Assembly: GCA_000934665.2 (NCBI GenBank)
Contig: JYFJ02000322.1
Span: 1 to 64,000 of the forward strand
DNA length: 64,000 bases
From: Catajapyx aquilonaris
Taxonomy: Eukaryota
Direction of reading: 5' to 3'
Positions 1 through 64,000 of this stretch are shown piece after piece. A model generated the notes under the pieces. That model worked only from the letters and a program-made list of their open reading frames with translations, had not been told where the DNA came from and ran no database searches. The number at the start of each line of letters is the position of its first letter. The first letter of the stretch is position 1. Both the position numbers and the translations under genes were made by a program.

Positions 1-2666
1 CCACCTAACACCAAGCTAACACTCAACACGAGTACCTCATAAGTCGGCCATCTTGGATCGATCGTAGCGCCTCTACAGGCTACTGGTCTAGCGAATAGTG
101 CATCTCAAGATCTATTTTTGTGCAATGAACTGTAGTCCATTAGAATTCATGATTAAGGTTCCTAATTTAGTGACGTGTCTGTTGTTGCATGAGCAAGGAG
201 TTTGCTAATTGCTTTTTGAGAGTCGAGAAACTTCTACAGAATTTGAAAATCAGGAGCCCCCNCCCCCCCCCCCCCCTCAGTGGTTCTTATAGTAGATTAG
301 CGCGACGCCAATCTTGCAAGATGTTATGCCGTGCCTAGATTCTAAAGCAAGGATTTGCAAAATAATAGCATCATACGCAGGGATTTGATGCAATGCTGAG
401 AAGTTACTAAAAATAATTGAGCGAACTAGCGAAACAATTGCAGCTATACGACCTGTAATTGCAGTATGCAAATATCGGAATATATTAATTTTTTTGGCTT
501 ATTCGTCTGCTTGCGATCAGATGTTCACATTTTTTTTTGGCTTTTGCAGACTGCAGTCAGTTTCGCCCGTTTTATTTCATTTGGGTGCTCATGGGAAAAT
601 TTATTGCTGTGCGGATGTGCATACCTGATGCGGAGTTTTTAATCAGCATCCAGAATCAGAGTTATTCATGTACCCACCAGTAATCTGATGCCAATTTACT
701 AGCGTAAATGAAACGTCACAGTCATGTTAAAGTATGGGAACTAAAAAAAAATATTGCAATTTGGCTTTTGAAGCGACTCTGTCATGCTGCTACAGTATAG
801 CAACCTGATTTTTTGGCACAGTTTTATTTATTTTCCACTCTGGTCAAAAATGGTATGGTTCCATTAGCGTCGTCCAGGATGCTGCGTAACATGATATTAA
901 GGGGTGTCGTTAGAGGAAGCTGGCTGAGATAAGCGAAGAGGGGGGAATGCACGAGAGGTGGTAGTCCTCTCTTCGATCCACAACCGGCATCTTCCTGCTG
1001 CTGCAACCTCCCCCTCCATTGACTTTCCAGTCGCGACTACAAAAGAGAGAAGAGGAGGGTTGGATGACCCCCCCCCCCCCCTCTCTTTCCCCCCTCCAAA
1101 ACCCTTCACACTGGGGAACAACGAGTTTCCAAGAGCCTCGTACACTACCTGCAGATGCCCAACAATCTCTAGGACTTTATTGTTGCGTCAAAAGGAGATT
1201 TTCCAGATTGGACCACTCAAAATATTGCTTCAATTTGGAATCAACTCGGTCGGTTTCTTTGATAGGATTTGGAGCCAAACGACTCACAGCCATTCTTGAA
1301 TAATAGAGGAACGTAACAATGCCTAGTTATGAAGCGGAAGATGGTTGTTTTTATTTTAGACATATAGAGCAAAACGTGCCAGATGTGGCCTAATTGTTTA
1401 ACCTAAGTTTTATTGGCAATAATTTAAATGGTGTCCGTTGAAGTCCATGAACTTGTGTAATGGAAGCGCACTGGATGTGAACAACATGGCTTTTATGGGG
1501 GAAATATGGCGCACATAATTTTTTTTAAAGGGTACCGGTACTGTACCCGTCTTTGGCCGTTTTGAGAGTCATTGCCTCACAACATTGGAGACCACTAAAG
1601 GTAACCATCTCCATGTCACTCTCCTGCAATTTATTTGAGTAAGTTCTGCAGCAAATATGGAGTCGAATTTATTTCAACGTTTAATAATTGTGTTAGGCCC
1701 TATACCTTTTATTATGCAGTACTCTAGTTTAGACCACGTTGCAGGTAAACCTCAGCATAACTGATGGCCGCATTAGTGCAGTAATTGGGTGTCATTACCG
1801 TGATCATGAGTGGGCGGGTGTGTGGCCACCGAGTAAAGTTTCGCACAGCCAAACAGTATAATAAATATACACGATAATCGAAAAGATCCTGGCAGGGTTA
1901 CGACTTGGTTGCTAATTTAAAAATCGATGGCGTACGTTGCCGGTCGTTAAACTGAGCGAGAGAGACTACTCTTTAGAGGCGGAGAGGCCTATTTGCAGCA
2001 CACCAAATCAGAGCCGGAGAGTTAGAGGACACCGATTTAGGATTTAGACCATGTCTTGGAGTCGACTTGTACTCTCTTTGTAGTACAATTAGACTAATTT
2101 GGCTCGTTGTCTCGAGCGCTGTGACGAGGATGTGATAAAGATACAGTGTGTCGTTCATTATTATCTAAGGACATATAAGTGACGAGTATTACAGCATAAA
2201 TAAAATTGTTACATCAGGAAATGCTCAATTTGATGAGAGTAATTTTGTCACGTCGAATTTGATTGCGCTTCCGGGCAACTGTTGCGATTTCCATTTTGGC
2301 ACAGTAGTAGGGCTTCCGAGTAACGACGTAACATGGGCCATGCGAGAGGGCTAATTTTTGAATCACATGCAGTACTTTAATAATGGTCGCGTGCATAAAG
2401 TCATCCCATAAATCACACCACCAATAGGAACAAGGGGGGTTATATAGTCTTTTATGAACGGAGAGACTCGAAACAGTTCGACACAACGGACTAATATAAA
2501 AAGTTATGTATTATTCAAATGCTAAATGGGGGCCAATGAAAGGCTCGGTGTAATTATTCCCAGACAGTACGCCAAAAAAACGCTAGACACTAAAAATTTT
2601 GACATGTCAGTGTGGTGTTATTGTGAATATTTTGCACCAATTGTTTCTGAAATTTTTGATTAATGA

Positions 2667-2880
2667 GGGATGTGGTGGAAAAACATGACAACCGTCATTT
2701 CTGTCATTTTTGACCTGAACACCTAGCAACTATGCCGTATAAAAAGACACGAAGAACAGTTTGGTATTGTCCAAGTTCATACGACAACACGGACTAGATC
2801 AAAACCCGATTGTGCAAACTTCAATTTGCTCTCCTGAAAAATTACACTTTTGAGGGTTGTCACGTTTTCCCACTGCACCC
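2667..2880. mobile_element. Possible old MITE (about 26-bp imperfect terminal inverted repeats)
   Basis: gggatgtggtggaaaaacatgacaacc versus ggttgtcacgttttcccactgcaccc. Confidence 0.35.
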
Positions 2881-5800
2881 CTAATATGTTGATCAATAAC
2901 ACCCATTTTTAAAAATGTTGTGCTAGGGTAAACAATCATGTTTTTCTTCCTATTGAAACGAGCACATGCAAAGTGCTCGAGGACATTTCAAGACATGGGT
3001 TGAACAGTGTCTCTTTCTAAACTACGAGGGGTATGCATGGATCTGAGAGATGCTGAGGATGGTACCATTGATCCTCTCTCAGCTGTTGCGGGTTTTCCCC
3101 CCTCCTCCCTCGTATATAGTCCTTTTTTTTTCCTCCCAGAAAAAGACATTGCGAGGTAGGCACGTAAAGAGTTGATGGTATCGATCGAGGGTTGCAATGC
3201 CCGGTAGAGGGCGGGTAGGTAGGTAGGTCGAAGTGTGTGTGTGTGTGGGTGTGGGTTGGTGGGTGGGTTTTCTGTCGGTGCTACAAGCGCCATCTGTATC
3301 GATCCACAGAGAGAGGCCCCAAGTGCCAGCCGAGGCATCGTCCTCCTCTTTTCCTCTCACTTATAACACGTTTTCTCCGAAAACTTACGTCTCTTTTTCG
3401 TATATCCCCCCCCTTAAAAAACCCTGAAATTTTACTTCCTGCAAATTACATTGTGTTAAATCACAACCCGGCTGTATAAACCGAGTGTGTGAGTGTGTGA
3501 GTGCGTGGACATCTTGGCAAAGTGCACTGCTCGCTCGGATTTGAAAGGTACGGTGAACTGTATAATACATGTCGTTCAACCTGTCGCGAACCCACGAGTT
3601 TCGAATTAAGGCGCGCGCTTTTCGGACATGGCGCTTTTGGTACACCTGAAATAATGCAAAATCAAGGATCATCCATTGTGGTAGGACCGGACTAGGGGTC
3701 AAATTCAATAGGTGAAGGACCACTTTGGGGTCGGGCAAGACACGCGAATAATCGCTCGCTACAAAATTATCGCGAAATGATTCGCCGTCGCGATTTCTTT
3801 ACATATCTGAGCGATTATCAGTAAAATTGCTTTTTAAGTGTCAAACGTTTTTTTCCCCTACTTTATAGAGTTGCTGGCACTTATGCATTTATATTGGCAT
3901 TGCGCGCTTGTTGATGTTATTTCAGAGTATTGTAACGGGCCTTTTGGTAGCGAGTTGGAATAATATTTGCTTCAGCTTCCAGCCTTTTCGGAGCCAAGAG
4001 TGTGTACCATTGCACTACTCAGGCCGTTTCGTGTTGGAAATGTTTCCGTTTTCACGCTCTCTAGAAATAATACGATGCTCTAAGTGCGGTGTGCTCTAAT
4101 AAACGACATTGTTTCGATAGCAAAGTGTTGCCGTTATAATTTAAGCATGTTTTTTTTTTTTCAAACTTCTGCCACTGGTGCTCCGCAATTTTTGGATGAC
4201 CGCCTGCTAAGGGAAAACTGCAGGTCCAACTGTAGCTTGAGCTGTTGAGCGAACCGAGTGTAATTTTATGTAACTACCGGTGCACACATGTCGGATTGGA
4301 CTAAACTCTGCCCAGTCTGACATTTTCACACGTCCGCAAAATTTTTAAAAATGTGTTACACGATTTTTGTATAGAGTGACTGTCAGGACGTGAGTGGGAA
4401 AAGTTGCTTACTTAAGCATTCTATAGGTAAATAGAAAAGAACAATCGCACGTAAATGTGATCCTGGTTGTTTAATATGATGGTGTAAATTGTTATCCTGT
4501 TTAATTCAACCTTCAGGAGAGCCCATTAAATAGCACTGATTACAAATTGTTGACCTGAAATGAATCTGTTTAACATTTCAGCATAAACTTCTAGCGCAAC
4601 GGACTAATTACATTAATATCTCATTTTTTCCTCATAATAACGTCAGCAACGTGTTTAAAACTTTGTCATCCATTTATTATTAATGAGAGCACTGAAAACT
4701 GAGACCAGCGGTTCAAATATAGCGGTAGGATAATAATATCAGTAACGGATACTGTTAGCAGAAGACGACTGTTCCATGAAATCATCATTAGAGTTTCATC
4801 TGTAATCGAGACCACATTATAAATTATGGGTAACAAAGGTAGTATTTAAAGAAAACAGAAATAAACCTTACGCGGTGATCATTAATTAGGTCGAGTTTCG
4901 TGCCACTGAAAATAGTCAATGAGCAACTTGTGTGTGATTCTTTTCCATTGACTCTCAGATATCACGCAAAATTATGATTAACATGCCATTTCCACGTTGG
5001 GTTAATGATCGAGAAAATGTCACAGCGAGCCAAGGGTCTCCACTCCGGTAATTATTATTCAAAACCCAGTCATTTTTGCAACAATCTGGCGTGCGAGTCG
5101 ACCTCACTGTCAGTCATGCGACACGGTTGTTACACACTCATGTTGTTGTTGGTATGCTCCTTTTGTCACTGTCAAATTGTATCGGTATATGCTCGGCTGC
5201 TAGTTTTATCGCCATATTCTGCATATCACTTTAATTTCAATTTATGTTCAAACGGAACTTTCTATAGCTGCCTAAGTTTAAACCAAAGTTAAATACATAA
5301 GGTTGGCAATAAAGGCTCCAAAAAATAGCGTAAAAAAGTAAAAGCAGATGGCTGTTGTGGCGACAGCGGAAAAAACAACAGTAACGAATATTGGACAATA
5401 GGAATGAAGAATAATGGGCTGAAAATTCCCTCAGGCCACTGGGTTGATACGACAACCTGAACCTGTCGTCTACCTTTATTAATGTCCCTGCATGTAAAAA
5501 TTAGACTTACGAGGACATGCACACTGCACAGGCCACTGAATTAATCATGTTCAAGGCACGATTATAACATGTTTGCTGACGGGAGCTAGAATCTTGGACT
5601 GCTTGGTTTTTTTTTCCCCCTGCCTTTTACTGGGGCTATTTGTCGATAGAATTTTCGTTTACTTGTGGCGACACAAGTGATGGGCTCTGAGCTGGCAAAG
5701 GCCCCCTGAAATTTGATTAGGATTTACGACACATTGACACCGTCGAAAAGGTTTGAACTCACTCGGCCAACGTGTAAGTGTGTGTGCAACGTCCGACTGA

Positions 5801-7758
5801 AAAGCAAAAAAAATTGGCAAATTCGCGTTTGAAGTCTTTGGAACTCTTGCAGATTTTAACTTAATTAGGGCTCAAAATGTTAATCACTTCCACTTGGAAG
5901 TGGCCTTATGAAAGCTTGAGGGGGGGGGGGAAGGCGTTTTAAAATAATTTTTAGCTCCACGTTTGCCTGGATGGCCTACTAACACCACAGAGCTATCAGT
6001 CTAGAATGTAAATAATTAATTCGGTTCAATTCAGGGGGACCTTTCCCTCGGGAAATATGAAATATTCATTTTCTGACGTCGTGCAGTGTAAAGGTGAATG
6101 ATGAAAGAGTGAAATGTGTTTTCATTCGTGCCATTCCCAAGGTGTCAGGAAATTGATGGCTTTATTTTTATTAATGCTCATGGTTCATAATCCTGTCGCA
6201 TTTGCTGGGGAACAGGGTGTTTCATTACTATACGACTGAAATTGTAGCACATAATTTTGTGAGACAAAATGTGTATGAGAAAAGCAGCTTATAAGTACTG
6301 TGGGATTTATCTTTAGAGCTTCTTCTTCTTTTCCCGATCCGGATTAAAAACATACTGTAGTTGGATGGTCTCTTTGAAGGATATTTCTAGATTGTGCCTT
6401 TGACTGCTGTAGGCTTAATACTTGGAGAGCATCGCACTCTATTGAGTCTGGATGCTCCTCCTAAAGCAGCTCTCTCAAAAATTAACAAGGAGCTCAGAGT
6501 AGTTTGGGAAGCCAGTGCCCCGTAGATTGAACTCAAAAAGGACCCAGTGGTATCATTGTGTGTAGTTTCAGGAATAGTAGCATTCGGAGGAGAGGCGGAA
6601 ATTAATAAAACATATAACACATGAATTGATGGTGGCGATAGAAGCAGAAAATTGCGTGCAGAACAGGATGTGTATTAATACAGTACATAAATCATTGTAC
6701 GATGAAAAGGCATAAATCTCTTCCCTTAAAACCGTAAGTGGAATAGTTTGGGGGGGAAAAATTGGGGAACTTTGAGTAGGCTACTAGAACTTCCTCTAGA
6801 GTAGGAAACATCTCCATTTGTGAACCCCCGCTCACTCTCTGACGGCCTTTGTGTGACGAAGCTTGATGATGATGACTGTGATGCAGATTCTGTCATCCAG
6901 CTGCCTCGGACAAAAAGAGAAAAATGAGCAGAACCTGAATTTTTTTTTTGTGGGGATGTAAGTTGGAGTTTCAGATGGACGTGGAATTTTTCATTCGTTT
7001 TTTTGCCATTTATTAAAGACCACAAACATGAGGAATCGTCTGCATTTCAAGACCACGTCCCCCCACGTCAACATCCACTAGATCAGTGGTTTCCAACCTT
7101 TTCAGGCCTTCACACCCCTTCGAGAGAAGTTGGTCCTTGTCGTACCCCCGATACTAGGATGACAGATTTACCGAATCCTTGACATTTAACTAATCCGTGA
7201 TAATCGTGACACCTTATAATCAATATTTTGGGACCAGGAGTATGATGAAGTGAAAAAAAATTAAGTCATTTTTTCGATTATAATCCAGCTATATTTTCCT
7301 TTGTGAAAGCCACTTATTGGCTGTGATATGTCCAAAATTGTTCGATTTGGTAAGTAGCCCCAGGAGGGCCACCTCGTACCCCTGGTTGTACGCCTGCAGT
7401 AGATGAATGTTTTCTCTTGTTTTCTCGGCCACTTTATGATATGAAGTGCGTACAAAGAGGGCGTAATTTACATCGTTAATTCAGAATCGCTTCAAATTCA
7501 CCAGGCTGATCGTATACGTGGCTCCAAGAGGAACAAATAATTATTTACAGGACCAGGCCGAGGTTCTAGAACCTGATTAAAAATTAACCGCCTGTACTTT
7601 ATGGTAGCCATGAGAAGCGACATATTCATTAAATGAATCAGCTTGCTTAATTCAGGATAATTTGCATTACTAAAAAGTTTGGAATACATTTGGCAGGACT
7701 AAAGTGGCTCCTTTTAGCTACAAGCTGACTGATTCTTGTGATGTCCGGATATGTTAAA

Positions 7759-7833
7759 AAAATTCCTGATATTGGTCAGTGAATTTCCCAGGCTATATGC
7801 CTGGGAAATTCACTGACCAATATCAGGAATTTT
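7759..7833. repeat. Perfect 35-bp inverted repeat with 5-nt loop
   Basis: aaaattcctgatattggtcagtgaatttcccaggc - tatat - exact reverse complement. Confidence 0.95.
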
Positions 7834-10800
7834 CCGCCCTGCTGCGTACGTAACTCATTTTGGCCAAAATTGGCACTTGATTCCTTTTGACCAAGCAGTG
7901 CTCAATTATAGCGAGCCAGCGTACCATGAGATCCATGCTCCCAGACTGCGATACCACTACATTGTCAATATATAGTTTCGGAAATAGAACTCCCTGACAG
8001 AACTACAAAGTTGCTGATAAGGGACGAAACTTACATCTGACTATAAGTTTCTTATTCCACTGGTTCATGAACCATATTACAACTTGTTTTGGATTATGTA
8101 CTGTACATACTGTAGGTGGGGTTTGCAATTTGAGGTGATCCGCTGATCAGCAAAATGACTCGCGAATAACCCATGAATTATTTATTGAGGGAGCTTAAAG
8201 TCTACGTTATAAGGCATCAAATTATACTCGGTATCCATACATTATAAATCAAAGTCGACTTTATTATCGACAAGGTGATCCTTCGATAGCACTCCATTAG
8301 CATGTGCCGCACTCTAAAATGATTTATTCATAGTTTTAGTACTACTCCACTCACGAAACCCTGCAGTGAGTTACTTTGAACTGCAGAACGTCGAACCAGA
8401 CCCAAACGAAAGCGAAAGTGTCCTTCAGTATATAATGGACATCGACATGCTCCACCAAACTGTACGTTTACAAGTCAGTCCGATATGCCAAAGTAATAGA
8501 GTACAGGCCTTGCACACAGTATACACCCAGCAGAGAGAGAGAAAAAAACCCTCGTACTGTAGGCTACATGCAATGAATGGGCTTGTACTCTCCCGGCATC
8601 AATATAGAGCAGATGACGTGGAGTCCATTCTTTGCATAGAGCCATGGAATATGGTGATGGGAGGAAAAACAAGTGGGGGACAAAATGGTGGCGTGGGTGT
8701 AACCATGGCGTCGTGCCTGCGGTGGGGGGTCTATAATAATGGTGTCAGTCCTTTTGCTTTGCACACGGAGGGATGCGGTGTACTGGCTGCTGGGGTATCA
8801 ATTATTTTAGGTGACAAACCAGCGTCGGGGACTGTCCATGTTTGTCGGCATAATCACATGGGAGGGTCGGAGATACAGCATGATTGCTATGGCGGGGCTG
8901 GTTTTAATTTTTGATGAATTTACGCCCAGGTTGTTGGAGGTTGACGTACTGGGTGGCCCTCAAAATAGTCGAGGACTTATTGACATACATTCTGGAAAAG
9001 GTGAAGTTAAAAAGGAGATAATCGCAGGGTGATTTTTAATGCCATTAGCAAGGGTGGTTGAAGGGTTGTATAACTAGAAGGATAACCCCTGTTATCAGCT
9101 TGTATGGCAAAACTAATTTATATTCTCCAAATGAACAGCGCAAACTGTGTACAGTATTAAAGGCTATACCATGACGAGTTGTATGATTCCGTACAGTGTT
9201 AATTATATCACTGCGCAATATTATAAACGGGTTCAAGTCAATTCTTATCTACTGAAATATAGCAGCCTTTTTTCAGTGAGAGATTAATGTTGGAAAATGA
9301 ATAACACATTAAGCGTGACTCTGATGTATACAGTACCCAGACTGGGGAATAATAATAATTGTTTTACAATAACATTGCTGAAGGGTTGCCAACTTCAGTA
9401 GCATCTGCTTCGGTTCCATTACCTCATCTACATTTTCAGACATTCATTTTGTACAGAAATGAAATTATTGATATGCTGGAAATTGAACGTGTAGGGTACG
9501 AAGAGTGTGTATGAAATTATGTTCTGATACAGCCTGCCTCGAGTCTATATCACATCGATAGTAGAGGTTGGTACGCGCAGCCACTACTGTGAATCAAATT
9601 ACTGAATTGTTATTTTAATTGCCCTTAGGACAATACGTGCCGGATCGATTTGCCATTAACCGGAAGTCTTTGCCGGCACGTGACCGACATTTCCGGTCGA
9701 TCAGACCCTGCTGGATGCTGAGCCCAGTTGCACAAAGCAAACACCACATAGATTTCTCTATATACCCTCTGCCTGAATAGAGATTCTGACCCTATACAGC
9801 TTCCCTTTTTCTTCAATGAAAGTGCAATGCAGCTCAATTCAGCATAGATCAAGTATTTTAGGACCGCTCTTTGCAGGTGGTTTTTTCCACCCCCCCCCCC
9901 CCCCACCCTGGGTTATTCCCAGCGGACTCCTCTTTCCCTTCGAGAGATCGTGGTATTGATTTTAACGTAGTGCTACACAGGCAGCGTAGGAAATTTAGGG
10001 CAGAGTTAGCTCAGAGAAAGATCACTGCCCGTCACCTACAAAGGAGTCTCCTGTATTTATCTGCCACCAGGGAGCAAATTCCTGGCTTATATAAAAGGAG
10101 GAACTACTTATCATGGCAACAAAAAAATTAGACGAAAAGTGGAGCCGTTAATGATCATTTTTAGTACAAACTTGAGCCTAAGTGTGAGCTAAGCGCTATA
10201 GGCATACTATAGGAATAGCAGGAATTACCTGACCTATCCCAAACCAACAGAGCTAATCCTTTAAGCTCATAATCTATCCTGTTCAGAAAGGGTTACCTAA
10301 GTTGCATGTACGAGGTGTACTGTAGCTATATTTGGTGTAAAGGTGTCGTTGTCTCAGCAGTTTTGTTACAGCACAATTAGTATCCTGGCATGTATGCACC
10401 CCTTCGTGATTCGTGAGTGAAACCTTATCCTGGAATTTTACGCTGATTTAACACTAATTATCTCGCTAACAAAGGTGCTGACATCTCTACATAAAACAGT
10501 CCAAATGTTTACTTCAAAACACTTATACAATAATCATTACAAATCACCATGATTTCAGGTAACAAAATACTTCCATCATTGCTTAACATCTGACAGAGAA
10601 TTTTACACGAGTTTCAATGGCAGCTTCAAGCCTTATTGAGAAAGATCTTTTTCTCTTAGCTTTTTCTTCATCTTGCAAAGAAGAAGGAAAAGTAAAAACA
10701 TGTGGAAGTGGAGGTAAAAAGAAGAGAGAGAAAAAAGCTGGGCCGATTCTGGATTCCCCTGGAGGGTTTATTCAAAAGCGCTTCAAATTTCCCAGACGAG

Positions 10801-13800
10801 GCTTTAGGACCAAGCTTCTACCACTCATTTTAATTAATGCAGGCCACAGGGCCCCGCCTCTTTCAAGACTCGCTGCCTAGAGCCTATCAGAGTCTGATAT
10901 AAATAATGCATACTAATGACTGGTGCAAGTCAGAAGTAGATGAAGTTGTCTGGAGATGTTCATCATGCTGGTATGCGCATGATTTATTACTGCTGAGAGC
11001 TCACCTTTTTTGCAGAACTAAATGAAAGAGGCATCCTTATGCCAGTAATAAAAAATTCTGAAATGGAAAAATTGGCATTTTAAAAATAATTGTTTAAAAA
11101 CTGTATAGTTCATAAATTACTATTTTAAAAAAAAACTTTCCAGTACATATAGTACTGTACTTGTAGGGAAGTTGTCTGAACCACCCTGTACACATCAACG
11201 AATGAAGACTTTGTACAAGTTTCGAGCCTTTAAGGTCGAAGGTGAATGTCCACTTCTCTGGACCGTGTCCACATTTAATTAGACCTGTCCATGGCGCCAG
11301 GTGAAAGGATGAACCCGGACTTCGCTCGGTTTCTCCGGGATTAAATCAGCTCCAGACTCCTGGAGTAGGATTACGGCCTCTTTCCCCGGACATTTAACTC
11401 GAGGGGGAACTCGCGTATTGGACTTTGCGGCTCTGTCGACATGTAGTACAAATAGCCCTCGGGATCGTCCCGACAACAATCCGTCAATGGAAGTGCCGAA
11501 TTGATGGAGACGACAGTGCATGTACTGTACAATACAATACAATACTGTACATGACGAAACGACCACACTTCTATAGTACTATTAAAATGACCGAGACTTC
11601 TGATTGGCCTGCATTTTATTGTTTACGCGAAGCTTCCGATTGGCCCCTTCTCTGCGTCTGCGCAATAGGGAAGGCAGCGCCTCTGGTGGATGGAACTAGC
11701 TATACTGTTTAAAAGAAGCAGTGTTAATGTTGACTCCATCACATCACTGCTTAAGGATTACATTCCCAATTTATTTGCAATTGGCGGTCTAGAAGTTGCA
11801 CTGGAAGTATTACCTTATGGAGATGCCACACATGTCGCGTTTCCCACCTGGAAGGAATTCGAAGTAAGATCGCAGAAAATAAAGGTTCATGCTGGGCTCA
11901 CGGGACCATTAAAAGTTCAATGGGATCCCTTCCCTCCGTCTCTTTCTTTTCTCCAGAAAACAAAGGAAAGGAACTCCACATTGGGTGCTTTCCGATTTCT
12001 TTAATTATTTAAAAGGCAGCCTGACATGTATAAATCGAAGATGTTGATGTAATGACTTGTGCGTGTGTTGGGTGGTCGTTATAGTTTCAGGGCACCTTAA
12101 AGTAAAGCATGTATCCAAACGAGGATGATATTAATGTTCCCCTTGAGGATGTGCTCTCTAATCGTTTTTAGAAGCGGAATTTCCTGCTTCCTAATGGAAT
12201 TACAACCCCATTACATATTTTTTTGTTTGCTCGTTTTGATCTGCCCCGGGGGCTTCTAAGTATGGGACAGAGAATGGAAAATGTATTGATTCGAAGGTGG
12301 GAAAACTATTTGTGAACTCTTAGCCATGGTGTTTTGTAGAGTAGAAATATCTCTCCTGAAAAAATTACAGCATTGTATAGCATTATTATATAGCAAATTA
12401 GAGCCATGTGAGGTAATTCCATGTTCATATAGTGCCGTTTACTATGGAAATGAATTCAGTAATTACGGAATGAACAAAAAAATAGTCTGTATAATAGTTG
12501 TGTACCGTTCCTAAAACATGCAACAGGTTTGAACTTTTTTGCTGTTTTAGCAGCCTTTTTTAGCTTGCCTTTATTTGGCAAGAAAGTTCTAATTTTATCT
12601 CCGATTATACAGATTTGCATGATTGTGTAAACTGCTCAAGTTGGTTTTGGTAACACAGGTTAATTGTACACTTTTTTTTGACAAAATCGTGCTGAGCATG
12701 ATAAAATATTATTTTGGTCACACCTCTCGGATATCTTGGATGGTTGAAGGTTTCCTATCAGGCAGGGATATTTCTTATCATTCATGATGACTAAAAATAA
12801 AAATTATATCTCAGTACCTTTCATAAGACCAAAGGTAACCAAGGGCAATAAATTTCCCGAGCTGATATGCAATTATTCTGAAAATCAGGAACGTTCAATA
12901 AAAGTCGAAAAATTATTGCCCACGCCCATCCGAAGGTTGCATATAGATTGAGGGGTGGAGAGAAAGCTGGAAAAAAACAGACATTCAGCGAAGTTGGAGA
13001 ACCGGAATAATTGTGCTGATTCTGCAGATGATTTCGTATTGTTTTCCTATCCCAGAATTACGATCCTTCGAGATTTTTTTCATGCATGGAAAAACGAGCA
13101 CAAAACGCGAAACCGCAAAATCCGGAGAGTAGCAGCGTATACCGGCGAGGTGATGAAGCATATCGTGGGGATGTCCTGGCCAGAAACGCGGTGCAGCAAC
13201 ACAAGCATTGCTCCAACGCTTGACAAGCTTCTGCATGTTGTCCAAGAGGTGGAAACAATTCAATGTGGATGACATGCGGTCATACGCAGCTTTACGGTGC
13301 AAAGGCCAGCCATGCTTTCAGAACCTATTCCATCTCTGGCAGATGCAGACTACACTACCAGGATGTTCATAATTAATATAATGACTCGAGTCATGGTATT
13401 AAATTGCATTGACGATTTTTTTCGCCATCGAGTTCAGCCGATTCAAAATGTAGGGCACGCAGCTTCGAGGTAATGCCGTAATTAGACCACGGTGGCGCGA
13501 CGTACTCCCAACTGTACTCCAAAGTATTTGCATATTAGTCCCATTTATAAGCGAATATGGAGAGGCATGCAGATGAAGAGAGGCGGCCACAAAGTGTCTC
13601 GGTCACCACCATTAGCTCCCGTGTCCCTGAGGAGATCTACAGTTACTCTGAAAAGGAGAGAGAGCCAAGGCGACAATAGGGTGCCAGAACTTGCTCGAGT
13701 CAACATTGTTACGGAACTGTTGACACTTCGACAATGGGTTCGTCTCGTATAGAATACATCGCTCCAATTGCAAAGAATCAACATCATGATCTGCCCTGCA

Positions 13801-16332
13801 CATGTCCAAACTAGTTGAGCAGATGAATCAGTTTGTGTATCTGGGCAGTTGTATCATAAAAAATTGTCGTTTTTTCCCCCTGCGAGTTATCATGTTGCGT
13901 GATAAGATTGAAGTGAGGTGCAGTTAATCCGAGTACGTACAGTAGGAGTGGAATGGTGCAGCAGACAGTTTTTGAATAGAAGCTGGGAAGTGGCACGGAC
14001 GCCCATTTTCCTAGGCTTTTCATGCCCTGAGTCTTTATGACCTCCCGTGCAATTGCTGCTCAAATGGATCCGGGCCGCAGAAGCAGCAACCACTTCTATT
14101 TCAGCTCTTCCCAAGCTGGATGCGCCACTCGTAAAAAGTGGATATTATTACAGAAGAAGATTAGTTGCACCAGGGAGGCAAGTAGGATCATGCCTCTTGT
14201 GCCCCATGTACGACGTCAGTGGGTTATGTCCAAACTATTCGGTTGTTACACCTGTGATCAATATACAGTATTTTTCCTAATGAACGAGCTTATGGAGCTT
14301 ATGGAGCCCGAAGCATTATTGGTAATATATTATGCTACTAGGCCACTATGTACACCGGAATAGAGCTATTTAAAAACCGATTATATTGTTTGCTACATTC
14401 TAGTACGCAACATTTTCGCATAAATTTTCAGCGGGAAATGTGCCCAAATTTTCTTCATAAAATGTGTAACTTTTTGGGATGGCTTTTTCACAAGTGTCAT
14501 TGCTTTCAGCCTGAAGGCATTAAACACCCACATTTTGCGGTGAGGAGGAGTAATGGGTGGGGTTTGAGAGGGGTAAAAAGAATCGATGAGAAGGTGATGG
14601 GACGGGCTGCTGCTGCCCAGACAGCCGGGGGAGGAGGAGGGAGGAAGGAAGGGAGGGAGAGAAAAAGAAGATGAAATCCGATATCAAGCCAGCAAAATTA
14701 TTTAGCTCTGGGACTGTGGTCGAGTTCTGTCATCAACTTTGACTAGCCGTGCGCTATTGCTGTAGATAACTTGGGCCCGTGTCGGAAAAAAAAAGTTTCA
14801 GACAAACTGTCTTGGCTCGATACAATCATCAGTGAAGGTATATAGCTTGCAGGCTTCAGAGTGCCAGTATACGTTTGTCTAAAACTTTTTCGGACATTAC
14901 ACATTACATGTGGGCGTTTACAGTTACTCACCAGATTCGCAAAAGATTGAACGATGAATATGAAAACAAGCATTCTGAAAAATGTGTTTAGTGTAATCAT
15001 CATTTTTTTCGGAATCTTACTCAGATTACTTTGTAATCCTTAATTTGTATGTGGTAATAATAAGTTTATTATGTGTGAAAGTCGTAATAACACATACATG
15101 CACCCTCTATAATACACAAGCACGAAAGTCGAAAGTCACGGACCATAAATAGTTATACAATAGGCTGCAAAGGTCACTGCCGGTGGACAAAGATGCAGTG
15201 AATTGTTAAAGTGTTTCACAAGTGTGTGTTTACAGGCGAGTATGTTATTTTAGGCTCACAGGAGCCAAAGGTCGCAAAACTCGACAGATTATTCTACGAG
15301 TTATGTGGTAGCTTTGTTGTTAAATCACACAGCGACTTCTGACCAATTTGTATCTCAATTTTTCTTATATTACTCTTAAAACAAGTGGTCTAATCTTGAC
15401 GCTTCTCTTTCTAAAGGTTGGTATCTTTAAACTCATGTAACGTCAGCTTCAGGATTCAGTTTTTTAAAAGACATCCCTATATACTAGTATAGATCGATAT
15501 ATACGACTCTCTAACGCCGAATCCAGACCAGTCCGTAGTGAACAAATGTCATTATTTCGCCGCGCTGTTCCTCTCCCACCATAAAAAAAACTTGAGAATT
15601 TTTCAGAGCCTGTTCTATTATCGTTTCCAGTGCTGGTGATCTTTTTTATATATCTCATCAGAACTTGTTGAAAACTTTGGGATTAATCTATAGATGAAGT
15701 TGTACAGTGCGATCATCAACAGAAGTTTGTTTATCGATTTTCTTTAGAACATGACTTTTCTAGACGATTGAATCTGAAAACTTTTCGTTCATTAAATAAT
15801 GACATTTACGCAAGGGAGCTAACTTTGACAAAAACCGGTTGAAATTTTTTAAAGCATTTTATTAGATGAATGCAACATTTGTTGTCAGTATGCAGAATGT
15901 TCATGCAAATTTATAAAAATATTTTCTGCAGAATATGGGAAAAAAATATCGCCAGTGTCTTGTGTGGTGTTATAAAAATGGACTCGAGGTAGATATCCGA
16001 TGCGAGAGGAGAAAACAAGTTGGGAGCTTTGGTTGCAGGTGGGGATAACGTGTGGATCATTCCTTCCTGAAGACGAGGAAGTTTTCACGGATGATTTTTC
16101 TCTCGGCGGATTGCGGAATTGAGTTTCCGCATCGTTCCGTCGCGAAAAAAAAAACGCGAGATGATGCCATTTCAGATACCCTTGCTGAAATGGCCAGACA
16201 GTTTTCTAACCCTCTCCAGAAAAAATATATATATATATTACGTCTGCTGAAGATGCCGAGCCTTTTCAGCCAGTCTCCGAATAATCTTGTTATTTTTCAT
16301 GCAACCGGATCGGGCTAAAATTGCCAATTTAG

Positions 16333-16399
16333 TATCGATCATATATGATCGATATTAAAGTTTGCACCAAATTCTACAGCGTATACGCTGTAGAATTTG
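16333..16399. repeat. Two adjacent perfect palindromes (22 bp and 32 bp)
   Basis: tatcgatcata|tatgatcgata (16333-16354) and caaattctacagcgta|tacgctgtagaatttg (16368-16399). Confidence 0.93.
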
Positions 16400-18178
16400 A
16401 ACAAAGTTGTGAACCGCAATTGAACGTACATGAGCTTCTCCAAAAACTTGCAAACAATGTACACATCATCACTATAAAAGCTAAGCTGTAATTAGGTGTT
16501 TCTTAATACGCTTTCTCATCATTAACCCCATCAGTTAATTTACTCCTAAGCAATTTTCCACCAGCAAGGTGGAAGAACCACCCCATAATTTTTGAAAGCA
16601 CCAAAACTTCGTTGCACAACATTCCCTCACAATATAACCATTATGAAATACGATAATACTACAGGAAACACCCCCCTCCCCCCCCAAAAAAAAAATCAAT
16701 TCCGTGTAGGAACCAGGCGTTTTAGTGTTAAGTTTCGTGACCCTTTTTTCCACATTCTATCGTCCATATAAATAGCCAACGTTCCTTGAAGTCGAATAGC
16801 CGTCGTGTGAAGCTGAACCAAATGGCTCTAAGCTCACGAGACCTAGGCTAGCTATCGGGCGTCTCCATCGTTAGTTTGGTCTCTCGCAAGCAAGCCGGTA
16901 ATTGCCCTCTCGACCTCATAAGGTGCCACCCTAATCGATTGCAAGGAAAAGGGGGGGGGGGGGNNNNGGGGGGGGGGGGGCAACCCCTAGAGTGCTCCGG
17001 ATTTAGGAAATGTCTCTTTCTTCTGTTTCTTTTCTGTTAAGGACGTCAAGGGCGTCCATGAGATAAAGTTTCGGATTTTTTAATAAAAAAAAGCACAATC
17101 TGTCACAAAATATGAATGTAATTAATTGCTGAAAAGTGTTTTGACAAAATACATCAGTACCGGTAAGATAGAACCAGTTTGGGCCAGGAAATGAAACTCT
17201 ACATTGATAGCATGAAATTGGGAGTATATTCTGGAAGCCTCTATTAGGACCTCCCATGAGAGAGAGAGAGAGAGAAAAAAATTCGACTGAGATTCTATCT
17301 CGTGTGCAGAAGGAATGTTGTTATTGAGATGCGGAGTAGTTCCATTTCGGGTAAACTGAAATTGGAACTGGTTCCCTTGCTGATCAACATTTGAATGTGG
17401 GCGTGGAAAACCACCATATCGAACGAACGTTCGTTTTCGGCAGAGCTATTCTACATTCCTATATGTGCTGCGAGTAAAGTAGAAGCAGCAGGGAATATTA
17501 GTTGAACTTCCACGGTTCCAATTTGAAGTCAACATTAAACTTTCTATAGGGAATGACTGAAATTCAGAGTGTTGCAGTACTTCAGTATCCAAGTTCAGAG
17601 CAAACAACACTGCACCTACCTCGCCTATTCATGTACAGTACTTCACAATCCATATAGAGCATCAGGTACACATGTACTGTACATACTAAACAGCTGGGAA
17701 ACAACTCCACAAAATATGTACAGGGTTCTGAACAACAGCATTTGAAGTGTTCCACTTCATTGCTAATTATGTTATGATTTACAGGGCATTTTCACTCTTG
17801 CCTTGTACCATTAGTGAGACGTTACACGAGGCAAAATTATATGAATTTTTTTCGCAACTACGGACAGGAAGAAAATGGGCTTTAAGTGAGGGGAAAATGC
17901 TTCAAAAGCCTTTGTGGCATATGCCAAGAGCCATTACGCGATCCGTTTTTCCCAGAAAACCAAAAGATGTCTCCTTTTCTCAAGCTCCTTGACGGCGTCG
18001 CGTAAATGCCATCACGAAATCGGGGAATTTTTTGACTGTCGCCAAGAAGAGCTTTCTCAGGCTTTGAAATTCCTTAAGAGCAGTTGGCGTATTGTGTCAC
18101 CGTTGAAGACAAAAGTTTGGCCAAATTTTTAGAGCCCATGCTGCAAGTGCTGCAAGGAGTATACTATAAGCACTATCA

Positions 18179-18440
18179 GGGCGACACGGTGGCGGAGTGG
18201 TTAGCGCCGCAGCCTTCCACCTCTAAGGTCCCGAGTTCGATCCCCGGGTCGGACGGAGGATACTTATGTGGATAGAGTTTCGATGGGTTCTCTCCGTGTT
18301 CGCGTGGGTTTTCTCGGGGTTCTCCCGTTTCCTCCCACTATCAAAATCCATCACATTTCAGGCAAATGATTAAAGTCGGTAATTCAAAAGATGATCCCCT
18401 AAGAGGCCCAAGGGGCCTATCACGGGGTATCCATTATTAT
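18179..18440 (+). mobile_element. tRNA-derived SINE with V-SINE-like central core
   Basis: Has an A box (tggcggagtgg), a B box (gagttcgatcc), a core gttctctccgtgttcgcgtgggttttctcggggttctcccgtttcctcccac, and an (ATT)n tail. Perfect 17-bp direct flanks tactataagcactatca at 18162-18178 and 18441-18457. Confidence 0.9.
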
Positions 18441-18978
18441 TACTATAAGCACTATCACACTAAAATTTACAGCCCTCTTCCTGACCTTTTTCACAAAAAC
18501 TGCTAAAATTCTGCTCACATCTCGCGCAAAACTGCGGGGGAACTATCCTAGCAAAACAATGCAACGAACCACAGAGAGCCAGGATTAGACCCGAGGGCGG
18601 CCGCTTCATTTTGGAAGCAAAATTGGCTGCCGAGGTGCCATGGGACCTCAAAGTTCATGCAAAAATAATTTTGCCAGAAAATTGAATAGTTCGTTAGCTT
18701 ACACTTGACCAGCCTTGCGAAACCCGAACTATTTCTGCAAGAGTGGTATTTGCAAAAAAAAGCTGCATAATTTGCAGTATATGTTCGTGGTTAATAATGA
18801 ATTGATAATTAATTAAAATGAAAATATTGGGAGGAAAAAATTACATTTTATGTTTTTTTCCCCTATTTTGCAGTGTGTACGAGTGAAGTGTCCCCAGAAG
18901 TGAGACAGAGTGCAAGTCTCAAAGTGTTACAGACGTTACGACTTTCTCCACCAGTGCGGTCCATCTACCCCAGCCAAG

Positions 18979-19037
18979 ATTTCGTTCTCAAGCTTCAAGC
19001 AATCATTCACCTCCAATGTCAACTACCTGAGAAGAAG
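18979..19037 (+). CDS. Syn: Synapsin coding exon 1 (domain A start; exon probably begins at 18874)
   Basis: Reads (I/M)[18 protein letters not shown]+AG, then donor gtgagg at 19038. Strong acceptor tttttttcccctattttgcag ends at 18873. Confidence 0.88.
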
Positions 19038-22000
19038 GTGAGGTCCAGCTGCTATTGAGCGATAGTCGCCTTTACAAAAAAAGAAGGGGAAAAAAAGCGA
19101 ACGTAAATCAAGTTGACGTTTCCACTGATGCCGTCCGCAATTTCTGACGTAACTTGAAGACGCTGATAGAACGCTCTTTCCATTACTTATCGGTTCAGAC
19201 ATACCACATGTCACTCTGGTATGGTTCGAACCGAAAACCTGAACGTGTTTGTTATGAAAGTTTTTGGCTTATATGTCACGGATCACTTACATTCATTTTT
19301 GAGTTATATCATTGCAATGACATGTTCCGCCAACTGACTGTTGCCATGGTGAAGAAGGCTGTTAGATTATCCTTGTTTTTCCAACGTCGTTTGATTGCTG
19401 GCTCCAGAAGCACGGCCCAAGGCAGTTGTCGTGGAAACATCCCTCGTTCGTATATTGCTTTTTGAGTATTGAAGAATATAGGGTCAACAACAAGATGAAA
19501 ATTGCATGAAGGATGTCCAAGGCAACACCAAACACGAAATGATATAACAACGGTAAAAGTAATTGATCGAATTTTCGTCCCACTGCTAACTTAGCCATGG
19601 CCAACACTGGCACTGCTAAGTTAGCAGTAGCACCAATGTTGCTGAGACTATAGATCAGCGGAATAGCCTTTTAGCGACTCACAGCTGCAAAATATTGACT
19701 ATCACCCGATCCTTTTGGCTTTCCCCATAAAGAGTCTTGCAAGTCCATGTCAAGTGTGGTAAATATGGGGGGAATTTTGGCCACTCTTGAGCCAGTTTCC
19801 AGACCTTCGATCCATGGTGGCGCCCTGGTGTCGTAAGTTCAAGGAATAGCACAATTTCTTTTTTTTTTTCGTCTGTCAGATTCAGTTTGCTGCTTTCCTT
19901 CGGGTGCTGGAGCAAACATTTGGGGATTACTTCAAATCGGGTGTGGTGGGTGAGTGCTTTTTTCCATTAATGAATCCAGATGAAACGTGTTTGTCAATTT
20001 AAATTTGATCCTAAATTGCAAAATTTGAAAACACGTTTTGGCCGTGCTTATTGTGTTTTGCGATTGCACGAGGATTTGCGAGTTGAGTTGAAAACAGCCC
20101 ATGCGCTTGTCAGTGTCACGAGTTACCGGATATTGATGATCGATACCAAGGGTAGACTCATATAATTGGTTGTATTTTGTTGATGCCAGATATACGCTGC
20201 AGGTTTGGTCGCATTCATAACTGCGATACAAGCAGACAGGATCATGTTAATGCCAAAATATAGTTTGGGTCGTAAAGAGGATTAAGTAAAAACACCAGGA
20301 TTATTATCACTAGTAGCTGTTATTCTAAATACTTTTGATCTCCTTGATCTCTTACCATTTGATGACAGGGGTTTGAAAGCAGCAATCGTAAAAAAAAGCA
20401 AATTTTATATCGCAGGAGATTTGACCCATTCAAGCCTGCAAAGCGCCCGCATTATTGGCCATATATTAGTCTGGCACACAAAAAAAATCTAGTCCAGAAG
20501 CAATAAAAAGCCGGTTTGCGTTTTTCCTCGAGCTGGAGACCTCCCTTTGGGCTCACTTCCGCTTCATAGCATTCATTTAGAGCGTTTCAGTCGCACGCTG
20601 ATTCCCAGTAAATGCGGAAATGTCTGGAAATCCTATTACTCTCCAGGGACACCAGCGGGGGTCACCTTTCTGTCCTGCTGGCAGATGACATTTGCAGGTC
20701 GTCCCATTACGACCTGGGGGATTGACCATGTCTTTTTTTTCCAGGTTTTCATCGGGGGACTTGTCCTCCGAGTACGATGAGGAAGGTAAAGGCCCGGGTG
20801 GGCCGCAGGGTCCGCCCGGGGAAGGAGAAGAAGGTCCAGTGTCTAGGGGCCGTCCGCCCCCGAGCAGTATGGGCGGCGGGGGCATGGGTGGGGCCGGCCC
20901 GCAGCAGAACGACCTGAGCCTGAACCTGCGAGGGGGCAGTAAGACCACTAGTGCCCCTAGTTCTCCAGCCAAGACCAGAGAAAGCTTCCTCCAGCGTGTC
21001 CAGAGTCTCACTGGAGTGGCCAGGACAGAGGCTACTCAGCCTTCCAGACCTTCCTACAACAAGGATAGGTGCTACACCTTATTGGTCATCGATGACCAGA
21101 ACACAGACTGGTGAGTGTCCGTTCATTTTGTCATGTCCAGTGCGGTAGTACATATGTGTCTCATTACAGGTCCAAGTACTTTAGAGGCAAGCGACTTCCG
21201 GGCGATTATGACATTCGGGTAGAACAAGCCGAGTTCAGAGAACTAGGAATATCAGCTGGATGTGACGCTGGAACGCAGGTGTCCATGGCTGTCTTCCGCA
21301 ATGGTACCAAGGTGGTTAGGTAAGCAAACTTTCTGCAACCAATAATTCATCGCGTTATAATCGGCGTTAATTAGCGGACCGCACTTTCCGCCCTTTAGAA
21401 ATATTGCGCGTGTTAAATCCAACTTTTGGGTTCTCTCTTCCTTCTTAATCCAATTTGTAAACACAACTCGACTGCCATCCCGAAGCCTTTGAGTGCTTGT
21501 CGGTCTAATTAATCCTCGACATGCCTTGTCATTTGGCCTCACCCCCAGGCAACAATGTCTGGGCTTAAGCCAGGAGTGTGTACCAGGCCAGTGACAACCA
21601 AATTACTAGATTTTCCCCTGCACAGCCCTGTGAGCTTGGCTATAGTAGTATCGACTATGAACTAGGCGTATTTTTTGTTGTCTGCAACGCAATTTTGGAT
21701 CCTCCATTCAGAAGGCTGGACTAAAGTGGCAAGTGTAAGGTACGGCGTAGGACGTGGTATGTGTTCCGAAATTCCAGCTCCGGAGGAATTTCGTACTGGT
21801 ATGTGCCGAGTGGGGAATATAAATTCGGGCTCTAAGCGATCGTACAGTCGCAAAGAGCAGGGTTTGAACTGGGTTAAAAAATATTCGGAATTCCTGCTGG
21901 TGTAACGAGGTCAGACCTGTAACGAGTGGACTGTGTAATCAGATTATACCTAAGTTATAGGAATTAAAATGAAATGTTTTGATCAACTGACTGTATCATC

Positions 22001-25000
22001 GGAGTTACGGATCGTGATCATATAGGTTTTGGTTAGTTTCAAATTAATTTCCTGTAATAAACATGGGCACACGTGTAGGTTATATGCCCAATGGATCAAT
22101 AAACTCACCGTGTACAGGAAGCCCGTGACCAGGTGTGAGGGAAGCGGTGATTGCAAAAGCGGCCTTTTGTAATTGTGCAATATTTTGCGAGCACAAAGAG
22201 ATGATGTGGTTCCGGCTAACTTCATTCACAGTGTCAATGAAGAAGCCAACTATGCAACATACTCTCTCTCTGCGGTGTATAGTGAGGCTTGCTGCATGAT
22301 TCGCATGAATTGACATTTTAGTTAAATAGTTCATGAAGCTTTAATGTATTATTCACCAATTTAGCTGTCAATTTTTCATGTTTTTTTCTGAAAACTTTGT
22401 TTCCATCATTGGGCTACTATTGGCCGTTATTATTTTATTCACGTGTGACGTGATTACAAAAATTGACACTTTTTTTTGCAATTCCGCAATTACTCATGTC
22501 AGTGACGTTTGCCATCCCCATTAATGTGGGTGTGGGCACGTGCCAGCTTCTAATCTTCGTAAGAGATATAACTCTCTGAATCGACTGGAGTGGTGTTACC
22601 TCCTTTTCGAAACCCAAGCCGAGCGCCCCCCCTGAGCCCCGTGATATTCTGATAAACCCTAACAATGGCTGAAATATCTTCGCGTTGGAGCTTATCGGAG
22701 CTTCCAAAACATAAAGCATTTTCGAGTGGGGGGTGAACGTCGATGTCACCAGGAGAGGGAATCGCGGTCTCTTCATGAAGCAGTTAAACAGCCCAGGCAA
22801 AAGCGTGGGCGTCAACACGTATCCAAGGCAACAACAATCATTAAAGAGGTTCCAGAGCAGGCAAATCGAAGTGAGCTGCAAGGGAAGGGCTGGTCTTGAA
22901 AGGAGCTTAATCCGCCCTAGAGCAGCAGTCAAAATGAGCCTACGGCCGGAAAAGCCCACCCATCACTATGCTATTGGCGACTGGCACAACCATGTAAGTA
23001 CTTTTAGATCTTACTCTGGTCACACACCATAAGCGAGCTTTACAATGTAATAGTTGGAAACACTAGAATGTGTATTGTTCAGCCGATTCAACAATGTTAG
23101 GGCTTATTTTGTCAATATTGTACAGAATTGAGTGGCATTATAGCGGTTATTGTTGGATTATTGGAGTGTAAGCCCAGCTCGTGCGATGGGTAATTTGATG
23201 TGAGTATCAGTTTATCGACTGGTCTGCATTGTGTTGATGATACACTTGGTGTCTGGTTTTAACTGGAACGCACAGTGGACTAGAATACAGTAAAAATAGC
23301 TGCCCACGCAGGATAGAGAGGCCATGAAGCCAGGGCTGGGGGTGAGTTGTTAAAATTCCGATTTCCCTTTGGAGTAATGCGCAGTAAAACCGGGTTCGAA
23401 GGACAGTTCCATCAAGAGAGGAGGCTTTAACACTATTGCAAAGCGTGGCAGAGAACGTTGGATGCACACGATTTTGTCTATCACACGCTTTTGAATGGTA
23501 ATTGGATTTAATTTCAAATTAAATTAATGGCAGATTGAATGGTTGGATCGCCATCAGAGACGCTGGGAATTCGATTATTTAGCCTGAATCTTAATTCTAC
23601 ATTTTTTTTCAAATCCCGAACCTTGTCAGGTGTGGAGACTTGCGAACCAGTCCGAGGTGTCCCAGGACGACTCGATGCGTGTCCGTCACGATTCCCGTCA
23701 CGTCCGTAACGACACTCGCATCCAGACGGAATGGGACACGCACCGAAACGACTTGCGACTCAGGGAGAGGATCATCGAGATGGACAACTGGAGGATCGCC
23801 CTGGTCCGCACCCTGGACGAGACCCAGGAAGAGATAGACGCCATGGTGCAGGCCAAGAAGGACGTGGAGAACGCCCTGTTCGCCAAAAACCTGCCGTTGC
23901 AAGTGGCCGAGGAGTGCCTGACCATACGTGACCACAGGATGGGTCACGACCTGGCCAGGAACGGGGTGGACAAGGAGCTGAACAAAGAAGTGGCAGTGCT
24001 CCAGGAGATCCGGCACCAGCTCAAGACCAAGAGCGAGCAGGGATTCGACACTCTCAACCGCCTCCAGTCAGTCTTCCAGAAGCTCAGAGAAGACATCACG
24101 GACAAGACCTGCGCCATAGACATCGACTACTACTGCCTGGATCTGGACCCAACCAAGCCCAACATCAGCTACAAACCGGAGGCCACCAGGATACCCAAAG
24201 GTGCACATGAAAACAATATTTCTTTCTCCCGTGACCCCAAGAGCTATGCCGGCGGTTTCTGTCTCCATCTGTCCCACCTTTGTGTCTTCTTTGCTCTGGC
24301 TCCTTTCTAATAAACCTAATATTTCTACTGTAGTTGACCTAATGTCTTAACACACACATTTCCAAAAAAAGGTACCATCAGCATCGCGGCCTGGGAGGAG
24401 CACTCGAGGTACAACAAGCTGAGGGCAGACAACGAGAAAGACGCGTCTCGTCGCCTGAGAGAGGACATGGGTCTGACCATAAAGCAGACGGATTACGACA
24501 CGAAGGCCCAGCAGGAGGCGACGGACTTCGAGCTGAGGAAGCGTGTGCACGAGACTCAGAAGGCCATCAACGAGCTGGAGTGGCAGAAGTCTCAGCTGGA
24601 ACAGGAGATCGATCGCCTGGAAAAGGAGATATCGGCCATGGAGGAGGACTTCAGGTCCAGGTCCAAGACAGGCTCGCTGAGGGTGGCCCAGACGCGTCTG
24701 GAGACAAGGACGTACCGACCAGGGTTCGAGCTGGTGCGGGACGTGCCGCAGTACGGCCTGAACGCGGAGATACAGCAGATCGAGGAGACAATGAGGAGGC
24801 TGCAGGCACAGCTGGACCAGTCCAGGGAGCAGCTGAACGAGCTGAACCAGCAGCTGTACATCGTGAACGAGGATCTGAACAACAAGAAGGCCAGTCTAAC
24901 CCTGGAGCAGAGGTGCCAGGAGAGGAGGGCGGCGACGCGACCCAAGAAGGTGCAGGACAAGTACGACCCCGTGGATAGGAACATGGTCATGGTCGGGGTG

Positions 25001-28000
25001 ATGCCGCTACCGGACTTGAAGCCAGATGGTCACTGCCCCTCGAAGTACAACTACACATGAACATACTGATGGGGGATTTCGCATGGAGGAGGAATTAAAT
25101 TCGGCTTGTAGGAAGTAAAAAAAAAAAGTGTCAGACTAACTAAGACATAGTCAGGATTTGTTTGTCTGAAACTTTTTTTTTGGACGTAGGGAATTAAGGG
25201 AAAATTAAACAAGTGGATTTTTTACTCGATGTGCATCAGGTAATTGGGGAATTTGCAAATTTTTGATATTTTCACCTGCAATTTTACGTTTGTATTCATT
25301 TACCTTTGTATCTTAAATTGAGGGGATGCAAATAAATACATTGGGGTGAATATTCATGTCTTGTTACTTATTGCAGATATCTCCTTATTTTCCATTCCAT
25401 GCAGTGTCGTTTTTACCAGCCGAACAACGTTGTTAGGACGGTAATGAAACAACAGGTTGTCATGAAAAACCAGGGAATTATTGTGTTTGAAATGAAAGAA
25501 AATTGAATGCATAAATTAACTCCAATTTAGTGCACAGATTTGACTGGAGGCAGGATGTGTCTTCAGACCACGATTTGATTATTATTCTTTAAAAAAAATG
25601 AACGATATTATTTCAGGTCATTCCGGCCCGACTTCGTGCTCATACGACAAAACTTACGTGACGCCGGAGAAAATAACAAGAACATTCTTCTAGGATTCAA
25701 ATTCGGGGGCGTACCCAGCATCAATTCCCTCAACGCCATATACAACTTCCAGGTAAGAACTACAATAATTTACATCTTCCTTTTTGCATCCTAGAGCACG
25801 ATATAATGACGGAAAACATTTTTTTACCATTGTAAATTTTGCAGAAAATACAGCCACTTTTCCATCCAAATTATAATGCTAAATGTATTTAGAGACACGT
25901 GAAAAGTAGACTTCGGGTTTCGTGTACTTGACAAGAAGCAAACAGGAAATCCTTATTAACAATGGCTGTATGACCATAAAGTGGAAACAAAAAAATCCGG
26001 ATGTAACCCGTAACAAAATTACCTCTAACCTCATTTAGACAGTAAGATGGACAAATAAATTCAGTGCATGAATCTGGACTGTGCCTAACTAACTTACGAG
26101 CGAAAAATCCGGACTGGATACGAATTCAATAAAGGTAGTCCGATAATGCAATGAGTCACAAACGAAAATGTCCTTTCTCATCAATAGTTGATGAGAAAAA
26201 GGATTAGCGTAAACCATTAAATTAGAGAACAGATGTGATAGATTAGTCACGTAAGCATGATTAACGATGGTTCTGGCCAATGTTTTCCAATAAATTTCGA
26301 CCCATGCAGTTGGGCAGAAAAATTTGTACATTTTAGAGTGCTTTGGCCTTTCGTCTCACTGCAATGCATGTCTGATGTATTTTTAGGACAAGCCATGGGT
26401 GTTTGCGCATTTACTTCAGCTTCAGAGAAGACTGGGCAAGGATCAGTTTCCACTTATCGACCAGACCTACTATCCCAACCATCGGGAAATGGTAAGTGCC
26501 ACTCACCTCGCAAAGTGTGTGCCCTACATCGTGCTTCATGTACTCCCCACACTTACGTTAGACCAAACCTTTTCATTGTATTTTTAGTACCGTTCAGCAA
26601 TGGCGTACTTTCACTCTTAAGGCTCACCCTGAAGTGCAGGGTATAAAGTTATTTAACTGACCAAGAGCAAATTTCTTTTTTTCACAAACGAGTCGCGTCT
26701 CACTCCTTAGCATGTGTATTATAAAGCATGTTTTGCTCGTATCGTGAGGATCGTGCATATTTATTCAGAGTAGTTACATATATATGATCGTCGGCACATA
26801 CAAAATATGAAATAAGTATTTCACATAAAGTGCTGAACATTTCACCATATCTGATATTAATTTTTCTGTAGAAATTTCAATATGAAGGGTATAACAAGCT
26901 AGAGCTGATAAACCGAATGTGGATTATTCCCAAAGTAATAAAAATGTTACTTACATGTTCGAATCAGTGAGTAGTCCAAAGTGCCAGAGCTGCTTTTGCT
27001 TGTTATACTACGGCCATTATTTGATTATAATATGTAGCCTACACATATCAGTGTGTTTAGTTTGAAAACCTCCCTTTGAGCATTTTTGTGTGCAGTTATT
27101 TTTTTTATATCGTAATGCCTTTAGAGATTCACTCACGAGAAACGAGATCGAGCCAATTCCATTAGGCACTGGAAATTGATATCCAGATCCAGCACCAGCA
27201 TCAAAGAATGCCAGGCCTGGAAAAGTAGGGCACAGCCGTAAGAGAAAATAATAGGTGCATGAATATTGAACCAGCAATACCAATGGATCCGTGTGATTGA
27301 AGATCACTTCGGATGTGAAACGAGGCCTATTCAGAAGAACTGAATAGATAAATGCATTTTGATAAGAGGAAGAAAAATACGAGATGCAAAAACTTGCATA
27401 TAAACTAATATATTAGTGCTGTATACGTATTGATTGGTAGGACTGAAAATAAAACTTGTAAGGAAATCACTACCATACGACACGAAAAAAAAAATGTTAG
27501 AGGAAATGCTCTAGGAAAAATTAGAGTTTTGTTCCTTATTTTAGTGATGGCAGAACTGGCCTTAAGTGAAAATAAATTCCAACAATATTGTGGAGATTCA
27601 CATTTTATTAGCTCAACATCATTGTTAGCATTGTACAACAATGATCAATATAATATATAGAAACTAATCTGTATGTGGAATAAAATTGTGTCAGAAGAAT
27701 AACTTTGCTTGGTCTATACCTAACTAATGAACACAGGTTTTTGTCAAGTGAAGTATATATACATACAGTACAAGTTCATAATGCCAGGTACTCTACCGAC
27801 TTTTTCCAATCAAGATGTCCATAAATGCAAACTGACTTTGACACACGTGCATCCAAAATTTGCAACATGTTATTCACCTGTCAGTCGACCTATCTTGTCC
27901 CAAAGTTTCACAGTCACATCCAAGGAGCTTGGGAAGGATTTAACCGCATTAAAACGATTCTGCATGTCTTATGGCGATGTTGAGAGCACGTTTCTCAAAG

Positions 28001-31000
28001 ACGAAGCGGTGCAGTCGCCCGAGAGTAATATATCGACAACTTAACGAAGGAAAATTGGGGGGCTCATTTCTAATCTTTTGAGTCAATCCGAAGTTGGAGC
28101 ACCCAGTGGAAATAAAGCTGTGGAGACATGCGCATAATTATAGCTTTTCGTGTCAAAATATCACTGTTTCATTGTTTAATTATACGAGAAGGCGCCTTTT
28201 ACGTTTAATCAGATATATCGTTTCGAATGCAAATATGGACAGCCCGCAAGATATTTTTTTGTAGTAATCACGCGAGTCTATAATACAGAATACATACCAA
28301 AATTACTTATTTTATCAAACTACCCGCATAATAAGAGTACTGTAATTGGGGCTATTGATGTATATTGCTACAATCTAGACTGAAATTTCTGTAAAATAAG
28401 AGTAGACCTATTCAATGCGCATTAGTGTGATATTATTTCAATGAAGCATAAGGATATTGCCGTGCTGAGAATATACCAATAAGTAATATGTTGTGCAAAA
28501 AAATAACTTAGCGCGTAACTGCTACAATGTGCCATCTGTAGTGGTATAGGCTATTTACTAAAACATCACAAATTAAGTGTAATAATTTTTTTGCAGTATT
28601 TAATTTTTATTCCAGATTACTCCAATCAGATCTTTATTTCCTTCATCCCAACACAAAAATAATATTGACACGGTTTTTCGTGAGACTGCATTGATTTAAA
28701 TAACCTAAAAGTCAGCAGGCTACTACGAGATTTTAAATATTGACATACTGTATATAAGGCAATGTTTTTTTTAATTATTTATTTTGTATACTGATACCAA
28801 GACTTTGGTCCGTGCACTTTGTAGCAGACAGGAAATACCCCACTCTATAGCAGCCACACAATGAGGCATCAACAATGGCTGACATTTTTTTTTCTTCTAT
28901 AAAAATTGGATAGTTGAGAGTGTGGGGTTGGTGATGCGGATTTTCTTCAAGGCTCGTTGGCGATTCTTTCTTCCTTGGCCAGTCGACGCATCTTCATGCA
29001 CTGTCGGTACCGCCGGGAGTCGGCCCATTGGCACTTCCCGTCGTCGTGTCTGACGCAGAAGCTGTGCTGCCTCTGGCAGTCCATTTGGCTGCCTCCCCAG
29101 GCCGTCTCCCAGGGGCACATGTGAGGCGACACGGGGCATTGTTGCCACCACGAGCACTGCAGGATCTACAATCCAAAGAGACAATAATGTTACACATAAA
29201 CTCACTGCAGAGCAATGCGGAATGGGCATAAAAATCCCTGCTGGAGTAAGATGGATGGTGCCCGAAGCATTACCCACAGGGATAGAAAATGAGCTAAACG
29301 TTTGATGTCTTGCAACCGGAGGCGTAGCCTACCGCTAATTAGTAGGAAACGGCATTGCAGTGAGGGATGTGATGGGAAATAATGGTCTCTGAAGACTCAT
29401 TGTGTCCTTCATGTGGTGTCTGACAGATTCGAGCTGCGATGCAGGTGGAACAATACGCGAACTTTAATTATGGGCCAAATTATAATGGATCTATAGGGAT
29501 TGGTATGCTGACTTTCGTGGTTTCATCTTTGTGTAACATATCTCTTGATATCGAACTGAAATATTTGTCAAAAAATGCGATATAATGCTGCTCTAAAATA
29601 ACTTAGAAATGGCGCGAAACAAATTATTACATTTTCCGTGTTCAGGCGTCTATTCAGTTTCTGTTTAAGCTCACATTGATACCTTTTTTTCGTACAGGAA
29701 ACACAGTACAGTATCTCTAGATAGGGCGTGGGTGATGCCAAATGAATTGAATCTCTACAATCTCTTTGAAGGGGGTCAGAAATAAAATCATGAGAGTGGA
29801 ACTCTATAGGAGAAATGAAAATACTGCGTGGGTAGTTTCGCACTTTTTATATATCCCGTTTGTGATTAGAAAGAGACCGCTTTTAGTGTGCGGATAGGTC
29901 GAGTGCTTTCATCCCTCAAAGCTTGGCAAACAATAACTCAGATTGCTCAGTCCTAGTCTCTCGGGAAAGGATTTTCAGAGAAGAAAAAAAATTGGCATTT
30001 CATCTCTATAGACATTTCGCGTAAAGTACAGTACTACATGCTGACTGAAAATTAAAGCTGTGTAGTTGGGTAAGATGCTACGCATAACCGGGTTAAATAG
30101 GTGTAGAAATGTTTATTTTCCTCTCGCTATTTTGGGTTTGGCACAGCCAGGGTCGCGTAATTACCGGCGTTTTTAACAGCGCGATAATTACAGCTGCACG
30201 TGAGCCAAAACCAAGACCGGCATGGCCCATAATTATACATTACCTCCTTGTCGTGATGTAGCCTCCAAGTTGGGCAAAAGCACACAGCACACCGCTCTCG
30301 AAAGTGTACATTTTACGAACCATTAGCAAACGCACTCTGTCACATCCGAGTTCACAGTAACATTCCCGCACGTCCGGGTGCGACGAAGAGTGAAACAGTG
30401 CGTGGTTCCGGAAACAACAAAGTTTTACAACCGTACAGTATGTACTAAACTTTTTTGACATGACTTTTTAAACCCACGAATGCATACCTTGCACTTGCAT
30501 CCTTGTCTGTAGAGCAGGCGGAATCCCTTCCTCTCTTTGATGCTGAGCTCGTTCCATTGTCGATGGTACCCGCAGAGGGACATCCATGGCTTACCCCTGA
30601 CCAGCGATCCGGCCAGCACGTACCGACCACCTTTCTCCAGAAACACACCGCAGAGAGATTCGTGTGGGGCTGTGTACAGACGCCCTGCCTTTAGGGCCAT
30701 ACTTGCCTTTAAGCTCACCTGCATTAGAAAGAAGAAAAAAGAAGGGATAAGACAAATGGAGGTTTGAAGTCACGTGAGAGTTTGGATTGAATCAATTAGT
30801 TGCGCAGGAAGGCGCTTGGGTCATTTGCATAATCAAACGAGGATATGATGGATCGGCCTTGCGATTCACAAGTGCTCTGAAGAGTTTGGCCTCTGTTGCT
30901 TCGTAGTTTTAAAATAGGCCTTGGCTCGCCTACTAAGGAGGCTAATAGCAAATGTTTTGATTATGCCCACAGTCTGCTTCCACATCAAGTGCTATTGACC

Positions 31001-34000
31001 TACCTACATGTCTGCTGTTGGGCCAACTATACACATGGAAAATCAACCAATGCAAGTGACGATCAGAATATTTCCACATGATTTACACTGTCGGTAAACA
31101 ATGGCCGTGTTTGCGGACAGCAGAATCATAGTGCAGGGCAACTGCTGGCAACAATTCGTCAAAATGAAATATTCAACCCGCAGTCAATTACTCTAGTCCG
31201 CTGTCACGTCGGTCATGTGTTTTCTGTCTGGGCGGAACACTGGTGAAGTATCCAGGCCAAGTTTGGCATAATTGCAAAATTTCTCATGCCCTAATTGACA
31301 TGTTTCTCTCTGCAGTAATAAGCAGTAACTGAAATCAGAGCCGCAACTTTTGGACCACCCTGCACGATTCGAGTGTCATTTAGGATATCGCACGTCGACA
31401 GCCTGCACTTTTTGCACGATCATGAAGCATCGTAACCGCTCTCGAAGCCCCTGGGAAATGGTGGTCTGGCGCAGTGTTTAAAAAAAAAAAGCGGGCGGGT
31501 TCGAAAATATACCGTCGGTTGAAGAATATAAGGAGCGCGCGTGAGAAGGGTCTTCAGTACGGCATTAATCATACGGATGTCTAATTCCGCCTCCTTAGCT
31601 TCCAGTGTTGACTCCAACCCGATGCCGAAAGCGTCCGTGTGTCTGGCCTGACTTATGAACAGTCAGGCCGTCATAAATTTGCAGGATTGAAATAATTTTT
31701 CAGGCATGCTCTCTGGTATAGTCAACACCATTTTTGAAATATATATAAAAAAGAGGCGACGCGACGGTTCTCCAGTATACTCACTTTGAACTCCTTCTTT
31801 ATCCTGATCTTGAAGAAAGCGTTGTCTCCGTACTTGACAGCCTTTTGTACCGTTGCTAGCACCACTGAAATTGCAATAGGCTCTATTAGTAGTCGGGTCG
31901 CATTTGGGGTGGGTTGGAATGATGGGAACATATTATATTAGAGGCGTCATTTTCCAAGAGGATATTTGTATTCTGAGCCTGCACCAAGATCACACCTAGC
32001 AGCAATCCCCGTCCATCAATCCTCTGACGCAAAATGGTGTTGGCATGTCGTGTTAACGCCCCCTGTTTACTATGGCACTGGGTGTCCCTTTAGGGTAGTT
32101 AGGAGAATTTTGCGGGTTCTTAATTTTTTAACTGGAATCCTACAAGCCGGCGACGGAAACTATGAATATTGAGCAGTATAGCACAATTTTGGAAAATATA
32201 GTGCAAATTTGTATAAAAGGATTCCTAGAGCTATACGGCCTACTTTAACAAGTAAGTGTACAATGGATTAAAATTGCATACTATCTATACTCTATAGCAT
32301 TGACTATTTCAAAGGCTAGTACAGAGAGTATTTCGATCTTTGTCTGATTCTGTGTACTGACTGGTTTGATCCTGTGCATACAGTATAAGTCACGTAGAGG
32401 CGTGCGAAATGCAACTGGCTGTCAGATTAAGTCGAACTGAAAAATTGTAATAAGATCTTTAATATGCACGTGAATGTTCCTGGTCTTGACTTTTCTTTTC
32501 GCCTGCGGTTATATGCTCGTCCAGTGGGATTAAATCGAGCAATTAATCAAGCGAAAAACGAGATTTTTAACAGAGCGATTTTTAAATGCGACGTGATGTC
32601 AGATTCACACAGGAAGCAGAGTGTAATCAATTTTATAATCACCATAAAATATTGCCATTTTTGCTAATTTTGGTATTCGCTATTAGCGAGCTGCGAATGA
32701 ATACACTGCACATAATTAAAGCGAGCACTTATTTATAATGGGCAGCGCACTAGCCAGGTAATGAAATATTAAATGGAGAGAACTAACAGCCTTCTTTTCA
32801 CAGTGCATAATAAAATGGGTCGCATTTTTAGCCGAACTCTCCCGTATAAATGCGTGTGCCATCGCGTGAGGTCAGAATTCCCAAAGAGATGTGGCGTGTT
32901 TCGAAGCCATATCCGTGCACTTTACAACACTCCCTTCGTACTTACACCTTATACAATGAGGGTGCACGCACATGCACGCACAATACGCACACACCTTGTG
33001 GGAGGTCATCACAACACACTTATGCATGAAGGTCTTTGCCCGAAGCCATTATATCAAAAGCCGCGCCTTATTTCGCACAAAAGAAAAAAAAAAGTCAGGC
33101 GTATGTCATGTTGCAGCATTAGTATTTTGGCGGGTAATTTGGAAAAAGTCGTTGGGGTGTCAGGATTTTTCGGATAAGAGGTGAGGAGAGAGTAGCCCTC
33201 CTTTTTTTATTGTTGGGCCCAGGAATGTTATTCGCTATGGGCGACAAGGATTTGTGTTTTTTTATAGTGTGGACTGGTTCGCAAATGTTTGCGCGGCAGT
33301 GCCAATTAGCGGGTCGTTAAATTCGGGTTATGAGGATCAAATTGCTTGCGGAGGTGCGGGGTTGAAAAAAAAGGGGACAATAATGTATAGGCTACTGTGA
33401 TGGTTCAAGGCGAATTGTAATTTGCTCAAAAGCCTGTGTACAGTGGGTGAAACTATTAATCAATGGCATGCAGATCTTGCACTGTGACTGTATTACGTAC
33501 GTACACTGCATTATTGTCATATCAATGGGTGTAAGCTGCTGGAATTTCTATTGAAGGTCGTAGGGTCAACAGAATTTGAACTTTACTTGGCACTGAACGA
33601 GTGCAATAATGACGATGGATTATTACAGTTCGGGAGACGTCTGGGGAATTATCTTGAGGCAAGCCTAGACGTGACCTGAAATTCCCAAGTTTTCTTTAGG
33701 TTCAGCATACTGTAGAAGGAACGACAGAAGCGTCTAGGTTCATGTTACGTAACAGGAGTCGAATGGCTTTTTCTTCACAATTTCGTGCACCGGTGAGCAC
33801 TTGAAGAATTCTGAAGATGGATCGGGTCCGGTTGCAGCCGTACTTAAGACGTTGCTGAATTGCAGGAAATGTACGAACGAGAACGTATATATGGACGGAA
33901 GTTCAAAGGAAACTGATACCCTATCCAAATCCTTAGCCAACGATAAAGTACACCTGCACTGTTTCTGCGCCTCATTATCTTAATGATGTGTAAAGTAGAG

Positions 34001-37000
34001 CTGTGTATGGGTCCGCATTAATATCCCGCAGTCGTGTTACGTTAGTTGAAAAGGTTCTGGCTTTGCACTCTGCCCACCGACATGGCCAGCACGCATTAGT
34101 ATGTCTTCTCATGAGCCAGGATTGATTGCCAAGGCAGCCAACCGCACCGAAAAAGCGTCGGACCATCCGTCAATATTTGAGGTTGGCATGGCCTGCATTA
34201 ACGCGACGTTGTTCTGTCCCCCGGGATGCTGTGTTGGAAAAGAACTGCGACTGTGGTTGGCTGGGCTTCTGGTGATGCTGAGCTGATGATGGTCATTTCC
34301 TCTGGAGGGGTCCATTCAAGGCCCCCCACAGACTACTCTTCCTTCCTGCCACAATTTTCCAATCAGGCTTCGACACTCAACTACCTTAACCTAACATGGT
34401 AACGTCGCTGTTGCTGCCTGACCCAGCACATTTTTTTTGCGACGATGCGTGAACCCCATAAAGCACACGCTTTTGTGCACCTGATATTGTTGTACAGCCA
34501 TGCAATTATGCAGAAAACAGAAGACCCTCTTTTTTAATAGCGGATGTATCACAGGTTCAATTAGCTTGCTTCAATTGATCATCCTTTGTGACGGAACATT
34601 AATGCAGCCGATGCGTGACGAAGAGCACTGTAACTCTATTACTGCTCTATGCTAATTTTTAGAGAGGGATACTTACTAGATAACAATAGGTGCATGGACC
34701 CGTAAAGTTGCACACACGTAGATTAGAATCAGAAGTGCCTTCAGCAGACCCCCATCTCTTGTCATGTCAAGGGGGGGTCTTTTGCAAAAGCCAGTTTCTG
34801 TTTTAGGATCCGGAGTATCTGATGGCGCCATCTTCACGCAACAGTGGCCTTACAAAAACCGCATATCTCCATCCAATCTGGCCCACTTTAAATTTCTCCT
34901 TTGATCCTGGCCAGGGTAACTTGTTGCTTCCGCATGCAAACTGACGCGGTTTGAGGTTTTTTTAAAGTGTTGATGCACGGGATCCATTAACCCTATAAAC
35001 TCGTGTGTAATCCAGGTGAACTATATCATTTGACTCAATTAGTACGCCGACTATTGGCTGGGTACACACGGGCGTCGTCGTCTGTTCTTGTCGTTGTCCG
35101 ATGTACTCGACATATTCAATTTACACACTAGTTTGTGACTATATATTTTTTTTCTGACTTTTTTACGAGCTATGCAAATTGACCTTATACGACTGAGGCT
35201 CATTCCAAATGCGAAGGAGCCCCTCAGCAATTCTCATTTAAGACTGACTGATAATTTACATACTAATGTGAGTGGAAGTACTACATGCAACTTAATTATA
35301 CTAAGTTGTTAGTGTGTTGGAGGCAAATCTGACATAACAAGGTAGTCATTTGTTGATAAGGACCTGCTGTGCCTGTGGGCCCACTATAATATTTTGAACT
35401 CCCTGGAGAGAATTTAAGTTCATATCATGCAGCCTTATGACTTTAACATTCCAAACCGTTGAAACCGTACTCATTGTTTAAGTAAGGCGGTCGGCTTACT
35501 TTAGACGTTGCATCACTTCAGGGCGTTAATTTTTCTCGTGACCTTACCTCGACAATTACGTAATCACAAAAATCTTCAAGGGGACACCCACGTGACATAG
35601 TCCAGTATTATAAATTATAGAACGTAGTAAACCCCTACCCACATATACGGTGCAGTTCAAACATACCATTCAACTTCACAGTGTAGACACTTTTGATCAT
35701 GCGATAAATATACTAATATAGAGAGCTACATTGTGATGTACAGGAGTAAAAAAGGGTTTTACCGAAGTCTGCCTTGCAGAAGTGCTCTTGCGGGTGTTGC
35801 ATTGTACAGGAACAGGCCGCTGCCAACCTTAAGGTCAGTCCTAGGCCCAGGAGAACTGACAGTAACCACTGCCACTGACGCATCGCAGTTGATCTGTCAA
35901 AGAAAAAATAATAATATAAATACCTTGTCAAGCTAAATTGCTCAATTTTTCACTCAGGGCGTGTCCTAAAATAACACTGGATTAATGGCAAAATTGTGCA
36001 CCTTCAGTTCCAGGAATTTCAGCAATGTCCTTCTAACGTTTCCTTTTTTTGTGTGTGTCCATACATTACCGAGTTGACCACCTCCAGTACGTGCCCTGAC
36101 TCTGAAAGTGCCTCCGACAATCGCGATATATAGGCCATCCCCGTAGCACTTGGTGACATCTCAGGCCCCCTTAAATTCCCAGGCCAGAGGCGAACAAAAA
36201 GGACTGGGAGATAGGAGAGTACTGTTACCTACTCTACGTAATTGAGCCAAATCCCATCGCAATGTTCTAGGAGCTTGTGTTTCCAAACGGGACTGACATT
36301 AGGAGGTTGTACAGTATACCAGAAGTAATACTTAAACGGAATTTGCTCTTCCAACAGTTTCGTTTTGGTTTTAGTGCCCAGGAACAGTAACCTGGTCATG
36401 TCAAAGTGCCCTTCGAAAAATATTTGGGAACGTTTGGCTTTATGACCCAAGTGGCTCTCTCTTTTTTTAAAGAGATCGCTTTTACCACTTTCCTGAAGCG
36501 TAAGTGCGCAGTAATATTTAAGATGTACTTATTTTTAGAGTGAGGGAATAGCGGGATGGACATGCGGAAATGTGCTAAATGGCTGACAGCCAATCTGTTC
36601 GGGTCAGGAGAAATTCCATTGAATTCAATGACAGTTAGTGCAATGGCCACTTTATATTTTAAAAAATAAAATATTTCGCCACCAGCTAACGACAAAATCT
36701 TGTTACATCTCCCTAATTCTTCAAACAGGAAAAGTATGTAGTACTAAGCACTTTTATGGCCCATTATAATTCCACAGTTCTAAACAAACAGTAGCTGCTT
36801 GTTCATGTAACGCACGTACTGTAGGCCAGTGTTATTGTACTGCGACTCACATTTTAAAAAAAAAACTTGCGAGACAAGTAAGCTATTATTTCACGTGACA
36901 GTGTTGTTCTTATCTTTCCTTAAAGCCTACAAAGAAAAACCTGTATTGCTATTGCTCGTGCTGCCATAAATTCTGACCTGATCATCTATACAATGCCGGG

Positions 37001-40000
37001 TTTTTAGTGAGCATAATAAATTGGGTTAACATAAACCAGGAGGCGTTTCACGGAATGTCAAATAACATGTTCCATAATATTATCTTTGGGTGACAAAAAT
37101 TATTTAAAATTTAATACACTTTAATCTGCTGCAATGTAACAGATAAATCAAACTTACATATTTGAGGCATGAGTAATGGAATGAATTAATCCACATTTCT
37201 CGACAACTTTGTGCAGACTTGTCGTGGTTAGGAAAACTTGTCTCACTTATCAAACAGTCTGTGTGTATACCTACCTCTATAGGAAGGAAACAGCTGCTGT
37301 GTCAGGCAGGTTTTGACAAATTATTGTTCCAAACTTGCTCCGGTGATAATCGTTGTTCGCTGAAGGTGGAGTAAAAATGCGTGAAAGCCTTTCGCACAAA
37401 TCCCTTTTGGAGCAATGAGGCCGTTGAGCTTCCGGACTTGCTAAGCCGGTATTCAAATCACTTTAGGTGTGGCGATATGCATCATGACTAACTTCCTTTG
37501 TGGTAATACACTATTGACAAATAATGTCTACCTACACCTGATTTTTTAAACACCTACTTGATACGTTACATAAATCTTTGCAGAAGGTCATTAGTCATAA
37601 AAGTACGTATAAGCCCATTTTCTTAAACGGATAGAGATGACTACTTAGCAACTTGCAATCAATAGGGGTTAAATTTTTTTTAAAGGAATCGTCGTAGCAA
37701 TTCAACGCATAGTTACTATTTTATGCACGAAACCTAACACCATTTAGCATGACAGGCTCGAAAAATATATTCCAACGTACACACAGCCACTCTGGAGCAT
37801 TCTTTAGAGACTCTCTCTCCTGTCAACCCCTACCCACTGTGCCTTATTGAAAGAAACCGGTTGTTGGAGGAAAAAAAATATCTCCGCTGCCATATAAATT
37901 GAGTGACAGTAATTGAAAGCGGATCTACACATAATGATTTTGGAGGGAGCCCCCCCTCAAGTTTTTCTTTGCCTTTGACTAGGAACACCTTTCTCCCACC
38001 AATATAGTTAAAAAAAGAGGATTGAAAAGAATGTTGAATGAAAGCGCACAAATTGCGTGTGGCACAACTTAATAAAATGCGTAATAATTGAATTAGCAGA
38101 GAGAGGCCAGGACCTTGCGAGAAAGTCATAAATCATTGAATGTCAGTCGTAAGAAAAAATGCGTAACTGATGCCAAGGACCAATAGACAGGGTGTAAATG
38201 ACTCCTCTGGGGGATGACACAAAGGATGATCACATACGCAATTATCACCTTTCCTTTTGGTGGTTCTTCCGCGTTCCATTTTCTGCTTCGGAGGGATCTA
38301 GTTATCTCGCTCATTTATTTTAAGTGCCCTTCAACTCAAAATTGTTGCGACAGTCAAGTGGGCTACCGTCCAAACCACCAAAGAGACCGTCGGAGCCATT
38401 TCATTGAGCAATCAAGAGTGCGGGTTGTAAAGTGGTTTTGCGGAATGTGTTTGGTTCGAAGGGTACTTCACACGCACACGCATTTTTTGCAAATCCAGAG
38501 AACGGAATTTGCAGAGATGTGCTGTAATTTGCTCAATTTGCAGGCGGTGTTAAGATGACATTAAATATTAAAGGGAATATTTTAAAAAATAGAGCCTAAA
38601 TTTTGTACTTTATAGAGAAAAGGTGCATGGGGTCGTTTGCATTTATTATTGCAAAAAAAACGAGATGACAGACCAAAATTCTCAGTTGTTATGTGTTATT
38701 GTTGAGGTAGATTCCTGTTTTTATGGTTATTATCTTACTTCTTCAGTAAACTTTCCTTTCCTGTATGTTACCACACAATCTAGAGTATTTTTGATATTAT
38801 TTTTTTTCTTCCACACCGTTTGTTGTCGAATAGAGGAATATTATATGTCGTGCCCACATAGTTTTTTTTAAAAATCAGGCAATTTGGTATGCAAAGTGAA
38901 ACGCAGCCAGATAGTAAAATTCATCGTGGTACCGGCGTATATACGGTACATATGATGCACAGCTGATGAAACTTCGGTAAAACCCTTAACTTGAAGTCAA
39001 AGAACTGATAACAAGGAACAGAATGCAGTGAAAGCAAAGATGAAGGTAATTTTAAACCTTCCTCTCCAAGTGAGGATTATTATCGAAGTTTCACAGCATC
39101 GTTTTATTCTAATGAGAAGAAAGCAATTTACATAACAGGCGCAAAATTTCATTATCAGTTTGGACCACTGGGGGTATACCTGTAATTGCTGGGGATAGAA
39201 CCAAACAATATTTACAACCACTTAACAATGTAAAGCAAATTTAATTGGTGAGCTTAGCTTCAAATATTGGCCTTTTATCATGAAAATAATAGCCACCATT
39301 TTCATAACTTGGATTTGAAAAGCCTTTGCATTTGTCGCCTCTGTAACATTCATATTGTATAAAATTAATTGTCAAAAATGTACATTCTACTTATTCTATT
39401 CATTGTTGCAATGAAATGCAAGACAATTTTGCTTTTTGACTGCGTTTTGCTCTGTGATTGTTGAATTAGCCTGATATATATATTTTTACTATCTGGCTGC
39501 GACATATACACACGTTGGAATTGCATCATTCCATGTGTCCTCTTGCAGCTTCCACATTCATTGGAAGACTATGAACTGAACCAGTTCTTACAAGTCTTAA
39601 AACAGCGTCAGGTAAGACTTCTAGGCTCATTCTTTCTAGAATCGGTTTAGAAATTGAAGGTGAATTTTATTTATTATTGGGCACTAGGCCTAAAAATGTC
39701 TTAATTAGGGGGCAATTTGAAAATTTATTCAGAAATATCCTGCCCGGCGATTATGATTATAACCGCGAGTGGGAATATTTCAGGCAACTTTTGCTTTCAT
39801 AACTTGATTACAGTTTACTTTTGAATTAGTATAAACATTTCTAGCGTACTTGTTTCAATTGGCATTTTATATTGCAGCAAAAAACTTGAGCCTATAACTG
39901 TTGGCCTACCTTAACAGTATACAGTAAAATCCAGCTATTAATGTACTGTACCTAGCTGTTCTTTTATTTAGCCCGCATTCTTTTGTGAAAGTTAAATTTG

Positions 40001-51263: not shown

Positions 51264-54200
51264 GCAAGCTATATTATAAAACAGAGAGATATGTGGAGAA
51301 TATATTACTAATAGAGGGCAACAAAGTTTGCGAAATAAGGGCGGAGCAAACATAAATCCAGGTTGTTTCCTGCTGGGCCTTGTTCCGACAATAGAGCAGA
51401 TACTGACCCCTCCTATTTAACTGTGTGTAAACCCAAACTTCTTCTTTCTTGCCAGGTAACCAAAACCAAAAAATGTTTTTATCTCTTCGTTGTTGATCGA
51501 GTGGCATATCGTTTTTTGGTGCTACAAATGGGGTGTGCTAATTTTAGTGCAGGACAAGCGAGAATGTTATTTTTTGGGTTTAAAAATATATATTATATAT
51601 AATGCTGCTGGTTGGTTTTAGTTGCCTGAGCAAAAAAAATAAATGCTGTTACCCCCCCTCCTCTGGTAGACTCTCACAAAGGCTCTCCTAAACAATTATC
51701 CTAGATGTTGCTATCTCGATGTGAATCTACCCCCCCTATCATAATAACATTGATTGTGGCCTTTCATTGAGTGTTAGCTGTGCGTTGGTCCAGGTGCCAT
51801 CACACCAGCCCATATAAACTACCAAGTACCCAAAACTATGACCCTCCTTCTGTATAAGCCAGTGAAATTTGGAATCATTTTACACCCGACGGTTTTGCTC
51901 AAAACACAACGCTACTACTCTTTATCGGTGCATTGCACCTTTGTGTTAGCAGCATAACAGTTTCAGGGAACAATATTATGATCATCTCCAGCAAATTTTG
52001 CTAGATTAGTTCAATATTGGTCCCTATTGTTCCGTCTACGTAGACGTAACATTTTCGATACGTCAAAAATGTAGACGTGACGATCCTACGATTTGGTCAT
52101 TTCACGCTACGAATTCGACTGCATGCAAAAAAAAATGTATACGAATCGAATTTCTGGCATGAAAAATTTCCTTGATATAACAATCGATGTCAAATCTCAC
52201 TTGGCAATACCACACCCTCCCACCCACCCCAATCCTATAGAGCTATATCTAACCACAATTTTCTCTTGGCATTTTCGAGGTGGGCTCAACATTTGTACCA
52301 ATGTCAGGGCCCAATTAACATTCAGAAACGTTCCACCACTTAACTGTTAGGTGTACTTGTGCATTGTTGGAAGCTGAACTTGCTTGTTTTTTGGAATAAT
52401 AGCCTACCCGGCCAGTGTTAGATATGATGAAGAGTTTTTAGCCCTGGTTCCTTATATTGTCCAAGCCAAAATAATAATAATAATAATAATCCACTCACGG
52501 TTTATTGTCAGTAGTTTCGTTTTTGCTTTTGTGCACGGTGATGACCATGTGAAACTACTCTGTGTTAATGTGCACAAACACGTAGGATTTTACTTTTTGA
52601 TGATTAAAAAAAAAAAGCTGGCGGGTTTGCCAGTTACCGACTTTTAGATTGTGACAAACTTTTTGTACCTATTAGTGAATTGGTATCGCATCACAGTAAA
52701 TGAATATCAATGTAAAATTGCACCGAAACCGTTTAAGAAAAAAAATAATAGAAAAACAGGTATAGAATCAGTCATCGAAGACGTTTTCAGTTTTATACGA
52801 AATAGATACACTCAGAGAGAGAAGGAAAATTTTTAGGGGGTTTTGTGTCTGGAAATACACTGTTGAAGTCATGAGGTGAACCCCAAAAATTCTGGCCTAC
52901 ATAATTATGAAATAGTGGACCAACTGCAATAGTTCTGGGACAACAATCCAGCAAGCTGTAGTTCAGAAAATTGCGAAGGAAAAGCCGGTTAACATGTTGA
53001 AATTACACAAAATGTGAGTGGTTTCCATTTACTCGAATGAGTTTGCACGTTGCTTCCTTCGCTTCCGACTTGGATTAATCTGGGGAAACCAGTGCAGGTT
53101 ATTTTGACGCATACTGTACTGTGTGAAAGAGAAGAAGAAGAAAAAAAAGTGTGAAGTAGGTTTCAATGAAACCGAAAGCTTGTTCGTCAATTGTGATGGG
53201 ATGGAATCAGACAGGAAAAGCAAACTACAGGCAACGATTCCGAATGCTAAAAAATAAATAAATTATTTGTCAATGTGCCCTGAGAATAACGAGAACAAAA
53301 ATGTGCCGTTTTATTGTGAAGAGGCTAAATCTCACTTTTTTTTAAAATTTAACCACGAATTTTAAACCTTCTATAACTTTCCTCCCACCTTTGTCGCGGG
53401 AAATTGAAAGGTGGCCCAAGAGCTCCTTTGATGTCGACGTCGTTCAATGTGTGTCGTACTAGAACGAGAGATTAAAAAAGTCGTTCAGATCTGTCTTGCC
53501 GTCTTGTCATCTGGATTATACGCAAAAAATAATAATAATAATTACACACGTTTCAATGTGCTTCGAGCCCAAATTCTCTTCCTCCTTCCTCTCTGGATTG
53601 GTTGATTTTTTTAAAAATGGGAGCGTGTCTTAATTTTGAAATAAAAAAATACCTATATAATCCTAATATGTCATAGCTGTCTCTACTCGTTTCTAACAAA
53701 GCCCTTGCTATAGGGAATGAAATCGATGAATGCCTTGTTGCTGGTCATACAAGTCATATGAATGTGATTGCGGGAAAAAAATGTGCGAAAATAGGTGGAT
53801 CCGATGCTTGTTAATTAATGAATTAAGGGCAGTGTTATTTTGTTCAGTGGAAGGAGAAAAGAAGAGATTTACGTACTCTGTGAAGCAATAGGTCGAGGGA
53901 GGCTTTGTAATAAGTAGCAGACAATAACTGGCTTGAAAGTGTACTTGGGTAATCTGAATGTTGTTTTTTTTCGCAATATGGGCCAAAATATGTCAATGCC
54001 AGATGGGGCGCTCTGGTTGGCGATTCATATTAGGAGGGTGACATGTTGCAAAAAAAAAAAATTGTTCTGAAACATATGAACTCAAGTACGACGCTTCATG
54101 TATCTAAACTGAGAATTTCACGTAGCAATAAGCGTGATGGATATAAATAAATTTGCGCTCCGAACATTACAAGCCTATATAAATATTATGTGGATTGGAA

Positions 54201-56011
54201 GTTAGTCACTTTACCTCAGTATTTAGCAAGTCCACACGAAGACAAAAGAGCCTGTAAGAACAAGTTGTAACACTCTCCCTCATATCTATTACAGAGACAA
54301 TTAAATGGGTGCTTGAAATACCAAAATGTGAGGCTGCTTTCTTCACCTGTCTATCTCCCCAAATATTTCATTTACTTATTGTTTATTGCCGACACATAAT
54401 CCTGGTTCACTGCATGTGTGTGCTTGCGATGGTTTTATGGGAAAAGGTAAAACATGAGTTTTTTTGGGTACGTCTTATGTAATTATGTATATACGTACAC
54501 AAAATATTTGAAAAATATATTATAAATAGAGAAGTGTGAATGTGGCAGGGACATTTTCTTGTTTATCGCGGATTTTTTTTTTCTTCCTCTGAAGTTCGGT
54601 CCATGAGCTTGAGTTTCCAAAGGCGTGAACATCTGGAAGTAATAAATGTTTTAAGTAATGTTTTGTGTGACTTCATTAAGCCTGGTACGTATCACAAAGT
54701 TGATTAAGTCTGTGACTGATTATAAAACTAATTAAGAAGAACATGCTGCTGTTAAAAAGATTTTATACATATTGTGTTATATTTTGAATTGATTAACATT
54801 GAGTACAGCTACATTTTATAAAGTATGCGTCGCTTTTTGCTCAAAAACGGGCGGAGACACAATGCCAGTGAAACGAAGTCTGTTCCATTCCGGCGTTGGA
54901 GTCATGTCAGCTCCAAGTGTATCGTAACAATAATATTTATATTAATTAATAAAAATTTCAATAGGACCAGCAGGTTAGACAGGGCTAAAATATGGCCAGA
55001 AGTGATGTATATGCAATATGCTATGCACCACACGATTTTTGTGTGACGAAATCGGACCTTCTTTCAATAATTATGTAGATATTGTCTTCATTTTCTGATA
55101 ACAAGAATGGACCACCATGCACATATTGCACTGTACTGTACACGAGGAGGCCTTAAAGTGCCTTGAATAGTTTTCACGTGCGTGTCCAACTCCAGCTGCA
55201 TCGGACTACAGCTCACTGCATTTTGCTGTAGACAGCTCGTTTCTGAGACATGCCACTAGGGAGGGTGGGCGGGGGGGGGACTTGGAGCTGCCCTCCAATC
55301 TTCCTTTCTCTGCCTAGACTCGCATCGAGAAGGTTCGACGGCTTCGTCTTCACCATGGTAAGCATACCTTGTTGGGGGATAGTAGCCTACTGCATGCATT
55401 TGCAAGTGCGGCTACATACTATGCCATTGAACCAATCAAGCAAGTTCACTAGTGAAATACTGCAGCATATATTATATTGAGTATTGTTTCCAGGTGAGAC
55501 ACAACACTGACTGAAGGCCATTGGGATCGAGGACTGCAGACGTGTCTCCATCGACGCTGACTGTCAAAAGGGTCATCGGGCTGCGGTGTCAACATGAAGA
55601 CGACCACCATTACAACTCTGTGAGTACCTACCTGAGATGCATATCTCACAAACACAACCCTCTGGCCTCTTCCATGATCTATTTTACTCCCAAATCCCGT
55701 GTTTTACAAAATGTTGAAATTCCAATATTTATGTCGCCTTGGTGAAAATCAGGGTTTGAAATTTGCGAATTTGCGAATTGTTAAACTTTTAAATGGCTTC
55801 AGGAGGCAATTGGAATGTGTGGAAATTTTTAATGGTAGAATTTTCCCAATTTTTCGAGTCATAATAATTAACTAAAACTGGCAATGACGTGTTCAGCCGA
55901 GCTAGCCCATTTGTACCCCACTCGGGGTAGTCATGAGGTTCCACTGGAATTATTGAACTCGTTACGTTTCAGTTGGCGAATTATTTGACTGAAATAATGA
56001 GCATTGTAAAA

Positions 56012-56487
56012 AAAGGATGTTTTTCGGGATTGATTTTGACGTGTGACTTGATGTGCCATGTGAAATGGAACTATTTTTTAAATGTCCTCTGAGCAGTGAA
56101 AACCTGGGCTCTAAATTTGAAAATTTGCAATTTTTGCATTTGAAATAGCCACAGTATGCACTAGGAACCTTCCAGAATTATTCTCAAATTTCCAGACTGG
56201 TATACGTGGCCAGTGTTTTGAGTTTGGCCTACATATTCATCACAAGCATCATTCATAAAATAAATTCTAGTGTAATGAAAAAATTGGCCATCGTCTACCA
56301 GTCGGAATAATTGAGAATAATTTTTGGAGGGTTTCTAGTGCCTGCTGTGGCCATTTCAAATGTATAAATGGCAAATTCTCAACTTTCGAGCCCAGGTTTT
56401 CACTACTCAGGGGACACATTTTAAAACTTAGTTTCACTTCATGCTGTATTAAGAACACGACAAAATCGATCCTGGAAGGCATCCTTT
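56012..56487. mobile_element. Diverged MITE-like inverted repeat (about 200-bp arms, about 70-bp spacer)
   Basis: 56012-56212 is an imperfect reverse complement of 56285-56487, including an exact 17-mer agtgaaaacctgggctc (56095-56111 / 56388-56404). No TSD resolved. Confidence 0.7.
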
Positions 56488-58102
56488 CTGCACCACTTGA
56501 AAGATTAATAATGTAATATTATAAATCCTGATTTTTCAACTCGGGCAATGAATAACGCCAATAAGCTAGAATTTTGAGTTAAATGTCAACTTGCACCACC
56601 CCTCATTTATTGGCAAACTGGAGGACAGTGACGTGTTAAGTGTTAAATGATCCTGATTTGATTGACATGTAAAATTATAAGAGTTAAACCATTGGTAGGT
56701 CTGATCAAATGCCTTTACCCCATTTTTAAGGGTAAAATGTATGCTGGTTCCATGCAGCTCTCAAGGTCATTCCTTTTTCTCAAGTGAACATGGCTCATTT
56801 TCATATGTAATGAGCTTATATCGTAATATACAGTTCAAAAAGATGGCGACTATTTTGCAATGAAACCAAATTCAAAATTGTTGTAGGCCTATTTGAAGGC
56901 CAACTTGATAAGCAATATTACATGAAGGTGAAGCCTACCTTTGCTCGAGTGCTGTAAATAGCAAGTAATTTGCATTTTTCCTGAAAATTTGGAGGTGTGG
57001 AAAATCCCCTTCAGTTGGTACAAAATTGTGCTTTTAACTGCTAAAAGAGAGCCTAATCCCATTCCATGTGTTAGTGACTTGTTGCCTGACATTTTGATCT
57101 CATATAATCCGCCATTTGCAGAAGCAGCCTCAAACATGCGTTGCTCTTGGAGACGTGGCTGCTGCGATGGACAACTCATTTCGCTGAGACCGCCTGAGAC
57201 ACTTTAGCAACAGACATATGGTCATCTCATTTCATTGCCTGCCCCGAGCGCATGCAATTATGGTTCATCGAGTGACTTCAGATGCCAACACTGGATGCCG
57301 CACCTGGTGAGTCCAATTCTCTTGCTTTCATTTATTGGTGCCTCGTGTCTTGATGGGAAATGGGATCATCCACGCGCGGTTTGAGTTGAAGGAAACTTAG
57401 TAGTGACAGATATGTATAGGTCAGGTTCATTGTCAAACATATGCCTGCAATCTGATTAGTGTTTGTGGCTGCATCAATTAGGAATCACTGCTGAAAACTC
57501 GCCCTGGACAATCCGAGCACTGATGTGAGGTTTGTCTAGTGGGGCTGCAGAGACATCTGACTTGAGGTAGTGCTATCATAGGTTTAATTTCAGTGCAAAA
57601 TAGTGCGTTATATAATTATATTATCTGTGAGACCCCGTCCAAGGGAACATGTGATAAAGGTGGCAGGATTCATGAAGTGAAGCTTTCCAGATATTCAATG
57701 GGAATTGCTGTGGTGGTTCTTAATGCTTGCTTGTGCATTAAAGTGAATGGAATCCTAGTTATCGACAGGTGATTAAAATTGAAATTAAATAAGGACTATT
57801 GAAATGGGTTATTCCAGGTTTTCTGAGGGTTGCTCGTCAAAATCATGTACCTTGAATACCGTAATCTATTTTGCCATTTGGCAATCAAAAGTTAATTCTG
57901 GCTTTATATCTTGTATCCTTGTTTTGCTTTCCAGTTGTTGCAGTCTAGATGGTTCCAGTCATCAGCATCCTTTTCCTTGTATGCCACATCTCCTACTTCC
58001 TTTTCACCCCCCTACAAATTTTCCCCTTTTTGGCATCATGCGTTAATAATAATTGGCATATGATGTTGAAAGGAGGATGATTGACCACCTGCATTTAGGC
58101 TT

Positions 58103-58147
58103 CCCCCCTTCGACGTCATGTGCCAAGTGCATGACGTCGAAGGGGGG
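58103..58147. repeat. 18-bp inverted repeat with 9-nt loop
   Basis: ccccccttcgacgtcatg ... catgacgtcgaagggggg. Confidence 0.85.
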
Positions 58148-58555
58148 GGGGGGGAACTTGCAGGCTGAAAAATCGTAGTTTTAGTCGTCGAAAAAAAGGC
58201 CGGGGTCGTCCGGGCGTAATTTCGGGCGGCCCCGGCCGCCCCTGCATTCGCAAAGTCCGCTGGCGCGGAGCCTTATCTTGTTGACTCCTCCCTTTTTTCT
58301 GTAAACTTTTTTCAGAGTCCCTCGACAGTCTCTCATTCGTTCACTCCAGTGCCTCGGCCCCCTCCCCCCTCTGCCTGCTGTTGGTCGGGGCGAGGGGGCT
58401 TCGATGGATGTGCATGTACGTAACGAGAGGGTAACGTAACTTACATGCACCACATCCTCCTCTCCCTGACCATCAGCAGGCGGAGGGAGAAGAGACAACG
58501 ACGCACTGTTTCTTTTATTTCTTACAGCCAATATACACTGTACAAAAATGGCAAT

Positions 58556-58748
58556 AAAGATGTCCACAATAATAGTTGTTCTGACTGCTGTTCTTTTCCA
58601 GGATGTTCAAAATAGCAGTTATGGCTTTAAGCTGCTTGATCCTTTCCAGGTTGTGCAATCAAGGTGTCCACAATAGTTGCTCTTTTGATTGCTGCTCCAG
58701 GATGTTCCAAATAACTAGAGTTAGGCTGCTCCAACTTTTCCATGGTGT
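58556..58748. repeat. Diverged tandem duplication (about 100-bp unit, two copies)
   Basis: tgtccacaat..tagttg..gctg..tccaggatgttc..aaata..gctgct..tttcca occurs twice in tandem. Confidence 0.55.
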
Positions 58749-59213
58749 AAAAAAACAATTCTGCTGCCCATCAATCTAAAAAGTGAAGGATAAAAGTTAT
58801 TTTGAAAAGACTTGATAATAAGAGCTATTTACTGCAGAAGGAGAAAATTTCATTGTGATTACCTTTCTTTTCCCAATGAATTTTGGGAAGGCTACATGTA
58901 ACTTCACCATAATGCAGTGGAACCTTTGTCAGATATGTTTAATGGCATTAGCAGACTACAAATTCCTTCAAGTTAATTATATTTGCAGCCTGAAAACAAC
59001 CTTTGCATAAATGAGACTGGAATAATTTGCAAGATGCTGATAGGTCATGTATGGAACGACTGTACTTGAAATCCTGCAATGTTATCATCACTTGACACAC
59101 TCAATATCTCTAATTGCCAAAAACAATTTCAACATAATCACTTCTGCAAATGAGTCCAAGAACCTTTCCTTTCTGTCTCAGCATGACAAATTCTTGAAAT
59201 CTCCTTAGAATAA

Positions 59214-61105
59214 TGTATTCAGCCTGAGAATGCAGTAGTATAGGCCTACTGACATCACACTAGGAAACTATTAATACAACTGGCAACATCAGTGCAACTA
59301 TAAAGGCTTGTGACGAAATAAGCACAAGCTTTCAAAATTAACTGGTAAAATATTAGTCGCATAATAATTGCTGGAAAATAACATCATTTTGGCAAACAGT
59401 GACATAACTTTTAAAGAATGCACTTTACACTTTACTTCCAAGCCACAGAGAACAATACATATTGCATCAGAAAAATTCAGTAGCAAAAAACGTTTATCCT
59501 TGATCGTATGAAAAATAATACTGCAATTAGGAGTCTCTCCTTAACCTTCGACTGAAAATGTCTCTGAACTGTCTCTAACGGTACTGGAAGTCGACAATGC
59601 TCAACTCTTTTTTGTGCAGAAGAGAAATGGTTTACAAGCCTGTGCTGTCAAGAGTTGTGGGCAGTGATAGACACCCTTCATGTCAATATGGAATTAATTT
59701 TCAAATTAACTATTTTAGATGAAGTGTATGGAATGGAAATTAAGGCAATTAGGAAGATTGGGGAGGAAATATTGATGGAAAACAAATAGGCCTGGAGAAT
59801 ATGGCAAGTGAATACAAAATAATTAATCCATTTTAAAATGAGTGATGCCAATCTCTGGTCAGGGAATTTCGGAATTACTTTGATCACTACTACTTCTAAA
59901 AGCTACTGTTCTCACTGACCAAGCACTAGCTTCCAATATCAGCTGGCTTCCAGATTCATTGCCTAATTGCTCCAGCACTTCCAACACATGAGGTGTTCAA
60001 GATAGTGAAATGCTTACCATGTCCATGTCTGGTGTGCCAGGATAGTAGATGGCAACAGATGATTTTGAGGCATCTGGTGATGACAGCAGCTCACATCGCT
60101 TGATTCCAGAAGTTGATTTGGATGAGGCCAAAGCAGTTGTTGGTTTGGCAGAATCAGGCTGGTGGTGTCCAGAGCCCAATCAGACGCATCATCATTCTGC
60201 AAGGTGTAATGAGTACAGGTCACATGACTGCCATGGACAGTCCTCATTGCATCTTTGTGGCACTTACTGTATATGCTTTGCCATGCAGTGACTTTTGCAC
60301 AGTTACATGTACTAGTGGTTATCAAAGAATTAGCTACTAATTATTATTATAGGTTGCATTGCCTCACAATCAAGTCCTATTGTCTTAGCGAATGAAAGCC
60401 AATGGATCCAGTTACGACTTGTATTGAATTAATTTGGCAATTAGGTCCAATGGATTAAGAATGTTCAAAAAGCCATTGAATGTGTGTCAGCCAAGTATCT
60501 TCATTTAAGTAATACTTTTATTGCCTTCAACACACTGCACATTATGTTGCCATTATTCACATCTGTGAATAACAATACAAATTTCTGCTGCAGTACGGCT
60601 TGGCATACATTAATACTGGGATCATTCAAACTCAGTTACACGAGCACACTTATCTAGTGGCATTGCAGTATAGGAATGTGATAGTTTGCAAAAAATCTTA
60701 CAAGCTGTCATATTTTGATGCCGGAATGCCATTACATAATTATTTCTCAATGATCTGAAAGTTGCTCATCTCTTACTCTTAGCATCTATTTTTTCATTAA
60801 ATCTCCACTGTATTCAGCCTTAGAATAGTACTGACATCACACTAGGCAACTACGACTGGCAACTTCATCTGAAGCGTAACTAACAATTATTATTAAAGGC
60901 TCATGACATCAACATTCTCCTAAGACTCAAATCCCAAACTTGGAAAATAAACTTGAAAATATGAATATTTTGTTGCATAACGATTTCTGAAAAGTAACCT
61001 CTGTTTGGAACAGACTGTCGTAATAACTTTCAAAGAATGTACTTTACTTCCCAGTCTTAATTACAACAGAAGAAATTTAGCATCAAGACACATAATTTTC
61101 ATAGC
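59214..61105. repeat. Diverged direct repeat pair (about 270 bp; about 59214-59480 and 60809-61105)
   Basis: Shared ordered blocks tgtattcagcct, tactgacatcacactagg, actggcaac, aaagaatg and actttacttcc. Confidence 0.65.
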
Positions 61106-61395
61106 ATGGATATTTTTATACCACGTGAATTTTTATACCAGGGAAATTTTTATACCACATTTAAAAAAATATATATCACATGAAAAGAAATCATAACAGG
61201 GTTTTTTTTGTTTTTGGCACACGAATATTTTTTAAGAATATACTGAAACACAAATTATCACATTCTTTTACTTATTAGCACACTAATAAGGCTAAAAAAT
61301 GTAACCTAAATCAAATATTTTATGGTGATTGTTGAATTTTGTGGCGCCCTTTCTTTACAATAAGTACATGCTGGAGAGAGTGTCAGTATCGAAGT

Positions 61396-61460
61396 AGCGC
61401 AGTGGTCTAGTGGTTAAGACTCTCTCTTCGTAACCTGAAGGTTGAAGGATCGAATCCTGA
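61396..61460 (+). pseudogene. Second tRNA-like head in the left arm (mirror copy about 63440-63503, - strand)
   Basis: A box tggtctagtgg plus degenerate B box ggatcgaatcc at tRNA spacing. It does not form a full cloverleaf. Confidence 0.55.
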
Positions 61461-61595
61461 AAAAAAGACGCCGTTTCTTTTTATCGCTATGGACCTTTCC
61501 CGCTGTAACTTCATCTCTCATTTCACATTTATTTCTCTTTGAAGTGCATCTGGTAAATAGGCTAGACCCTTCCAACACTCACACTCTCGTTGCAC

Positions 61596-61668
61596 CAGAG
61601 CGTGGCTTTGTGGTAACGCATCAGACTCTCAATCGGGAGATGCAGGTTCAAATCCCGAATCTCCGTGG
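61596..61668 (+). pseudogene. tRNA-like head in the left arm (mirror copy about 63231-63303, - strand)
   Basis: A box tggctttgtgg, loop CT-CTC-AA, B box ggttcaaatcc. The acceptor and anticodon stems are imperfect. Confidence 0.6.
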
Positions 61669-64000
61669 TTGAGAGTCAGAAAAAAAAAATTTGCAGCCGA
61701 CATCTCTGGCCAAGATGGCGACTGTTTCTTCGAAGTTTCCCAAACACTTCTTCAGAGGTGTCAGAGGAGCAGCGAAGAGGGGGGGGGAGGGGTGGAGAGG
61801 GGGAGGAAAGGGTGGGAGGGGAGAAAAAGTTTTTGGAAATTTTTAAGACACCTGCTTAATGGGAGGGGGCGGTCACTTTTTTCGAAGAAAAAAGTCTTAA
61901 ATTTAATCATTCAAAAATTGAAGAATTCAGGTTTGTGTGGGCCATCCCCAGCCCCCACCCTACCACTGCCCAAGTGGGTGCATTTACCTTATACCTGGGA
62001 GTTCCATTCTCAAACCTATCACCCCTCCAAATATTTAATCCTACAATTTAAACTATAGATCCTATAAAATAACCAGCACATGCAAATGATTCCGCACAAT
62101 TTTTAGGTCATTTCCAATGGGTTGTTTCAGGCTGACCTTTGACCTGAAAGGCCCTAATATTAGGTTTTTGGTCAGGGGAGAGACCCTACCTCGGTCTCCA
62201 TCTGTCGGGTCTCTCGTAATGAGACTGTACAGAGCACAGTACATAGATATACAGTATATATCTCTCGATGTGAGGTAGTATGCCCCGTGGTATGCCCCTA
62301 GCCTGGCAGCCAAATGTACTGTAGCAGTCCGCCTGTCCTTGTGGGTAGCGGGGCGGGGGCGGAAAAGGGGGAATATGTAAGGTCAAAGAGACAGGAAGGT
62401 GACCAAGCCTACACGAAAATTTGCCTATCTAAAACCGCGTCGAACGATCTGCGCATCTCCAGCACCCACAGCAGAATCGGGTGGGGATTTATTATTTTAT
62501 TAATCCATAAAGCAATGCCACGAAACGGTGATGTCGAATGTCCGTCCTGATGACCCCAAGAGGTGACCACTCGCCTACGTCACATTCATACTGATACCAG
62601 CCAACTGGGACTGCTACATTTGGCTAGGGGATACTACCTCACATCGAGAGATATATACTGTATATCTATGTACTGTGCTCTGTACAGTCTCATTACGAGA
62701 GACCCGACAGATGGAGACCGAGGTAGGGCCTCTCCCCTGACCAAAAACCTAATATTAGGGCCTTTCAGGTCAAAGGTCAGCCTGAAACAATACATTGGAA
62801 ATGACCTAAAAATTGTGCCGAATCATTTGCATGTGCTGGTTATTTTATATAGGATCTATAGTTTAAATATTTGGAGGGGTGATAGGTTTGAGAATGGAAC
62901 TCCCAGATATAAGGTAAATGCACCCACTTGGGCAGTGGTAGGGTGGGGGCTGGGGATGGCCCACACAAACCTGAATTCTTCAATTTTTGAATGATTAAAT
63001 TTAAGACTTTTTTCTTCGAAAAAAGTGACCGCCCCCTCCCATTAAGCAGGTGTCTTAAAAATTTCCAAAAAATTTTCTCCCCTCCCACCCTTTCCTCCCC
63101 CTCTCCACCCCTCCCCCCCCTCTTCGCTGCTCCTCTGACACCTCTGAAGAAGTGTTTGGGAAACTTCGAAGAAACAGTCGCCATCTTGGCCAGAGATGTC
63201 GGCTGCAAATTTTTTTTTTCTGACTCTCAACCACGGAGATTCGGGATTTGAACCCGCATCTCCCGATTGAGAGTCTGATGCGTTACCACAAAGCCACGCT
63301 CTGGTGCAACGAGAGTGTGAGTGTTGGAAGGGTCTAGCCTATTTACCAGATGCACTTCAAAGAGAAATAAATGTGAAATGAGAGATGAAGTTACAGCGGG
63401 AAAGGTCCATAGCGATAAAAAGAAACGACGTCTTTTTTTCAGGATTCGATTCTTCAACCTTCAGGTTACGAAGAGAGAGTCTTAACCACTAGACCACTGC
63501 GCTACTTCGATACTGACACTCTCTCCAGCATGTACTTATGGTAAAGAAAATCCAACCACAAGCCACAAAATTCAACAATCACCACAAAATATTTGATTTA
63601 GGTTACATTTTTAAGCCTTATTAGTGTGTTAATAAGTAAAAGAATGTGATAATTTGTGTTTCAGTTATATTCAGTAAAAAAGGCATATTCATTATGCTGT
63701 ATGTTATCAGAAACCATTATTTTCGCGGCTTTTCCAGTTTTCCCCGCCACTTCTTCCACCCTTATCTCCCAGTCTGACATCTTTCTCCAACTGAACCTGC
63801 GTTACTGAGCTAGTCAGGGTGTGACCCGAGGTCAGGGGTCACACAATGTATTGTGCTGTATAAAGCATATACGATATACCTACCAGCTGTGTCCTTCTTT
63901 GCCTTATGGGCTAACAGTAAATCATGTAGATAAGCGTCCAAAAGGCCAAAAATATAATTGCGATTTGTTTTTTTAAAAATGTGATTGCAGCAACTCTTCT

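Follow-up and report, generated by a model that had tools for sequence, protein, structure and literature searches.

Where would translation of synapsin begin in an arthropod gene whose domain A lies upstream of every in-frame ATG? The question arises in the window, the whole 64,000-nucleotide stretch of DNA analysed here, which carries an arthropod synapsin gene. Domain A of synapsin carries a PKA/CaMK site controlling vesicle release, and annotation that admits only ATG starts either cuts this domain or invents sequence. The first exon and the later exons all lie on the forward strand:

18874 to 19037, forward strand: leader and first coding exon; 3' end well supported, 5' end predicted.
20745 to 21110, forward strand: exon 2, domain B and the start of domain C, reading on from (R); tblastn match at about 20743 to 21111.
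21170 to 21319, forward strand: exon 3, Synapsin N-terminal domain PF02078; tblastn match at about 21171 to 21320.
25594 to 25782, forward strand: exon 4, approximate, from a tblastn match.
26369 to 26509, forward strand: exon 5, approximate, from a tblastn match.
About 49239 or 49269 to 49508, forward strand: Synapsin_C exon, approximate, from a tblastn match.
49583 to 49849, forward strand: Synapsin_C exon, approximate, from a tblastn match.
51162 to 51260, forward strand: last coding exon, domain E, from a tblastn match.

Exon 1 was matched by arthropod synapsins in tblastn at about 18973 to 19038, and the exon translations scored well over the Pfam cut-offs for PF02078 (E 5e-16 and 2e-12) and PF02750 (E 7e-31 and 3e-39). 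With more than 120 arthropod synapsins as tblastn queries, identity was 62-73% among the 15 top-scoring, which indicates that the searched collections hold no close annotated relative. Domain E is present, since the ORF at 50898-51263 carries the synapsin C-terminal motif. Domain A with its RRxS kinase motif appears on in-silico splicing of 19037 to 20745, reading NYLRRR/FSSGDL (the slash marks the junction), and the motif is also found in relatives. An in-silico mRNA of exons 18874-19037, 20745-21110 and 21170-21319 has canonical AG/GT borders, is open for 191 codons from the ATT discussed below and reads RRR/FSSGDL and NTDW/SKYF across its junctions. Within the window a minus-strand ORF at 35713-35949 contains CSC..HPQ..FC and gives a match to PF00965 that falls short of the cut-off (E 4e-4; 20.6 against 23.1 bits, for the single exon that was looked at). 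In flies and vertebrates a TIMP gene lies inside an intron of the synapsin gene, on the other strand.

The original prediction described an exon 1 with an unusual reading of its synapsin frame: a TGA at 18901-18903 with no ATG between it and the exon end, a conserved block opening at ATT 18979 with A at -3, a sole ATG (19016) that is out of frame and encodes MSTT-stop, and a first in-frame ATG after splicing at 20869, from which the protein would be made without domain A. Each of these points was borne out, the last with the splice from 19037 to 20745. The elements that matter for the start are the following:

18901 to 18903, forward strand: in-frame TGA, 26 codons 5' of the ATT in the frame translation; termite-like loci carry a TGA at 24 codons.
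18910 to 18912, forward strand: in-frame GTG, the first near-cognate past the TGA and a rival start (context agaGTGc).
18953 to 18954, forward strand: AG of an alternative in-frame acceptor-like site (ccaccag/T), with which the exon would begin at 18955.
18979 to 18981, forward strand: ATT, proposed initiation codon (context gccaagATTt), present in all 15 sequences compared and in octopus.
18982 to 19037, forward strand: coding block, judged by translation and codon-position variation, with the N-terminal extension and domain A up to the RR/FS kinase motif.
19016 to 19030, forward strand: out-of-frame ATG (frame +1) opening a four-codon ORF whose stop ends at 19030; first AUG of the exon, kept in 15 of 15 sequences.
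19027 to 19029, forward strand: CTG, the Leu of NYLRRR and counterpart of the Leu at the Drosophila Edman N-terminus; CTG or TTG in 15 of 15 sequences.
20728 to 20730, forward strand: ATG in the intron 1 pyrimidine tract that shares the frame of exon 2 and could mislead gene finders.
20777 to 20917, forward strand: out-of-frame ORF of 46 codons opened by the second AUG of the in-silico mRNA, its stop lying past the first two in-frame ATGs.
20869 to 20871, forward strand: first in-frame ATG of the in-silico mRNA; a protein from here is without domain A.

The second in-frame ATG of the in-silico mRNA is at 20884, so that the 46-codon ORF ends beyond both. Exon 1 closes at a donor, AG/GTGAGG, at 19037/19038, and contains or adjoins two acceptor-like sites, one ending at 18873 (ttttgcag/T, after a pyrimidine run) and one ending at 18954, the second being in frame. 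A run of 45 codons without ATG is not unusual taken alone. What exceeds chance is the position of a domain-A coding block 5' of every in-frame ATG, an arrangement that recurs in all the related DNA found. As in near-cognate ORFs, conserved coding sequence extends 5' of the first in-frame AUG and is bounded by an in-frame stop with no AUG in between; at the 5' edge of the block stands a conserved codon one base from AUG with a purine at -3, and the leader is free of AUG. An editing-type duplex between the exon 1 end and intron 1 was considered and rejected, an inverted-repeat search of 18850-20760 having placed no arm in the coding part of exon 1. Rfam models run on 18500-19300 gave two sub-threshold snoRNA-like matches only.

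To see which codon precedes the block in relatives, as the original prediction had called for, metagenome contigs were scanned with a profile of the N-terminal block (alignment A1), which gave 14 loci (L001-L014). Together with the window these are 15 sequences, of which 11 are distinct and which represent about six lineages, so that counts over them overstate independence because of kinship. By likeness to named proteins, L001-L007 are termite-like, L008 and L009 ant-like and L012-L014 cladoceran-like (nearest Daphnia P0158); L010 and L011 are two further lineages beside these and the window. The codon is ATT in 15 of 15 DNA sequences. Apart from AAG and AGG, it is the only near-cognate common to all 15, and in L010 it is the single near-cognate in 33 codons with the same exception. 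Directly 5' of the ATT, CAA[G/A/C] is found in the window, the termite-like and ant-like loci, L011 and octopus; in the ant-like L008, CAAGATT occurs once more, 19 codons further 5'. Two neighbouring features are equally constant: the out-of-frame AATGT with its closing TGA (formed by YTG+A), and the Leu codon of the NYL[KR]RR site, which is always CTG or TTG. An upstream motif shared by termite-like and cladoceran-like loci, GGATCGGGAACSAAC, was absent near the window exon.

In-frame stops precede the ATT at varied distances. They lie 3 codons upstream in L011 (TAA), 4 in L006 and L007 (TAA) and L014 (TAG), 12 in L012 and L013, 24 in L001-L005 (TGA), 26 in the window (TGA), 33 in L010 and 40 in L008 and L009. 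No ATG was found between the in-frame stop and the ATT in the window or in any of the 14 metagenome loci, and none in any frame up to 128 nt 5' of the ATT in 11 of 11 distinct sequences, a count that leaves out the near-duplicates L002, L003, L007 and L009.

The L011 contig (2669 nt) is especially informative on the leader, since it carries an intron-less synapsin ORF of 547 codons, with matches to Pfam Synapsin and Synapsin_C, and behind it an A/T-rich tail; it therefore derives from a transcript or is a retrocopy of one. Its first 297 nt contain no ATG, its first ATG is the same out-of-frame AATGTC as in the window, and its first in-frame ATG lies past domain A. The junction of exons 1 and 2 reads CGA AG/G TTC TCC (RR/FSSGD), matching the splice predicted for the window, and the sequence reads on in the 5' direction through the region that matches the acceptor-like site of the window at 18955.

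Comparisons within and between lineages place the onset of coding constraint at the ATT. Among the termite-like loci, the 75 nt before the ATT contain 6 variable sites, distributed 3/2/1 over codon positions 1/2/3 and including a nonsense change (CAA>TAA), and the 62 nt after it contain none. Between L012 and L013 there are 5 differences in the 36 nt upstream and a single one in the 62 nt downstream, which falls at a third position. Across the six lineages, variable columns in the 18 codons after the ATT number 6/3/12 by codon position, against 17/17/18 in the 54 nt before it (ungapped register). In a MAFFT alignment, cross-lineage conservation sets in about 10 nt before the ATT. Translation that starts from the ATT, or just before it, would be expected to leave such a pattern.

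The residue at this position was followed in proteins as well. A search with exon 2 recovered arthropod synapsins, and the block profile A1 recovered 117 proteins, including those of spiders, ticks, Daphnia and Drosophila and mollusc-like ones. The collection came to 184 proteins: 110 with the block [x]-SFSSF[KR]..F....NYL[KR][KR], 6 with a partial block, and 68 that start downstream or with other first exons. The exon-1 ORF added no taxa, either as a lone protein query (four candidates scored, three matches) or against protein representatives (six matches, with P0122 the sole synapsin exon and the others apparently repetitive). The 110 block-bearing proteins are related to one another, with many from Lepidoptera, Hymenoptera and Coleoptera, so that their counts are not independent events; at the position of the ATT they have Ile (66), Leu (37) or Met (7) and nothing else, and the Met is always residue 1. 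The Met cases are fly-like proteins (Megaselia abdita P0180 and six more) that start MNFSSFK. The consensus given for invertebrate synapsin starts, M-[NS]-FS[SN]FK, is thus real, as Aplysia has MSFSNFK in addition to these seven. The residue before the start position is Thr (59), Lys (24), Asn (18) or Ala (2), and since all codons for these four residues have A or G in first position, a purine stands at -3 in 103 of 103.

The identity of the Leu codon can be read in some cases. Three lepidopteran models (P0006, P0071 and P0091) follow the +2 frame through this exon (...NPV[VF]LKLP...), and the Pro-Val, set against the +2 frame of the window (...QDFVLKLQ...), fixes C as the first and G as the third base, so that we infer the Leu codon to be CTG in these three. 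Across taxa the codons at this position are then ATG, ATT and CTG, with CTG coming from the FlyBase entry for Drosophila and from this reasoning for the three Lepidoptera. They are single-base neighbours, as expected for a start codon drifting between cognate and near-cognate forms.

On this comparison we consider that AUU 18979 is probably the main start of the domain-A form of synapsin in this organism, with a probability of roughly 0.7. The proposal that near-cognate initiation is conserved here with AUU is supported by the ATT of the 15 DNA sequences and of octopus and by the restriction of all 110 proteins to Ile, Leu and Met. The mRNA would offer no AUG able to open the domain-A frame, that is, the block with the RRxS kinase site. 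A scanning 43S complex would cross the AUG-free leader and start at AUU 18979 with initiator Met-tRNA, in a favourable context, with CAAG before the codon and A at -3. We take this CAAG context to resemble the arthropod start consensus. The U at +4 counts against the codon, and AUU is a weak initiator in reporter systems. Ribosomes that missed it would meet the out-of-frame AUGs at 19016 (4 codons) and 20777 (46 codons) before any in-frame AUG. Since neither of these AUGs opens the synapsin frame, functional synapsin is probably made mainly by way of the AUU; this codon would probably be needed for any substantial synapsin synthesis, and certainly for the domain-A form. A downstream RNA hairpin is said, from work by Kozak in 1990, to aid weak start codons as an optional feature. 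When the in-silico mRNA of the window and L011 were folded, no stabilising hairpin was predicted downstream of the AUU (z -0.5 to +1.4).

The sequence upstream of the ATT contains another candidate. Initiation at the in-frame GUG 18910 (agaGUGc) would add 23 residues, including Cys...Cys-Gly-Pro, and make Ile 18979 internal. This GUG is the first near-cognate past the TGA and has A at -3, and the termite-like L001 has a GTG at a similar place, 20 codons upstream of the ATT. The upstream regions of the window and the termites also align in frame with an 18-nt (6-codon) gap and share V.[VI]S.C.R...CGP upstream of the block, a Cys motif that is widespread in insects. In Hymenoptera, Lepidoptera, Coleoptera, Diptera and ticks, in-frame conservation reaches 10-25 codons further upstream (KITGRGGCAKYCGT..., VKIDRSGCPGICGP...), and some lineages may start upstream of the codon equivalent to the ATT. 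However, a TAA separates the GTG from the ATT in L006 and L007, and L011 and L014 have stops 3-4 codons before the ATT. The upstream substitutions of the termite-like loci show no third-position bias and include the nonsense change, the upstream alignment of the cladoceran-like L014 and L012 has a gap that is not a multiple of three, and cross-lineage conservation upstream is weak. We therefore regard a GUG start in the window as unlikely.

Ordinary initiation would be restored if the mRNA were spliced at 18955 and an upstream exon supplied an in-frame AUG, giving an N-terminus like the ancestral MAD.E... form. At ctttctccaccag/TGC the sequence resembles an acceptor and keeps the frame. P0014, a transcript ORF of millipede type (72% identical to a Chamberlinius protein), reads MADQESS...AAKISFSSF, and the mollusc-like P0181 and P0184 start with MAD or MAA, so that in all three an AUG stands about 17-20 codons before the same Lys-Ile, which is internal. 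Such an upstream AUG is probably ancestral, judging from these sequences. The internal position of Lys-Ile in these three also means that its conservation could partly reflect protein function, and the Ile may matter as a residue too. Against such splicing in the window, low-stringency tblastn of the AUG-bearing N-termini of relatives, which are short peptides, gave chance-level matches outside exon 1 in positions 1-20744. L011 and the octopus cDNA run through the matching region with in-frame stops, and the acceptor-like sites of relatives are not at a conserved position or phase. An upstream AUG exon joined at 18955 is thus improbable for this gene, and the AUU 18979 start remains the preferred reading.

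A start at CUG 19027, the Leu of NYLRRR, alone or together with the AUU, is suggested by work on Drosophila. According to PMC1660579, the Edman N-terminus of the Drosophila protein is the CTG-encoded Leu of LKRGFSS, and N-terminal peptides start LKRR or LKRG; in addition, the CTG or TTG found at this codon in 15 of 15 sequences is in both forms a near-cognate. The later literature, however, has shifted the Drosophila numbering by +16, with sites S6/S533 now cited as S22/S549 in PMC4749839. This shift equals the spacing of two Leu codons in Drosophila P0164 and P0175 (...STL-NFSSFKSSFTSNVNF-LKRRFS), which indicates that current numbering probably starts at the codon homologous to the window ATT. 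Between ATT and CTG the block shows a coding-type pattern of change, and its conservation spans molluscs to insects. The CTG of the window has T at -3, and ribosomes would meet an out-of-frame AUG on the way from AUU to CUG. Reasons other than initiation may account for the constant G of YTG. CUG 19027 may act as a second start, and it is very unlikely to take the place of AUU 18979 in the account given above.

It is similarly hard to credit that no near-cognate is used and that translation starts at AUG 20869, or at ATG 20728 from an intronic promoter, with a product that is without domain A and an exon 1 that is leader only. These are the first in-frame ATGs, and among relatives a large number of database models begin in domain B or in intron sequence. 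Annotation pipelines accept only ATG, and model starts follow that rule. Of the models with the block, at least 13 are marked 'partial' by their source, and several of these (for example those of Cryptotermes and ants) begin just past the upstream stop seen at the DNA level. Moreover, domain A is conserved with a coding signature, and two out-of-frame AUGs precede 20869, the ORF of the second running past it. An assembly error, or a rare allele, by which ATT stands in place of ATG has nothing in its favour beyond the single-base distance, and it is very unlikely given the ATT of all 14 related loci and of the octopus DNA.

A broader reading is that these elements form an ancient translational control module of synapsin that would predate the split of molluscs and arthropods. 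We put this forward as a speculation with a small chance of being right. Its parts would be an obligatory weak AUU or CUG in strong context that ends an AUG-free leader, a second near-cognate at the Leu of NYL[KR]RR, and an invariant mini-ORF opened by an out-of-frame AUG 37 nt past the start (AAUGU..., closed by YUG-A). The weak codon may act in regulation, and so may the mini-ORF, which the original prediction suggested could limit output through leaky scanning. If the module were real, the amount of synapsin, a major presynaptic phosphoprotein, or the ratio of its N-terminal forms would be tied to start-codon stringency in neurons, and the published starts in octopus (ATC, 8 codons upstream) and in older work on Drosophila (CTG, 16 codons downstream) would be displaced from the conserved site. 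More generally, recognition of the ATT or CTG start would give correct N-termini for arthropod synapsins, and a weak start that has persisted over hundreds of millions of years in a neuronal gene with high expression is a sign of selection on translational control.

For Drosophila and cephalopods, synapsin starts other than AUG have already been published, and the window locus adds a case of that kind. In the literature searched we found neither an AUU start in an arthropod synapsin nor conservation of the codon across phyla. On that search, three observations would appear to be new: octopus, water fleas, termites, ants and this arthropod all have the same ATT; the codon corresponds by homology to Met-1 in Aplysia and in some flies; and the out-of-frame AUG mini-ORF and the YTG Leu codon are kept beside it.

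Among the closest known systems is Syn of Drosophila, for which the FlyBase table of non-AUG starts (supplement of PMC4528330) gives CUG and cites Klagges et al. 1996. As in the window, its first ATG lies past domain A, its start is near-cognate, and an exon junction falls inside the RR/FS motif. P0164 and P0175 keep the block as ...STL-NFSSFKSSFTSNVNFLKRRFSSGDL, with Leu in place of the window Ile, and the start codon is CUG rather than AUU. The original prediction placed the Drosophila CUG at the position of the window ATT; the S22/S549 numbering fits this placement, whereas the Edman N-terminus in PMC1660579 lies 16 codons downstream and does not.

Cephalopod synapsins (Octopus vulgaris, O. 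bimaculoides and Loligo pealei) are described by Maiole et al. 2019 (PMC6817820) as having an Ile-encoding non-AUG start with a stop upstream. Supplementary file 4 reads IVPTKPVK-I-SFSTFK for Octopus and ...QTAK-I-SFSGFR for Loligo, and the octopus VK-I-SFSTFK aligns with AK-I-SFSSFK of the window. The octopus cDNA and genomic DNA in supplementary file 1 read TAA ATC GTT CCA ACA AAA CCC GTC AAA ATT TCG TTC TCA; set against the window, GTC AAA ATT TCG TTC TCA corresponds to GCC AAG ATT TCG TTC TCA, with 12 identical bases from the ATT on. The printed DNA thus has ATT for the conserved Ile codon in a mollusc too. There are two differences from the window in what the paper states: the initiator is given as the ATC directly after the TAA, 8 codons 5' of the conserved ATT, and the unusual start is said to be limited to mollusc synapsins, whereas the window is from an arthropod.

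Aplysia shows the same position with a standard start. In supplementary file 4 of PMC6817820, Aplysia Syn8.2 and Syn2.1 begin MSFSNFKDSF..., with the Met exactly at the ATT position; A. californica 8.2 and 2.1 and the fly-like MNFSSFK proteins therefore share the site of the window start but use Met (AUG). Other Aplysia isoforms, Helix, amphioxus and vertebrates begin, according to the same source, at a second site, MN[YF]LRRR. Aplysia 11.1 and 7.1, with MNYLRRR..., keep there a second, ancestral Met where the window has Val (GTC).

Among unrelated genes, Drosophila NAT1, the eIF4G2 homologue, is listed with an AUU start in the FlyBase table (PMC4528330), and human genes with non-AUG N-terminal extensions have been described (Ivanov et al. 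2011, cited in PMC4528330). Like the window locus, these have a near-cognate codon, a purine at -3 and coding-type conservation 5' of the first AUG. In contrast to them, the near-cognate of synapsin seems to be the sole route to the conserved N-terminus and not to add an alternative extension.

The out-of-frame ATG in synapsin exon 1, which opens a four-codon mini-ORF (MSTT-stop) at 19016-19030 (+) in the window, occurs at the same place in the 14 related metagenome loci (L001-L014). In all of these sequences the ATG was found to arise from an Asn-Val pair encoded as AAT GTN, and the stop is formed by YTG together with the following A. The Asn codon that supplies the ATG was AAT in every one of the 15 sequences (15/15), and the next Asn codon was variable, being either AAC or AAT. 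Three mis-framed lepidopteran models (...QCQLPE...) imply that AAT and CTG would also be present at the mini-ORF site. Any selection at this site may act on the mini-ORF, on a second near-cognate start or on an RNA element.

Upstream of the start-position codon, the codon homologous to the proposed ATT start of the window (18979-18981), an in-frame block, reading KITGRGGCAKYCGT..., VKIDRSGCPGICGP... or NISAI.AGCGRICAPP..., was kept in holometabolan insects, and an AUG-started N-terminus, MAD[QK]E...AAK, located before ISFSSFR, was common to a millipede-like transcript ORF and mollusc-like database proteins.

L008, about 567-632, and proteins P0056, P0066, P0095, P0164 and P0160: holometabolan upstream block
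P0014 (millipede-like transcript ORF), P0181 and P0183-P0185: MAD[QK]E...AAK N-terminus

In the ant-like locus L008, CAAGATT recurs 19 codons before the conserved ATT, and an upstream AUU start may yield a Cys-rich extension in those holometabolan orders. Because the AUG-started N-terminus is common to millipede-like and mollusc-like proteins, an ancestral upstream AUG is proposed, and this distribution suggests that it would since have been lost in pancrustaceans and cephalopods.

At the DNA level, an element, ATCGGGAAC[C/G]AAC, was located upstream of the coding part of exon 1 in both termite-like (L001-L007, about 100 nt upstream of the ATT) and cladoceran-like (L012/L013) loci. The same element was looked for near the synapsin exon of the window and was absent there.

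The locus L011 (2669 nt, the whole contig) is a full-length synapsin sequence without introns, approximately 50% identical to insect synapsins, in which the block reads K-I-PFSTFK. Its source is a divergent arthropod, and the contig represents either a transcript or a retrocopy.

In the window, an ATG within the pyrimidine tract of intron 1 (20728-20744) is in frame with exon 2, and intron-derived starts of a similar kind were observed in database models of relatives, such as MFCIVFRFSSGDL. An eight-residue piece, SS[VA]EALRR, lies between NYLKR and FSSGDL in some lepidopteran models and forms the first residues of others (models with the piece: P0012, P0067, P0117, P0120 and P0149-P0151). The piece resembles a cassette or alternative exon and would rebuild the RRFS kinase motif.

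Other features of the window, some of them within the synapsin introns, were as follows.

262 and 16964-16967: short N runs
23588-25060 (+): tektin gene inside synapsin intron 3, on the same strand as synapsin
35713-35949 (-): TIMP-like first exon, antisense in the large synapsin intron 26510-49238
about 42150-42270: long trinucleotide microsatellite (TAT/ATT-type), giving poly-Y, poly-I, poly-L and poly-N ORFs

Two ORFs of the tektin gene span positions 5-198 (E 1.5e-53) and 193-381 (E 1.3e-55) of Pfam Tektin. The TIMP-like exon encodes a signal-like stretch followed by CSC..HPQ..FC, with a Pfam TIMP match under the cut-off (E 4e-4). A TIMP gene is nested within synapsin in flies and vertebrates, and the position of this putative TIMP exon in a synapsin intron fits that arrangement.

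What the first reader, a model, noticed from the sequence alone, without database searches (positions are those of the whole stretch)
21320..25616. Complete tektin-2 gene nested on the SAME strand inside a synapsin intron, with its own ciliary-type promoter
Seen: an intact 3-exon, 439-codon tektin gene lies wholly between synapsin exons 3 and 4 on the same strand. It has an X-box-like site about 100 bp upstream and an AATAAA 280 bp before the next synapsin exon. Its splice sites are phase 0 and phase 1, while the host intron is phase 2, so any accidental splicing between the two genes shifts the frame. Known: nested genes are mostly antisense; the familiar synapsin passenger is Timp, in a different intron; tektins are motile-axoneme (sperm) proteins; RFX factors drive ciliary genes. 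Inference: neuronal synapsin transcripts must ignore two donors, two acceptors and a poly(A) site, which suggests mutually exclusive neuron/testis use or an intronic polyadenylation switch. I do not know of a described Syn-tektin nesting.
Basis: partly seen in the sequence, partly recalled or inferred. Interest (0 to 1): 0.8.

Follow-up and report, generated by a model that had tools for sequence, protein, structure and literature searches.

The report
Tektin-2 gene nested inside synapsin intron
An intact sperm-tail/cilium gene (tektin-2) sits, in the same direction, inside an intron of the nerve-terminal gene synapsin in an unidentified arthropod; this is real and apparently lineage-specific, but it fits the usual pattern of nested genes, and its regulation could not be tested.

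Summary
A 3-exon, 439-codon tektin gene (22934-25060, + strand) lies wholly inside a 4297-nt, phase-2 intron (21320-25616) of a + strand synapsin gene. Both halves of the protein score best against solved Tektin-2 chains. In a tree of 87 tektins it falls in the tektin-2 half, next to insect tektin-2. The classic antisense TIMP passenger is also present, two introns downstream.

The nest is not general. No tektin was found in any of 32 metagenomic synapsin loci. Of these, 25 cover both flanking exons. Sixteen have no intron there, eight have a 133-510 nt intron at the same site, and one has a doubtful 58-nt gap. One locus keeps the antisense TIMP.

The regulatory reading is not supported. The X-box-like site and the AATAAA occur at chance frequency. 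The phase mismatch is real but expected 4 times in 9. Strict neuron/testis exclusivity is doubtful, because the Drosophila tektin-2 orthologue is expressed in chordotonal neurons and motoneurons. No RNA data could be obtained. In Drosophila, brain-expressed host genes and testis-expressed same-strand guests are the typical pattern.

Verdict: a new member of a known kind, of modest interest.

The parts
22934..22993 (+). Tektin-2 exon 1 (coding part): ATG plus 20 codons, phase-0 donor GTAAGT
   Evidence: It aligns to the N-termini of tektin-2 proteins (KP..., DWH).
23630..24200 (+). Tektin-2 exon 2, 571 nt, phase-1 donor GTGCAC
   Evidence: Pfam PF03148 E 5e-52, profile 6-194. Best solved-structure matches are Tektin-2, 132-146 bits, against 92 bits or less for other tektins.
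24372..25060 (+). Tektin-2 exon 3 (coding part) with stop TGA at 25058-25060
   Evidence: Pfam PF03148 E 3.6e-54, profile 197-381. Tektin-2 chains score 138-152 bits against 101 bits or less for other tektins. The [12 protein letters not shown] motif is seen.
22819..22832 (+). X-box-like site GTATCCAAGGCAAC, 101 nt before the tektin ATG. One canonical half-site (GTTGCC on the minus strand) and one imperfect half-site.
   Evidence: Its frequency in the window is no higher than in shuffled sequence, so it is a candidate only.
25331..25336 (+). AATAAA, the only + strand copy between the tektin stop and the next synapsin exon. It is followed by a GT-rich stretch. ATTAAA variants lie at 25094 and 25204.
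   Evidence: About 0.46 are expected by chance, and its use is untested.
21320..25616 (+). Host intron of synapsin, 4297 nt, phase 2, GTAAGC...CAG
   Evidence: Eight metagenomic loci have an intron at the same site and phase, 133-510 nt long.
21170..21319 (+). Synapsin exon upstream of the host intron ([16 protein letters not shown]...)
   Evidence: PF02078 5.2e-16. 76-84% identical to three named insect synapsins.
25617..25752 (+). Synapsin exon downstream of the host intron ([12 protein letters not shown]...)
   Evidence: PF02078 3.1e-11; tblastn.
18973..51260 (+). Extent of the synapsin coding exons seen in the window. They lie at about 18973-19037, 20745-21110, 21170-21319, 25617-25752, about 26387-26500, about 49290-49508, 49583-49870 and 51156-51260.
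   Evidence: tblastn with P0033, P0040 and P0062. PF02750 Synapsin_C matches 49221-49484 (8.3e-31) and 49562-49879 (2e-39).
30428..35949 (-). Antisense TIMP gene in the 26.5-49.2 kb synapsin intron. At least two exons were detected, in ORFs 35716-35949 and 30428-30769.
   Evidence: PF00965 at 4.2e-16 (profile 60-137) and 4.2e-4 (profile 2-19, below the curated cut-off).

Best explanation
This is the tektin-2 orthologue of an arthropod, probably a pancrustacean outside the sampled insects. It is a microtubule-inner filament protein of motile-type axonemes. At some point in this lineage the gene came to lie, introns included, inside an older and elsewhere short intron of the synapsin C-domain region, on the same strand.

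Shown:
- The gene is intact and compositionally distinct from the intron around it.
- It is a tektin-2 orthologue.
- It is wholly intronic.
- Other taxa have the same synapsin intron, or none, without a tektin in it.

Inferred:
- It works as an independent transcription unit. Its own promoter would lie in the 1.6 kb between the synapsin donor and its ATG, and its own poly(A) site about 270 nt after its stop.
- It is active in cells that build motile-type axonemes (spermatids, and probably chordotonal-type sensory neurons).
- In most neurons the whole unit is transcribed as part of the synapsin pre-mRNA and removed with the 4.3-kb intron.
- Any synapsin-tektin mis-splice is out of frame and would be cleared by nonsense-mediated decay.

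The arrangement is an instance of the common 'brain-expressed host, testis-biased same-strand guest' class of nested genes.
For: - Gene integrity: 1320-nt CDS without an internal stop, and GT-AG introns.
- Family: the full Tektin domain is covered, profile 6-381 of 383.
- Alignment: end-to-end with tektin-2 proteins at 32-42% identity over 9 comparisons, with the conserved RTYRPxxELxRD block.
- Composition: GC3 is 0.83 in the CDS against GC 0.41 in its own introns and 0.34-0.44 in the flanking intron DNA, as expected of a gene kept under selection and not of a decaying copy.
- Orthology, by solved structures: the five best chains for each half are Tektin-2 or its sea-urchin counterpart, with a gap of at least 37 bits to the next paralogue.
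- Orthology, by tree: the 87-row tree splits into two halves, each with SH-aLRT 98. The window protein sits with all 5 rows that bear a species name. It is sister to P0147 (99) and then to a 13-row clade holding Osmia, Phymastichus, Ladona and Diaphorina tektin-2 (93). Members of the other half match Tektin-1, -3 and -4 best.
- Intron-resident position.
- Lineage-specific: 0 tektin hits (7 tektin queries, E <= 1e-3) in 32 synapsin loci totalling 199,074 nt. Of the 25 loci that cover both flanking exons, 16 have no intron at the site, 8 have a GT-AG intron of 133-510 nt at the same site and phase, and 1 has a doubtful 58-nt gap. By 90% nucleotide identity the loci form about 12 groups.
- Positive control: the search does find an antisense TIMP in L017.
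- No repeats flank the insert.
- Literature: tektin-2 is single-copy in nearly all arthropods surveyed (PMC6357514, passages). For Drosophila nested genes, 71% lie on the opposite strand, hosts are brain-enriched, and same-strand guests are 58% testis-highest (PMC3814207, passages).
Against: - There is no expression evidence of any kind. No RNA run was listed, so the transcription start, the poly(A) site, tissue specificity and the absence of chimeric transcripts are all untested.
- The promoter and terminator motifs are at chance level.
- An acceptor-like AG just before the ATG means an upstream non-coding exon, and hence a more distant promoter, cannot be excluded.
- Same-strand nested genes with introns are the minority in Drosophila, where 72.5% are single-exon.
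- The metagenomic loci are from unnamed taxa. None is a close relative (80% identity or less in the exon), so how far the nest extends within the window's own clade is unknown.
- Whether this is the only tektin-2 copy in the genome could not be checked, because no genome is held.
Confidence: 0.72

Rival explanations
1. Coupled use. The tektin-2 unit is active in some of the same neurons as synapsin (ciliated mechanosensory neurons, or particular motoneuron classes). In those cells, its promoter, splice sites or poly(A) site change what the synapsin gene produces. This could be premature polyadenylation giving a truncated synapsin, or transcriptional interference lowering synapsin.
For: - The two genes share a strand, and a plausible poly(A) signal lies 280 nt before the next synapsin exon.
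- The Drosophila TEKT2 orthologue CG3085 is expressed in chordotonal neurons (PMC6367277, passages).
- CG3085 is also reported as specific to Is motoneurons, with an active-zone phenotype on knock-down (bioRxiv 10.1101/2023.01.17.524447, passages).
- Mammalian cases link nested-gene activity to premature host polyadenylation (PMC11694760, passages).
Against: - There are no RNA data for this organism.
- The nest is absent from all other loci examined, so any coupling is not an old, conserved feature.
- In Drosophila, nested and host genes are on average less correlated in expression than neighbouring genes (PMC3814207 abstract).
Confidence: 0.15
2. An unexpressed or decaying duplicate: an unprocessed pseudogene copy of a tektin-2 gene that functions elsewhere in the genome.
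For: - Nested genes often arise by duplication into introns (PMC3814207).
- The genome could not be searched for a second copy.
Against: - The 439-codon frame is intact, both introns are canonical, and the family motifs are conserved.
- GC3 is 0.83 against intron GC of 0.41.
- Tektin-2 is single-copy in nearly all arthropods surveyed (PMC6357514).
Confidence: 0.05
3. Assembly artefact: the tektin segment was joined into the synapsin intron by mis-assembly.
For: - The host intron is 8 to 30 times longer than the same intron in other taxa.
- No reads could be laid on the region.
Against: - There are no Ns between 16968 and 64000.
- No repeats lie at the borders of the tektin segment that could mislead an assembler.
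- The intron ends have normal splice signals.
Confidence: 0.03
4. The tektin exons are alternative 3' exons of synapsin, with no promoter of their own, giving a chimeric or bicistronic transcript.
For: Same strand; an AG with a modest pyrimidine tract lies just upstream of the tektin ATG.
Against: - Every synapsin-to-tektin join is out of frame, with early stops.
- The tektin would be a far-downstream second reading frame, which is not normally translated in animals.
- The protein begins with the N-terminus typical of free-standing tektin-2 proteins.
Confidence: 0.05

Closest known systems
Synapsin-TIMP nested gene pair (Pohar et al. 1999, seen only as a reference entry; Candiani et al. 2010, PMC2825198, passages read)
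   Same: It has the same host gene, with a complete foreign gene living inside a synapsin intron. The TIMP nest itself is present in this window and in locus L017.
   Different: TIMP is antisense, sits two introns further downstream, and is reported as conserved from sea anemone to human. The tektin is on the sense strand, sits in another intron, and was absent from all 25 other loci that cover the site.
Same-strand nested genes of Drosophila melanogaster (Lee and Chang 2013, PMC3814207, passages read)
   Same: The host is a neuronal gene and the guest comes from a family with testis-dominated expression, which is the statistically typical pairing. Selection against mis-splicing is the proposed constraint.
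   Different: 72.5% of Drosophila same-strand guests have a single exon, and nested genes are enriched for young duplicates. This guest has two introns and belongs to an ancient, normally single-copy gene family.
Drosophila CG3085, the TEKT2 orthologue (zur Lage et al. 2019, PMC6367277; bioRxiv 10.1101/2023.01.17.524447)
   Same: Same orthology class. The window protein is sister to the insect tektin-2 clade.
   Different: I have no tool result on where CG3085 lies in the fly genome. The synapsin locus figure legend of PMC2825198 names only TIMP as a guest. Expression of the window gene is unknown.
Mammalian host/nested pairs with premature host polyadenylation (PMC11694760, passages read)
   Same: An internal transcription unit with its own poly(A) signal inside a host intron could alter the host's isoforms.
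   Different: Those cases have transcript evidence, and several depend on imprinting. There is no transcript evidence here.

Membership tests
Tektin family (Pfam PF03148) | Full-length Tektin domain above the curated cut-off | tested here: met
   Exon 2 scores 177.4 bits and exon 3 scores 184.4 bits (cut-off 34.3). Together they cover profile positions 6-381 of 383.
Tektin family (Pfam PF03148) | Conserved nonapeptide-type signature RPxxELxRD (motif recalled from memory, not from a call) | tested here: met
   RPGFELVRD aligns with RPNVELCRD and RPGFELCRD of the homologues.
Tektin-2 orthology class | Groups with tektin-2 and not with tektin-1, -3/5 or -4 | tested here: met
   By solved structures, Tektin-2 chains score 132-152 bits against 101 bits or less for the others, in each half. 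In the tree of 87 rows, the protein falls in the half (SH-aLRT 98) that holds all named tektin-2 rows. Members of the other half match Tektin-1, -3 and -4 best. This was a quick search with the LG+G4 model, SH-aLRT support only, and no bootstrap.
Synapsin (host gene) | Synapsin N-terminal (PF02078) and ATP-grasp C (PF02750) domains in collinear exons | tested here: met
   tblastn with named synapsins gives 64-72% identity summed over the exons.
Nested (intron-resident) gene, same strand | The whole coding region lies inside one host intron on the host's strand, with no exon overlap | tested here: met
   CDS 22934-25060 lies inside intron 21320-25616. The extent of the UTRs is unknown.
Nested (intron-resident) gene, same strand | Independent transcript with its own start and poly(A) site | not testable with these tools
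   No RNA run was listed, and no genome or annotation is held.
RFX (X-box) regulated ciliary gene | An X-box near the start that is more than chance, or is conserved in orthologous promoters | tested here: inconclusive
   The site fits GTHNYYNNRRNAAC (7 found against 6.9 expected). It fits GYTRYYNNRRHRAC only with 1 mismatch (65 found against 60.4 expected). Conservation could not be tested for lack of related promoters. PMC2375033 states that a lone X-box is not predictive.

The most novel reading that the evidence does not exclude
In this lineage the single tektin-2 gene has moved into synapsin. Tektin-2 is also used in neurons: in chordotonal cilia, and in flies in phasic motoneuron terminals, where it shapes active zones. 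The two presynaptic or neuronal genes would then be transcribed from one strand in the same cells. Firing of the tektin unit, or use of its poly(A) site, would act as a neuron-class-specific switch that truncates or dampens synapsin.
Probability: 0.1. Interest if true: 0.6.

Novelty: new member of a known kind. Interest (0 to 1): 0.33.

Why it matters
Synapsin is the textbook host of a conserved nested gene (TIMP). A second guest is therefore of some note, especially one that is sense-strand, contains introns, and belongs to an ancient single-copy family. It gives a natural test case for how a neuron reads through two foreign donors, two acceptors and a poly(A) signal. It also bears on whether selection against mis-splicing limits same-strand nests. 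It would matter more if tektin-2 and synapsin are co-expressed in ciliated sensory neurons or motoneurons, as the fly data hint. As it stands, this is one more nested pair of the usual brain-host/testis-guest type, found in one unidentified arthropod, with no expression data.

Tried and rejected
- RNA evidence. The look-up of sequencing runs (kind rna) listed no RNA holder for 20700-25800. Read laying therefore could not be used. This is no evidence either way.
- Whole-genome search for tektin paralogues. No genome is held for this window.
I replaced it with ORF-wise scans in three sets. The sets were the exon pieces; 150 of the 153 minus-strand ORFs of at least 40 aa in 26.5-49.3 kb; and 142 of the 163 remaining ORFs of at least 75 aa. 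The 21 I left out are overlapping frames inside the tektin and synapsin exons. Only tektin, synapsin and TIMP were found. Shorter exons and plus-strand ORFs under 75 aa in the large intron were not scanned.
- Rfam on the whole window found 0 families at gathering score.
- Repeats in 20000-27000. There are no flanking direct or inverted repeats that would mark a transposon-borne insertion. I found only an 18-nt two-copy match and a 25-nt hairpin in the tektin 3' region.
- Earlier notes of this scan held nothing on this genome or on similar sequence. A word search gave only unrelated findings.
- A variable-gap X-box pattern was rejected by the tool's syntax rule and I did not pursue it.
- Core-promoter motifs (Inr, DPE) upstream of the tektin ATG were looked at by eye only. 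An Inr-like TCATT lies near 22838-22842, with no convincing DPE. I make no claim from this.
- Naming the source organism. The best tektin hit is 49% identical over the exon, and 44% over the full length to the unnamed P0147. The best synapsins are 64-72% identical and are spread over thrips, stick insect, mayflies, damselfly and lobster. The lineage stays unresolved beyond 'arthropod, probably pancrustacean'.
- Pseudogene, chimeric-exon and mis-assembly readings were considered and given low weight (see the rivals).


Full report
**What is there.** The window is eukaryotic, and no genome is held for it. On the + strand, a synapsin gene runs from about 18.97 kb to 51.26 kb. tblastn with three named insect synapsins (P0033, P0040, P0062) places exons at about 18973-19037, 20745-21110, 21170-21319, 25617-25752, about 26387-26500, about 49290-49508, 49583-49870 and 51156-51260. 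Pfam confirms the Synapsin N domain on 21171-21317 (5.2e-16, profile 19-67) and on 25618-25752 (3.1e-11, profile 69-103). It confirms Synapsin_C on 49221-49484 and 49562-49879. The intron between 21319 and 25617 is 4297 nt, GT-AG, phase 2.

**The guest gene.** Inside that intron, on the same strand, lies a three-exon gene: 22934-22993, 23630-24200 and 24372-25060. The joined CDS is 1320 nt, or 439 codons and a stop, with no internal stop. The intron phases are 0 and 1. Pfam Tektin (PF03148) matches exon 2 at 5e-52 (profile 6-194) and exon 3 at 3.6e-54 (profile 197-381 of 383), so the domain runs on across the second intron. The 20 residues of exon 1 align to the N-termini of tektin-2 proteins. 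The whole protein aligns end to end at 32-42% identity with nine homologues and keeps the RTYRPxxELxRD block. Third-position GC is 0.83, against 0.41 in its own introns, 0.34-0.44 in the flanking intron DNA, and 0.65 in the sampled synapsin exons. This is the composition of a gene under selection, not of a decaying copy.

**Which tektin.** Against all solved structures, the five best chains for each half are Tektin-2 of mouse, cattle and human, one unnamed mammalian-length chain, and the 430-residue sea-urchin tektin. They score 132-152 bits. The next paralogues reach 101 bits or less. I then took the 79 near-full-length proteins (380-520 aa) among the best 150 of an exhaustive search (657 hits at E <= 0.001). 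To these I added five rows that bear a species name, two unnamed proteins and the window protein, 87 rows in all. The tree was built with IQ-TREE (quick search, LG+G4, SH-aLRT support only). It splits into two halves, each supported at 98.

The window protein lies in the 45-row half with frog, Osmia and Phymastichus tektin-2, the Capitella tektin and a spider 'tektin-B1'. Its sister is the unnamed P0147 (99), which itself matches Tektin-2 best by more than 110 bits. The pair is sister (93) to a 13-row clade holding Osmia, Phymastichus, Ladona and Diaphorina proteins. From the other half, P0209 matches Tektin-1 best, P0172 matches Tektin-4, and P0187 matches Tektin-3. P0201 is ambiguous. The tektin-2 assignment is therefore supported. 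The tektin family survey reports tektin-2 as single-copy in nearly all arthropods, and ecdysozoan tektin-2 as fast-evolving (PMC6357514, passages). That fits the 32-42% identities.

**Surroundings.** The classic synapsin passenger is also here. On the minus strand of the 26.5-49.2 kb intron, ORF 30428-30769 matches TIMP (PF00965, 4.2e-16, profile 60-137). ORF 35716-35949 matches the TIMP N-terminus weakly (4.2e-4, below the cut-off). The synapsin-TIMP nest is described as antisense and conserved from Nematostella to human, nematodes excepted (PMC2825198, passages). So this synapsin carries two guests: an antisense TIMP, and two introns upstream of it, a sense tektin-2. No other Pfam family was found among the ORFs scanned. 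No Rfam family was found. No repeats flank the tektin segment.

**Is the nest general?** One scan of metagenome contigs with the 49-residue synapsin exon returned 32 loci totalling 199,074 nt. tblastn with seven tektin queries, the window protein among them, found no tektin in any of them at E <= 1e-3. Twenty-five loci cover both flanking exons:
- Sixteen have no intron at this site. At least four of these look like intron-free transcripts.
- Eight (L009, L011, L012, L014, L016, L017, L021, L023) have a GT-AG intron at the same site and phase, 133-510 nt long. That is too short to hold a 2.1-kb gene.
- One (L028, only 37-39% identical) has a doubtful 58-nt gap.
- The other seven loci are uninformative.

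By 90% nucleotide identity in the exon, the loci form about 12 groups, so these are not 25 independent taxa. As a positive control, the window's TIMP exon finds an antisense TIMP in L017, downstream of the same synapsin exons. The simplest reading is that the intron is old, the TIMP nest is old, and the tektin entered, or was kept, only in the window's lineage. None of the loci is a close relative (80% or less in the exon), so the depth of the nest within that lineage is unknown.

**The regulatory claims.**
- The X-box-like site GTATCCAAGGCAAC (22819-22832) has one canonical half-site and one imperfect one. It fits a relaxed nematode-style pattern that occurs 7 times in the window against 6.9 expected.
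- It fits the restricted Drosophila consensus only with one mismatch, a level reached 65 times against 60.4 expected. That is roughly one per kilobase, so a hit within 200 nt of any ATG is unremarkable.
- The Drosophila study itself says that one X-box upstream of an ATG is not predictive without conservation (PMC2375033, passages).
- AATAAA at 25331 is the only + strand copy in the 556 nt after the stop, but 0.46 are expected by chance. Two ATTAAA variants are also present.
- The phases (0 and 1 against 2) do make every mis-join out of frame, with premature stops. Two introns both differing from the host phase is expected in 44% of cases.

These features are compatible with an independent ciliary-type unit, but they do not show one. 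No RNA run could be listed.

**How it most likely works.** I take it as an independent tektin-2 transcription unit that is spliced out with the host intron in ordinary neurons. The anatomy is shown; the expression logic is inferred. The pattern is ordinary for nested genes. In Drosophila, about 10% of genes are nested and 71% of nested genes lie on the opposite strand. Host genes are enriched for highest expression in brain (29%), and same-strand guests for testis (58%) (PMC3814207, passages). Two things are less ordinary. The guest keeps two introns, whereas 72.5% of fly same-strand guests have none. It is also an ancient single-copy gene, not a young duplicate.

The fly TEKT2 orthologue CG3085 is expressed in chordotonal neurons as well as testis (PMC6367277, passages and table rows). 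A preprint also reports it as specific to Is motoneurons, with an active-zone defect on knock-down (bioRxiv 10.1101/2023.01.17.524447, passages). If the same holds here, both genes would be transcribed from one strand in the same cells. That is the basis of my most novel reading. It has no direct support.

**Novelty.** I found no description of a synapsin-tektin nest. One search found 0 papers holding synapsin + tektin + nested. PMC6357514 does not mention synapsin, synteny or nested. The passages of PMC2825198 that I read name only TIMP. Supplements were not read. Genome-browser annotations, which are the place where such a nest would be recorded, could not be consulted. I class the finding as a new member of a known kind, of modest interest.

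Noticed in passing
window 30428-30769 (-) and 35716-35949 (-): An antisense TIMP gene lies in the 22.7-kb synapsin intron, which is the classic conserved Syn-TIMP nest. Only two exons were detected. The parts matching profile 20-59 and 138-183 were not located.
   Followed up: partly
window 19425-19438 and 19340-19353: GTTGTCGTGGAAAC is a perfect match to the restricted Drosophila X-box consensus. A one-mismatch match, GTTGCCATGGTGAA, lies 85 nt upstream of it. Both are in the synapsin intron between the A-domain exon and the next exon, 3.5 kb before the tektin ATG. This may be chance, since there are two perfect matches in the whole window.
   Followed up: no
window 20728-20745: An in-frame ATG ([12 protein letters not shown]...) lies 17 nt before the acceptor of the synapsin exon at 20745, reading through the pyrimidine tract. 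It could be an alternative start for a synapsin isoform lacking the first A-domain residues, or it could be coincidence.
   Followed up: no
window 18904-19037: The synapsin A-domain exon (…[21 protein letters not shown]) has no in-frame ATG. The start-codon exon must therefore lie further upstream and was not found, so the exon numbering is uncertain.
   Followed up: partly
window 25119-25181: A 25-nt inverted repeat (88% complementary, 13-nt loop, A-run and T-run arms) lies about 60 nt after the tektin stop codon, inside the presumed 3' UTR.
   Followed up: no
window 24201-24371: The second tektin intron has weak signals: donor GTGCAC, and an A-rich acceptor region (…TTTCCAAAAAAAG, 45% pyrimidine). 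The host intron's own acceptor region is only 40% pyrimidine. Whether weak guest sites reduce cross-splicing is speculation.
   Followed up: no
L017 6726-7684 (-) with synapsin exons at 2641-3876 (+): Another, unnamed taxon has the same synapsin intron positions and an antisense TIMP after the same exon. Its intron at the tektin host site is only 359 nt.
   Followed up: yes
L001-L008, L010, L019, L020, L027: In several genomic-looking loci, the synapsin intron that hosts the tektin here is absent altogether. This intron has therefore been lost or gained repeatedly among the sampled taxa.
   Followed up: partly
window 262 and 16964-16967: These are the only Ns in the window: one single N and one 4-N gap. 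Neither is near the finding.
   Followed up: no
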